A stretch of 64,000 bases of DNA from Adineta vaga (Eukaryota; Animalia; Rotifera): the NCBI GenBank assembly GCA_021613535.1, contig CP075494.1, forward strand, positions 620,001-684,000, given 5' to 3'. The position numbers and the translations under genes were made by a program. The notes beneath the pieces are model-generated. The model saw only the letters and a list, made by a program, of their open reading frames with translations. It had not been told where the DNA came from and did no database searches. Below, in pieces: positions 1 to 64,000 of the stretch. The first letter of the stretch is position 1. The number at the start of each line of letters is the position of its first letter.

Positions 1-202
1 GCTGGTCAAATTTCGTCTTTGGGTCTACCTGGTGCAGTTCACCACTCGCTTCTCTCTCACGTGTATTTCTTATTTTTTATTTTCTCTCTTCGTTTGCTCT
101 CTTTTTTATCTAAACTTTTCATTCTTACAAATATCAATACACAGCTCATGCTCAAATTGTCCCTATAGGACCGCCATGGTCACTGGGATATAGTATGCTA
201 AT

Positions 203-227
203 AAAAAAAAAAAAAAAAAAAAAAAAA
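203..227 (+). repeat. Poly(A) tract (25 A) overlapping AATAAA; possible 3' end of a retroposed sequence
   Basis: Sequence ...tagtatgctaat followed by an uninterrupted A run; no TSD visible within the window. Confidence 0.5.
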
Positions 228-2290
228 GTTGTCATCCGTATGCAAGCGTCATTTTTCTCACACAAATTTAATATTTTTGTTACTAGTATGTTGGTTTTTT
301 TCGTTTCTTCAATTCATCAGGTGAAATAATTACAAAAACTTGAAAAGATAAGGGAAAAAAGAAGTTGCAACACATTCGATTAAAAACAAGTTAAACAACA
401 ACAACACATATATGACATATTAATATTAAAATAATGTACATATTCACTACGTTACCCGTCGAATTGGTCTATCGAATTCTCGACAAGCTTCTCAGTCGAG
501 GGAAAATCTTCTAAATGTAAAATTTTGTTTTATTCCATAAGAAATATAATATTAAAAATAATTTGAATACCATTAGAGTTTCATTAAAAAAATAATTTTA
601 AAATAAAACTGTAAATCAAATGAACTTATTAAACAATAAATTTATTAAAAATATAAATTAGAAATAATATCAGCTATTGTTTATGTTTACATTATAAGAA
701 AAATGTTCGTTGAATAGACTTTTTTATGAAATTAACGAATAAATTTAAAGATAGAAATAATTTTTGAATTTCATTTTTCATTATTACGATATTGAATTCT
801 TTAGAATTTTACAAAAACAAAAGATTCGAAAATGTTTTTATTTATTTTTATCAGAGAAATACTATTATATTCAGCGCGTCTTTTTTCTGGATATAAATAT
901 CATCATCATCATCATCATCAGAAAATTGAATCAAGAAAATCATTCATATGAGAATTTTGTTTAAAATACACTTTCATTGACAACCGATCAAGAACAAATC
1001 GGTGAATAAAATCAACAGAAATTATTCCGAAAAAAATACGTTTTGGAAGAAAACCAGCGAAATTTATCGGTATTATTATGCTTACATTCATCACTATAGT
1101 TTATTTAGTTAACCTTAAATGATATTTTTCTTCTTCGTTGGAAAGATGAACAACTTCGTGAACTTTATATGAATTCACCAGTAGATATTTTCTTGTTTAT
1201 ATTTCGATTTGAAAGGAATTACGAACGACTTTTTTTTTTCGATTATTTACGCATTGAATTGGATTAGTCTTTATAACTTATAATTCTTTGAGATCAAAAT
1301 TTGATTTACTGATTAATTCTGTGACTGGAAAATGGAGAATTTGAATTACTATTGATACCATTAAAATTGGCAAATACGGAAGGTATGTATAATGACGAAT
1401 GTTGAGTATCAGACAAAAATTGAGATATTATTATCTTTGTTCCTCTTCGTTATTGTCGTTAATCTATCAAGGAGATATGGGAAAGATAAATGATGATATC
1501 ATAATAAATATCAATAGGATTAAATCAAATCAAATTTGTATAGTTGGTTATTAAATTGATTTAGATGGATGAATAAATAAATAATAAACTAGAAAAACAG
1601 TTTATATACTATCTATCTCTCGAATATCATATAGTACAGAAGAATACATAGACAAGGCCTAGATTAAACGATTATTATCATTACTGTTATTCTTATACGA
1701 ATAGATTTAATACAATTCTAGGTATAAAGAAAAGAAAATAGAAACATCTCGTTCATTACGATATATGTTCGAGGTCTTTATCGATATAGATAGAAAAGAA
1801 TGAATCGAGGGTATTCGAATTATAAATAGATTATAGAAGATTGCTAAGAAGTGAATAACAATTTCATATTCTTTTATACATTCTTATTATAAGGTTCAAA
1901 ATAAACATACATGTGAAAAAAATCATATTATTATCCATTCAAGACTGATACTTTGACTTAAATGGACGACTATTTATATCATAGATTTCCATTTATATTA
2001 ACAAAAATAATATGATAAAATGTGCATGTCTTTCTTTCGTTCTTTTCTATCTTGTATTTTCTTTTTTCTTCTCTTCTTTCCACATGCACTAGTATATAGA
2101 TATATTTATCTTTTATGCATATTAACATGATCTTCATGTGTGTGAACACGTACGTATGCCTGTACACATAGTAAAATGAAATGAAAAACAAGATCTTAGA
2201 TAATAAAATGAAGAATTATTATATGTTTCAGACGACAAAAAGCTATACATATACATCATGATGAGAATATTTTCGTTGTTTCTCTTTTAG

Positions 2291-3291
2291 ATGGTAACAG
2301 ATTCCATTATTAGACTCTTCGATGGTTATAATTTTCGTAAAACTGGTAAGACAAAAAGTTTATTAGTACGTTTTAAATAAAATGATATCGATCATTTTTT
2401 TCTGTATAGGAAATCGATATACTTGTTTATTTTGCTATGATTTTTCAATTGGTGCTTTGAAAAAATTATTAACACATATGGAAAAGTTTCATTCTGATGA
2501 ATTTTTGCAATTGGTTCAAGAACGTAGAGATGTAATTGATGTTTTAGATGCAGCTATCATGAATATAAGTAATGAAGTAAGAATAAATTCAAATTTTTAT
2601 TTGAACTTGTTTTTCAAAATAGATGGATGAAAATGGAAGTCATGTTGATGGTCAATCTATTTCTATTTCGAACAGTTCATCAAATATTGTTCGACAGTCG
2701 ACAACAACAACAATGGATAATCTTTTTAGTTTGTCATCGTCCTCAATGGATAGAAATACTCGATTAAACGTCGAAGTATGTATCTTGCTTCTTCAAAATT
2801 TCCTCCTAGAAATTTTTTTCTTCGTACGTATGGAGTTGAGATATGAAAATGAAAGGTCAAAATCAAAATACCGTTTTATCAATCTGTTAGAAGAAGAAAA
2901 AGGAAATTTTAATTTGACTATATTGTCTATATGTCTGTTTTCGGCCTTAGTCGTCTGCGTTGACAATGACCAACAACATTTATCCAATCATATTCGTCAA
3001 TATTGTCTTTTTGTTTCTTTCTCTTGCATTGAGTATATATAATTCTTTTTTTCTCTCTCGATCATATTATTATTAAGAAAACGTCATATAATCGAATAAC
3101 AATATGTCTGAAAAAGAACAAGTAGATGAAGTTTATATCATACACTCATATTCTTTTTTTTCCTCTAGAATAATGATTTGGCATTTAAAGCCGCAGTTCA
3201 TGAGTTGCACACAAAATTCCAACAAGGTCAAATTGATTCCAGTCAACTTGTTGCTCAAATACAACAACTCCAAATACGCTTTCAAAAATAA
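2291..3291 (+). CDS. Small multi-exon protein with one C2H2-type zinc-finger-like motif
   Basis: Phase-compatible GT-AG exons starting at 2291 (MVTDSIIRLFDGYNFRKTG), 2410 (NRYTCLFC...HMEKFH; C-x2-C...H-x4-H), 2623-2775 and probably 3169-3291 (NNDLAFKAAVHELH...FQK*). The last exon could instead belong to a separate tiny gene starting at 3104. Confidence 0.5.
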
Positions 3292-4539
3292 TGGGTCATT
3301 TTGCTTTTTCATGAAATTTTCTTTTTTCATCTTCGGATTGTTTGAAAAGAAAATAAAAGAAGTCATTTTTTTCAAATATGATCATATTGAATATTTTCAA
3401 AGAAATTATTCTATCCATTTTTAGAGTATATATTGTGAAGTGACATATCTTTCTCGGTAGAACTATAATTCTATGTATGCAAATATTATTTGTATTTTGT
3501 ACGGATGCATAATATCTCGATGTAAAGGATACTGATTTCGATGATGAGAAAACGAAAAAGTTCTAAAGACAACAAAAACAGATAAATAAGTTTAACGAGA
3601 TTTCTTTTTAAAAGAATGCAGGGTGTGGGTAACATCAATTCTCAACTCAAATTCATGCTTGATGCTTACTATTTAATCAAAAGTTTGTAGATATCCGTTT
3701 CAATGTATGTTCAAAAAGATAGTTATTGACTATTTCTTAAGAACTCATAAGAAGTACTATATGATAGCTTTTTTCTTAACTAACTAAAGATTAGAAACCT
3801 CGCCACATCTTCTGATAATTAGTTCCATTAACTGTTAATAAGAACATGTCTAATAACATCACGATAATCAGATCAAATAACGATATTCCATCGAGTAGCA
3901 ATTCTGTCCTTTGAAAAATCACTTTATTATGAAATATTGTGTTGGAATTGAGTGAAATAACACATGTAAATGTATTACTTGTTTAAAATACTATTCTTTC
4001 ATTCAAATTAATTCTGTACATAGTACACTTTGATTAATTCATTTACTTGGTTGTGTAATTGTCTTAGGTTCAGAAGAATGAAGAAAACGGTTGGATGAAG
4101 TTTTACTCAAACTTGCCAAAAAAAAGTGATTGAAAACTATCTTTGATTTTTTTATTAGATTATGAACAGATTCTCCAATTGTTTGAGCAATCCTGTCCTT
4201 CTGTTATTTCTACACAATGTCTTCGAGTTAGTAACCATTATGAAGACGAACAAAGAATTTTGAATATCTTTTCGATAAGTCAAGTTTCAGTATCAAAATT
4301 TGTTGAACATTGCCGGATATCAACGTGAAATATATAAACAGAAATTGAATAGATATGTGTTGCTATCTTTATACACTACATCGTTATGTCCTAAGAGCAG
4401 CAAACTTTGTCAAACAGATTCTTAAGTTTCGGACAGTCTACGATTAATTTCGCGAATTTGACGAATGCATACAAATGAATAAAATCTCATCTAATTGAAG
4501 TTTTCGGAACTTTTCTACAATTGTTGATTATTTCATATC

Positions 4540-5250
4540 GGTATGTCTTGTTGATCTTTAATCGATTCGTATTCATGATATTGAAAAAGATAAACTTATT
4601 TCTTTATCTGTTAATCTGTCTGATTCATATTGTCTTTATTCATTAAATATTCAAACAGCAGATTCAATTAAAGATTTAAATCAAATTTATCAATTAATAT
4701 TTTCATTACCAAAATTAAAATCAAATAAACTTTCATTAAATGACGATGAATATTCGATATCAACAATTAAGTCCTATTGAACATTTACATATATCACATT
4801 CATCTACATTTGATAAATTATCAGCATTAATATCATATACACCAAAACTTCATTATCTTGAACTTTTATGTCCAAATCGAGAAGTTAATTTTGAAGATAT
4901 GTTGCGAATTGATTTAAATTATTTATCAATACATATAAGTTATTTGGATTTTGATGAATTTGAATTATTTATGAAAAAATTCATTCAAATTTAAAAACTT
5001 TACATATTCGTTTTTCATATTGATTTAGATATTTTTAATGATTATCACTGGGAAAAACTTATTTCAGAAAATTTTCCTCAATTAAAAAATTTTCTTTAAA
5101 TTATTATGATTCAGAAATTATTAATGAACATCCAATTAATAATGGTGGATTAAATCAATTTATTTCATTATTTCAGATTCAACGAAATTTAACTTTTGAT
5201 ATTGAAATTTATGACTGTACAGCTAATTATCATATTTAGCCATACAAGTA
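4540..5250 (+). pseudogene. Degraded F-box/LRR-like gene remnant
   Basis: Frameshifted fragments such as DLNQIYQLIFSLPKLKSNKLSL, IEHLHISH, LISYTPKL and WEKLISENFPQLK resemble the intact paralog type at 11656-13482. Confidence 0.6.
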
Positions 5251-5861
5251 ATGCCTGTTCCATTTATTTTGTGAAACACTATCTTTCAGATAGTGTTGAA
5301 GTGTATAGAGACAGAAATTTGGAATTCCTCCTCCTTCCCCGACAGAAGTGAACGACACGATCAAAAACTCTCTAACAGACATGACCAACACTTCTGATAA
5401 ATCCTCACGCTATATACACAAATCCATAGAAACTGTATATATGTTACAGGATATTCGAGGGTACATCATGTTTCACATTTTTAAGCCCACAGGGATGGTA
5501 GGAACAGCTTTTTTCTTTGTTTTTATGTAGAAATCTATGGTATAATTCTTCTGAACAATCGAAATCAAGTCAATTGTCAATGAAACATTTTGATTCTGAC
5601 GAAGAGGGTGTGTGGGCATGGATGTGGGTGTGGTGCCTCTGTTTAACAATACTCACATCCTAATCACACCCATCTCAAAAATATAAGAACAAAAAGTTCA
5701 TTTGAAGATGTGTTTTTCTTCTTCATTTAATTTGATTATTAATTCATTTGTTCTTGATTGATATCTAGTATCTTTGAACAATGGAAATACACATACAGAC
5801 AAGTAAAACTAGATAATTTTGATTTTTCGTGGTTATGGAACAGCACGGACTGTTCATAAAT

Positions 5862-6326
5862 TTAAAACTTGATCAAAAAATGATTTTTATCTGGGTGTGG
5901 GTGTGGGTGGGTGTGGGTGTGGGTGTGGGTGTGGGTGTAGATGTAAGTATCGGTTCTACACTCACCCTCTAGATGTCCACTACAAGGACATATGAAAACA
6001 CGTCCACTTGATGTCACTAGTTGAACACAACATTCAGATGGTGATAACGCTATTTCATTACTTAACCGACAACATGTTTTCGAATATATTCCACATATTT
6101 GTCCAGGACAACAAATATCAGTTGGGTTATTACATGATTCAAGTGTTCGTCTACATGACCTTTCCATACATTTCTCATCACAACAGATTCCACTACAACA
6201 TTCTTTTGAAGACGTACAAGCTGATTAATCTCCTAAACAAATAGCTTTTAATACAAGTTCATTAAGTCGACATTCGACCACAATGAATAATAAAATAATC
6301 GAACCAATAGCAAATAATTTCAACAT
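5862..6326 (-). pseudogene. Secreted cysteine-rich (knottin/ICK-like repeat) peptide gene with an in-frame stop
   Basis: ATG at 6326 gives the signal-peptide-like MLKLFAIGSIILLFIVVEC, then CLGD*SACTSSKECCSGICC...CRRTLESCNNPTDICCPGQICG. TAA at 6225-6227 is in frame; the 3' end runs into a (GGGTGT)n tract. Confidence 0.6.
5892..5937 (+). repeat. Interstitial telomere-like tract (GGGTGT)n / (TGTGGG)n, about 7 units
   Basis: Direct reading; TGTGGG is the reported Adineta telomeric repeat. Confidence 0.85.
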
Positions 6327-8202
6327 TTTTAAATGATTTTAATCTGATATATATAAAAAGAATACAAATAAAAATTACCTTGTAAGAATATATTTGTGTA
6401 TTATTGTATATCGATCATTTTCATTGGCCTTATATAGTTTTCATTAATTATTTCATCATTAGCGTAGAGACAAAAAGAAAACCCTATTTTTATCTTGACG
6501 ATTATGTTATAGGCGCAAATACATGAATGGACAAAATGACGTCAATTGTACATTGCGTTTTTTCTTATTTTTTTGACGTTGATATCTCGTGATTATCAAT
6601 AAGGTTTTTTTTCATGATTTTTTCGCTAGAAGTAACTTCTTAAATAGTAAATAGTTTATTTCATTGATAGAAAAGCATATTCATTTGTAGTGAGCCATTA
6701 ACGATGATACAAGTGTTTTATTCAAAAATGTCAAAAATAAAAAAAAATCTATTTGTGTATTAATAAATATACATGAATCTTTTCTTTCGAATATTACAAA
6801 TGTGATCATTTTCGAAGAGAAAAATCCTTGTGGGAAGATTTAATGATAAAAAATCTATTTTCTAAATACATTTCAAGAATAAATTGTTATTAATATCTTA
6901 CTTGTAATGATAACACAGCTAGAAAAAAAGAACAGAAAGATAAAAATTCAAGTGAAGAACAAGCCAAAGAGAAAAGAAGAACGGTCGACGATGATCTGAA
7001 GACTCAACGTTAAAACAAATCTTGATGAGTGTGTCTTTTAATTGGTGCTCATATAGAAAGAAAGCAAGGTGATGTTACATAAGTTTATCTGAAATTTATT
7101 ATTTTTGTTAAATATGTCAAATGAAAATGTTAATGAAGAAATTTTGCTTTTGAATGATTCTTATATGTAGCAAAGAAATTAGATCATGAACATTTAGTTC
7201 TAATCGATCAAAAATCATGAGAAATCTGGTCTAAATTTGTTATTTTTGTTGAACATAATGATGCATTTGTTTTTATTTAGGGTGTGGGTGTGGGTGTTCA
7301 TTTTATCATCAACTACAACCGCACCCACACCTGGAAGTCCATCATATGCATTCGGAAGTGCCGTAAGAATATACCACGTCATGAACGAATGTCTGAAAGA
7401 GTTTTTCATAAAACTACTTCGTTGAGTCTCAAAAGGATCCTCTGAGATTTTCCGGTTGAACTGCTCTTATGGGTATGAAACATACCTTGATAATCAAATG
7501 ATGAATCTTGAGGGTGTGGGTGTGGTTGAATGTTTCTTCTGTACCCTCACCCACATCCAACTTTTTGGCTTGTCAAATAAAAGCACGTATAGTTTGAAAA
7601 TGACTGAAATCATATATCGTATTGATTTTTGATACATATGATATCGTTTTTTCTCTCATTTATTATGAAGAATAAAAAACCATAAAAAGGAACTTTCATA
7701 TCACTGAAACATTTCTCGATCATAAAAGACATAGATGACTATCATTTTACAGCAAAAACAAATCTTTTGCCACTTGCCAATCTAACAACGGCTCAAAGGT
7801 AAAAGATAAAGAGAATATTTTTATGACATTCTATTTAGCACAGAGACAGAAAAAAGTTAGATATCATTTTCTGAATCGGTTGTTTTGTTGTTAAAATATG
7901 CTGACTGAATTGGTTCGTATATATAAATGAGCGTATGATCTTTGATTGAAACAAGAAATTTATTTCCGCGCCGTATACGAAAAAAATCCCGTCAGTTGAC
8001 GGAGGTTAATTTTTATAATCTTTAGAAAATTTGTTAAGGAAGTTTTCCAAGAGCTTTATCACAGGAAAACTGAAATTCTGGACTCATTTACAATTAATGA
8101 CAAACTGATGGACCGTTATGTGCATTTTATGTGACTTAATGTTTCAAAAGACATCAGTGACAAAACAGGAACTTTAAATAGAATTTTATCGTTGAAGACC
8201 GA

Positions 8203-8266
8203 GTCTATGGGTGTGGGTATGTGCGGGTATCAGTTAAGAATCACACCGATACCCACACCTATAGAC
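8203..8266. repeat. Telomere-like inverted-repeat hairpin (member of dispersed family)
   Basis: gtctatgggtgtgggtat ... atacccacacctatagac: 17/18 complementary arms. Confidence 0.85.
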
Positions 8267-8747
8267 GTCTTTCGTGAGACACGCCCCCTCAACATAGTTA
8301 GTCATCGAGCAACATTCAAACACAACCTACAGTAAATATGTCATCGCTTTCTGTCAAAGCGAGATGATTTCGAGCGAAAATTTCTCAAACTGAAGGATTT
8401 ACACCTTTAAAAAGATCAAAATTCGAGCATTTTTCGAAGTATAGTCGATCAAAATCACCTCCAAAAATAATAAAAATCTCAGTTATTTTTCATTCTAATG
8501 GAGTAGAACAACTGTCAGCGAGGCATCAAGCTTTCCGCCCTCACCGGCACTATCATCGATGCCCTCTGATTGTTCGCCATCTCACCCTCCAAATGATTGT
8601 AGCGACACGTCTACAGCATTGAATATCGATTTTTCCCTCTTTTTGTTTTTCAATTTCAGAGATGCTCATTAACCTTTGAGCTTTTACAGACGATTTTGTC
8701 TTCAATGTTAATCTTTTCAAGTCATCGTAGAAGACAATGCAGTAGTG

Positions 8748-8795
8748 AAGCTACCTGATGAGACCTCTCAGAAAGGTCGAAACTAGTCGTAGCTT
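8748..8795 (+). ncRNA. Minimal type I hammerhead ribozyme
   Basis: Stem I aagctac/gtagctt; core CTGATGA (8755-8761); stem II gacct/aggtc; GAAA (8779-8782); palindromic minimal stem III (actagt); GTC cleavage triplet at 8786-8788. Confidence 0.9.
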
Positions 8796-9781
8796 TCTCA
8801 TTTCATAATACTCACTCTAGCGACGATGGAAAAAGGCTTCATTGTTTCTGATTTTTCGATAATTAATTGTCAGATTTCGTGAACTACCATTGTTTAATTA
8901 CGAAAATATGTAACTGTATTTAGTGTTATTGGAATAAAAAATGTTTGAAAGGGATATATGTTGAATGATCATAGTAGAGGTTTATTTGAAGACAACTTCT
9001 ATGGATATACCTTCTTTAAAGCGACAAGAGTAGATTACAAACACGTTTAAACTGATCATGGAACAGCATATACGAAGTTTTTAGATATAAAACTTTTCGT
9101 TACAGACATAAATGCGGTCGTTGAGTCATTCATCCTTCATTTTGTTGGACGCTCATAGTCGAGAAATATATTGTTGATGATGCAGAACAAAGAATAAGAG
9201 TTACATACATGAAATTTTTGATTTTGTTGCCATGAATTGAAATAGAAAGCGATTATCGCTGAGAAGATCTTAGTTGGTCTTTGTTATCACAGGAACTAGG
9301 AGAAATTAGTTTTCGGAGAATTTTGAAAGTTTTTCAAAGAACGATGTTGATGAACTGAAATATGAATATAATTAATCGACCAAAGAAAACCGAGTTTTGA
9401 TAGTTCTTCATAGAATGACGTTCGTTTTTAGAATAAATGAGCGAAATCTAGAATTAATGCAAGATTTGATCGGTCTGAATGAATCACTACAGAATGAAAG
9501 GGAAAGAAAATAAGGCAGAAATTTATTACAAGTCGGTGATGAATAATAACTACGAAGAAATAATATTGACAAAGGAAGAAGTGAAATGAAATAGTCTGAC
9601 AGAAAAAAGAAAGAACAGAAGAGAATGGGGAGTTTTCGATTGTTTTTTTCCATGTTTATCTTATGCGGGGGAAAAGCCACGATATAAAAGACCATTTTTT
9701 CGTGCTAAATGTATAAATAACTGTGATTTGTCTGTACTAAGCGTGTATTTAACAGTCGACGGACTTAATACAAAAGAAACA

Positions 9782-10540
9782 ATGGCTTCTACTGATGCAC
9801 ATTCATTGCGGTCATTAATCAGTGCTGCAATCCAAAGCTTATATCCTGCAACAGCGAGAGCAGGATCAATTGCAATAGCAGCACCAACAGGCGGTAACGA
9901 TGGATCCTTGGCATTGTATCCAGTAAATGTAGTTCAAGTGTACCATTCATCGCTCGTCCCATCCGTCTCCGCTACTGGTCAAAGTATCCCAAGAGAATAT
10001 CTCGATGGACCGCTTGCAATTGATATAGATTGTCTGGATTCGAAATTCGATCATGATTTTACTAAAATAAAGGACATTAGCAGAACATTCCGAAGAGGCA
10101 ATCAGCCGTATGAACGACCATGCGGATCATATCGATATGCATTGAAGGTTAAAGACAAATTTGGTGAAGACAATACGTGGCTTGGGATGACAGGAGATGA
10201 CCCCAATGAGTGGCCTGTTTCTTATCATGGTACAGGAAAACACAATGCATTGAACATAGCTGAAGAAGGTTTTAAACTGAGTAAAAGTAAACGATTTCTG
10301 TATGGGAAAGGAATCTATTGCACACCAGAATTGAAGATCGCCCAATACTATGCAACTAGTTTTATTCATGAAGATACATCGTACAAGTGTGTCATTCAGA
10401 ACCGCGTCAATCCCAAATATTTAAAAGTCATTCCGAAAACAGAGACAGGCATAGGTATCTATTGGTTGAGTGCAGCTGATGAAGATGTGGACGAAAGTGA
10501 ATTCATCCGACCTTATGGTTTGTGTTTATTCAAAATGTAA
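9782..10540 (+). CDS. ADP-ribosyltransferase-fold (PARP-catalytic-like / NEURL4-ART-like) protein
   Basis: Intronless ORF from ATG 9782 with WPVSYHGT, GKGIYCTP, AQYYA and IRPYGL motifs of the HGT...GxGIY ART clade. Confidence 0.8.
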   Translation: MASTDAHSLRSLISAAIQSLYPATARAGSIAIAAPTGGNDGSLALYPVNVVQVYHSSLVPSVSATGQSIPREYLDGPLAIDIDCLDSKFDHDFTKIKDISRTFRRGNQPYERPCGSYRYALKVKDKFGEDNTWLGMTGDDPNEWPVSYHGTGKHNALNIAEEGFKLSKSKRFLYGKGIYCTPELKIAQYYATSFIHEDTSYKCVIQNRVNPKYLKVIPKTETGIGIYWLSAADEDVDESEFIRPYGLCLFKM

Positions 10541-11285
10541 TCAGCTTGTTTAGCCCTATGAACATTTTCTCAAGTGCTAAACAAATTTCACATTCGTTTT
10601 CTTCTGTTTTTCTCAAGTATTCCGGAGTATATTTAAAAATCGACATAGCGAAGATAGTCTCAGCGACGTCTATCTGAAATACGATAAGGTTCTTATGCAC
10701 ACAAGTATGTTTGCTCTCTCTTCTAACGATAGAGTTTTTCAAAACCAAAGAAAACATTCTTCTTTTTTCCGTATGCTGTCGCGATCAATCACAACGAAAA
10801 GGGTGGGGTGTGAGACACGCTACCATATGATCACGATTCCGTCCTGGCTTAAAGGACTCATTAGATGGCTTTAATTCCAGTTCGATTCAAATTAACAATG
10901 AATATAAAGATATCTATAAAAAAAAAGTTCAAGATCATCTTGTATAATATACTGTGGAAGTCAGCCGTGGTTTATGCGAAACTCCTCTTGTGGTGGAATT
11001 GCTCATTTTCAGGGCTTTTCATAAAATGCTCTTAAAAAATTGAGGATTCAATATTTTCTTAAACAGTTTGGCGAAGAGTATGGATTTCTCTGCATTACCT
11101 ACACCCTTAACTATTCAACAGGTTTCACTTTATTTCTATATATGATAAGAAAAAATTCGTATAATACAAAATTCATCTAACATAATTCAGAGCCACATTT
11201 GAATACTCCCACTCGAACTAAATGTGGAAAACAACGTGTATCAGACTGAAACATATCACAAAAGAATATTCGAAGCCAAACAAGT

Positions 11286-11339
11286 CAAGGAGAGAAAAGC
11301 GGATCCCGGTGGATCCTAGGATCCGCTTTTCTCTCCTTG
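11286..11339. repeat. Perfect 21-bp inverted repeat with 12-nt loop
   Basis: caaggagagaaaagcggatcc / ggatccgcttttctctccttg; three GGATCC sites. Confidence 0.9.
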
Positions 11340-11655
11340 TAATTACCTTTGCAGAATGAGTGTGAGTGTGGATATTGTTCTTATCTCAAACCCACATCCA
11401 CACCCTATGGAATCACTCAGCCATTATTAATAACTTCAATTGTTTCTGAGCAATTCAAGGAAATCTGTTCCTACTTTATTCCAGTAATTTTTTCATTGCC
11501 ATTTGCTATAATTTTCTCGATTGACAACTTTATATGTTTTATTTCTCTTTGTAAATCAGATCAATATATTGAATTGATCAATTTTTATCAGAAAAAAGAA
11601 CAATAAATCAAATTTCTCGATTAAATATTACTATAATTCTTAATAAAATGTATGT

Positions 11656-13482
11656 CTATACTAATTTTTTTGAAAATAAAAGATCTCTTTGAAGATTTCT
11701 CACTTGATAGTTCTTTACAATTTCATTCAATCTTAAACATCCAATCAGATCATTCCATTCTGTTATAATAGGAAACTCAGAGTCTCTAGATCGACGAAGA
11801 ATATAAATCGTTAATGTTTTTAAATTTTTAAAATTATTCAACATTCTCATAATCATATCTGCATGTTCTTGAGATCTATTTGGAACGCTTTCAAAGCCAA
11901 AACATATATGTTGAACATTTGAAAAACAAACATAATCAATTTCTATCAAAGATTCCAATGTAGAATAAACTTTAACATCCAATCTTCGAATTCTTTTGCT
12001 CAATATTGCAATTAATTGACTATCTATTTCAAGTAAATCTCTTGGACATAAAATCAAATGTTCTAAGTTCGGTAATGCATAAATAATGAATTCTTTCATA
12101 ATTTTAACAGTTCCGGTAGTACATTCAATCGTTTTAACATTATCTAAAGTGATATCAAAGTTTTCTGTTGTATGTTCGGATATACATGAATCTTTTGTTT
12201 TCACAATTAAAGAAGAACGATAATCAAAAAATTGAATTGAAATTAATTTCGGCATTTTCATTTTGAGTTGTTTTATGAAAGTTGAATCATAAGTTCTTTT
12301 TGCTTGTAACTCAATAGATTTGACATTATACCATATTCGAGGATTATTTATCAAAATCTCAGGATTATTTAATTTAACATAACTAAAGTCACAAGGAAAG
12401 TCATGAAGATACCCAAATTGAAATGGTAATGTATAGAAATAATTTTCATGCATTCCAAATAACAAATTCTTATCAAACCAAAATTGATTCTGAAATCGAG
12501 ATAAAATATTATCATTATTAATATCAAATCGATTTTTATGTATTTTAGCATAAAGATGGAATTGTTTAAGTACTTTCATTGATTCTAAGAATTGTTGAAG
12601 ATTTAAACTATTTAATGGAAATTCATTTGTATCTCGGATATTAACATCAACTAAATTTAGTAATAAACAAGTTAACGATGATCGAAATTGTTGTATACAA
12701 CTGATTAATAGAGAAGAATTGATTTCTGTATAAGGTTCGCTTATTAATGTTAAATACAATTGTTTTAATTTCATTTGAACACTATTTATTGGGTTAATTC
12801 CATATCCACTAGATGATTTTATTCGAAGATTTAAATATTCTAAATTTGGTGTATATTCAAATAATGAGAAAATATCTTGAAAATCGAATAAAATCAATGT
12901 TAATGAATGTAAATTAGAATTTGTTTCAAAATTATCTATAAATGTCTGTTTAAATAACGGTACTTCTAATGAATATTGAAATGCTTGTAAGGAATTTTGA
13001 TGATTTAAAATTTTCTCAAAGACATAATTTGGATTATTATTTAAATAAATGTTATTTGTTGGATATGAAAGAAATTCTTCTTCTTTTATTTTAAATGTAT
13101 GTAAATTATTAAATTGATCACTTTCAAAGATTGATTTTAATTGTTCATTTGGATAACCATGTGATGTGAATATAATTATTGATTTTATATTTGGAAAATA
13201 TGTCAATGGGAAAGATAAATCCATTGTATTTATGGTTAATAATTCGATTTGTGAACCAATTATTTGTAGAATAGTTTTCCATGTATTTAAATCTGTTGTT
13301 GGTAAATCTAAATACTTTAAATAACGTTGATTTTGTAATAATAAATCATTGAATCGTTTATTGAAATAAAAGAATGCATAAATAATATGATTATTTGATA
13401 AATAATCAAAGATTGTAAAAATAATTTCAGTAGGAAAACGATCAAACCATGATGTAGTTGATGAAATGTTTATCAAAGACAT
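11656..13482 (-). CDS. F-box domain protein with LRR-like C-terminal region
   Basis: N-terminal FDRFPTEIIFTIFDYL (F-box), repeated LxxLxL motifs and the family motif FYTLPF; 608-aa intronless ORF. Confidence 0.85.
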   Translation of the reverse strand: MSLINISSTTSWFDRFPTEIIFTIFDYLSNNHIIYAFFYFNKRFNDLLLQNQRYLKYLDLPTTDLNTWKTILQIIGSQIELLTINTMDLSFPLTYFPNIKSIIIFTSHGYPNEQLKSIFESDQFNNLHTFKIKEEEFLSYPTNNIYLNNNPNYVFEKILNHQNSLQAFQYSLEVPLFKQTFIDNFETNSNLHSLTLILFDFQDIFSLFEYTPNLEYLNLRIKSSSGYGINPINSVQMKLKQLYLTLISEPYTEINSSLLISCIQQFRSSLTCLLLNLVDVNIRDTNEFPLNSLNLQQFLESMKVLKQFHLYAKIHKNRFDINNDNILSRFQNQFWFDKNLLFGMHENYFYTLPFQFGYLHDFPCDFSYVKLNNPEILINNPRIWYNVKSIELQAKRTYDSTFIKQLKMKMPKLISIQFFDYRSSLIVKTKDSCISEHTTENFDITLDNVKTIECTTGTVKIMKEFIIYALPNLEHLILCPRDLLEIDSQLIAILSKRIRRLDVKVYSTLESLIEIDYVCFSNVQHICFGFESVPNRSQEHADMIMRMLNNFKNLKTLTIYILRRSRDSEFPIITEWNDLIGCLRLNEIVKNYQVRNLQRDLLFSKKLV

Positions 13483-14750
13483 GTCGAAAACAATTTATTG
13501 AAGAAATCAATCTGTTCTCTTCACGTCACGTTTTCTTGATATAATGATGAAAAAAATGTCGATATCTTGAGTATTGACTCATACATAAAAATGTAACACG
13601 TGAAAGTTAAAGTTTTTCTTCATAATTTAGATGTCGCTTTTGTACGAACAAACTTTCTTCTAATTCATTATCTGTACTATGAGAGAATTCATATTGACTT
13701 AAAAACACTTCCTATTCGTAGAATTGAAAAATAAATAACAATAACTACGACTGATAATATATAAACGAGAGAGTAATACAAGTCCACATATTCTCTCACA
13801 CATTCGCAAGATTTTCAACAATACTTACGGTACGAATAGACATATTGCAATATTGACTCACTATATTGTAGCTTCTTTTTTGTTTCACATAAATATGATA
13901 TTGTTATAACAAGTGATAAAAATGCATTTATTAAATAAAAATAATCATACAGATGTAAAAAGTATTTCTCTTAAATAATCTAGAATATTCATTATATCAT
14001 ATCCAATGAACATCTCGTTTTTAGTTTAGGTACAAATTTTAATTTGTATTTTAATATCTACGATAGTTAAATTCGAAAAAAAGTAACTTTTCATGATGAA
14101 TGTTCGTGTGCCAGAATGAGTATGGCTAGTTGTCCAAAACTATATCTGGATTTTTTAAATTTGATCTTGAGAGTGTGAAAAATATTTCGATTGTTATTCA
14201 CAATACAAGTCATCATTTACTGCTTTTAGTGGTTTGTTTTTAACACTTAAATTAACTTTATTTTTATTTTACTTTCGTTAACTTATCACTAAGTATTTAT
14301 ACTTATCTCTATGAAATTTATTCGGATTCACTTCACTGTGTGTTCTTATCTAATTGTGGTATAATCGTTTGTTCGACAGAAATATCTCTACATTGAGTTT
14401 TCCATACTTTGTGTTATACTTCGATCTTTTTGTACTCTATTTAAACAACACAATTATTGATTCATTGGACTATAGTGACGATGTGAATTTGTTTGGTACA
14501 TTTTTGTTTTGAAAATATCGATCATATATTGATTTTATGACATTTTTTTTCTGAAGATTAATTTCTGTAAAAAAAACAATCACGCATTGAAAAAAGTGCC
14601 AGATGAATCTGGAATTTTGATTTTTATCGAAAGATTAACTCATTTAATTTGTTGTTTTTAAAAAATAAAATACTGACGTGTCATTTTTTATATTTTATAT
14701 ATATAAAAGAAAGAATATCTTTAGCATTTTGTTTCATTGAAACGTAAACT

Positions 14751-16326
14751 ATGGTTACAGCAGCAATCCACTGTGCCCTATTTATTATTTTCAAGTAGTT
14801 ATAAAAATTCAATATTTTATTTTATAATAAATATTTTGATTAATTTAGTTTATCAATAATAAAAGTAAATTGTTATATATGTTATGAAACATCTCAATAT
14901 AGTCGATGTTCAACAAATAGTGCATGTGGTTGTTTTGATATGGTAGATTCTGATGGTACTGGAATATGTGGATTTCTTTGGATAAGTTGTTCTCAACTTA
15001 ATTTATGTAATTCTTCAAATAATATTTGTGAGAAATTTGGTGCTATATGCATACATCATCCTCGTTGTAATTCCCATCCTGTTTGTTATCCGTCATCAAT
15101 GATTGATCAAAGAATATGTCCAACATTAAAAAGTAAGAAAAAAACTATATTATCATCATAGAGTATTATTTTCAAATGAATTGATTTTTATTAATAAATA
15201 GATATTACCACAACAACTATAACTACAACTACAATTCAACAGGCTTGTCTTTCTTGTCGAGTGTATGTGTCAGATAGATGTAGTATCCACACCCTCAAAA
15301 TATATTGAAAACTATTTTTCTTTAGGATGGGATAATACTGGTAGTATGAATAGTCGAAGATTTGGTCATGCAGCATCTGTTTTAGCAGATGGAAAAGTTA
15401 TTGTTACTGGTGAAACTCAAGGTTTCGATACTTTTTATAGTGTTAATTTAAATGATGTTGAAATATACGATCCATTATCAGAAAATTGGACAACTACAAA
15501 TAATATGATTCATCCACGAAATACTCATACATCAGTTGTTTTAAAAAATGGAAAATTATTAGTTATTGGAGGAATAAGTAATACATATGTTTTAAATAGT
15601 ACTGAACTATATGATCCTCAGACAAGAATTTGGTCTTTTACTGGATATCTTAATAAGAAGAGAAATTTTCATACATCCTCTTTATTAATAGATGGAAAAG
15701 TATTAGTTACAGGTGGAGCAAATCCTTATAGTATAATTAGTACTGAATTATATGATCCTGTAACACAAATTTGGACAATTACAGGTAATATGACTTTTTC
15801 ACGACAGAAACATCAAGCATCTTTATTAATAAATGGAAAAATTTTAATTAGCGGTGGATACGGAGATGGTTATTGTTTGAATAGTACGGAATTATATGAT
15901 ACTCAAACAGGAAAATGTACAATTACAGGTAATATGAAATATACACGAAGTGGTCATACATCAACTGTCTTAACAAATGGAAAAGTATTAGTTACTGGAG
16001 GATATGATGGTAAAAATACACTAGATAGTGCTGAATTATATGATCCTCAAACAGGATTATGGACAACTGTCGAAAATATGAAATATGCACGAAAGGAACA
16101 TACAGCATCTTTATTAACAAATGGAAAAGTATTAGTCGTAGGTGGACAAGATATATCTATGTTAAATACTGTTGAATTGTATGATCCAATAACACAAAAT
16201 TGGATAACTATTGATAATATGAATTATAAACGAGGTTATCATACAGCATCTATTTTAACAAATGGAAAAGTATTAATTGTTGGAGGATATTCTAATATCA
16301 CTTTAAATACTGCAGAATTATATTAA
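14751..16326 (+). CDS. Putatively secreted protein: Cys-rich N-terminal domain, Thr linker and kelch beta-propeller
   Basis: About 7 kelch repeats (GKVLVTGG...AELYDP..W) in 15326-16326; upstream exons encode a hydrophobic leader and the Cys-rich CSTNSACGC...CIHHPRC. The junction near 15240 is not clearly in frame. Confidence 0.8.
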
Positions 16327-19300
16327 AACATTCTAAGAAATAAAACAGAAATCCGATTATAAAAATATATAATTTATTAAATCAAAAATTTTTCTCGAAG
16401 ATTATATAAATTAATGGAAATAGCTCATTGTTGTCTCTCCAATAATATCATTTTGAATATTTTAAATGAATTAACTTTTATTATATTCACATCTTTATTG
16501 TTCCAATTCGTAAATCCAATCACTTGATAATTTGTTCAACAGTCTCTTATTCATATTCATCCTGTTTACTATAACTCTCTCGAACTAACGTCTTCACTTT
16601 TCATTTTTTTTACAAGTGAATAAATGAGTTAAATTTTATTCTATGCTCCAAATTCATGACATTTTGTTATATGTAATCTCATATCTGATTGATTACTCAG
16701 GATAGTTGTAAAAACAAATGTACATACACGTTTCTGTTCAGCATAAAACGGGTAAAAGATCAATGCACAATTAGAATGAATCAGAAAATACCAGCTCTAG
16801 AGTACCGTTTCTAACCGCTCACAATCATTTCTCAAATTCTAACAGCATAGTTGATTTTCTCGTATGCTAGATATTAGAATAGACTTGAGAAAATGGTCCA
16901 CAAAAACGTAACATCAGATCCGTGTTCTTCAACGTCGATAACTCGTTGATGAAGTTTTATTCCGGATTACTGTTACTAAATAAAATATATGACAATGTTA
17001 TGACGAACGAATTTTAACTCATTCTGCGTATACTCTTCTTCCAGTAGAGAGAATAAAATATTGCTTTTAGAAAGAAAGTTAACTTTATCGAACTTTTTGT
17101 TTTTCTCAATTAAATCTATTTTTATTTTGCTTTGTGATATATTGAAAGATTAATTAATATTATTGTCAAAATAATCATTAAAATATCTATCAAATAAAGT
17201 TATTCATTTAATTTTTGATTTTTACATAGATAAACATAAAATTATTTCATTCTGAAGGTGCTCAAATACTCAATATATAACATGAAATGTGTTTAATCAT
17301 TTGATATAAATTTTCTTGATCAATAAAAATTTCTCAAGAATTTTATTATCAATGAAAATGAATTTATTTTCGCTTTTAAACGTCTAATGGAATAATTATG
17401 AGATTGAACTGAGAGAGAGAGATTTAAATGAAATGAATATACTTTAGAAAAGACTAATTCGAGAGAAACAAGAATAAAATCAGAATTTTTACCTTCGAAT
17501 TTAAAAAAAAATAGGTTGTATGTTTGTGGCTGTCAGAGTCAAAGGTCATAAAATTAGATTTTTCAGTAATCATAAAAAAACTTGACCAAAGAGTAATCGA
17601 GGTCGAGGATCACGAATGTGATGTCAGTGTTTCAAATTTTTCTCAGGATCTTTTTTCATCGACTGAAAGGAGGGTACTGTGGCGAAAAATAGAAATTCGT
17701 TTGTATGTATGTATGTCTGTCGCAGGTCAAAAGTCAAAGGTCACGGCTTTCCATATACACAGAATCCTCAAGTCCTATACTAGCGGGTACCTTTCGTGGC
17801 TTATATACTATATTGCAGGGGACACCCTTGGGTCCTCAGGTCCTACTATATAGTGGTACCGGTAGATCGTCTTGCACGTTACAAATTCAAATGTACTACG
17901 GTGTAGAAGATGCAATTGTGAATCTAATAAGAGAAGTTTTTTGGAGAGATCTGTAAAAATGACTGGTTTCGTTTTTGATTCAGTCTTCAGTACTATATTT
18001 CGGACAACCTCTAAGGAAGAGAAATATCTTTGCAAAGTCATTCGATGATGTGTTTTAAAGGGGCACATCTAGCAAATCTTTTGCGCTTTACAATTCTTGT
18101 TCGGAATCGAACTGATAAAAGATTGGATACTAAGTGCTGTTGTTGCGCTTGAAATTGAATTATATGGGAGCGATAGATGGTCAGAGAAACCGCCGACCGA
18201 CCAGTGGTTTACCGAAAAAGTAATTTTAAAATCAGACGTCGAGAATTGAACCTAAACCGTTTCGGATGGCTTTTCAGAATAACTGAATCGATTCTGTTTA
18301 GGTGACGAATGCGGTAGGATACCTGTCTCTCATAACAAAAAAAGAAAATAAAGACAAATAAATAAATGAAAACGTATCATTTGAACGCATATCTGTGTAT
18401 TAGAGGTCTGCAGGGTATAACATTTTCATAACCTGTATCTTGCCCTGCTGAGGATTTCGTAACCTGAAACCTGCCCTGCCCTTTTGAGATTGTGGGTGTG
18501 AATGTGAGTATTGCCTAATTATTCACATACACACTCACACCCTCACCCACACCCACACCCTAGCGTCGATCATAAACAATATTATGAAAATATGAGAGTT
18601 ATAGAAAAAGAGAAAGATTCTGTTTTACTCGATTGGTTTTCAAAGCTTCTGCTAAATACATAGCTCCTTGGTCATCAACTCTGCTTCCGGATATCACTGG
18701 TTTTGTGAGTGTCTTTATTTATAATAAATAAAATATAATGTACGATTAGTCACCGATATCAAATACGTTACCCTATTATAAATTAGTGCTTCAGCAATCC
18801 GAACTATTTTTTTCAGGACCATATTTCTCAAATATGATTAATAGGTTGGTAACAGTCTGTAAATAATGAAAATGTTGAACAATGTTAAAACCAAACAAAA
18901 ATTAACTCTTAACGAATCTGATTTTAAACGAGCGACGTAATGATCAATTTCATTGGTTCTGTTATCATGAAGACGGAATTTTAAACGCGTCAATTTCTAC
19001 TAGTAGTTTTAATCAACAATGTGTTTTTCGTTGTTTGTCTGTCTGAAAAACTTTTCATATTGATTATATTCGTATGATTATACGATGGAAAATAAGATAT
19101 TTATAACCACTCGCTTTGGTTCAAAGGTAAGACTTCAACTTTATGGCAAGAAAAATGAATCATTTTTACTGTGTTTGAATAAAAAAAGAACGAACAATAT
19201 TTGTCATGTCTCTGTGTCTTTTTTTTTTATAATATCGTCTATCAGCGAGCATAAAGGAAAGGAATGAAGTTAAATCATATTCATTTACATCTTAAAACAT

Positions 19301-19392
19301 CAAACAGATTTCATTTCGAACTATTAATAGAAAATTTATTTTTATATTATGTGTTTTTTTTCTGTATGAATTATCTAACTACATCAAACATA

Positions 19393-19770
19393 TGTTACAG
19401 AGGAAATTGAAATCTAGGGCAATTAAAAATTTTCACGGGAAATTCAAATTATTTTGTTTTTTCCTACATGTGTTGAGAAAATCATTCAGACTTAACGTAC
19501 ACGATCTTGATACTGAGAAAAAGAGTGCGACTGATGGTCACAATGAACGCATAGAAAAGGATGAAGTTCAGAGGATCGCCTACACCCTCATCCTCATGTT
19601 CAGCTCTATCTTCATATCTTTGCTACCAGCTTCATTCTCACGCTGGTTCTTATCCTCAACAAATGTATGAAAAAACAGAATGATTTTAATGTGCCCTAGA
19701 CGAGATTAAAATTTCAAATTCCCCTTAGCGCGATTTGAAAAAGCTCTAAATTTTAATCTCTCCTGTAACA
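19393..19770. mobile_element. MITE-like element with about 28-bp imperfect TIRs and TA flanks
   Basis: TA-tgttacagaggaaattgaaatctagggc ... gctctaaattttaatctctcctgtaaca-TA; no coding capacity. Confidence 0.6.
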
Positions 19771-19852
19771 TAGAAAAACTTTGAAAATATACAGACGGAT
19801 TTAAATCACTTGAACATTCAAATAAAAAGCGTGTAGTTATTTATATTCTTGC

Positions 19853-22290
19853 TCAACAATAGGTCATGATATTGGCTTCTGCATATTGAACAGAATCTTG
19901 GTAAGAACGTTGTGAAGTAATAAGAAGCCGATAGCTTCGAAAAGCAATAGAGTTTGAGAATACTTGTAAAGTACCATTCGTTTGACGTGCAGGTGCAGTT
20001 ACGGGATCGATACCTGTTGCACCTGTGTATAAAAGTGTCCAGCTTGAACTAGAGTTCAATGCTGTTGAATTTGTTCCTTCGAGTGTTACTGTAAGTGGAT
20101 CACGTTCTGGATAATCGGATGCAGTTGCAAAAATAATACCATTCGCTACGCTAAAAGTAATTCGAGTAGGAGTCACGTAGAAACCAGTGTCTCTTCCAGC
20201 TTGAGAAAAGTTACCATTGATATAACTGTAATTTCCATAATTGACATATTTCGTATTAACATTATTATCGATCGCCGAACTAGGTCTTTCAGAGGAGATC
20301 GTAGTAAACCTGCCATTGAGGCCACCAGTGGGTCCACCTGCTTTCGTACCATATAATCCTATAATAGGATCGCCTGACCGTGTGATTGTACACATCAGAC
20401 GTGGTGTTGTTGAAGATATGGTTCCTGTAAATGTGTTTAAGTAAAAATTAAACAAATTTGTAGAAATCATCCCCGAATCAAAGATTTCTATTAGATGAAT
20501 GAAGTTGAAATTTTAACTCGCAAAACTCCACTTAGTATTTTGGCTTTGATCTATATCGGACTTCTATCAAATGTTTATGGAAAAAAACTTGAAATCAGTG
20601 GAATAGACAACATGTTTTTTCTTTATTTATAATATACAACTGCACAGATATGAGCGCGCCAAAACAAAAATCTTAAAACTAAAATAGTAGATATCCATCG
20701 AATCCGAAATTGCTCGGATCTCAAGATGCTTTTATGCATACCTACGCCGTTCTCGATCACGAGGACAATGAATTAACTATGAATAATGGAGAGGTTGATC
20801 TAACGTTCATTTTTCTCTCAAATGGAATTCTTTCTTATACAGAATTTCTTGAAAGCATAATCAGTTGAAAAGTAAGGTAATTCTGAAATAGACAAAGAGG
20901 AATCGTTACTTGAGTTGCTTCAATACTTTTTTTACGTTCCTGAAAATGAAAATAAAAGTCGACCGAGTGAAAACATTCAAAGAATCACTTCACTTATTTG
21001 ACTGAATTTGTCTTCCTTAAAATTAAATGAAAATGTTCAAAAATTTCAAGAACGGACATAGAACTTCTCATTTTAATTTTCAAAGAAACAACACATCTCA
21101 ACAAATATTTATATGAAAAGAATTTTTTCTTTTGATGAAAATGTTTTTATCACATTTTCTTATATGGGGAAAAATTCGATTTCTATAGTTTGTTAAGAAC
21201 TAGAATACTATCAGTCACGAGAAAGCACTCAACGAAAACTTTAAACATCATACTGGTAGTGGGCGTTGAGGTAGAAGCTGCAGTAGTAGTGGGTGTTGAG
21301 GTAGAAGCTGCAGTTGTAGTGGGTGTTGAAGTTGCAGTAGTAGTGGGCGTTGAGGTAGAAGCTGCAGTTGTAGTGGGTGTTGAAGTTGAAGCTGCAGTAG
21401 TAGTGGGTGTTGAGGTAGAAGCTGCAGTTGTAGTGGGTGTTGAAGTTGCAGTAGTAGTGGGCGTTGAGGTAGAAGCTGCAGTAGTAGTGGGCGTTGAAGT
21501 TGAAGCTGCAGTTGTAGTGGGCGTTGAGGTAGAAGCTGCAGTAGTAGTGGGCATTGAGGTAGAAGCTGCAGTAGTAGTGGGCGTTGAAGTTGAAGCTGCA
21601 GTTGTAGTGGGCGTTGAGGTAGAAGCTGCAGTAGTAGTGGGCGTTGAGGTAGAAGCTGCAGTTGTAGTGGGTGTTGAAGTTGAAGCTGCAGTAGTAGTGG
21701 GTGTTGAGGTAGAAGCTGCAGTAGTAGTGGGCGTTGAGGTAGAAGCTGCAGTAGTAGTGGGTGTTGAAGTTGAAGCTGCAATGGTAATCATTGTCATTGT
21801 AGTCTTCGTTGGTCTAGTTGCTTGAATCTTAAGTAATGCAATAAGTAACGCAGCAAGGACAGTGGCTAGAAGAACGCCAAACACTGCAGAGAAGAATATG
21901 CACAGAGGAGAACAGGAACAACAAATTCCAGAAAAATATCTATCCGAAATAAAGTAGAATGAGATTCGTAGAGATAGCGAAGGAGCGTTATAGCTTACTT
22001 TCGTCGTCTTTTTGAGGTTTCTTTATTTTCATTAGTAGATTGTTGTTTATTAAACCAATGATTTATTTTTTTACTCTATTTTATAGATTGATAGTTCAGA
22101 AATAAATAGTGATCAATTCTTACTGAATTTTGATTGTTCCTATTAAATTGGCCAAAACCACGTTTTAAGGTAGCCTAGAGAATAAAGGTCTTACTATTAT
22201 AAATTTATACAAAAATAAACTAGTGAATACTGAGGAGCACTATTTGCTTCAAATGGAAACTTGCCAATATTCGTCAATACTATAATCTCG
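19853..22290 (-). CDS. Type II membrane protein: TM helix, Thr/Ser/Pro mucin stalk and C-terminal galactose-binding-like (discoidin-like) domain
   Basis: Exons 20424-19853 (AIDNNVNTKY, TGFYVTP, ERDPLTVTLEG, YRLLITSQR, VQYAE) and 21939-21254 (CCSCSPLCIFF...LLIALL, then repeats), with small upstream exons ending at 21999 and beyond. 5' end unresolved, possibly extending to about 24190. Confidence 0.7.
21254..21780 (-). repeat. Coding minisatellite, 30-bp unit (TTTAASTSTP), about 18 copies with occasional 24-bp units
   Basis: Direct reading of gtagtagtgggcgttgaggtagaagctgca-type units. Confidence 0.95.
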
Positions 22291-25112
22291 ATATTAATTT
22301 GGTCCAGCAGTGTCACATATTCCGCATATCGAGGATAATCTCTCATCTCTCTCTCGAGAGGAGCTAATCTCCCGTGGGATATGCAGCATTTTGTACGGGA
22401 TATGTGATACTTTATGCGAAATTTTAAATATTATTCATCATCATTATTAAAAATGCAGAAATGTAGGGCCATACCAAAGTGTACACTCATCTTAGTTATG
22501 CTGGTTAAAAACAGATAGTATACTGGTTATTTTATGAGTATTTAGTGAAACATCAAGTAGCAAAGCATAATTAAGTGTTCGCTGTTTCTAGAAATATGTA
22601 AACTCATCGGCCATATCTATGAAAGGATACTATGGTATTTAATAGTTATGTGTGAGAACACATAGCGAGATATTTGGGTTACCGATGCTCGGCCGTATGT
22701 TAATTAATTACGGCGGAAAACGACAGCTGTTAACAGTTGCAATTTATAGCAAGCATTAGCGACTAGCGTGAAAATAAAGCGACTGTAACGGCGTTCGAAT
22801 AATATCGTGAGGTATTGCATTCATCAATTATATAGGATCAAATAAAAGAACATCGTTCTTCCATCGTACTACACCGTAAACAATCGTTAACGTTGGCGAC
22901 AATGATTCATTGAACATAGATAATATGTGTTTCTGGCCAACTTTCATACGTCACTATATAATATTATACTTGTTCTCAACAAAGTTCACAAGTAATCGTC
23001 AACTGCGCTTAGCTCAAGAATTTTGACTGCATTCAGTAGGATTCTCATGCTCTTGGTTTTGCCAGTCTAGTCCTATGTACCCTAAAGTATTTGCAAAACG
23101 CATAGATCTTACAAGCTTTTTTACTAGAAAACACAATTCTATTGCTCATTTCTAGAGTTCCACTTTTGGCAATCACCAAAACTGTATGAGAACTAAATAT
23201 GCACCATTGTTCGGTGTTCAAAGTTGTTTTTCGACTCGTTTAATACCAGCTTTATCAAACACAATTTGAAAGCTGTCGAAAAAACTGACTCTAACTTTTA
23301 ATATCGTACGGGGGCTTAAGTAAAATGTAAAGCCTCACTATCATGTGACTTTTTTTCACATAGAAAAAAGGAATCAGTAAAATATCTATGAGATAACTTG
23401 ATAAATAAATCTCGATTAACAGTTTAATTAATCCTTCCTTACACTAATATACAATTTGATTAAAGAGACAGAGTAACATAGACCTCTGGAAGAACATAAA
23501 ACCTAATAGTTTCTGGAACACTATTAATCGATTATTTTGATAAATATGTTTAAACTTCCTTTTGATATGCTTTATCCGAGAACAGTACCGTATTTAAAAT
23601 TATCTTTCCAAACCAGTAAAAATCACTGAAAACTGTCTAGTCTGACTGTTTCAACCGGATCAGTTCTAATTCTGCTGTTATTTCAGTGAATACTAGAGTT
23701 GTTCCCACACAGATTTTAAAAAAAAACTATTGGAAAAAGCACAGTAACTCTGACAGTGCAGAGTATAATCATTAGCCTTTTTATAATCTTTAGTGAGTAT
23801 ATAAAGTAACATACATATTTAGATGTTAAAATTCAATATAATCATAATTCTTATCTAATGTTTTACTTCACCTGTTTCATTGAACGATGGTATCGATGAT
23901 TTTCAGTGGCAATCGCAAAGCTTGTTCCATTGTTCATCGATCCAACCATGTTTTGACTACAAGTAGATCTTGTTGGTTCAGTTCGACGATAGCACGTAGT
24001 AAGAATATAAGAGTCCTGTTTGGTAAAGCAAAGAATATAGGATGATCACGAAAATTTGCAAATGCCTAACCAGTTGTAGACGATCTTTATAGCCGTTCGA
24101 TTTATTTTCTATTGAGCCAATGTTGGTATTTGATGGTCGAACGCATGCATATGTAGTAGCATTAGATTTCAGGGATTTTACTGGCATATGTTGAGGCTAT
24201 ATTAAATTGAATTAAAGAATAATGAAAAAACAAGAAGCATTCATACTCGAGTATGAAACGGTCGACAACAACGACGTGAAGTAGGTGTTTTACGAACACA
24301 CACTATAGATAAAGCAGAATGATGTAAACTTTTGTCTTTTCTTGTAAAACGAGACGGTATTTCTAGACTTTGACCAGCTCTTATTCTCTGTAAATGAATT
24401 CCAACTTGCTTTATTCAAATATAATAAATGCGTATATTTAATTATTCTTTTTCAGACAATCAATTTATCTGTTTACATTTGTCTCTCCAATTGTATTACA
24501 TGTAGTATGAAGGGGCTTCTAGATTGTAATTACTTTACTAAGCAATTTTAGCGACGCAATATATAGTTCACAGACCTCGAACGAAAGTATATATACTTGA
24601 ATTTTTCGTACTTTTTCGACTAAAAAGTATTTACTTGGGTTTTAAGAAATTTACTTTGTACTTAATTTGAGAAGTACAAGTGTGATGTATGTATTGTGAC
24701 CAGAAGAAACAAAAGGAGAACACACACTCCAAAGCAAAGCGAAGCGCATATATATCCTAGGTCATGTATACATGACTCAGGAATCATATACAAATGAGTT
24801 AGGAATGCCTTGACTCGTGAGATATCACGGCGAGATGCAGTGACAACACGAAAAATACTTTTAATTCCTGTACTTGTAATCATCCAAGCTCTGATAGTGC
24901 AATTCTTAAAATGCATGGATTCTTGTGCAAACATGTTGACACAGATTTAATTAAAAAAAAAGTTCCTAAAACGAAAAACAAATATCCAAATATATAATTA
25001 TTTTCTGAAAAGAATAGGAATGTCTTCAACTACTTTGAAAAGACACGCCAAGAAGCACTATACACACTATTCTAATTAAATTTTTCGTTTTTGTAATATT
25101 CATGAAATCAAA

Positions 25113-25325
25113 TGAGGGTTTAGGTGTGGGTGCTTGAGTGTGGGTATGTGTGGATGTGAGGTGAGGATGGGTGTGCGGTGATATTAGATATCCCTGACTT
25201 ACCCTCACACCCACACCCACCCAGTTCATTTATTCATTATGAGAATTTGTTGTTGTCTAAGGTATAATTGAAACAGTAGGAGTGGGTGTGAGTGAGATTG
25301 ATCAATAAATATACCACTCACACCC
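25113..25325. repeat. Two adjacent telomere-like inverted-repeat hairpins
   Basis: 25113-25222 has a long degenerate G arm then a C arm; 25284-25325 has perfect 11-bp arms gggtgtgagtg/cactcacaccc. Confidence 0.8.
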
Positions 25326-39302: not shown

Positions 39303-41716
39303 ATGCCAAAAATTGTTGAAACTAATACTTCATTTGAAGATATTGATACGAATCGGGACGGAAAGTAAGAATCAAGAATTTTTTGTCAAAATAATAAGTT
39401 TATAAATATATAGAATTGATAAGGATGAATTTCGAAAATGGGCTTCAAATAATGAAGGAATATCTTCTACAACGTATGAAACATCGACTAATGGTGTGTA
39501 CCTTCGTAATACTAGTGGTAGCCGATTGAATCGAAATAATTATGAAACATCGACAAGTGATATTTACCTTAATGGTAATAATACTAGACGATTGCAACGA
39601 AATACATATGATACACGCGGAACTGTAACAGTAACTAATGATTTGACGAATGAATCGGTGATTGAAACATATAGTTTGGAAGAGACCGATAGATATCTGG
39701 AAAGAGCAATTAATATTTATAGGGATCGTAATCCATTGGTTATTCGAAAAGCAGTAGTGGACAAACCAGTAACATATCAACAACGAATTCTTGTTCGATA
39801 TCTTCAACCACCAGCTGTTCGACCACCAGGAGTAATCAAACGAATATTTGTAAACACAATTTTACTAATGTTTATATGATTTTAGCCACTCATTATTAAA
39901 CAAGTGCGTGCACCTCAACCAGCACCACTTCCACCACTTATCATACGTCAATATATGCAAGCTGCTGTTGCACCACCTCCACTTATCTTACGTGAACGAC
40001 CGCCCACACCACCACCAGCTATTCCCAGTGAAACAGGTTAAAAAACAACAAAGTTGAATTACATATATGTATATGAGATTCATCAATATATTTCATTTTA
40101 TAGTTATTCGTCAGATAGCTGCTCTGCCTCCTCCACCACGATCAGTTATCATCGAACGTTTTCCACCTGCTCCGGAAAAACCACGTAAAAAGAATTATTT
40201 TCACTTTTGGTATTGTTGTTTTCTTACGATTTAGGTGACATTATCATTGAACGATGGCTTCCTTATGGACCTTTACCTGAACGTCGTACAATTGTTGAAG
40301 AGGCTTCGGGTGCTGCTGTAGCATATCCAGAACCACGGAATAAGATCATTATTTATGAACATATTGAACCACATGTAGTTCGACAATTTGAAAGAGAAGG
40401 TGTTGTCAGAGAAGATCCTGCCAATTATGTAGCTCGTTATGGGGATTCACTTTTAGATTCAACAACACTTATTAAAATGGCTCGTAATGCTGGCGTTTTT
40501 GAAGATCTAGTAAATTTTTTTTTCATATAATCGTTAAAAATATCTAATCGTTTTTTTTTCTAGTCTCCACCCGCATTACCATATTCGAATACACGTGAAA
40601 GTACCATCGATTATGAACTATCAAGTAGAGACAGATACGTACAGGGTAAGACTCATTTGTAATTTCTATATCCTATTCTTCTCCAAAAACCATCTTGAGG
40701 GTGTGGGTGAATGTGAGATATCTTTATTGCTTTCTACGTCACACAGACCCACACCCGCACCCATACTCTGAAATCTAAAACGAGTTAGTTGAATATTACA
40801 AGACTTTCACTCGATTTTATCTTACGATATTTTAAAATAGATAACCAATACATAAGCAGTAGATCGACTCGACGACAAGGATTATTTAATTTCTCTCAAT
40901 ATGGTCTGCTTCCATCTGATTGTGAGTATATCAGTTTCATAATATATCATAGCTAGTGGTCTTGTTTGCTTGCTGAAAATATTAGATACTCCTGGTATGA
41001 AACTTTCTCGGAAATTCGTACGACCAAGTAAGTCTATTCATATAATTTCGCCAGGTTGAATTGTATTGAATATATATAGCAAACTTCTCCTTTCCTTCAT
41101 CAACAATGTGGTCAATTAGAACTGCTAAATATAAGGCGCAAGTTACTGATGGTCAAATTACAAGTGTTACTGTGGAATTGATCGAAGACGGTACAATTAT
41201 TCATTCTCGTACAGTAACCGAACAAGAATACAAACGAGGTGAGGATAATCTATTCATAAGTCTATTACATATGTATGTAATCTTTTGTTTATTCATTCTA
41301 TTGTAGCAAATGTTTCTTCATCAGTTCCAAAATTGGCATGGAATGAGTTCATACAAGTCTTGCAAGTATTCATGTTAGGCAATAATCAGGAACGAGAATC
41401 TGACATTGCCCGCGCCTTCGATATTCTCGACCAAGGTAGAAGAGGTCTCTACAACCGAACAATCAGTCTATCGGATGGTCTGATTTCGCCTGATGAATTA
41501 CGAGCCTTTTTGTCAATCCTTACCGATGAAGTAATCTTTTAGTTTAATTGAAAAGTTGAGTTTATTTTGTCTTTAATCATTGTTTTGTTTTAGTATCGTG
41601 TTGATCTTTGTGTTTTTCTGGCTGACACAGATGGATCTGGGCAAATTAGCTTGTCTGAATTTACTCGAATGGTTAAGTCGGGATTGGCAAGAGATATTAT
41701 CTGCGAATGCATCTAA
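39303..41716 (+). CDS. Multi-exon calcium-binding protein: N-terminal EF-hand, proline-rich core, C-terminal EF-hand pair
   Basis: About 11 GT-AG exons (the 3' junctions from 40564 onward were checked and are in phase); EF loops DTNRDG.IDKDEF and DTDGSGQISLSEF; PPP-rich core (RYLQPP, IIIERWLPYGP); stop at 41714-41716. Confidence 0.8.
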
Positions 41717-43680
41717 TCGTCTGAATAGATTTGACGAGAACTTTTAAAATGCTTTTGAAGGGGATGCTTTTTTAATCTAGATTATAGAATAAAATTTGGT
41801 GAAAAATTACAATGAGTTTCATACGAAAAGAGAAAATAGCCTTAATCTTTCTCTGTCTGTTTCTATTGGCATTCAGCAGTGAATTATCTTTAACATGTGT
41901 GTTGCAGAGGATTCTACTTAGTTTTCTCTTCTCAAAGAAAAACTAGACAATAATGAATGAAGCATAAAAACAAATAAAACAATATCTTAGATAATTATGA
42001 TAATTTCATGTTTTTCATACTACAGTAGTTGCTCTTTTTCTTTATCATTCGAAATATCCACCGAGATGTATACATGTCAAGTTCAATAAATTTCTCATAA
42101 CGAATCAAAGTAAAAAAAATATTTCTAGTTACCATTGATAAGAAGAATCATTTAAAAAACCTCCGACGAACTTTGTTGAGGAAACCAATACTTCGAGATA
42201 TTGGAGTACAAGCACTATTATCAAAACTAAAATTTTCTACAGAAAAGAACACTGAAATTGAATTTGTCTGACAGACACAGCGAAATAAGCCATCCAAATG
42301 GCAAACCCAAAGTGCCAATCTATTCAAACAACTATAGAACATTTTCTTTTCAGGTAAAAAGCCTTTTTTTTGCAATCATATCTTCGACCGTAAAACAATG
42401 AAATTATCGGTTATCATTTTTTCCAAGAATACTGAATAAAAGAGAAAAAATACAAATAGAATCACACCTTAGCATGCTTCTTCTACTCAGCGATCAAATT
42501 ACGTATAAAAGCTCAACATAAATATTATCAGAACAAGTCATTTGATACATATTGTTGAAATGTTTCGTAAACTCCGTCTGATGATATCCATAGACAAGAT
42601 CGAAATCGCGATAACAGTGGAGTGAGCCATTCGGTAGTTATTATTCTTTACATCACGATACAATAACTGATATTTTCGTAGCAATAGTGTAGGTGTGACT
42701 ATCTTTTCTTTATCAAATGATCAAGTGACAGATTTTTGCATGTATCAGGAAAAACTACAGAAGTATGTCGTTAATTTCAATTACGAGTGGGATTTTCATC
42801 ATGTTTCATCACGCAATTCATTTACGTGTGTTATTATTCTCCGCTATTCACTTCCTATGACTTTTTGTTGACGACGCGACAGTTTACCTTTTTGAGTCAT
42901 GGTTGAATGTACTTATAAAAGCTGTTTGTTTTTTCTGATTTTGTTTTAGTTCGGTATGTTCTTTCTTGATCGACAGCATCACTTTCGAATATGAGACGAC
43001 GATGCCTACTCTTATCTATATTAAATTTCAATCCTTCACTGTCTTATTAAATATATACCATTAGTTGCATATTTACAGCAGCTCTTTCCAATCTTCTCGT
43101 CTTCTGAGAGAGCTGAAAGTGTGTCTCTAAAAACGCGGGAAGTGTGACGCTGCTATTTCGTTTGCACTTTTCTATTAGCAATCTTTATTTCACAATTTTA
43201 GATAATATTTCTTCTAATTATTTGATATGTTTCGTCATGTGCACAATCGTGTTCGTTTCAACTATTTAGCTAGTACCGTCGACAAGCAGATATCGTACTA
43301 TGGTAAGACCTACTGCATAGATCTCTGTGTGATACTCCATCCTTTTTCGTATTTTTCGTAACAAAATCTATGTGCAAGACTTCTGTTATTTCATTGAAAA
43401 ATCGATTAAGTGACAACGCCTCTCGTAGAAAGCTATAGTGCAGATCGATTGGTTTCTTTGATTGTCTCGAATTGAAATAATACTGATGTGCTCGCAAATA
43501 GCGTTATATTATGAATATATGAGTGATATGATAAAAAAGATTTCCAATACAAGATCTATCGAACAGTTGTATGTTTACATTCTTATTCTTGTTGCGTTTT
43601 CAGGTGGAACTTCTACAAGAATACTTCCGTCACGGACACAATCAACGAGTCCTGTTGGTCAAACACGAGAGGTTAACTCG

Positions 43681-44940
43681 ATGAGGGAACAATTTCGTCA
43701 AAATATGCAAAAATATTTCGAATCTTCTACTACGGGAAAAGGTCTCATTGATTTTCTTTCGTTAGCGCATCCAGATCGAATTGGTATCCACATCGATAAC
43801 AATGACTATTTGCATTTGTCATACGATCCAAATTTATTTGTTTCTGACGCACGTATATTTGATGCTTACAACGTTATTCCAAAAATCGAAAACACGGCCT
43901 TTCAAACTTCATTGAGTCAGAAGCAGACAGTTCCCATTCATCGACAGGGATCAGATAACATTATGTCAGGAGTATTTTTACAACAGGATTGTCTTCAAGA
44001 TCAAGTGTCTGACTTGTTAGCGAAGCAAATACTCGGGAAAGATAGCGTATATTTAGCTCAAAGTGGATATGCCGCTAATTACGGTCTACTTCAAGCAATA
44101 GTTATCCCGGCGACGAGTCACGTCTATATCGATACCGCTGCCCATGAATCACTTTGGCAAGGTGCCAGCCGTGGTATTATCCACAAGATCAAACATAATT
44201 GTCTAGACGATCTCGAACAAAATCTTCGTAAATTTGGTAGTGGTATTATTGTTGTTGACTCTCTCTACTCGGCGAAAGGCTCGATTGCCAATCTGGTAGA
44301 ACTATGTGATCTCAAGGAGCGATACAACTGCATGTTGGTAGGCGATGAATCTCATTCAATTGGATTGTACGGACCTCATGGTCGTGGTCTTGCAGCATTA
44401 GCGAATGTGACAAATCGTATTGACTTTATTACAGGTAGTCTGGCTAAAGCATATTGTGTTCGTGCAGGATTTATTGCCGGTCGTGCCGAGGAAGTATTGT
44501 ACGTGAGAGAAAAATCGTCATCGTCGATATTTAGTAGTGCACTTATGACTTGGGATTTGCAATGTCTTCAACGTGCTATCGCAATCATTTACAATGCAGA
44601 TAATAAGCGAAAAAGACTAATGGATCTTGCAACAGTCGTACGTCATGCTGCAGTGACATTAAAATTTGATGTCGAACAGCCATCGTTGCCAAGTCCCATT
44701 CTATGTCTGAACGGTGGACCAAATATACTTTCGAAAAAACTTCAAATCTACTTCGAAAACGCAGGTATTTCAGGTGCCATATTCGTAGCACCTGCTACAC
44801 CCGCTACTCGATCTATCTTGAGACTCACATTGCATGCGGGCTTATCGGATGAAAACGTCGCAAGAATAATCAGTACACTCGAATCTATTGCTCGATGTCA
44901 TCGCGCTGATCTTCCACATACATTTTTAAAGCATTCTTAA
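43681..44940 (+). CDS. PLP-dependent alpha-oxoamine synthase, CqsA/LqsA (alpha-hydroxyketone autoinducer synthase)-like
   Basis: Motifs NDYL, MSGVFLQ, LAQSGYAANYGLLQ, VYIDTAAHESLWQGA, GIIVVDSLYS, DESHSIGLYGPHGRGL, GSLAK (PLP lysine), IFSSAL, PAT and RLTL. The reading frame is open from 43462; a candidate acceptor at 43603 and a 33-nt exon at 43270-43302 suggest spliced 5' exons. Confidence 0.88.
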   Translation: MREQFRQNMQKYFESSTTGKGLIDFLSLAHPDRIGIHIDNNDYLHLSYDPNLFVSDARIFDAYNVIPKIENTAFQTSLSQKQTVPIHRQGSDNIMSGVFLQQDCLQDQVSDLLAKQILGKDSVYLAQSGYAANYGLLQAIVIPATSHVYIDTAAHESLWQGASRGIIHKIKHNCLDDLEQNLRKFGSGIIVVDSLYSAKGSIANLVELCDLKERYNCMLVGDESHSIGLYGPHGRGLAALANVTNRIDFITGSLAKAYCVRAGFIAGRAEEVLYVREKSSSSIFSSALMTWDLQCLQRAIAIIYNADNKRKRLMDLATVVRHAAVTLKFDVEQPSLPSPILCLNGGPNILSKKLQIYFENAGISGAIFVAPATPATRSILRLTLHAGLSDENVARIISTLESIARCHRADLPHTFLKHS

Positions 44941-45119
44941 TAAATGAGCCAATGAGAAAGATCCAAATCATGAAGTATTTTACACTTATTTAAATTTCAA
45001 ATACGTTTTTTTCAATCACTATTTTGAATTATGTATTAGATTTTTCAATAATCTAAAAGCAATACAAGTCAATTAATTAATGATGATTATTATTATTTAA
45101 TAAATTTAAAAAAGTAGTC

Positions 45120-47234
45120 TTATTCATTTGAAGATAAAATAAACTTGTGTACTCGATGATTTTGCATATCGCCTACATAAAAATTACCGTGTCTATCGAA
45201 TGACAAACCGACAGGCCAATTCAATTGATTTGATTGTCCTCTGTTTTCTCCACCAACAATGATATTTCCTTGTGTGGCTCCTTTGATCCAACGCATGATT
45301 CGAGCATTACCAGCATCAGCTACGTAGACTGTACCCAATCGATCGACAACGACTCCTTCAGGAAAAGACAATTGTTTAAGTTCATTTCCCGTATTGTGAC
45401 CACCAGCTACAATAATTCCTTGTTTTGCACCTTCTTCCCATTTCATCACACGATGATTTTTATATTCAGATACATATACTGAACGATCTTGATTGACAAA
45501 TACATATGTAGGGTGAGAGAGTTGATCGAGGCGGTTTCCACTTCCATTCCCACCTGCAACTACTATCCCTTCAGATTCTCCTCTTTCAAATCGCCTTACT
45601 TCATGTCGCTCATCATCAGTGACATACAATGCTCCCTTCTCATCCATTGTTAAACCCCAACAACTGATATTCGAAATCATCGTTTCTCCATTTGTACCAT
45701 TCCCACGACGCCATTGAACAACTCTTCTGTTCGAACGATCGCAGAGGATGAGACTATTTCCAATTTTATCCAAAATCACATCTCTTGGGTTTGCCAATTT
45801 ATAAGTCGAATTTCTACCAGCAACTACTCGACCATTCACTGCACCCGATTTCCATTCCGTAATACGATTATTTGCCCACTCAGAGACATAGACAGTTTCA
45901 TTATCATCAACATATAAACCTAGTGGCTGGTAGAGTTGATTGGCTTTATTGCCTGCTTCCTTTCCTCCAGCTACAGTGACACCATTTTCTGTCCATTTTG
46001 CATTCGGATAAATATCAATACTAGGTGATCGTAATGGTGCTGAAATAAAATTAAAATATGAAGCAAAATTCAATATCAAACTGAATAGCAGAGACGATCG
46101 TTTTTATAACTCTCTCTTTATAGACCAAAAGGCGAAACATAGATGATGGTGAACTTTGGTGAATGACTGATGAAAAGGATTAAATATAACATATCAAATA
46201 CTGATTTTATAGATCATAAATCTTGGACAATTATTTTTGTTCAAGATCTAACAAGACCGAGATAGTCTTTGAGATTCTTATATTTGGCAAAGATGTTTCA
46301 TTAAAAATCGAACTATTTAACTGACTTTCATGCTATCATAAGAAAATAAGTATTTATAGAATCGAGTTTAGATTTCAATACAACGCGGTTAAAATAATTA
46401 CGTGGTTTTTTGAATTGTTCCATTTTATACTTCAACTCTGGAATTTTTTCAATAGATTGATTATTCGATGTTTCCAACAGTTGAATTCTTACAATGAATA
46501 GATTATGCAATATTTTCAATCGATCAATATCAATGAAATTCTTAATAGAAAAAAATATTAATATTCCACATCCAACAATCAATAATAAGATAAATAATAA
46601 TAGAAATTTCCACATCTTTCTTCAGTTTACTAATTGTTTCCTTTTGTAAGTTGGAGGTTGTGGTTTTTCATTTGAGTTCATCATTGGTATTTGATTAATA
46701 TTTGTATTATTACCACAAGTATTTTTTTCATTAACGAGAACTAAATTAGATTTTCGATAAATGTAAAATATAAATATAGTTAAATGCTTACGTTGTGGCA
46801 TAGAATATTTATCTTCATTTTGATGTTGATCTTCAAGAATTTGATTTAACATTGGTGGCATTATCATTGATAGACTTTCAACTGATTGGTTTTGTCCATC
46901 TGATTGATTGTGTCTTCGATATTCTAGATTAATAAAATACAAAAGGAAATAAATTTAAAATAAACAAAACAAAAAACTTACCTCTTAATAATTTCATAGC
47001 ATCAATACATTGAATTTCATCAAATGCATTTATTAAAAAAGTAAAATCTTTTTCATTGATTTTATCTTGATCAAAAAGAGAATCCATAAGACTGAGTGTT
47101 CCACTAAGTGTTGGATCATCTCGAATTCGTCGTGGTACATCATTGCCGAGATAGAAATGTAAACGTTTTCGATCATCGTTACTAAGACGATCTTGTAATT
47201 TCAAAATAATAGCACGCAAACGATGATTATCCAT
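45120..47234 (-). CDS. DED (death effector domain)-TM-NHL repeat membrane protein, interrupted by one in-frame stop
   Basis: Exon 1 MDNHRLRAIILKLQDRLSNDDRKRLHFYL...LMDSLFDQDKINEKDFTFL (DED-like); all introns phase 1; TM WKFLLLFILLLIVGCGILIFF; last exon (about 46040-45120) encodes NHL repeats; TGA at 46622-46624 is in frame just before the TM. Confidence 0.75.
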
Positions 47235-47674
47235 AAATGCGTATGGTTTCTGCAATAAAATAATAACTCATGTTGAAGATTTAATGTAGAAATACTTTAC
47301 CTTTTTCTCTCTTATATGATGAAACAGATTATCTATATCCTATTATGATTCAATAACTTCTTATCAAACAATTTCTCTTACACATAAAATAAAAACAAAC
47401 AAAATAATAATACGATATGGTCGATGGCAAAGAACACACAAAAAAAAGAAAAAGAATTAGAGAAGCACATGCAGAACGAGTGCTATAGACGCAAAGTATA
47501 AGTTACAACGATACAGAACAGAAAGAAAAGAGAACAATAATCGAGAAAGGATTACTTGAAGGACTTTATAAATAATGGTAATCTTTATTTTGTAATAGAT
47601 TTCTCTGACCGATTTAATACCAAGGATGTGGATGTGGATGTGGATTCAATTGTTATTATACCCTCGCAGCGAAA

Positions 47675-49777
47675 TCAATGATCCTCATTTTCATTCTCAA
47701 TTAATGACGTTAATTTTTGACGAATAATCTGAAGTGTATTTTGAAAGGATTGTGTATTTGGATGTATTTCGCCTAATGCACGAGTACTTAATTCAATAGC
47801 TTTAAGACTATAATCTAATGCATCTTGATAAAAACCTTTATGATAATAAGTAAACGCGATATTATTATAAGTAATTGCTAATGATGGATGTTCAATAAGT
47901 AAAGATTTTGTTTCTATATCTAAACATTTTTTATACATATTCAAAGCTTGATCATAGCGTTTTTGTTCATAATATATAGTAGCTAAGTTATTTAATGATT
48001 CAGCAATAGTTGGATGTGTTGATGGTAAATTTCGTATCCAAATAGTCAAAACTTTCTGAAATTGTTCAATAGCTTCATCGATTTTATTTTGATCATGTAA
48101 GATCATACCCATACAATGAAATCGAGCTGCTAAAATAGTTTCATGATTTGAATGACGTTGATCAATGTCAAGAGCTTGTTGAATATATATAAGAGCAACA
48201 TCAAGTTGACCTAATTCACGATAAACACCACTCATATTAGCAAATGTAAGAGCAAATTCTGGATCATCATCTGATAAATACGACAATTTAATTGCAAGTG
48301 ATTGTTCATATTCTGTAATAGACTTTTCTAATTCTCCCATTTCATGATAGATAAAACCGATTTGATGATGTAATGCTGCTTGAGATTGTTGATCACTATT
48401 ATTCACTTCATTCAATGCTAATTGTAAAAACTGTTTCGCTTCTGTATATTTTCCAATATTAAGTAACAAATTGTATAGACGATCTCTTGGTGTAGCGTGT
48501 TGCACTTGTTCCCGCATATATCGAGTTAATTCAGTCAGTTGAAGATCATTAGCGTTCGTTAATGTCAATTCAACAAGCCAAAAATCGTCATGTGAATTTT
48601 GTTGTGTGATATTTTCAATGCGAAAGACAGTTCCCATGGAAAAGAGAACTTCATTTTCACCATCACCAAAGAAACTTATTTCATCAATTTGAGCAAAGAC
48701 TGGCATATCAGTATCATTATTTCGTGCATGAATCTTTAGTAGAACAGCAGTGATATTATCATCCAATAATGCATTATTACCAGCAAACATTTCAGCTACA
48801 TCTCTATTTTTACTAGTTGATAAGAAAATATTGATCGATAAAAGACCACCTTGATTATTTTTTAATTTAAGAAATTCATTAGATGACATTTGTTGACCTC
48901 GATAGAGAATAATTTCATTGAAATCTGAAGAGTTAATAGAATTATTTTGTTGATAATGATGCAAATAAACAAGTTGTTCGTGAAGTTCTTTAACAAATAA
49001 ACGCATAGCATAAAGCGTTTCAATATCTTGTAATCGTAACGCTTTATTTAACATTTTATACATAAATCCATCTCGAGTATACCACCAAATCGATGAATGA
49101 TTTTGATAATTCTTTTCCAATTCATCAATACGATTGAGTTCTTGATGATTATCAACATATTTTCGACGACAATATTCAATCATTTCCGTTAAATTACTAG
49201 TTTCATTATTAGCAATATCTAAAAGATATTCTTTAAGTAATTGAGCGTACATGAAATTTGCTTCTTGTTCATCATTAGTTGAATTTTCATTTCCAATAAC
49301 ATTGAAACCGATCAAATTGTGTTCACATATTTTAACATCTTTTCGTAATTGTGCACAGATATTTGTCATAGAAGAGAATATACCTCGACATTTTTTATGT
49401 TTTTCAAGGTATAGTTCTTGTTGATTGCTCGTTTTCTCTTCATAGAATATATAAAATAAATGAATTTGTCTTAATTGATTCAATATTTGTTCAAGACTAG
49501 TCTGTATACTCGAAGAATTGGTAATAATCAAAAATATATATTCATTTTTAATATCAGTTATATAATCAATAAATATATCGATATCATTGAATACGTGTAT
49601 GTCATTGAAAATGTGATGAAATTCGTCAATAAATATTGAATATTTCTTCGCATCACTATTTTCACTGATTGAGATGTCGAACCAAATGAGAGTTAAGTTT
49701 TCTGCATTTTGCTGACGAGTTTTACTGAGATCGTCTCTTATTCTTATTGAACGTTCTGAAAATGATTCAATTTGCAT
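47675..49777 (-). CDS. NAD:arginine-type ADP-ribosyltransferase domain plus TPR-repeat protein
   Basis: R-S-E motifs LYRGQ, FLSTS and ENEVLF; WWYT motif; C-terminal TPRs (HPTIAESLNNLA, HPSLAITYNNIA). Confidence 0.9.
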   Translation of the reverse strand: MQIESFSERSIRIRDDLSKTRQQNAENLTLIWFDISISENSDAKKYSIFIDEFHHIFNDIHVFNDIDIFIDYITDIKNEYIFLIITNSSSIQTSLEQILNQLRQIHLFYIFYEEKTSNQQELYLEKHKKCRGIFSSMTNICAQLRKDVKICEHNLIGFNVIGNENSTNDEQEANFMYAQLLKEYLLDIANNETSNLTEMIEYCRRKYVDNHQELNRIDELEKNYQNHSSIWWYTRDGFMYKMLNKALRLQDIETLYAMRLFVKELHEQLVYLHHYQQNNSINSSDFNEIILYRGQQMSSNEFLKLKNNQGGLLSINIFLSTSKNRDVAEMFAGNNALLDDNITAVLLKIHARNNDTDMPVFAQIDEISFFGDGENEVLFSMGTVFRIENITQQNSHDDFWLVELTLTNANDLQLTELTRYMREQVQHATPRDRLYNLLLNIGKYTEAKQFLQLALNEVNNSDQQSQAALHHQIGFIYHEMGELEKSITEYEQSLAIKLSYLSDDDPEFALTFANMSGVYRELGQLDVALIYIQQALDIDQRHSNHETILAARFHCMGMILHDQNKIDEAIEQFQKVLTIWIRNLPSTHPTIAESLNNLATIYYEQKRYDQALNMYKKCLDIETKSLLIEHPSLAITYNNIAFTYYHKGFYQDALDYSLKAIELSTRALGEIHPNTQSFQNTLQIIRQKLTSLIENENEDH

Positions 49778-50363
49778 TGGAATCTTTTGTCGCCGTTGTT
49801 TTTTATGTATAGTTCTGCAATTAATAATAGCCTTGCATAATAAGTCTTATGAGAATCTGAATTGTAAAATATAATGCAAGAAAAGCAATTAATTTTACTT
49901 ACCTATACATGTTTACTTCACAGGTAAATATGAGTATTACTCATTTTTTTTCTTTCATGTTATTATTTATGACATTTTTCATCTATAATTACCAACAAAA
50001 ATATATATTTTCATTTATTTATTTTAACATACCTTCGTTATTCTTATTTCGATGAAAAATACGATTTGACTGACAATATTACATTTGAAGAGTGAATAAA
50101 GGCATTAGAAATGTATCAGATACATCATATAAAGAACGAGATATCACAATTGTTTAGTTACAATCTGTTTTTAGAAGAGTAATCATTTCCTATTACTCAT
50201 AACGTCATTCAGACTGCGTATCGTTTTTTCTCATCAATAAATACAATTGATCATTATAATTTATCATAGTAAATAACGAAGAAAATGATACCTTCCTGGT
50301 TGAAATATATTTGGAGCTCTCTACGACAAAAAATATGACGATGACATTATTACCGACGTTCAG

Positions 50364-50411
50364 CACTCATGACCAGTTTCGACCTTTCTCAAAAATCTCA
50401 TCAGATAGCTT
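50364..50411 (-). ncRNA. Degenerate minimal hammerhead ribozyme, same family as 8748-8795
   Basis: Minus strand reads aagctat-CTGATGA-gatttttgagaaaggtc-GAAA-ctg-GTC-atgagtg; core intact, stem I mismatched. Confidence 0.65.
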
Positions 50412-52849
50412 CATTTTTAAAATGATCTTAAGGTGTCAACTCTTACTAGAATTAGTTTGACGAAGTTCAATCTCAAGGGAATAAAAAGTTACAGATAAGC
50501 GGTGTTAGTATATGGGATAGAAGAAGTGTGAAAAATAAAATTTAAAAGGAAAAGAAATCAATCGGTGGGAAACAACTGATTTTGTCATTTGAATGTTGAC
50601 AAAAGAAATAATGTTCAGCCGATCTTGGTTGTCTCAACTTTTTTCTGAAACTAAACTGTTCATAGCACTTCCTTCTGATCGATCTTTAGAGTATCCATCT
50701 ATTACTACGTTTACGCACTGGATTATTATGTTACACGGAAGTGAGGGATGAAAAAATTTCAAACACAACCCTCTCTACGTCTCCTGTCGTTTTGTGAGAT
50801 ATGAATTTTTCAGTCTGAATGATTCTGGGCCATCATCAGGTATCTCCGCTAGTAAATCATAAAAACTCACACTTCCTATTGATAATGCATAATCTTTAGC
50901 TACCCATCGACATTTATTCAACATAAATCTCTCAAATATTTTTCTGAATACGTAGCTAAATCAATATTTTCACCATTCATTCACCACTACAATTACAAGA
51001 AGTCAGTCTCGATACTTGACATATAAATGCCGATCAGTTATAGGTAAAAGCAAAATAGAAGCTACAGAACCCAGAACCACAACACAACATGAGCTAGTAC
51101 GTCTATGACCTAATCAAACACAACTTCAAAAACAAAATCATCAAACGTGAGTCTCACAGAAATACGTACATATAATTCAACAGTTTTTCTTTATGCCAGA
51201 AATAAATTAACCTATCTTATACATCCTTCTAATCCTTATGGCAACATAAGAAGAAAACGCAACGATCAAATAACAAACTGCATCAAAACCAACAAAGTAG
51301 ATCTAATATTGAAATAAATCTATCTTTCATCAACATAGTTTTAACCATGTATATCCCATTATTCTAAGCAGCACAATCAGTTTTCTCCAATTAAATATTA
51401 AATCACATCTTCATATACCAATAAACTAAATTAACGATACATTTTACCTAATCCGATTGAATTAATTTGAAAAAAGACTCATATCAATAATTTTTCTTCT
51501 TTTCGAACTACTCAATACCTAACTTTCAACCATATAATGCACCTCGTGTATATCAAATACGTATAGGTTATGGTAGATGCTCACACCACAATGAACGAAT
51601 TTTATCAATATTTTTTTTTTCTTTTTTTAAGGAATTATACATCAGTATATATTGATTTTGTGATTTTATGCCATCTGAAGATCTGCGTAGCTGCTCACAA
51701 CCACATCCTCAACAGTTCATACGACGATTTATGTAATAAGCTTCATATACGGTTAAAAAATGATTTCGTATGCATTGTACTTACATTTACCTCTTCTTTT
51801 TATTTTTTCTTATTACACTCGTTCATACACTCTCATTTAAATCTACCCCCACAATACGTCACGATATACAACATAGCTTCTCTATAAATAGTATATGTGG
51901 GGAATATCCCATATATTTATATCCCGAGTGCACTAGGATACATGACGTAGTATCTTTATAAATAGTATATATGAGCAATATACCACACACGTGACCGCGT
52001 CGATCGTATTCTCTCCTCGCTTCACTTAATCACGTTGATTCAACGAACAAAACATCTTCTTTTCTAGGTATATTTTGATAAAGCAACAGAACGAAAAAAA
52101 AATACAATCGATATTCTTAGTAAGAAGAGAATTTCGATAGATATTGATAATTTCTTATTTTCTTTAAAAATTCATATGCAAATATAACTGATTTGCGTGC
52201 AAAATGTTATGAACAAAACGTGAAAATTTGATCTTCAATCAAACATTTTTTTGTTGAGACGCTGTTTAATTTTAATCGTACGAAATTTCGAACTCTCATA
52301 TTTGAATTATCTTAGCCTACTCTAACGAATGAATTTCATCAAGGCAAATATGTTTACTTCTGCCTATATAAAATATTCAAATTATTATTGAATTTATTTT
52401 TTTCTAATAAGTTTAATAGTTTTAAATGAAACAGTATAATTCTTTTATCTTCTATTGATCATAATTAATAGGAAGAGATTCATTTTAAATAATATTGACT
52501 TTATAATATCGTAGATAGTTCGTATAATTAATTTTATCTATCATCTATAAACTAAAATATATTTTTTTCTTTTCTGTATATGATCAACTTTTCTTCATTA
52601 CTAGACCGTCTCAAGAAATAAAAAATAATATCTATTTGATCTGTTTAACGTAACTTTGCTCATATTTTAATCGCTCAGTATTCCCCATCCCCACTCATAA
52701 TGACGTCATTTTTTGTTTTCTCCATTCGTATTGATGTCATAATTCCCCATCTTTTATCTTACCTGTATGATACATAATATCCCCTCTCACGTAAATAATC
52801 GTCGTTCTTCTCATTCAATGAAAATCGTCATATGAGTCAAAAGAATGAA

Positions 52850-52872
52850 CGAGAGAGAGAGAGAGAGAGAGA
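52850..52872 (+). repeat. (GA)n microsatellite upstream of the PKS, followed by a TATA-like tatataaaa near 52900
   Basis: Direct reading. Confidence 0.7.
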
Positions 52873-53282
52873 AGGAGGAGGAGGATAAGGACAAACAGTT
52901 TATATAAAAGCCCCTGGAGTATCGATAGAATGTATTAGTTATTATATGATGAATTTAGTCCTTTGTACATTATACATTTACTAGAATTTTGAATATAAAT
53001 AACATTTGAATAAATAGTGATATTATACGCTCAACCAATCGCAAAGGTATAGTAAATGACGTAGTATTAAGAATAAGAATACTTTGTATAAAAAATCATG
53101 CTGGAGAATATGTGAAATGATTTATTTGAAGAAGAGATAATTGGATCTTTTGTCTTCTTCGTATATTTTAATCTAATCTATTATGTACTTATGTATTTCT
53201 TGTTTTAGATCTCAGAATCTATTACGCTTTATTCTTCTACTTTCTTTATACATTACTTTATTGTAAATTTTAATTATTCAAC

Positions 53283-56200
53283 ATGACTTCCAAAATTATT
53301 GCTCAAGAACCGATAGCTGTTGTAGCTATCGCATGTGAATTTGCTGGAGATATACATTCGGCAACAGATTTATGGCATGTATTAGAACAGAGTAAAGATG
53401 TTGGCAGTGCTATTCCACAAGAACGTGCTGATCTTGCCTCATTTAGTGCTCATATGGTCAATCAAGATAAGGATAATCAACTTAGTCAAAATTTAATTCG
53501 TGGAGGTTATTTTCTCTCTAATGCACAATGGGATACCTTTGAGCAAAGTTTTTTTGGTCTTTCCAATAATGAAGCTCTTAGTATGGATCCAGCACATCGT
53601 CTACTTATGCTTAAATTTGTACATTTAATCGAAGATGCTGGTTATACCTTAGAAAAGATGTATGGTTCACGTACATCAGTACATATTGGTCAATTCTCCA
53701 CAGATCAAGCACTTACTATGTGTCGAATGAAACCCGAATTTCGATTACGATTACATGGACCAAATGCAAGTCTTTACAATGCAGCTGCTCGACTTGCATA
53801 TCATTTTAACTTGAATGGTCCTAATGTGTCACTAGATGTTGCTTGTTCGTCATCATTAGAAGCTGTTCGTCAAGCTATACAAACTCTTCGAGCAGATGAA
53901 GCAGATATGGCAGTATGTGGTGGTGTCAATGCTGTCTATACACCAGAGAATATACTTAGTGGTTCACTTATTGGTGCTCAGTCACCAGATGGAAGAAGTC
54001 GATCATTTAGTATTGATGCAAATGGTTATGCTAAAGGTAATATTCATATTTATTATATAAGTTTAGATATTATTTTAATGATCTATTTTAGGTGAAGGTC
54101 TTGGTCTTGTTTTACTGAAACGACTAAGCGATGCTGAACGTGATGGTGATCGAATCTATTGTATTTTACGTGATGTTCATAGTCATCATGATGGAAGTGA
54201 AGGCAAGACTAATTTTGTTATACCATCTGGTATTGGACAGACACGTCTTCTTGCTGATATTTATCGACGAAGTGAAACAGATCCTAAGAGTGTTTTCTAT
54301 GTGGAAGCACATGGTACTGGTACACCAGTAGGTGATCCCATTGAAGCAAATGCTTTAGGTCAATTCTTCCATCGTTCATCAATAGATCCTCCGTTACTCA
54401 TTGGATCTATTAAAAGTAATCTTGGACATACAGAAGGTGCAGCTGGTATTGCTGCTCTTATTAAAGTTGCAATGTGTATGCGTCATCGTGCTATTCCACC
54501 AAACATGCATTTCACAGCACTCAATCCAAAAATTGAAGCACAACGATATAATCTACATGTTGTTCAACATTATGTACCATTTCCATCTGTAACAAACAAT
54601 CCAATTATTATAGGTATCAATTCTTTCGGCATGGGTGGTAATACGACGCATGCCATTGTCGAAGAATATCGACCGCAACAGAAAAAATTATTGAATGAAT
54701 TTGATCACAATCATAATAATCAAAACAAACTTGAACTTAAACAATCCTTTGTTTTTCTCTTCTCGAGTAAGTTCAAATTTTTCTATTCGTATTCATTATT
54801 TTCTTGTTTTATTTAGCAAAAAGTCAAGAATCACTCGTCAAACAAGTCGCACAATTCAATATATGGTTACAAGAAATGTCTGACAAGATAAACGATGATT
54901 CTGATACTTTCCTTGCTCGCATATCTAAACAACTTCTTCTCAAACGCACAATCAGCTATGAACATTTAGCCATTTTTATATCTACTGATCTTGCACAGTT
55001 ACAGAATCAAATCGATGCTTTTCTTGCTCAAAAAAATGCATCTGGACTTCTTCTCACTACACGTCCAATGTTATCATCAAGAAAAATTTGCTTTGTCTAC
55101 AGTGGTCAAGGACCTCAATGGTGGGCAATGGGTCGTCAATTATACAAGAATGAACCAGTCTTTCGTCAGTGGATACAACGAATCGATGCTGAATTCACAA
55201 AAATCAATGAAGATAAATGGCAATTATTAGATGAACTTATGGAGACAAAAGATGAAAAGACATCTCGTATTAATGATACCAATATCGCTCAACCTTCTAT
55301 ATTTGCTATTCAAGTTGCTCTAACTGCTCTTCTCAACTCGTGGCAAATCTTTCCTGATACTATCGTATCACACAGTGCTGGAGAACAAGCAGCTGCTTTT
55401 GTTTCAGGTCGTATTACATTAGAAGAAGCTATTCGTATCGTTTATAATCGATCACGTCTTCAAAATCGTAACACTCGTCAAGGTGGTGGTATGTTAGCTG
55501 TCTCTATGAGTGAAGAACAAGTGAAAGATGACCTTCTTAAAGGTATAGAACATCTTGTCTCAATTGCTGTCATCAATAGTCCACATTCTGTGACATTGAG
55601 TGGAGATGAGAAAATAATTGATGAATTGTTTGAAATTCTTACAACATTTCATCCAAATGTGTTCAAAGCGCGACTTCGTATTGAAAATGCTTTTCACTCA
55701 CATCAAATGGATCTATTTAATATTCAGAATGAAATGCTTTCAACACTTGGCGATATTTCAGGTCTTCCTTTACAAGATCCACAACAAATGTTCAACGTAC
55801 AATGTAGTAAAGCTCGTCTATACTCAAGTGTCTATGGTGGCTATGTAAATGATCATACACCATTAAATGCTCGTCATTGGTGGGCTAACGTTCGAGAATG
55901 TGTTCGATTTTACGATGCAATGACAACTATAATTCAAGACGATGCTGCAGATATCTTTCTTGAAATTTCACCTCATCCAGTATTGGCTACATCAATTGAT
56001 GAATGTTGTGAATTACATTCTTTGAAACATCTTATTCTTCCAACATTGAAACGAAAGGAAGATGAACAAACAACATTACTTACAAGTCTTACTCAACTCA
56101 CTTCATCACCAATTGTTTGGCAACATTATCTTGAATCTCGAGAAATCAAATCCACTGATAATGATAGTGAACTTTTTGAAACATTTCCATCATATGCTTT

Positions 56201-59200
56201 TAATACAACTTCTTGCTGGTACGAATCCAAAGATTCAGTCATTGAACGTCTTTCTTATCGTCTTCCCAGTCATCCACTTCTGGGCATTCGTCAATGGACT
56301 CAACAGACTAATCCAACATGGAGAAGTCTCATCAATATCAATCTTCCTCAACACGCCTTCTTAAAAGATCACAAAATTCAAGATGCTATCTTATTTCCAG
56401 CTAGTGGTTACATTGAATTAGCATTAACTGCCAGTCGTCAATTACTTTCATCGACTGACGATTCTCAATCAATTATTGTCTTCGAACAAGTTGAATTCAT
56501 TAATGCACTCGTTCTTACTGAACATGAATTGACAGAAATATTCACTCAAATAGTAATGCCAATGCGTGAATGGTTTATAATACAGTCGACCATGGACAAC
56601 AGCTGGTCAAGATTGTATTCGTACATCAGGCATGTCAGGTGTTGATGTTCTTAAATCATTCACTGATACAAAATTACTTAATCAACATTCATTAAACGAA
56701 TTTACACTTCATGCTCGAGGTCAAATTAAGATAGGTGATGACAAACAACAATTACCACTTCTAACTGATGTACCCATTGATCGTGATTTATGTTCTACAC
56801 TTGAACCAGATAATGTCTATAAACATCTAATGTCACGTGGTTATCAGTATGGATCTTTATTTCGATTGATACAATCACTTCATAACACACAATCAATTGT
56901 CGAAGGTGAAATTGATTGTACTATAGCCAGTCAAGATAATGTTCCAGTCTATAATCTAATTCATCCAGCTGTCCTCGATGCCTGTTTACATCCAGCTTTA
57001 GCTATATTACCTGGAATTTCTACTACTTTTATTCCAGTTTCTATTAATAAGATAACTATATATGGAGAAATATCAACGTTAAATTCACCAGTACAAGTTC
57101 GTGCAGCCTATCATGATAACATTTGTGGTATAGCTAAGCAACGAACGTATGAATTTGATTGTACGATTTGTTCAAATGATACAGAAATGAGAAAACCTTT
57201 AATCAGTTTTGATCGTATTACAATTCAGCAAGTACAAGGTTCACAGTCCGGCCTATGGGCATCAAACACATCCGTGTTCGATAAATTGAATATATTAGTA
57301 GATTTACCAAATCAAGAACTCACTACACATCTTGATACGATCATGAACAATTATTGCTTAAAAACAGTGTGGAATGATGAACGAATAAGAATTGGTGCAG
57401 CTGATCTTCTACCATCAACTGAATACATTATTAAGACTCACATTGATTCTACGGGTAATGAAGATCTAATTGAATCTATTGAACCGTTAAATCTACTGGC
57501 TGCATATTATGCTCAAATGGCTCTTGAAGATTTGACACTTGTTCCTATTCAAGAACAACAACAAGAATCACTTTTAGCTGCATGTCGTTCTCTTACCTTT
57601 CATTCGAAAGCAAAACCAACATATCATTCAACCCAGATCTATCTCATGCAATTGTTGCGTCAATTTCCACGTCTTACACCAATTTTGTCTGTTTTGTCTA
57701 CTTGTGGACAAAATCTCAGACAAGTCCTCAATGGACAATACGATGGAATCGATGTACTATTGGGTAATGAAAAGATGGAATCGGAATTGCAAGAAATTCA
57801 ATCACTCATATCTTCTCATCAAACATATTTCATTTTTGATATTCTTAATCAATATCTTCAAGAAAAATTTGGTAAAATATTAGCTGAACGTAAACTTCGC
57901 ATATTCTGGTTAGGCAGTGGTAACAATTCGGATGATCTACGAGTATTTCTTCTTTTACTTGATTTATCAGAAAAAACAGATATATTAATCGACATAAACT
58001 ATACAAACTCGAATCCACATGTACTTGAACAAGTTGAGAAAACTTTCACTACGCAATTGAAAGATCAAAATCGAATACGTATAATCTATGATGACAAATT
58101 TGACTTATTCAACAATGAAAATAACAAAAATATGATCGTCGAATCATACGACATTATATTTGGTGCTAATAAATTACAAGGCAATCAAGATTTATCATAT
58201 TCACTTGTTATTCTTCGTCAACTACTCGTTCCTAATGGTCTTCTTCTTCTACTGGAATTAACTGATGCTCCACTTTACTTCGATATTATCTATGGTTTAA
58301 TAGATCAATGGTGGTCTCCAGTCGATCACCGACGTGCTCTACTCAATATTAATCAATGGACAAGAAGTATACGAGAAATAGATGGATTTGAAACTGTTCA
58401 AACTCGAAATACATCATTTGGTAACTCATTTATTGTAGTCCAAAAATCGACGTCATCTAAAGTTTTAACTATGCTCGAAGAACGACAAAGTCAAGCATGG
58501 CTTATTTTTGACGATGATAGTACACCTAGTATGGGAAACGCACTAAAATCTCTCTTGCCATCTGTTAACATCACATTGTTACATGCATCTAATTCAAGTT
58601 CCGACAATATTTGTTCTAAAATTGAAGAAATGATGACAACATATGCGCAGGTACATATCGTTTTTGCTTGGTCACTGAATCAAAAATCAATCAATGATGA
58701 CAGTGAAATGGCAATTGCACAATATGAAACAAATATATGTGATACATTTATTCATATTCTTCAAACAATACAAACAGCAGAACCACAGTCGCATCCATTT
58801 GTATATGTTCTTACACAAAATGTTCAACCTGGTGCTGGTAGCGATTTAAACCCAATTGGTTCACCACTTATTGGTCTTGCACGTAGTCTTGCTCTTGAAT
58901 ATGAACAACATCATTTAAAACTTATTGATTTACAATCGAAATCATCACCAGCCATGATACCATCTCTTGTTCGTACACTTACCGAACATCTCATAACATC
59001 TAGATATGCAGATGATCTTGATGAAATTGTTCTTCAACACGATAAACAAACTGATACTATTCATCGCTTGGAATGGCATTATGAAATGCTTCAAGAAGAA
59101 CAAGATATTAACGAATCAGTCAAATCAGAACAAACGACAATTATTCCACACAACGATGCCGATCAACAACCATTTCGTCTTCAAGTCGCTCCATCTCGTT

Positions 59201-61929
59201 TTCTGGATGATTTAACATGGGTACCCGATGTAAAGAAAAACATACTACATACTGACAAAATAGAAGTTCGTGTACATTGTGTTGGTATCAACTTTCGAGA
59301 TGTTCTTAAATCGAGTGGTCGCTATCCATATATGCGTCCCTTTGCACAAACTAGCAATGATCAAGCTATGGTTGATCGTGATACAGAACCTGGTATTGAT
59401 TTTATCGGTACTGTTGCACGTACTCATTCAAACGAGAAAGTAAAAGTAGGCGATCGTGTTTTTGGTATGGCACCAGGTGTATTTCATTCCCATGTACATC
59501 TTAGTCCTAATGAATATGTCCGCATCCCAGACGATTGCAATCACTTTACTGATGAACAATTAGCTGCTTTACCAAATGCTTGTATGACTGTTCTATATTC
59601 ATTAAAATATCGTGTTAATCTACAACCTGGTCAAACTGTACTTGTACACGCAGCAACCGGTGGTACCGGTCAAGCTTGTATTCAATATTGTCAGTCAATT
59701 GGCGCTCGAGTTCTGGCTACTGCAGGCACTGATGAAAAACGACGATTTCTTCGTGAACACTATGGTATTGAACACGTATTTAATAGTCGAGATCTTTCAT
59801 TTGTAAATGGTGTACGTGCGCTTTTACCTAATGGAGTTGATATCATTGTTAATTCGTTGTCCGGTTCTTTTCTTCAAGAATCAGTAAAATTACTTGCCTC
59901 ACAAGGTCATTTTATTGAATGGGGAAAACGAGATTTATTTGACAAGAAAAAATTGTCTATGTTCGATCTACGTGATGATTGTAGTTTCCATGTTATCGAT
60001 ATTACTTCACTGTATGTTCATCGTCGCGATATCTTCGGACAATTAATTGAAGAACTTTTACAATTGATTATCAAAGGCGTTTTCAAACCAATTGAACCAA
60101 CCAAAGCATATGAACCATCAGATATCATTGACATCTTTAAACAATGTAATAATGGTCAGATGAGTGGTAAATTTGTTCTTCGTCTTACTAATTCTCAACA
60201 ACCATTAAATTTAAACTGTCAATCACCTCCACAATGCACAGAAGGTAGTGTTTACTTTTCTTATTTCTAATGAATCTATAATATTTCACTTTTTTTTCTC
60301 GTTCTAGAAGAAGATCCAATGTTTCCATTTGAAGTATGTCATCAAGGTACAATTTTAATTTCGGGTGGTTGTGGTGGTCTCGGTCTCACAATGTCTCGTT
60401 GGATGATAGAAAAACGTTGTGTCAAACGTTTGACGCTTATGAGTCGACGAACAGTAGCACAAATTGAACAAGAAGACAATCCTGAATATGGAGAGTGGCA
60501 ACGATTACAACAGGCAGCAAAAAAATACGATGCTCATATTGATTTAGTTCAAATTGATGTCACTAATTTTGAAGATGTTCGTAATCTAATCGAACAACTT
60601 AGTCAAACACCTTATCCCATACGTGGTATCATTCATAGTGCAGTAGTTCAAGAAGATCGAAGTTTGGGAAAATTATCACAAGAAAATCTTATACATGTCT
60701 TAGGACCAAAAGCTCGTGGTGCTTGGAATCTTCATCGAGCATCAGAACTTGCTGCTCCTTCACTTCATTTCTTTGTTCTCTTCTCATCGATTCGTAATCA
60801 TATGATCGATCTAGCATCAGGTGGATACAATGCTGGCAACCAATTTCTCGATATTCTTGCTCGTTACCGTGCTGAAAAACTCAATTTACCCGCTCTTTCA
60901 GTCAGTTTGCCTGCAGTGAGTGGTGCTGGCATGTTTCATCGACATCGTGAAATGCTGACAAGTTTACAAAATACATCAGGTTTTGAATTGGTACCTACAG
61001 TTGGTGTATTTGAACTTATCGATCGATTTCATGTCAATCAAAAGTCTTGTCCATGTCCAATTATCTTTGCCGCCAATTGGAAACAATTATATGAAAATCG
61101 AGATAAATTAGTTACACATCAACTACGCAAAATAGCAATACAACAATATACAATTGCAAATGGTTCGTCAATGTTAACTATTTCATCGGATGATGTTGAT
61201 TCATTCGATTCGATCTATGATAAGTTAGAAACCATTGTCGAGCGAACACAAATTACCGTTGCTCGACTCTTGGGTGCAAGCAGTAATGATCAAATTTCTC
61301 TCGATCGTTCCCTTGTCAGTCAAGGTATGGACTCATTAGCTGCTGTATCACTTTACAATTGGTTAGGACAAGAGACAAACATATTTATTCCATTAGCTGA
61401 TCTTCTTCAAGGACTTTCAATACAAACTATTGCCGAACAAGTACATAAGAAGCTTCATAAAAAAAAACGAACAGATACAGAATCAAATGACTCCGGAATT
61501 GATTTTCATATTGAATCGATTGAAGATAATGAAACGAATTTATCCAACAATTTATCTTACACTGGTACAGAGAATATTCTATGCATACGACGTCCAATTA
61601 ATTCTGAATGTCCCATTCTCTTCTATATCTTACCAAATTCTACTTCCGACAACACTCATATGCCAGAAATAATCGTGGAAAAGATATCAAAAAATAATAA
61701 TTCTCCTTTACCAGCTGCCATTTATACTATTAATAAACCACAAGCATCGATGACCAAAGACATAACAAAAATCGCGAATATGATGATCGCTCAAATGCGT
61801 CGAATTCAACCATATGGACCTTATAAATTAGTGACTACACGTGGTGAACAAGGGGAAGTGGTCGCTGGTGAGATGACGAATCAACTCAAACGACATTCAG
61901 TTGATTCCACCATTCAACTACTTTCGTAA
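53283..61929 (+). CDS. Highly reducing type I polyketide synthase KS-AT-DH-(psi-MT)-ER-KR-ACP-(psi-TE), 3 introns and one frameshift near 56580
   Basis: Exons 53283-54036, 54092-54766, 54817-60244 and 60308-61929. KS DVACSSS/HGTGT/KSNLGH; AT GQG/SHSAG/AFHS; DH HKIQDAILFP and HPAVLD; ER LVHAATGGTG; KR GGCGGLG/YNAGN; ACP GMDSL; TE-like QPYGPY. Confidence 0.93.
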
Positions 61930-62297
61930 TGATATAATGGAATAAATTGGATATGGATGAACTATTGGTAAAAAAAACTTGTATACGATATGCTACACCT
62001 ATCCATTTGGATTACAGAGTTTGCATTCGTATGAAATATCATGTTTTGTTTTTCTTTGTTTTGAAAGAACAAATGTTGTTCGTTTCTTTCTGTGTAATTT
62101 GATTTGTAACTTTCATTTGTATATTCTATTGTTGCTTTTTTTTAAATCTTTTATTTTCAATGATTTAAAAATCGTTTTCTTTTCTTTAACTCAATATATT
62201 ATTCTTTATTTATAAAACTTATCCTTTTTTTTATAGATACTCTTTTAATTATCAATTCTTCAAACTTGAATTCAATAATAATTATTTATTTATAATT

Positions 62298-64000
62298 ATG
62301 GACTTAACTTCCTATCGACGAGTTGCATCTTCGGCACTTAAAGTTTCCGGCAGATCGAAAGCTATAGCTTCATATGCTCAACAACGTATTTGGCTCCATG
62401 AGCAACTCTATTTTGATCGAATGTCTTCTTCACTAGCAATCTACAATATTCTTCTCCCATTAAGAATCAAATGTGGCTCGCTATCAGTAGAACATGTCCG
62501 ACTCGCTATACTTGCAGTGCTTGAAAAGCATAAAGTTCTTCGAACGGCTGTTCGTTTTAATGCGGAAACAAATCAACTCGAACAAGAAGTACAACCACTC
62601 AGCCATGATGCTTATTCGTTTGAACATACCCGAAATGTATGCTGTGCCGAACAACTGGATGCAATGCTCACGGCTGAAACAGTAACCAACTACTTTGATG
62701 TAGAAAAGGGCAAAGTATTGCGTTGTCATTTAATACGAATCAATGACGAGAATGAATCTGTAAATCTTCACTCAGGGGATCTTCTTCTATTCACTGTTCA
62801 CCATATTGCTTTCGATAATACTTCACTTCGATTATTTACTCTGGCCTTTGCCGAAGCATGCGGTCAATTAGAATCTGTACAGCCACCAAACAAATTACCA
62901 CAATATGTTGACTTCACTCTTTATGAACAATCTTTAGTGCAATCATCGAGTGCCGAACGAACACGCCAGTTCTGGACATTATTGCTTCAGGATTATGATT
63001 GGACTAAAACATTTATATTACCGGTTAACAGCTCACAGATCACAACAACTGTTCGCTCTGGACGTGGCTATTCAATCGCATTTAATCTGAATGCTGATTT
63101 AGTACAAGCACAGATGGCATTTGCTGCACTTCACAATATTTCTATGTTTCAACTATATCTCGCTTGCTATTACGTGTTTCTTTTCAAATTAAGTTCAGTA
63201 CAAGATCTGTGCGTTGCCGGTACGTTCAATAATCGTCCTTTGGCAGAAATGAAATCGATGATTGGAATGTTTGCAAATACGATACCCTATCGAATCAATA
63301 TTAATCCAGACGGTTCATTCCAAAAGTTGGCTGAACAAGTACAACATTTATGCTTGTCCATTCTTAATCATGCTTATCTACCATATCAACAAATTCTTGG
63401 TGTTCAAGCAAACGAAAGATACCCGATGCCCCAAACATTCTTTCACTATGAATCACTTGTGTCTTCCACTACATATAGTACCACAGCGGAGATTGCTACA
63501 AATGATAAGAACGGTACGGTTTTCGATATTTATTATGATCGAGACCGATCACATGGCAATGGTATTGCCTTATTCGATATGACACTGGCTGTATCACATG
63601 ATCATCATGGAAAAGCTACAGAGTGCTTTCTAGAATGCTCAGCTGATTTGTTCCCCAATGAAATATACGTCAAACAGATGGTCGATCGCTTCCAATGTAT
63701 GCTTGAACAATTGTTTTTGGATCAAACATTTAATATCACCACACAATCCATGAATCAATTATCTTTGCTTCGTCCATCAGAAGTCAATGAAATCGATTCA
63801 ACTATCTTCAAGCGACTACCTAACATCAACGAAGGTAAAACTGCGAATTTTCTCTACAAAAGACTCTTTAAATGATATTTTTCTTTCTCTATTAGGACCT
63901 GCTTCATTTGCACAAGCTCGTATCTGGCATGATGAACATGTCAGATTTGATCCCAATCAACCTCAAGTGGCCATCTACAATATGCCATTTCTATTTCATA
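62298..64000 (+). CDS. Non-ribosomal peptide synthetase, 5' part (two consecutive condensation domains; truncated by the window end)
   Basis: C1 ASYAQQRIW...HHIAFD...IGMFANT; intron 63835-63895; second C domain starts GPASFAQARIW...AIYNMPF. Confidence 0.9.

Follow-up and report, generated by a model that had tools for sequence, protein, structure and literature searches.

Could an animal possess, in working order, an enzyme of the family with which bacteria synthesize quorum-sensing signals? This question is raised by a gene of the bdelloid rotifer Adineta vaga that lies within a 64,000-nt stretch of contig CP075494.1 (assembly GCA_021613535.1, positions 620,001 to 684,000), hereafter the window. 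To our knowledge, the CqsA/LqsA family has so far been described solely as bacterial cell-to-cell signal synthases. The original prediction, made from the sequence alone, described this gene as a horizontally acquired, domesticated member of that family. Our analysis suggests that it is a functional A. vaga gene of foreign origin encoding a divergent synthase of the CqsA/LqsA branch, and we give this reading, together with the chemistry, targeting and role proposed below, a probability of roughly 0.7.

Gene structure and chromosomal setting

The A. vaga genome assembly comprises 100.8 Mb in six contigs, and the synthase gene resides on the 16.9-Mb chromosome-scale contig of chromosome 5 (C5:663–665 kb), 0.66 Mb from one end. 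In public annotation, it is described just as "aminotransferase class I/II" or "hypothetical protein". The 419-codon stretch reported at first (43681–44937) is included in a longer open frame (43462–44940, +), and the segment 43604–44940 (+) encodes a complete PLP-dependent alpha-oxoamine synthase. The coding sequence consists of two exons, 43227–43302 and 43604–44940 (+). Exon 1 (43227–43302, +) has 76 nt: the start codon, 25 codons and the initial base of a Gly codon that is completed in exon 2. Its translation gives the beginning of a basic N-terminal extension. A spliceosomal-type intron of 301 nt follows (43303–43603, +; GTAAGA...TTTTCAG, acceptor at 43603), the splicing of which is predicted by comparison. 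Exon 2 (43604–44940, +) carries the remainder of the N-terminal extension (43604–43680) and the entire alpha-oxoamine synthase domain, and ends with the TAA stop codon (44938–44940). The extension thus spans exon 1 and the start of exon 2, and is basic and Ser/Thr-rich, with about 51 residues. The reading frame is continuous across the two exons, with a GGT Gly codon at the junction, as in the YYGG junction of the A. vaga paralog. An AATAAA hexamer read from the sequence (44939–44944, +) overlaps the stop codon and represents a possible polyadenylation signal, which could also be a chance occurrence, the DNA being AT-rich.

A spliced 5' exon had been proposed as a candidate in the original prediction, and comparison among homologs bears it out. 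The paralog and A. ricciae both keep exon 1, its ATG and its donor site (G followed by GTAAGA); all three sequences have identical donor and acceptor sites, and the interior of the intron differs among them by large indels, being far shorter in A. ricciae. The NCBI gene model of the paralog (P0004) also starts with a peptide homologous to exon 1. The ATG at 43681 is not the start codon, given that the paralog and A. ricciae have ATT or ATA at this site; residue numbers nevertheless count from this Met. Database searches used exon 2, and exon 1 was translated and aligned as DNA only.

The flanks of the synthase gene hold rotifer-type families (NHL, Kelch, TPR and a mariner transposase), and its GC content is rotifer-like. 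Downstream by 8.3 kb, on the same strand, lies a highly reducing type I PKS (KS-AT-DH-ER-KR-ACP; 53283–61929) split by short gaps, followed from 62298 onward by an NRPS condensation domain, likewise on the strand of the synthase. NHL and TPR genes on the opposite strand stand between the synthase and the PKS. The single paralog in the A. vaga genome is also found on chromosome 5, 0.19 Mb from the opposite end, where it adjoins an innexin gene. The split PKS and the innexin gene are eukaryote-style neighbors, in agreement with the eukaryotic gene setting originally described. The NHL-repeat neighbor, which has faint lactonase/arylesterase hints in Pfam, is also found beside the synthase gene of A. 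ricciae. We considered it as a functional partner and rejected it, given that candidate NHL genes number about 900 across the A. vaga genome and that none stands beside the paralog or the A. steineri copy.

Family assignment, active site and predicted structure

The protein matched the NCBIfam CqsA/LqsA profile NF005526 with 317.3 bits (E 1e-94), which is below the curated equivalog cut-off of 428 bits, yet twice the score of the next family (bioF 155, SPT 145 and KBL 133 bits). Among its relatives, the orphan proteins P0023 and P0122 (338 and 312 bits) and a Legionella plasmid copy (about 355 bits) also fall under this cut-off, and the metagenomic protein P0022 passes it with 446 bits. The broader Pfam domain PF00155 was matched with an E value of 5e-24. 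Chains of Vibrio cholerae CqsA were the best PDB sequence matches (E 5e-59), with SPT next (E 1e-25). Similarly, the AlphaFold model (pLDDT 82) had CqsA structures as its six best Foldseek matches (E 8e-36), with other alpha-oxoamine synthase folds at E values of about 1e-26 and TM scores of about 0.65–0.7. HMM scores, PDB sequence and fold matches, and the two trees described below all place the enzyme with CqsA/LqsA rather than with BioF, KBL, ALAS or SPT, as had been proposed.

All motifs on which that proposal relied were recovered: MSGVFLQ, QSGYAANYGLLQ, VYIDTAAHESLWQGA, GIIVVDSLYS, DESHSIG and GSLAK. In a HMMER alignment they pair one-to-one with MSASFLQ, QSGWNANVGLLQ, VYIDFFAHMSLWEGA, GIIVVDSIYS, DESHSLG and ASLAK of V. 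cholerae CqsA. The family signature is present (NDYL, MSxxFLQ, QSGxxAN, DESHS, SLAK, an Arg after the Lys motif, and PAT...R). Of 100 columns with conservation of 90% or more among 80 bacterial CqsA-like proteins, the rotifer protein matches 74, including positions that differ from the SPT/BioF outgroup. Family-discriminating residues common to the rotifer protein and CqsA are QS at 127–128, Ser224, SLAK, Arg261 and Phe368. Judged at the sequence level, this agreement with CqsA in motifs and profiles is far beyond chance.

The predicted active site is complete. Lys256 (44446–44448, +), the Schiff-base (PLP) lysine in GSLAK, corresponds to CqsA Lys236 in the alignment to 2wk8, and is invariant in all sequences compared. 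In the DESHS motif (44344–44358, +), Asp222 and His225 correspond to CqsA Asp202 and His205 in the same alignment; the motif is invariant across the CqsA-like family, with Ser in its third position versus DEAHS in the outgroup. The PLP-stacking His155 (44143–44145, +) in AAHESLW is matched in CqsA by the His of FAHMSLW; it does not vary among the 80 bacterial CqsA-like proteins, the 12 rotifer proteins or the SPT/BioF outgroup. At two sites that are near-invariant in bacteria, every rotifer copy has a different residue, Ser or Ala instead of Glu110 and Gln instead of Arg355. Additionally, the residue just ahead of the catalytic Asp is Gly221 in the reference allele but Val in the second A. vaga allele and in all other sequences compared.

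Between the NDYL and MSGVFLQ motifs, the N-terminal helix region is replaced in the rotifer protein by a long, unconstrained and probably disordered loop (43834–43947, +), which is about 25 residues longer than the matching stretch in bacterial CqsA and is modeled with pLDDT below 50 at residues 54–98. Loop length differs by whole codons among rotifer homologs, and loop dN/dS is about 1, versus about 0.15 for the core. We considered whether an in-frame 81-nt GT..AG segment (43840–43920) is a retained intron, and rejected this reading, given that the aligned GT/AG is absent in A. ricciae and A. steineri and that the segment is open in six diverged sequences with whole-codon indels. The paralog carries a compensated +1/−1 frameshift in this part of the loop, which indicates that the segment is translated.

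Conservation, origin and rival explanations

The closest named proteins are from A. vaga, A. ricciae and A. steineri, and orthologs were found in separate assemblies of at least three Adineta species, on contigs of up to 723 kb. Independent A. vaga DNA runs from 2013 contain contigs with the reference allele as well as a second, 2.6% divergent allele. The catalytic core is under purifying selection, with dN/dS of 0.155 against the paralog, 0.119 against A. ricciae and 0.128 against A. steineri, at dS of 0.4–0.8 for these pairs. Of four sequencing runs searched, two were genomic and two presumed RNA; the presumed-RNA runs were empty over the gene, and the covering contigs were genomic only. Together, the spliceosomal intron, the N-terminal extension, purifying selection on the core, and the presence of a paralog and of Adineta orthologs agree with the domestication suggested in the original prediction.

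Phylogeny, which had been named as a check on the assignment, was inferred in quick IQ-TREE runs with SH-aLRT support and with SPT/BioF-annotated proteins as the only outgroup. The CqsA-like family, including the rotifer homologs as one clade, was separated from this outgroup with 100% SH-aLRT support in both trees. P0023 and P0122 formed the sister group of the rotifer clade (SH-aLRT 96–98), and a Legionella sp. D16C41 plasmid protein, the nearest named bacterial relative, fell with P0022 into the same subclade in both trees (SH-aLRT 99–100). All non-rotifer relatives were bacterial or located on metagenome contigs, with at most 47% identity. More than 1000 CqsA-like proteins matched the sister sequence of the rotifers at E < 1e-40, the named ones being bacterial, and no named eukaryote or virus occurred among the homologs listed. 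Matches to native alpha-oxoamine synthases in the A. vaga genome were weak (at most 70 bits), exon-split and at separate loci. Horizontal acquisition and domestication of the synthase are thus supported, as originally proposed, by relatives that are bacterial or metagenomic outside rotifers and by the integration of the gene in an animal chromosome.

The sister proteins have features of their own. P0023 and P0122 end in -SKL and -AKL, which resemble peroxisomal signals, and contain eukaryote-like low-complexity inserts; their contigs are intron-less and gene-dense. The P0023 contig is full of F-box and ankyrin genes, with nearest ESM Atlas clusters from Nucleocytoviricota and Chlorophyta. A search for relatives of P0122 returned P0023 and bacterial CqsA-like proteins only, and a scan of viral contigs for homologs returned a single weak, unrelated-looking match of 34%. 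The AU test did not reject the lineage of rotifers, P0023 and P0122 as sister to all sampled bacterial members (p = 0.52); given that bacterial monophyly is left standing, we make no claim of nesting within bacteria or of a donor.

These observations leave some room for a gene that arrived via another eukaryote or a giant virus, or that stems from a deep non-bacterial branch of the family, rather than directly from a bacterium. The -SKL/-AKL ends, the eukaryote-like inserts, the F-box/ankyrin genes with their viral and algal nearest clusters, and the AU test would all fit such a route. However, the contigs of both sister proteins have no introns and are gene-dense, the viral-contig scan gave only its one weak match, the homologs listed include no named eukaryote or virus, and F-box and ankyrin proteins are found in Legionella-like bacteria too, so that we regard an indirect origin as possible but improbable. 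That the closest characterized relatives are bacterial could also reflect contamination or a chimeric assembly, which the original prediction had named as a result that would speak against it. This is hardly credible for a gene that lies within a 16.9-Mb contig among rotifer-type families, has a conserved GT..AG intron and rotifer-like GC content, is represented by two alleles in independent reads, and has orthologs in separate assemblies of three Adineta species.

Whether the gene still functions is a separate matter. A decaying or functionless relic of horizontal transfer, with a frame open by chance, would be consistent with the presumed-RNA runs that do not cover the gene, with the Gly beside the catalytic Asp in the reference allele and with a profile score under the family cut-off. 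It is nonetheless very unlikely given a core dN/dS of about 0.12–0.16 at dS of 0.4–0.8, catalytic residues all kept in 12 rotifer sequences, and frames that are open in two paralogs and several species, where the single frameshift, in the loop, is compensated. Another reading takes the downstream genes as partners: the synthase could be a tailoring or release enzyme of the PKS/NRPS cluster, joining the PKS acyl chain to an amino acid. Alpha-oxoamine synthases act in this manner in fungal pathways, where Fum8 (fumonisin synthesis) and SphA (sphingofungin synthesis) condense a PKS acyl chain with an amino acid; SphA was among the weak PDB matches, and the highly reducing PKS and the NRPS condensation domain lie just downstream on the same strand. 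However, two unrelated opposite-strand genes (NHL and TPR) intervene, and the enzyme belongs to the CqsA family rather than to the Fum8/SPT type. Moreover, the linkage is kept at no other locus: the KS match nearest to the paralog among the strong ones on chromosome 5 is that of the window itself, with no KS domain near the paralog, and no PKS was found within 10 kb of the A. ricciae, A. steineri and P0013 loci. Given that about 40 PKS/NRPS clusters are scattered over A. vaga subtelomeres (PMC11258130), proximity to a PKS is expected by chance, and we consider such a partnership unlikely.

Putative chemistry, role and significance

Our preferred reading, a functional synthase of the CqsA/LqsA branch acquired from outside the animals, can be set against known systems. 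V. cholerae CqsA, the CAI-1 autoinducer synthase (PDB 2WK7-2WKA, 3HQT, 3KKI), is the best sequence and structure match, with 33–36% core identity, and resembles the rotifer enzyme in fold, in active-site residues and in the MSxxFLQ, QSGxxANxGLLQ, DESHS and SLAK motifs. Features of the rotifer gene that V. cholerae CqsA does not share are the intron, the N-terminal extension of about 51 residues and a loop insert of about 25 residues. Legionella LqsA-type and orphan synthases share 33–43% identity with the rotifer protein, and are bacterial and without introns, extension or long loop. BioF, KBL, ALAS, SPT and Fum8/SphA have the PLP-dependent Claisen-type condensation and the overall fold in common with the rotifer enzyme, but differ from it in profile score (at most 155 bits) and, in the SPT outgroup, by DEAHS and TFSK.

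A Vibrionaceae homolog has an adjacent CqsS sensor kinase, whereas the rotifer gene, with NHL, TPR and PKS genes as window neighbors, has no adjacent CqsS, and the Legionella plasmid copy resembles the rotifer gene in having no adjacent sensor kinase and in scoring under the NF005526 cut-off. When the A. vaga genome was searched for a CqsS-type sensor with the N-terminal ligand-binding domain of Grimontia CqsS, no match was obtained, although a search with this one query is a weak test. We found no paper linking rotifers or Adineta to CqsA, autoinducer synthase or 8-amino-7-oxononanoate synthase, and two rotifer papers with their searchable supplements, including an expression study under fungal challenge, made no mention of the gene or of PF00155.

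CqsA condenses acyl-CoA with SAM or 2-aminobutyrate to yield CAI-1-type alpha-hydroxyketones or their amino precursors (PMC3376566). From this family chemistry and from the gene model, we infer the substrates, product, localization and biological role of the rotifer enzyme. It would condense a fatty acyl-CoA with an amino donor, which may be S-adenosylmethionine or a small amino acid such as 2-aminobutyrate, and the product would be a long-chain alpha-aminoketone or enaminone that other enzymes could turn into an alpha-hydroxyketone. The N-terminal extension is a putative organelle-targeting peptide, probably mitochondrial, which would place the enzyme near acyl-CoA pools. The product probably serves in chemical interaction with microbes, as signal mimicry, interference or a defensive lipid; given that no cognate sensor was found, we favor a role toward microbes over a quorum-sensing circuit of the rotifer itself. 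A more specific version, in which the rotifer makes CAI-1/LAI-1-class alpha-aminoketone or alpha-hydroxyketone lipids with the captured synthase and secretes them in order to imitate or disrupt quorum sensing in bacteria of the Vibrio, Legionella or Janthinobacterium type that it eats or that colonize it, is doubtful.

Bdelloid rotifers are the standard example of animals that have acquired genes horizontally on a massive scale, and one more foreign enzyme is therefore unsurprising. The synthase resembles the NRPS/PKS clusters acquired by bdelloids in its subtelomeric location, non-metazoan origin and gained introns (Nowell et al., 2024; PMC11258130), and a role in chemical interactions with microbes is plausible for both. 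It differs from the megasynthases of that study in being one small enzyme, of a family unmentioned there or in the searchable supplements (PMC11258130), and it would widen the acquired "chemical arsenal" of rotifers past NRPS and PKS genes.

In A. vaga, selection has maintained a member of a bacterial signal-synthase family, which has also been duplicated and has gained an intron and a probable targeting peptide. If the more specific version above, with lipids released to mimic or jam bacterial signaling, were true, the enzyme would be the first bacterial autoinducer synthase encoded by an animal and put to functional use. If the enzyme is active, an animal would be making bacterial-type signaling lipids, and inter-kingdom signal mimicry could be tested with existing Vibrio and Legionella reporters.

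Enzyme identity and gene structure

An open frame on the forward strand of the AT-rich window (26–39% GC), at 43462–44940, gives 419 residues when translated from the Met codon at 43681, from which residues are numbered here, and this protein matches Pfam PF00155 (E 5e-24). Among NCBIfam models, it scored highest against NF005526, the alpha-hydroxyketone-type quorum-sensing autoinducer synthase (317 bits), followed by bioF (155), SPT (145), and KBL (133), although 317 bits is below the curated NF005526 equivalog cut-off of 428. When all PDB sequences were searched, three Vibrio cholerae CqsA entries matched at E 5e-59, and the next match was SPT at 1e-25. Residue by residue, MSxxFLQ, QSGxxANxGLLQ, VYIDxxAHxSLWxGA, GIIVVDSxYS, DESHSxG, and SLAK were all paired with CqsA, and Lys256, Asp222, and His225 aligned on CqsA Lys236, Asp202, and His205. 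An AlphaFold2 model computed from a 19-sequence alignment (pLDDT 82), in which the entire catalytic core (residues 105–419) was confidently modelled, retrieved CqsA chains as its top six Foldseek matches in the PDB (E 8e-36 to 6e-34), followed by SPT, KBL, BioF, and ALAS at ∼1e-26. Given that HMM, PDB sequence, and fold matches agree, the CqsA/LqsA-type motifs, PLP lysine, and DESH reported in the original prediction are confirmed. Of the 100 columns with ≥90% conservation across 80 bacterial CqsA-like proteins, the protein is identical at 74, among them the positions separating the CqsA-like family from the SPT/BioF outgroup. All 12 rotifer sequences depart from the bacterial consensus at the same two sites, with Ser/Ala in place of Glu110 and Gln in place of Arg355.

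The N-terminal peptide of the NCBI protein model of the second A. vaga copy, hereafter the paralog, is encoded at 43227–43301 of the window as well. In a DNA alignment of window, paralog, and A. ricciae, conservation covers exon 1 with its ATG, the donor G|GTAAGACCT and the acceptor TTGTTGCGTTTT(C/T)AG|GT are invariant, and large indels run throughout the intron interior. The gene model on the forward strand thus comprises exon 1 (43227–43302), an intron of 301 nt (43303–43603), and exon 2 (43604–44940) in continuous frame with exon 1, for a CDS of 470 codons in which the intron splits one Gly codon. The candidate spliced 5′ exon proposed earlier therefore stands on comparative grounds, with its exon and splice sites conserved in the paralog and A. 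ricciae, but the ATG at 43681 was rejected as the true start, since the paralog has ATT at this site and A. ricciae has ATA. The two exons were analyzed separately, exon 2 in the searches and exon 1 by translation and alignment. The N-terminal extension of ∼51 residues abounds in Arg, Ser, and Thr and contains just two acidic residues, a character shared by its A. steineri and A. ricciae counterparts, and is a probable mitochondrial-type presequence.

Between NDYL and MSGVFLQ, the rotifer proteins are ∼25 residues longer than CqsA, and this loop is predicted to be disordered, with pLDDT <50 for residues 54–98. Within it, an 81-nt in-frame GT..AG segment was rejected as an intron: the splice dinucleotides are missing from A. 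ricciae and A. steineri, length differences are whole codons, and the frame is open in six diverged sequences. The loop DNA of the window and of the paralog locus (C5:16741079–16745035) is similar, but a +1/−1 indel pair ∼100 nt apart places ∼33 codons in another frame before the frame is restored in the paralog lineage, represented by the paralog model (P0004) and the A. ricciae protein (P0005). Given that both share the shifted-frame peptide, the change predates the A. vaga/A. ricciae split. The loop would appear to be translated, but its sequence is unconstrained, at a dN/dS of ∼1 versus ∼0.15 for the remaining protein.

Origin of the rotifer gene

Two quick IQ-TREE runs (LG+C20+F+G4 PMSF, 66 and 41 rows, SH-aLRT support) split the CqsA-like family, including Vibrionaceae, Janthinobacterium, Duganella, Burkholderiales, Chlorobium, and Nocardia members, from the SPT/BioF outgroup (SH-aLRT 100), whose branch was very long. 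Both trees placed the rotifer clade within this family and, together with the NCBIfam scores, uphold a CqsA-type rather than a BioF/KBL/SPT identity. All rotifer-type sequences formed one clade (SH-aLRT 99–100), sister to an orphan pair of Logan proteins, P0023 and P0122 (SH-aLRT 96–98), and with this pair joined a subclade that includes a protein from a Legionella sp. plasmid, P0022 from a bacterial contig, and other metagenomic sequences (SH-aLRT 99–100). An AU test did not reject a tree with all 24 bacterial/metagenomic members in one group and the lineage of rotifers, P0023, and P0122 outside it (p = 0.52), and this constraint improved the log-likelihood by 0.9 units. Membership of the protein in the CqsA/LqsA family is robust, but, given that the test permits bacterial monophyly, nesting within bacterial diversity and the donor are not established.

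P0023 is the closest relative outside the rotifers, and its contig (Logan SRR28285705, 7526 bp) is intron-less, dense, and 45% GC, with at least four flanking ankyrin-repeat genes, one of them F-box-ankyrin; the closest ESM Atlas clusters to its F-box/ankyrin genes are giant-virus or green-algal. The contig may derive from a giant virus or from a bacterium associated with amoebae. P0023 ends in -SKL and P0122 in -AKL, and a search from P0122 returned no named eukaryote among the matches listed.

CqsA-like relatives numbered more than 1000 at E < 1e-40. Given that the family is otherwise bacterial, was found in no other named animal or eukaryote among the matches listed, and is confined here to a bdelloid clade in subtelomeric DNA, the predicted horizontal acquisition is borne out mainly by distribution, which points to a gene of foreign origin. 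Separately, some metagenomic CqsA-like domains share a polypeptide with an MMPL transporter, a fatty-acid hydroxylase, or enoyl-CoA hydratase plus HMG-CoA synthase domains (P0131, 1195 aa; P0195, 655 aa; P0189, 2140 aa), which hints that the family serves in lipid export and secondary metabolism as well as in quorum sensing.

Genomic setting, alleles, and selection

In a collection of 5.8 billion proteins, the nearest were the A. vaga paralog (81% identity), A. ricciae (68–80%), and A. steineri (71–76%), followed by metagenome/Logan proteins (54–73%), and then a sharp fall to ≤40% for bacterial/metagenomic proteins, many annotated as CAI-1 autoinducer synthase. In the assembly (100.8 Mb, 6 contigs), the window spans C5:620001–684000. 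This 16.93-Mb chromosome carries the gene 0.66 Mb from one end and the only other strong copy, the paralog (C5:16742579–16743535), 0.19 Mb from the opposite end; weak, exon-split matches elsewhere are the animal's own alpha-oxoamine synthases.

The surroundings are a typical bdelloid subtelomere, with a six-blade Kelch gene (15265–16326, +), a fungal-type MACPF gene (27950–29317, +), a mariner/Mos1-type transposase ORF (36704–37486, −), and a 700-residue TPR protein (47675–49777, −), in addition to PKS and NRPS genes. The adjacent NHL-repeat beta-propeller gene (45120–46079, −) has faint lactonase, SGL, and arylesterase Pfam matches; given that the genome contains ∼900 candidate members of this family, many in subtelomeres, its position beside the synthase is uninformative. 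The paralog adjoins an innexin gene, innexins being invertebrate gap-junction proteins, and 4 kb downstream of it (L012, 5664–6656, +) is a gene of the largely bacterial CmcI/rhamnosyl O-methyltransferase family, which may be another acquired gene.

Over 42900–46300, contigs assembled from two DNA runs of 2013 matched the reference sequence with 0 differences and also included a second allele, unbroken through the gene and its flanks, that differed at 40 of 1544 bases. Given these two alleles and the rotifer-type surroundings, contamination or a chimeric join, which the original prediction had named as grounds for refutation, is very unlikely. Owing to a G>T difference at 44342, the residue preceding the catalytic Asp is Gly221 in the reference allele but the consensus Val in the second allele, as in all homologs, and the two alleles may differ in activity. 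Ten of the 16 listed allelic differences within the CDS are synonymous (counted by hand).

For the region following the loop, Nei-Gojobori dN/dS of the window gene against the paralog, A. ricciae, and A. steineri was 0.155, 0.119, and 0.128, at dS of 0.41, 0.58, and 0.76, respectively. These ratios and the conserved intron agree with the earlier view of a domesticated gene: this is a selectively maintained CqsA-family synthase in an animal. Two sequencing runs presumed to be RNA had nothing over the locus, and no run recorded as RNA covers it.

Function and meaning

The CqsA family converts decanoyl- or octanoyl-CoA and SAM or, less efficiently, 2-aminobutyrate to Ea-CAI-1/Am-CAI-1 and later the hydroxyketone (PMC3376566), and by analogy the rotifer synthase would catalyze the same type of reaction. 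A hybrid sensor kinase adjoins the Vibrionaceae synthase gene (L033); none is adjacent at the Legionella plasmid locus nearest to the rotifer subclade. Given that no kinase was seen among the rotifer gene's neighbors in the window and that a CqsS ligand-domain query, a weak single-query test, had no match in the genome, the rotifer would appear to have the synthase only and not the whole Cqs/Lqs system.

A secondary-metabolite role is suggested by a cluster beginning 8.3 kb downstream. There, a highly reducing type I PKS (KS, AT, DH, ER, KR, ACP; 53283–61929, +) falls into five open frames whose short gaps or overlaps would fit small introns, and an NRPS condensation domain (62298–63875, +) comes next on this strand and extends past the edge of the window. 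However, this adjacency is not kept at the paralog or in other species' loci, and the cluster is probably one of the ∼40 reported across A. vaga subtelomeres (PMC11258130). Most plausibly, the product of the synthase would act on microbes, with signalling as a hypothesis.

Our literature search returned no paper that connects CqsA, LqsA, autoinducer synthase, or 8-amino-7-oxononanoate synthase to rotifers or Adineta; the gene is not listed in the texts and searchable supplements of the two main bdelloid foreign-gene papers, and in public databases the protein is annotated as 'hypothetical protein' or 'aminotransferase class I/II'. Gene acquisition by bdelloids is already well known, and what is added here is a domesticated CqsA-family enzyme in an animal.

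Follow-up and report, generated by a model that had tools for sequence, protein, structure and literature searches.

A likely split PKS-to-NRPS lipopeptide line beside a CqsA/LqsA-like synthase in the rotifer Adineta vaga

Here we analysed a window of 64,000 nucleotides from Adineta vaga (contig CP075494.1, positions 620,001 to 684,000), in which a preliminary description had seen a candidate cluster of an oxoamine synthase, a reducing PKS and an NRPS. The explanation we consider likely is a split PKS-to-NRPS lipopeptide line next to an autoinducer-synthase homologue that is independent of it and was acquired horizontally. The PKS and the NRPS probably make a lipopeptide together, while the synthase is probably independent of both and most likely a neighbour by chance.

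Results

Organization of the locus

The synthase, the PKS and the NRPS all lie on the plus strand and are all spliced. The synthase comprises exon 1 (43227–43302), which was missed previously, and exon 2 (43604–44940), which contains the open reading frame from ATG 43681 to 44940. The PKS has four exons (53283–61929) with GT-AG introns at 54037–54091, 54767–54816 and 60245–60307. The NRPS, annotated exon by exon with Pfam and NCBIfam, starts at 62298 and continues beyond the window end at 64000 to about C5:701,466; its 5' part contains a GT-AG intron at 63835–63895. The distance from the synthase stop to the PKS ATG is 8,342 bp and that from the PKS stop to the NRPS ATG is exactly 368 bp. These coordinates and GT-AG introns bear out the earlier account of co-oriented genes, a 368 bp PKS–NRPS gap and spliceosomal introns. 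All domain searches were run exon by exon, and protein lengths are summed exon lengths.

Intervening genes between the synthase and the PKS were also described earlier, but they number three rather than two, all on the minus strand: an NHL-repeat gene (main exon 45120–46079; Pfam NHL, 1e-30), a multi-exon death-effector-domain (DED) gene (approximately 46328–47267, from a Pfam DED match at E 1e-6 and open reading frames) and an ADP-ribosyltransferase-like gene with TPRs (ART-TPR, 47675–49777). The last matches TPR families and has no Pfam ART match; its R, STS and ExE-type motifs were read from the sequence. A P450 gene begins about 0.36 kb downstream of the NRPS.

Contamination was rejected, since the locus is part of a 16.9 Mb chromosome, contains spliceosomal introns, shows host-like GC3 and is matched by homologues in other Adineta assemblies. 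The PKS–NRPS locus is already catalogued as A. vaga region 5.2 (Chrom_5:665,120-721,107), with the same PKS and NRPS coordinates and scored as intact with NRPS_term (Nowell et al. 2024, PMC11258130, Supplementary Data 9). About 180 bp separate the synthase from this region. In the supplements of Nowell et al., from which any CqsA-type term is absent, we found nothing on the half-thioesterase, a starter type of C domain or the CqsA-like gene.

A reducing PKS with a degenerate thioesterase

The PKS is a highly reducing, single-module enzyme of 2,825 aa, once a one-base assembly insertion is discounted, with the domain order KS-AT-DH-(degenerate MT-like region)-ER-KR-ACP followed by half a thioesterase (TE). 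The catalytic motifs are present (KS Cys/His/His, AT Ser, DH His/Asp, KR Tyr and ACP Ser), as are the NADPH sites of ER and KR. The DH domain appears frameshifted through an assembly error: the base at 56579 on the plus strand is left out at full depth in all four sequencing runs, and PKS paralogues read through in frame. A pseudogene was rejected, as the frameshift base is missing from 4/4 runs. Each of two probable RNA runs yields one spliced PKS contig of 8.8 kb, and the intron at 60245–60307 is spliced out in both assemblies.

The thioesterase remnant (plus strand, from approximately 61550 to 61929) corresponds to the N-terminal half of the domain only, with no GxSxG serine, no Asp and no His. 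It matches PF00975 weakly (E 0.009) and the intact thioesterase of a sister PKS more clearly (BLASTP E 9e-9), and alignment A2 agrees. The enzyme has neither a functional thioesterase nor a reductase. Short-tailed PKSs form one group separate from the full-TE PKSs (SH-aLRT 100); the truncation is common to this group, and the family keeps its stop at a conserved position.

An NRPS with a dedicated first C domain

The NRPS has four modules, C-C-A-T, C-C-A-T, C-A-T and C-A-T, followed by a Pls/PosA-like terminal domain. The C-C start noted before is confirmed, but C-C as a start-only signature was rejected: it recurs in module 2 because the C2-A-T unit is a near-identical duplicate with a period of 5,048 bp. 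The A domains are split by introns and strongly divergent. T-serine motifs were found. The terminal domain scores 99 and 91 bits on overlapping pieces against Pls/PosA TIGR02353, whose cut-off is 423. With four C-containing modules, the protein is not of the single-module, A-T-terminal Pls/PosA type.

Starter C domains, which acylate peptides, had been brought up in connection with this NRPS. The N-terminal place of its first C domain (C1), the lack of a T domain before it and its intact HHxxxD motif (HHIAFD) agree with such a type; closeness to the bacterial starter clade does not hold, since the best PDB matches of C1 are a PCP-C didomain, Txo1 and LgrA domains (E 1e-16 to 1e-21), as against only E 1e-6 to 6e-6 for the SrfAA and CDA starter C domains. 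Judged from its sequence, C1 may work like a starter C domain without belonging to the SrfAA-C1/CDA-C1 clade.

Pairing of PKS and NRPS across loci and species

The six best own-genome matches of C1 share 43–49% identity with it, compared with 30–38% for internal C domains, and each is the first C domain of an NRPS adjoining a PKS of the short-tailed family. These pairs lie at C3:0.33, C3:1.57, C3:19.93, C4:14.9 (convergent), C6:13.60 and C6:13.75 Mb; PKS paralogue contexts came from coordinate searches, a published table and database proteins. C1 is 59% identical to the C domain after the PKS in A. ricciae and 48% identical to that in A. steineri, against about 30% for the internal C domains of its own NRPS. 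The dead thioesterase, the dedicated first C domain and a pairing kept across loci and species thus favour the PKS-to-NRPS lipopeptide route in an animal genome that had been suggested for this locus.

Nowell et al. estimated region 5.2 as one co-translated hybrid of 8,748 aa, a reading to which the 368 bp gap on the same strand and the published assumption lend themselves. Here, the probable RNA contigs pass the PKS stop (61929) and run into a tail of 200–290 nt that is not spliced to the NRPS; the end of the PKS contig lies at 62221 or 62135, and the contig of the NRPS starts at 62235. The RNA nature of the two runs (X4 and X7) is presumed and supported by the spliced intron, and transcript limits were read from assembled contigs, whose breaks do not prove transcript ends. 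Our results indicate that PKS and NRPS are two transcripts. The retained stop, at a position conserved in the PKS family, the separate NRPS contig and the convergent C4 pair, which cannot be one protein, led us to reject a single polypeptide as extremely improbable.

In another scenario, which follows nemamide or fungal lipopeptide biosynthesis, a separate hydrolase or transferase frees the PKS chain, which is re-activated as acyl-CoA or acyl-AMP and then loaded by C1. Caenorhabditis elegans offers a precedent in PKAL-1, which reloads a freed intermediate (PMC8363725), but we saw no such enzyme beside the cluster, and the thioesterase of the nemamide PKS is active and essential whereas the one here is dead across the clade. 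We regard this route as unlikely. It is a variant of the split-line explanation and compatible with the PKS–NRPS pairing.

The synthase is a divergent CqsA/LqsA relative

The synthase is a PLP-dependent alpha-oxoamine synthase of 470 aa when the upstream exon is included (Pfam Aminotran_1_2 in exon 2). The intron at 43303–43603 was called from its GT-AG ends, matching phase and the extensions of homologues. Exon 1 codes for a basic, acid-poor N-terminal extension whose composition resembles a mitochondrial presequence, and the enzyme is perhaps mitochondrial. Similar extensions occur in homologues P0003-P0006 and P0012, and P0145 has a different basic one.

The best NCBIfam model is NF005526 with 318.2 bits, followed by BioF with 155 bits; as the equivalog cut-off of NF005526 is 428 bits, the sequence places the protein as a divergent CqsA/LqsA relative rather than a formal member. 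PDB matches rank CqsA (E 5e-59) before SPT (9e-26) and SphA (9pep; 5e-6), the best six Foldseek matches are all CqsA chains, and a quick tree with long branches groups the protein with CqsA-named proteins, away from SPT. The PLP-binding catalytic Lys, in SLAKA, and the active-site motifs are intact: K256, H155, D222 and H225 (numbered from ATG 43681) are invariant in alignment A1. Identity to named CqsA/LqsA members is only 33–40%, and the protein carries a low-confidence insertion of about 40 residues. Known CqsA/LqsA enzymes use acyl-CoA and SAM as substrates (PMC9516700). No CqsS/LqsS-type sensor kinase lies beside the gene at this locus, where the neighbours are the NHL, DED and ART-TPR genes. 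We found no literature report of CqsA in rotifers or in other animals or eukaryotes, in a search that reached few subscription journals.

Linkage of the synthase to the PKS is not conserved

Conserved linkage had been named among the features whose loss would speak against a three-gene cluster, and it is absent at every informative locus. The A. vaga genome has two synthase copies, and 82 kb of sequence at the second hold no PKS or NRPS. In other assemblies, where flanks of 10 kb were examined, six further loci homologous to the synthase have no KS, AT or C match within 10 kb downstream, and the PKS relatives of A. ricciae and A. steineri have no synthase within 10 kb upstream. Linkage at this spacing was thus seen at 0/7 informative synthase loci and at 0/2 PKS loci from other species. 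L049, the orthologue nearest to the synthase of the window (88%), has just 1.1 kb of downstream sequence and stands outside this count. One A. steineri contig holds both a synthase and a PKS, about 133 kb apart on opposite strands. None of the six other A. vaga PKS–NRPS pairs has a synthase nearby. It is the second copy without PKS or NRPS, together with the linkage absent at other loci, that makes us regard the synthase as independent.

For any one particular gene, a spacing of 8.3 kb is unusual (rough chance 0.3–7%). Many enzyme genes near a PKS could have drawn the same remark.

These data bear on the earlier proposal of a Fum8/SphA-like release role for the synthase, in which it would condense the PKS chain with an amino acid to a sphingoid-like aminoketone. 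A PKS without a working thioesterase needs a release partner; Fum8, SphA and MyrA act on PKSs lacking a release domain (PMC13612406), and the two genes here are co-oriented and 8.3 kb apart. However, the synthase is CqsA-like, with SphA, through which the comparison was made rather than Fum8, among its weakest matches (E 5e-6). The six synthase-free pairs also stand against the proposal, a dedicated C domain already accounts for release of the chain, and mitochondrial targeting, if real, would keep the synthase from a cytosolic PKS. CqsA/LqsA kinship, a presequence-like N-terminus and linkage that is not kept leave this three-gene cluster highly improbable.

Alternatively, the synthase could act in trans on some PKSs of the family, or its amino-ketone could be the amine acceptor for the Pls-like domain of the NRPS. 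Members of both gene families are found throughout Adineta and also in further bdelloid-like contigs, the catalogue lists no NRPS next to at least one short-tailed PKS (C3:16.50 Mb), and animal pathways can be unclustered (PMC8363725). But C1-like starters at C1:16.82 and C2:15.96 Mb, near which no family PKS was found, could serve orphan PKSs, and many clusters that lack a synthase have the Pls-like ending too. We consider such an action in trans quite unlikely.

Discussion

Our results argue for a model in which two unrelated systems would lie side by side in a gene-shuffling subtelomere. In the first, the reducing PKS, as its intact motifs suggest, would build a fatty-acyl chain on its ACP. 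The PKS would be unable to hydrolyse this chain because its thioesterase is, by sequence, a half domain without the triad; C1 of the separately transcribed NRPS would accept the chain in trans and begin a peptide some four residues long. The product would leave the NRPS at the Pls/PosA-like terminal domain, and the P450 encoded after the NRPS might tailor it. In the second system, the CqsA/LqsA-family enzyme probably takes a free acyl-CoA and condenses it with SAM or else a small amino acid to an amino-ketone or hydroxyketone; its family and N-terminus suggest that it acts without the PKS, perhaps in mitochondria.

Separate fungal HR-PKSs give the lipid tail to separate NRPSs in the emericellamide and pneumocandin pathways, as proposed here. 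Those pathways rely on a ligase and on a carrier domain at the N-terminus, whereas the rotifer NRPS opens with C-C and has a Pls/PosA-like domain at its end. The locus resembles Fum1/Fum8, SphA and MyrB/MyrA in having an oxoamine synthase close to a reducing PKS that lacks a working release domain, but it differs in the synthase lineage, the unconserved linkage and the NRPS with a dedicated acceptor C domain after the PKS. Like the nemamide enzymes PKS-1 and NRPS-1 of C. elegans, it would represent an animal polyketide–peptide route with two separate megasynthase genes; however, PKS-1 is multimodular and unclustered, with an essential active thioesterase and a reloading ligase, while the rotifer PKS is single-module, has a dead thioesterase and lies beside its NRPS (PMC8363725). 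The nemamide genes also show that enzymes can work in trans without linkage (PMC8363725). Vibrio cholerae CqsA, Legionella LqsA and Janthinobacterium JqsA are the best match of the synthase in family, sequence and structure and share its PLP lysine and motifs. Unlike them, the rotifer enzyme has an intron, a basic extension, an insertion, an animal host and no adjacent sensor kinase.

It is tempting to speculate that bdelloids took a bacterial quorum-sensing synthase into their own service and make hydroxyketones or aminoketones resembling CAI-1/LAI-1, as a mimic of a bacterial signal or a messenger of their own. In the strongest form of this idea, the copy studied here would also feed or offload the PKS–NRPS line. 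An active CqsA-like ketone synthase in bdelloids is plausible, with the balance tipped slightly against it; the full three-gene pathway is very unlikely. A fumonisin-like three-gene pathway would be striking if true, and the evidence points away from it.

Beyond the catalogue of Nowell et al., the 'PKS-NRPS hybrids' that bdelloids have in this family resemble lines of two proteins, and expression work should treat PKS and NRPS as two genes. The combination of a PKS whose half-thioesterase is dead with a partner C domain predicts N-acylated peptides. Also new relative to that catalogue is the CqsA/LqsA homologue, intron-bearing and retained in several bdelloid species. LAI-1 affects eukaryotic cell migration (PMC4669118), and a mutant of the JAI-1 synthase alters a bacterium–fungus interaction (PMC5080296); because of these effects, a LAI-1/JAI-1-type signal made by an animal would be of interest.

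The PKS and NRPS form a published cluster

The A. vaga genome assembly comprises six chromosomes (100.8 Mb), and the window lies on C5 (620,001-684,000). About 40 NRPS/PKS clusters, enriched in subtelomeres, have been catalogued in the Av20 assembly (Nowell et al. 2024, PMC11258130). One of these, region 5.2 (665,120-721,107), is listed as 'intact' with 8,748 aa and NRPS_term (PMC11258130), and its PKS and NRPS coordinates are identical to those found here. The oxoamine synthase (C5 663,681-664,940) lies just beyond the boundary of this region, and the supplements of PMC11258130 that were searched make no mention of CAI-1, autoinducer or cqsA.

The gene set, the strands, the 368 bp gap between PKS and NRPS and the GT-AG introns given in the preliminary description were all borne out in the sequence. 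It had placed two genes between the synthase and the PKS; there are actually three (NHL, DED and ART-like TPR), all on the opposite strand within the 8,342 bp interval. Spliced gene models were searched exon by exon. The rest of the window includes a PARP-like exon (9590-10537), a kelch-repeat gene (15223-16323), a MACPF-like gene (27947-29314) and a mariner transposase remnant (36707-37540), which is the usual subtelomeric mixture.

The PKS is intact but ends in a dead half-thioesterase

The PKS (53283-61929, + strand) shows an apparent frameshift within its DH domain. Base 56,579 is absent from two probable RNA and two DNA runs, which come from three studies and of which one DNA run may be the assembly's own source, and the PKS paralogues read through the site in frame. 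Once this base is discounted, the four exons give 2,825 codons, and relatives have ~2,830 aa. The start of the public gene model P0121 (I4U23_022095) lies 3' of the false frameshift, so that KS, AT and a portion of the DH domain are missing from it.

The catalytic motifs of KS, AT, DH, ER, KR and ACP are all present, and family profile searches gave no MT family match in the methyltransferase-sized region. The PKS is a highly reducing, single-module enzyme and probably iterative, which points to a fatty-acyl-type chain. Downstream of the ACP serine ~200 residues remain, aligning with the N-terminal half of a sister bdelloid PKS thioesterase (E 9e-9). This half-thioesterase is without the GxSxG serine, and its C-terminus falls short of the Asp and His. 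Dozens of PKSs, from A. vaga, A. ricciae, A. steineri and Rotaria, share this short tail and form a single group (SH-aLRT 100; quick tree of the ER-KR-ACP region), while a sister PKS group retains a GYSFG thioesterase. Since the short tail is widespread and confined to one group, the thioesterase was lost long ago and the remnant retained. Its retention suggests that the remnant may have a structural or docking role.

The first C domain of the NRPS is tied to the PKS family

Followed past the window, the NRPS (ATG at 62298, + strand) reads C-C-A-T, C-C-A-T, C-A-T, C-A-T, and then a left-handed-beta-helix Pls/PosA-like terminal domain. The HHxxxD motif is present in all six C domains and the serine in all four T domains. 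The C-C start described previously is correct, although it is not exclusive to the start: C2-A-T is near-identical in modules 1 and 2 (copies 5,048 bp apart), and this duplication makes C-C recur in module 2.

The first C domain, C1, which had been read as a starter domain, falls outside the classical bacterial starter clade, though it is distinctive in its own way. Its best six matches in its own genome have 43-49% identity, whereas internal C domains reach only 30-38% and those of its own NRPS ~30%. Each of the six is the first C domain of an NRPS ~0.3-2.6 kb from a PKS of the half-thioesterase family. In A. ricciae and A. steineri, relatives of the PKS likewise have a C domain ~0.6-0.9 kb downstream, 59% and 48% identical to C1, respectively. 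For a hand-off, the signature to be expected is just such a C domain type, one that accompanies PKSs with a dead thioesterase.

The next two matches of C1 (42% and 39% identity) are also first C domains, and no PKS of this family was found near their NRPSs (C1:16.82 Mb and C2:15.96 Mb). A short-tailed PKS at C3:16.50 Mb has no adjacent NRPS in the catalogue. It is possible that these are candidate partners in trans. At one A. ricciae locus (L054:18654-28654), what comes after the PKS relative is a short gene carrying only one C1-like domain, and beyond it another copy of the PKS. This could be a tandem duplication in which the NRPS is truncated, or the C domain may stand alone.

The PKS and NRPS are more likely two proteins

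The published length of region 5.2 presumes that PKS and NRPS are co-translated (PMC11258130). The probable RNA runs X4 and X7 each assemble the whole PKS into a single contig of 8.8 kb, from which intron 60245-60307 has been spliced out; its length agrees with splicing of both introns further upstream and with a start at about 53,200. The contig passes the stop codon and ends at 62,221 or 62,135, a contig end that is not proof of the transcript end. The 5' end of the NRPS is on a separate contig beginning at 62,235, and no PKS-NRPS joint was found in the contigs of either run, whose read depth cannot rank expression. Two proteins are more likely than a single hybrid. At C4:14.89-14.92 Mb, a PKS of the half-thioesterase family faces its C1-type NRPS in convergent orientation, and the co-translated length published for that cluster is therefore inapplicable.

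The synthase is CqsA-like and its linkage to the PKS is not conserved

The synthase scores best as an alpha-hydroxyketone autoinducer synthase, with 318 bits, short of the 428 cut-off; BioF (155) and SPT (144) come next. Its top PDB sequence match is Vibrio CqsA (E 5e-59; SPT 9e-26; SphA 5e-6). In structure, the first six hits of its AlphaFold model (pLDDT 83) are likewise all Vibrio CqsA. The PLP lysine is invariant, as are the motifs next to it. CqsA condenses SAM with decanoyl-CoA (PMC9516700), whereas Fum8, SphA and MyrA free a chain that is still bound to a PKS (PMC13612406). The synthase gene also has a first exon (43,227-43,302, + strand) that the preliminary description missed; it encodes a basic, acid-poor N-terminus that resembles a mitochondrial presequence, and other Adineta synthase models have a similar extension. 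Residue 221, counted from the ATG at 43681 (44341-44343), is Gly immediately before the DESH motif, where nearly all homologues have Val; the difference may be genuine or due to an erroneous base.

Close homologues (54-88%) come from A. ricciae, A. steineri and metagenomic contigs, and form one clade within CqsA-like proteins in a quick tree; those inspected have animal-type neighbours, such as GPCR, arrestin and Sec8 genes. One of the closest non-bdelloid relatives, P0023 (L047, Logan SRR28285705), is flanked by compact, apparently intronless F-box plus ankyrin genes. Such surroundings are characteristic of giant viruses associated with amoebae, of intracellular bacteria or of protists, and may give a hint of the donor route. 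The next relative, P0022 (L046, JGI 3300008886), adjoins minE/minD on a bacterial contig and also, on the opposite strand, a type II fatty-acid/PKS operon.

The preliminary description had suggested, as a hypothesis, that the synthase releases the PKS chain, and proposed synteny as a check. The A. vaga genome has two synthase copies, and the second (C5:16.74 Mb) has no PKS/NRPS match within 82 kb. A tblastn search of the 10 kb downstream of six further synthase loci (L040, L042, L043, L044, L045 and L050) returned neither a KS nor an AT nor a C domain; this distance suffices to reach the KS at the spacing seen in the window. The contig of the closest orthologue (88%), with only 1.1 kb downstream, is too short to inform on linkage. 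Conversely, the PKS loci of A. ricciae and A. steineri have no synthase in the 10 kb upstream. One 457 kb A. steineri contig carries both genes ~133 kb apart on opposite strands. The PKS-NRPS part of the proposed pathway is a real, published cluster, while the synthase probably does not belong to it, as its linkage is not conserved. The chance of a given gene lying within 10 kb of a cluster is roughly 0.3-7%, depending on assumptions, and since subtelomeres are rich in acquired enzyme genes, one such neighbour is unsurprising.

A better candidate for a third cluster gene than the synthase is a cytochrome P450 in one open frame (C5:701,827-703,359, L028:1827-3359, + strand), ~0.36 kb past the NRPS stop; it has just one close paralogue elsewhere in the genome, at C3:7.61 Mb (57%). 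A UDP-glycosyltransferase-like gene (C5:713,593-715,485, L029:4593-6485, + strand) lies ~12 kb downstream of the NRPS, within region 5.2.

A model for the PKS-NRPS line

We then propose a model in which the acyl chain would be transferred from the PKS ACP to C1, elongated to a lipotetrapeptide, released at the Pls-like terminal domain of the NRPS and tailored by the P450. The synthase, probably outside this cluster, would use acyl-CoA and SAM and may be located in mitochondria. A lipopeptide is a plausible product of the PKS and NRPS of A. vaga.
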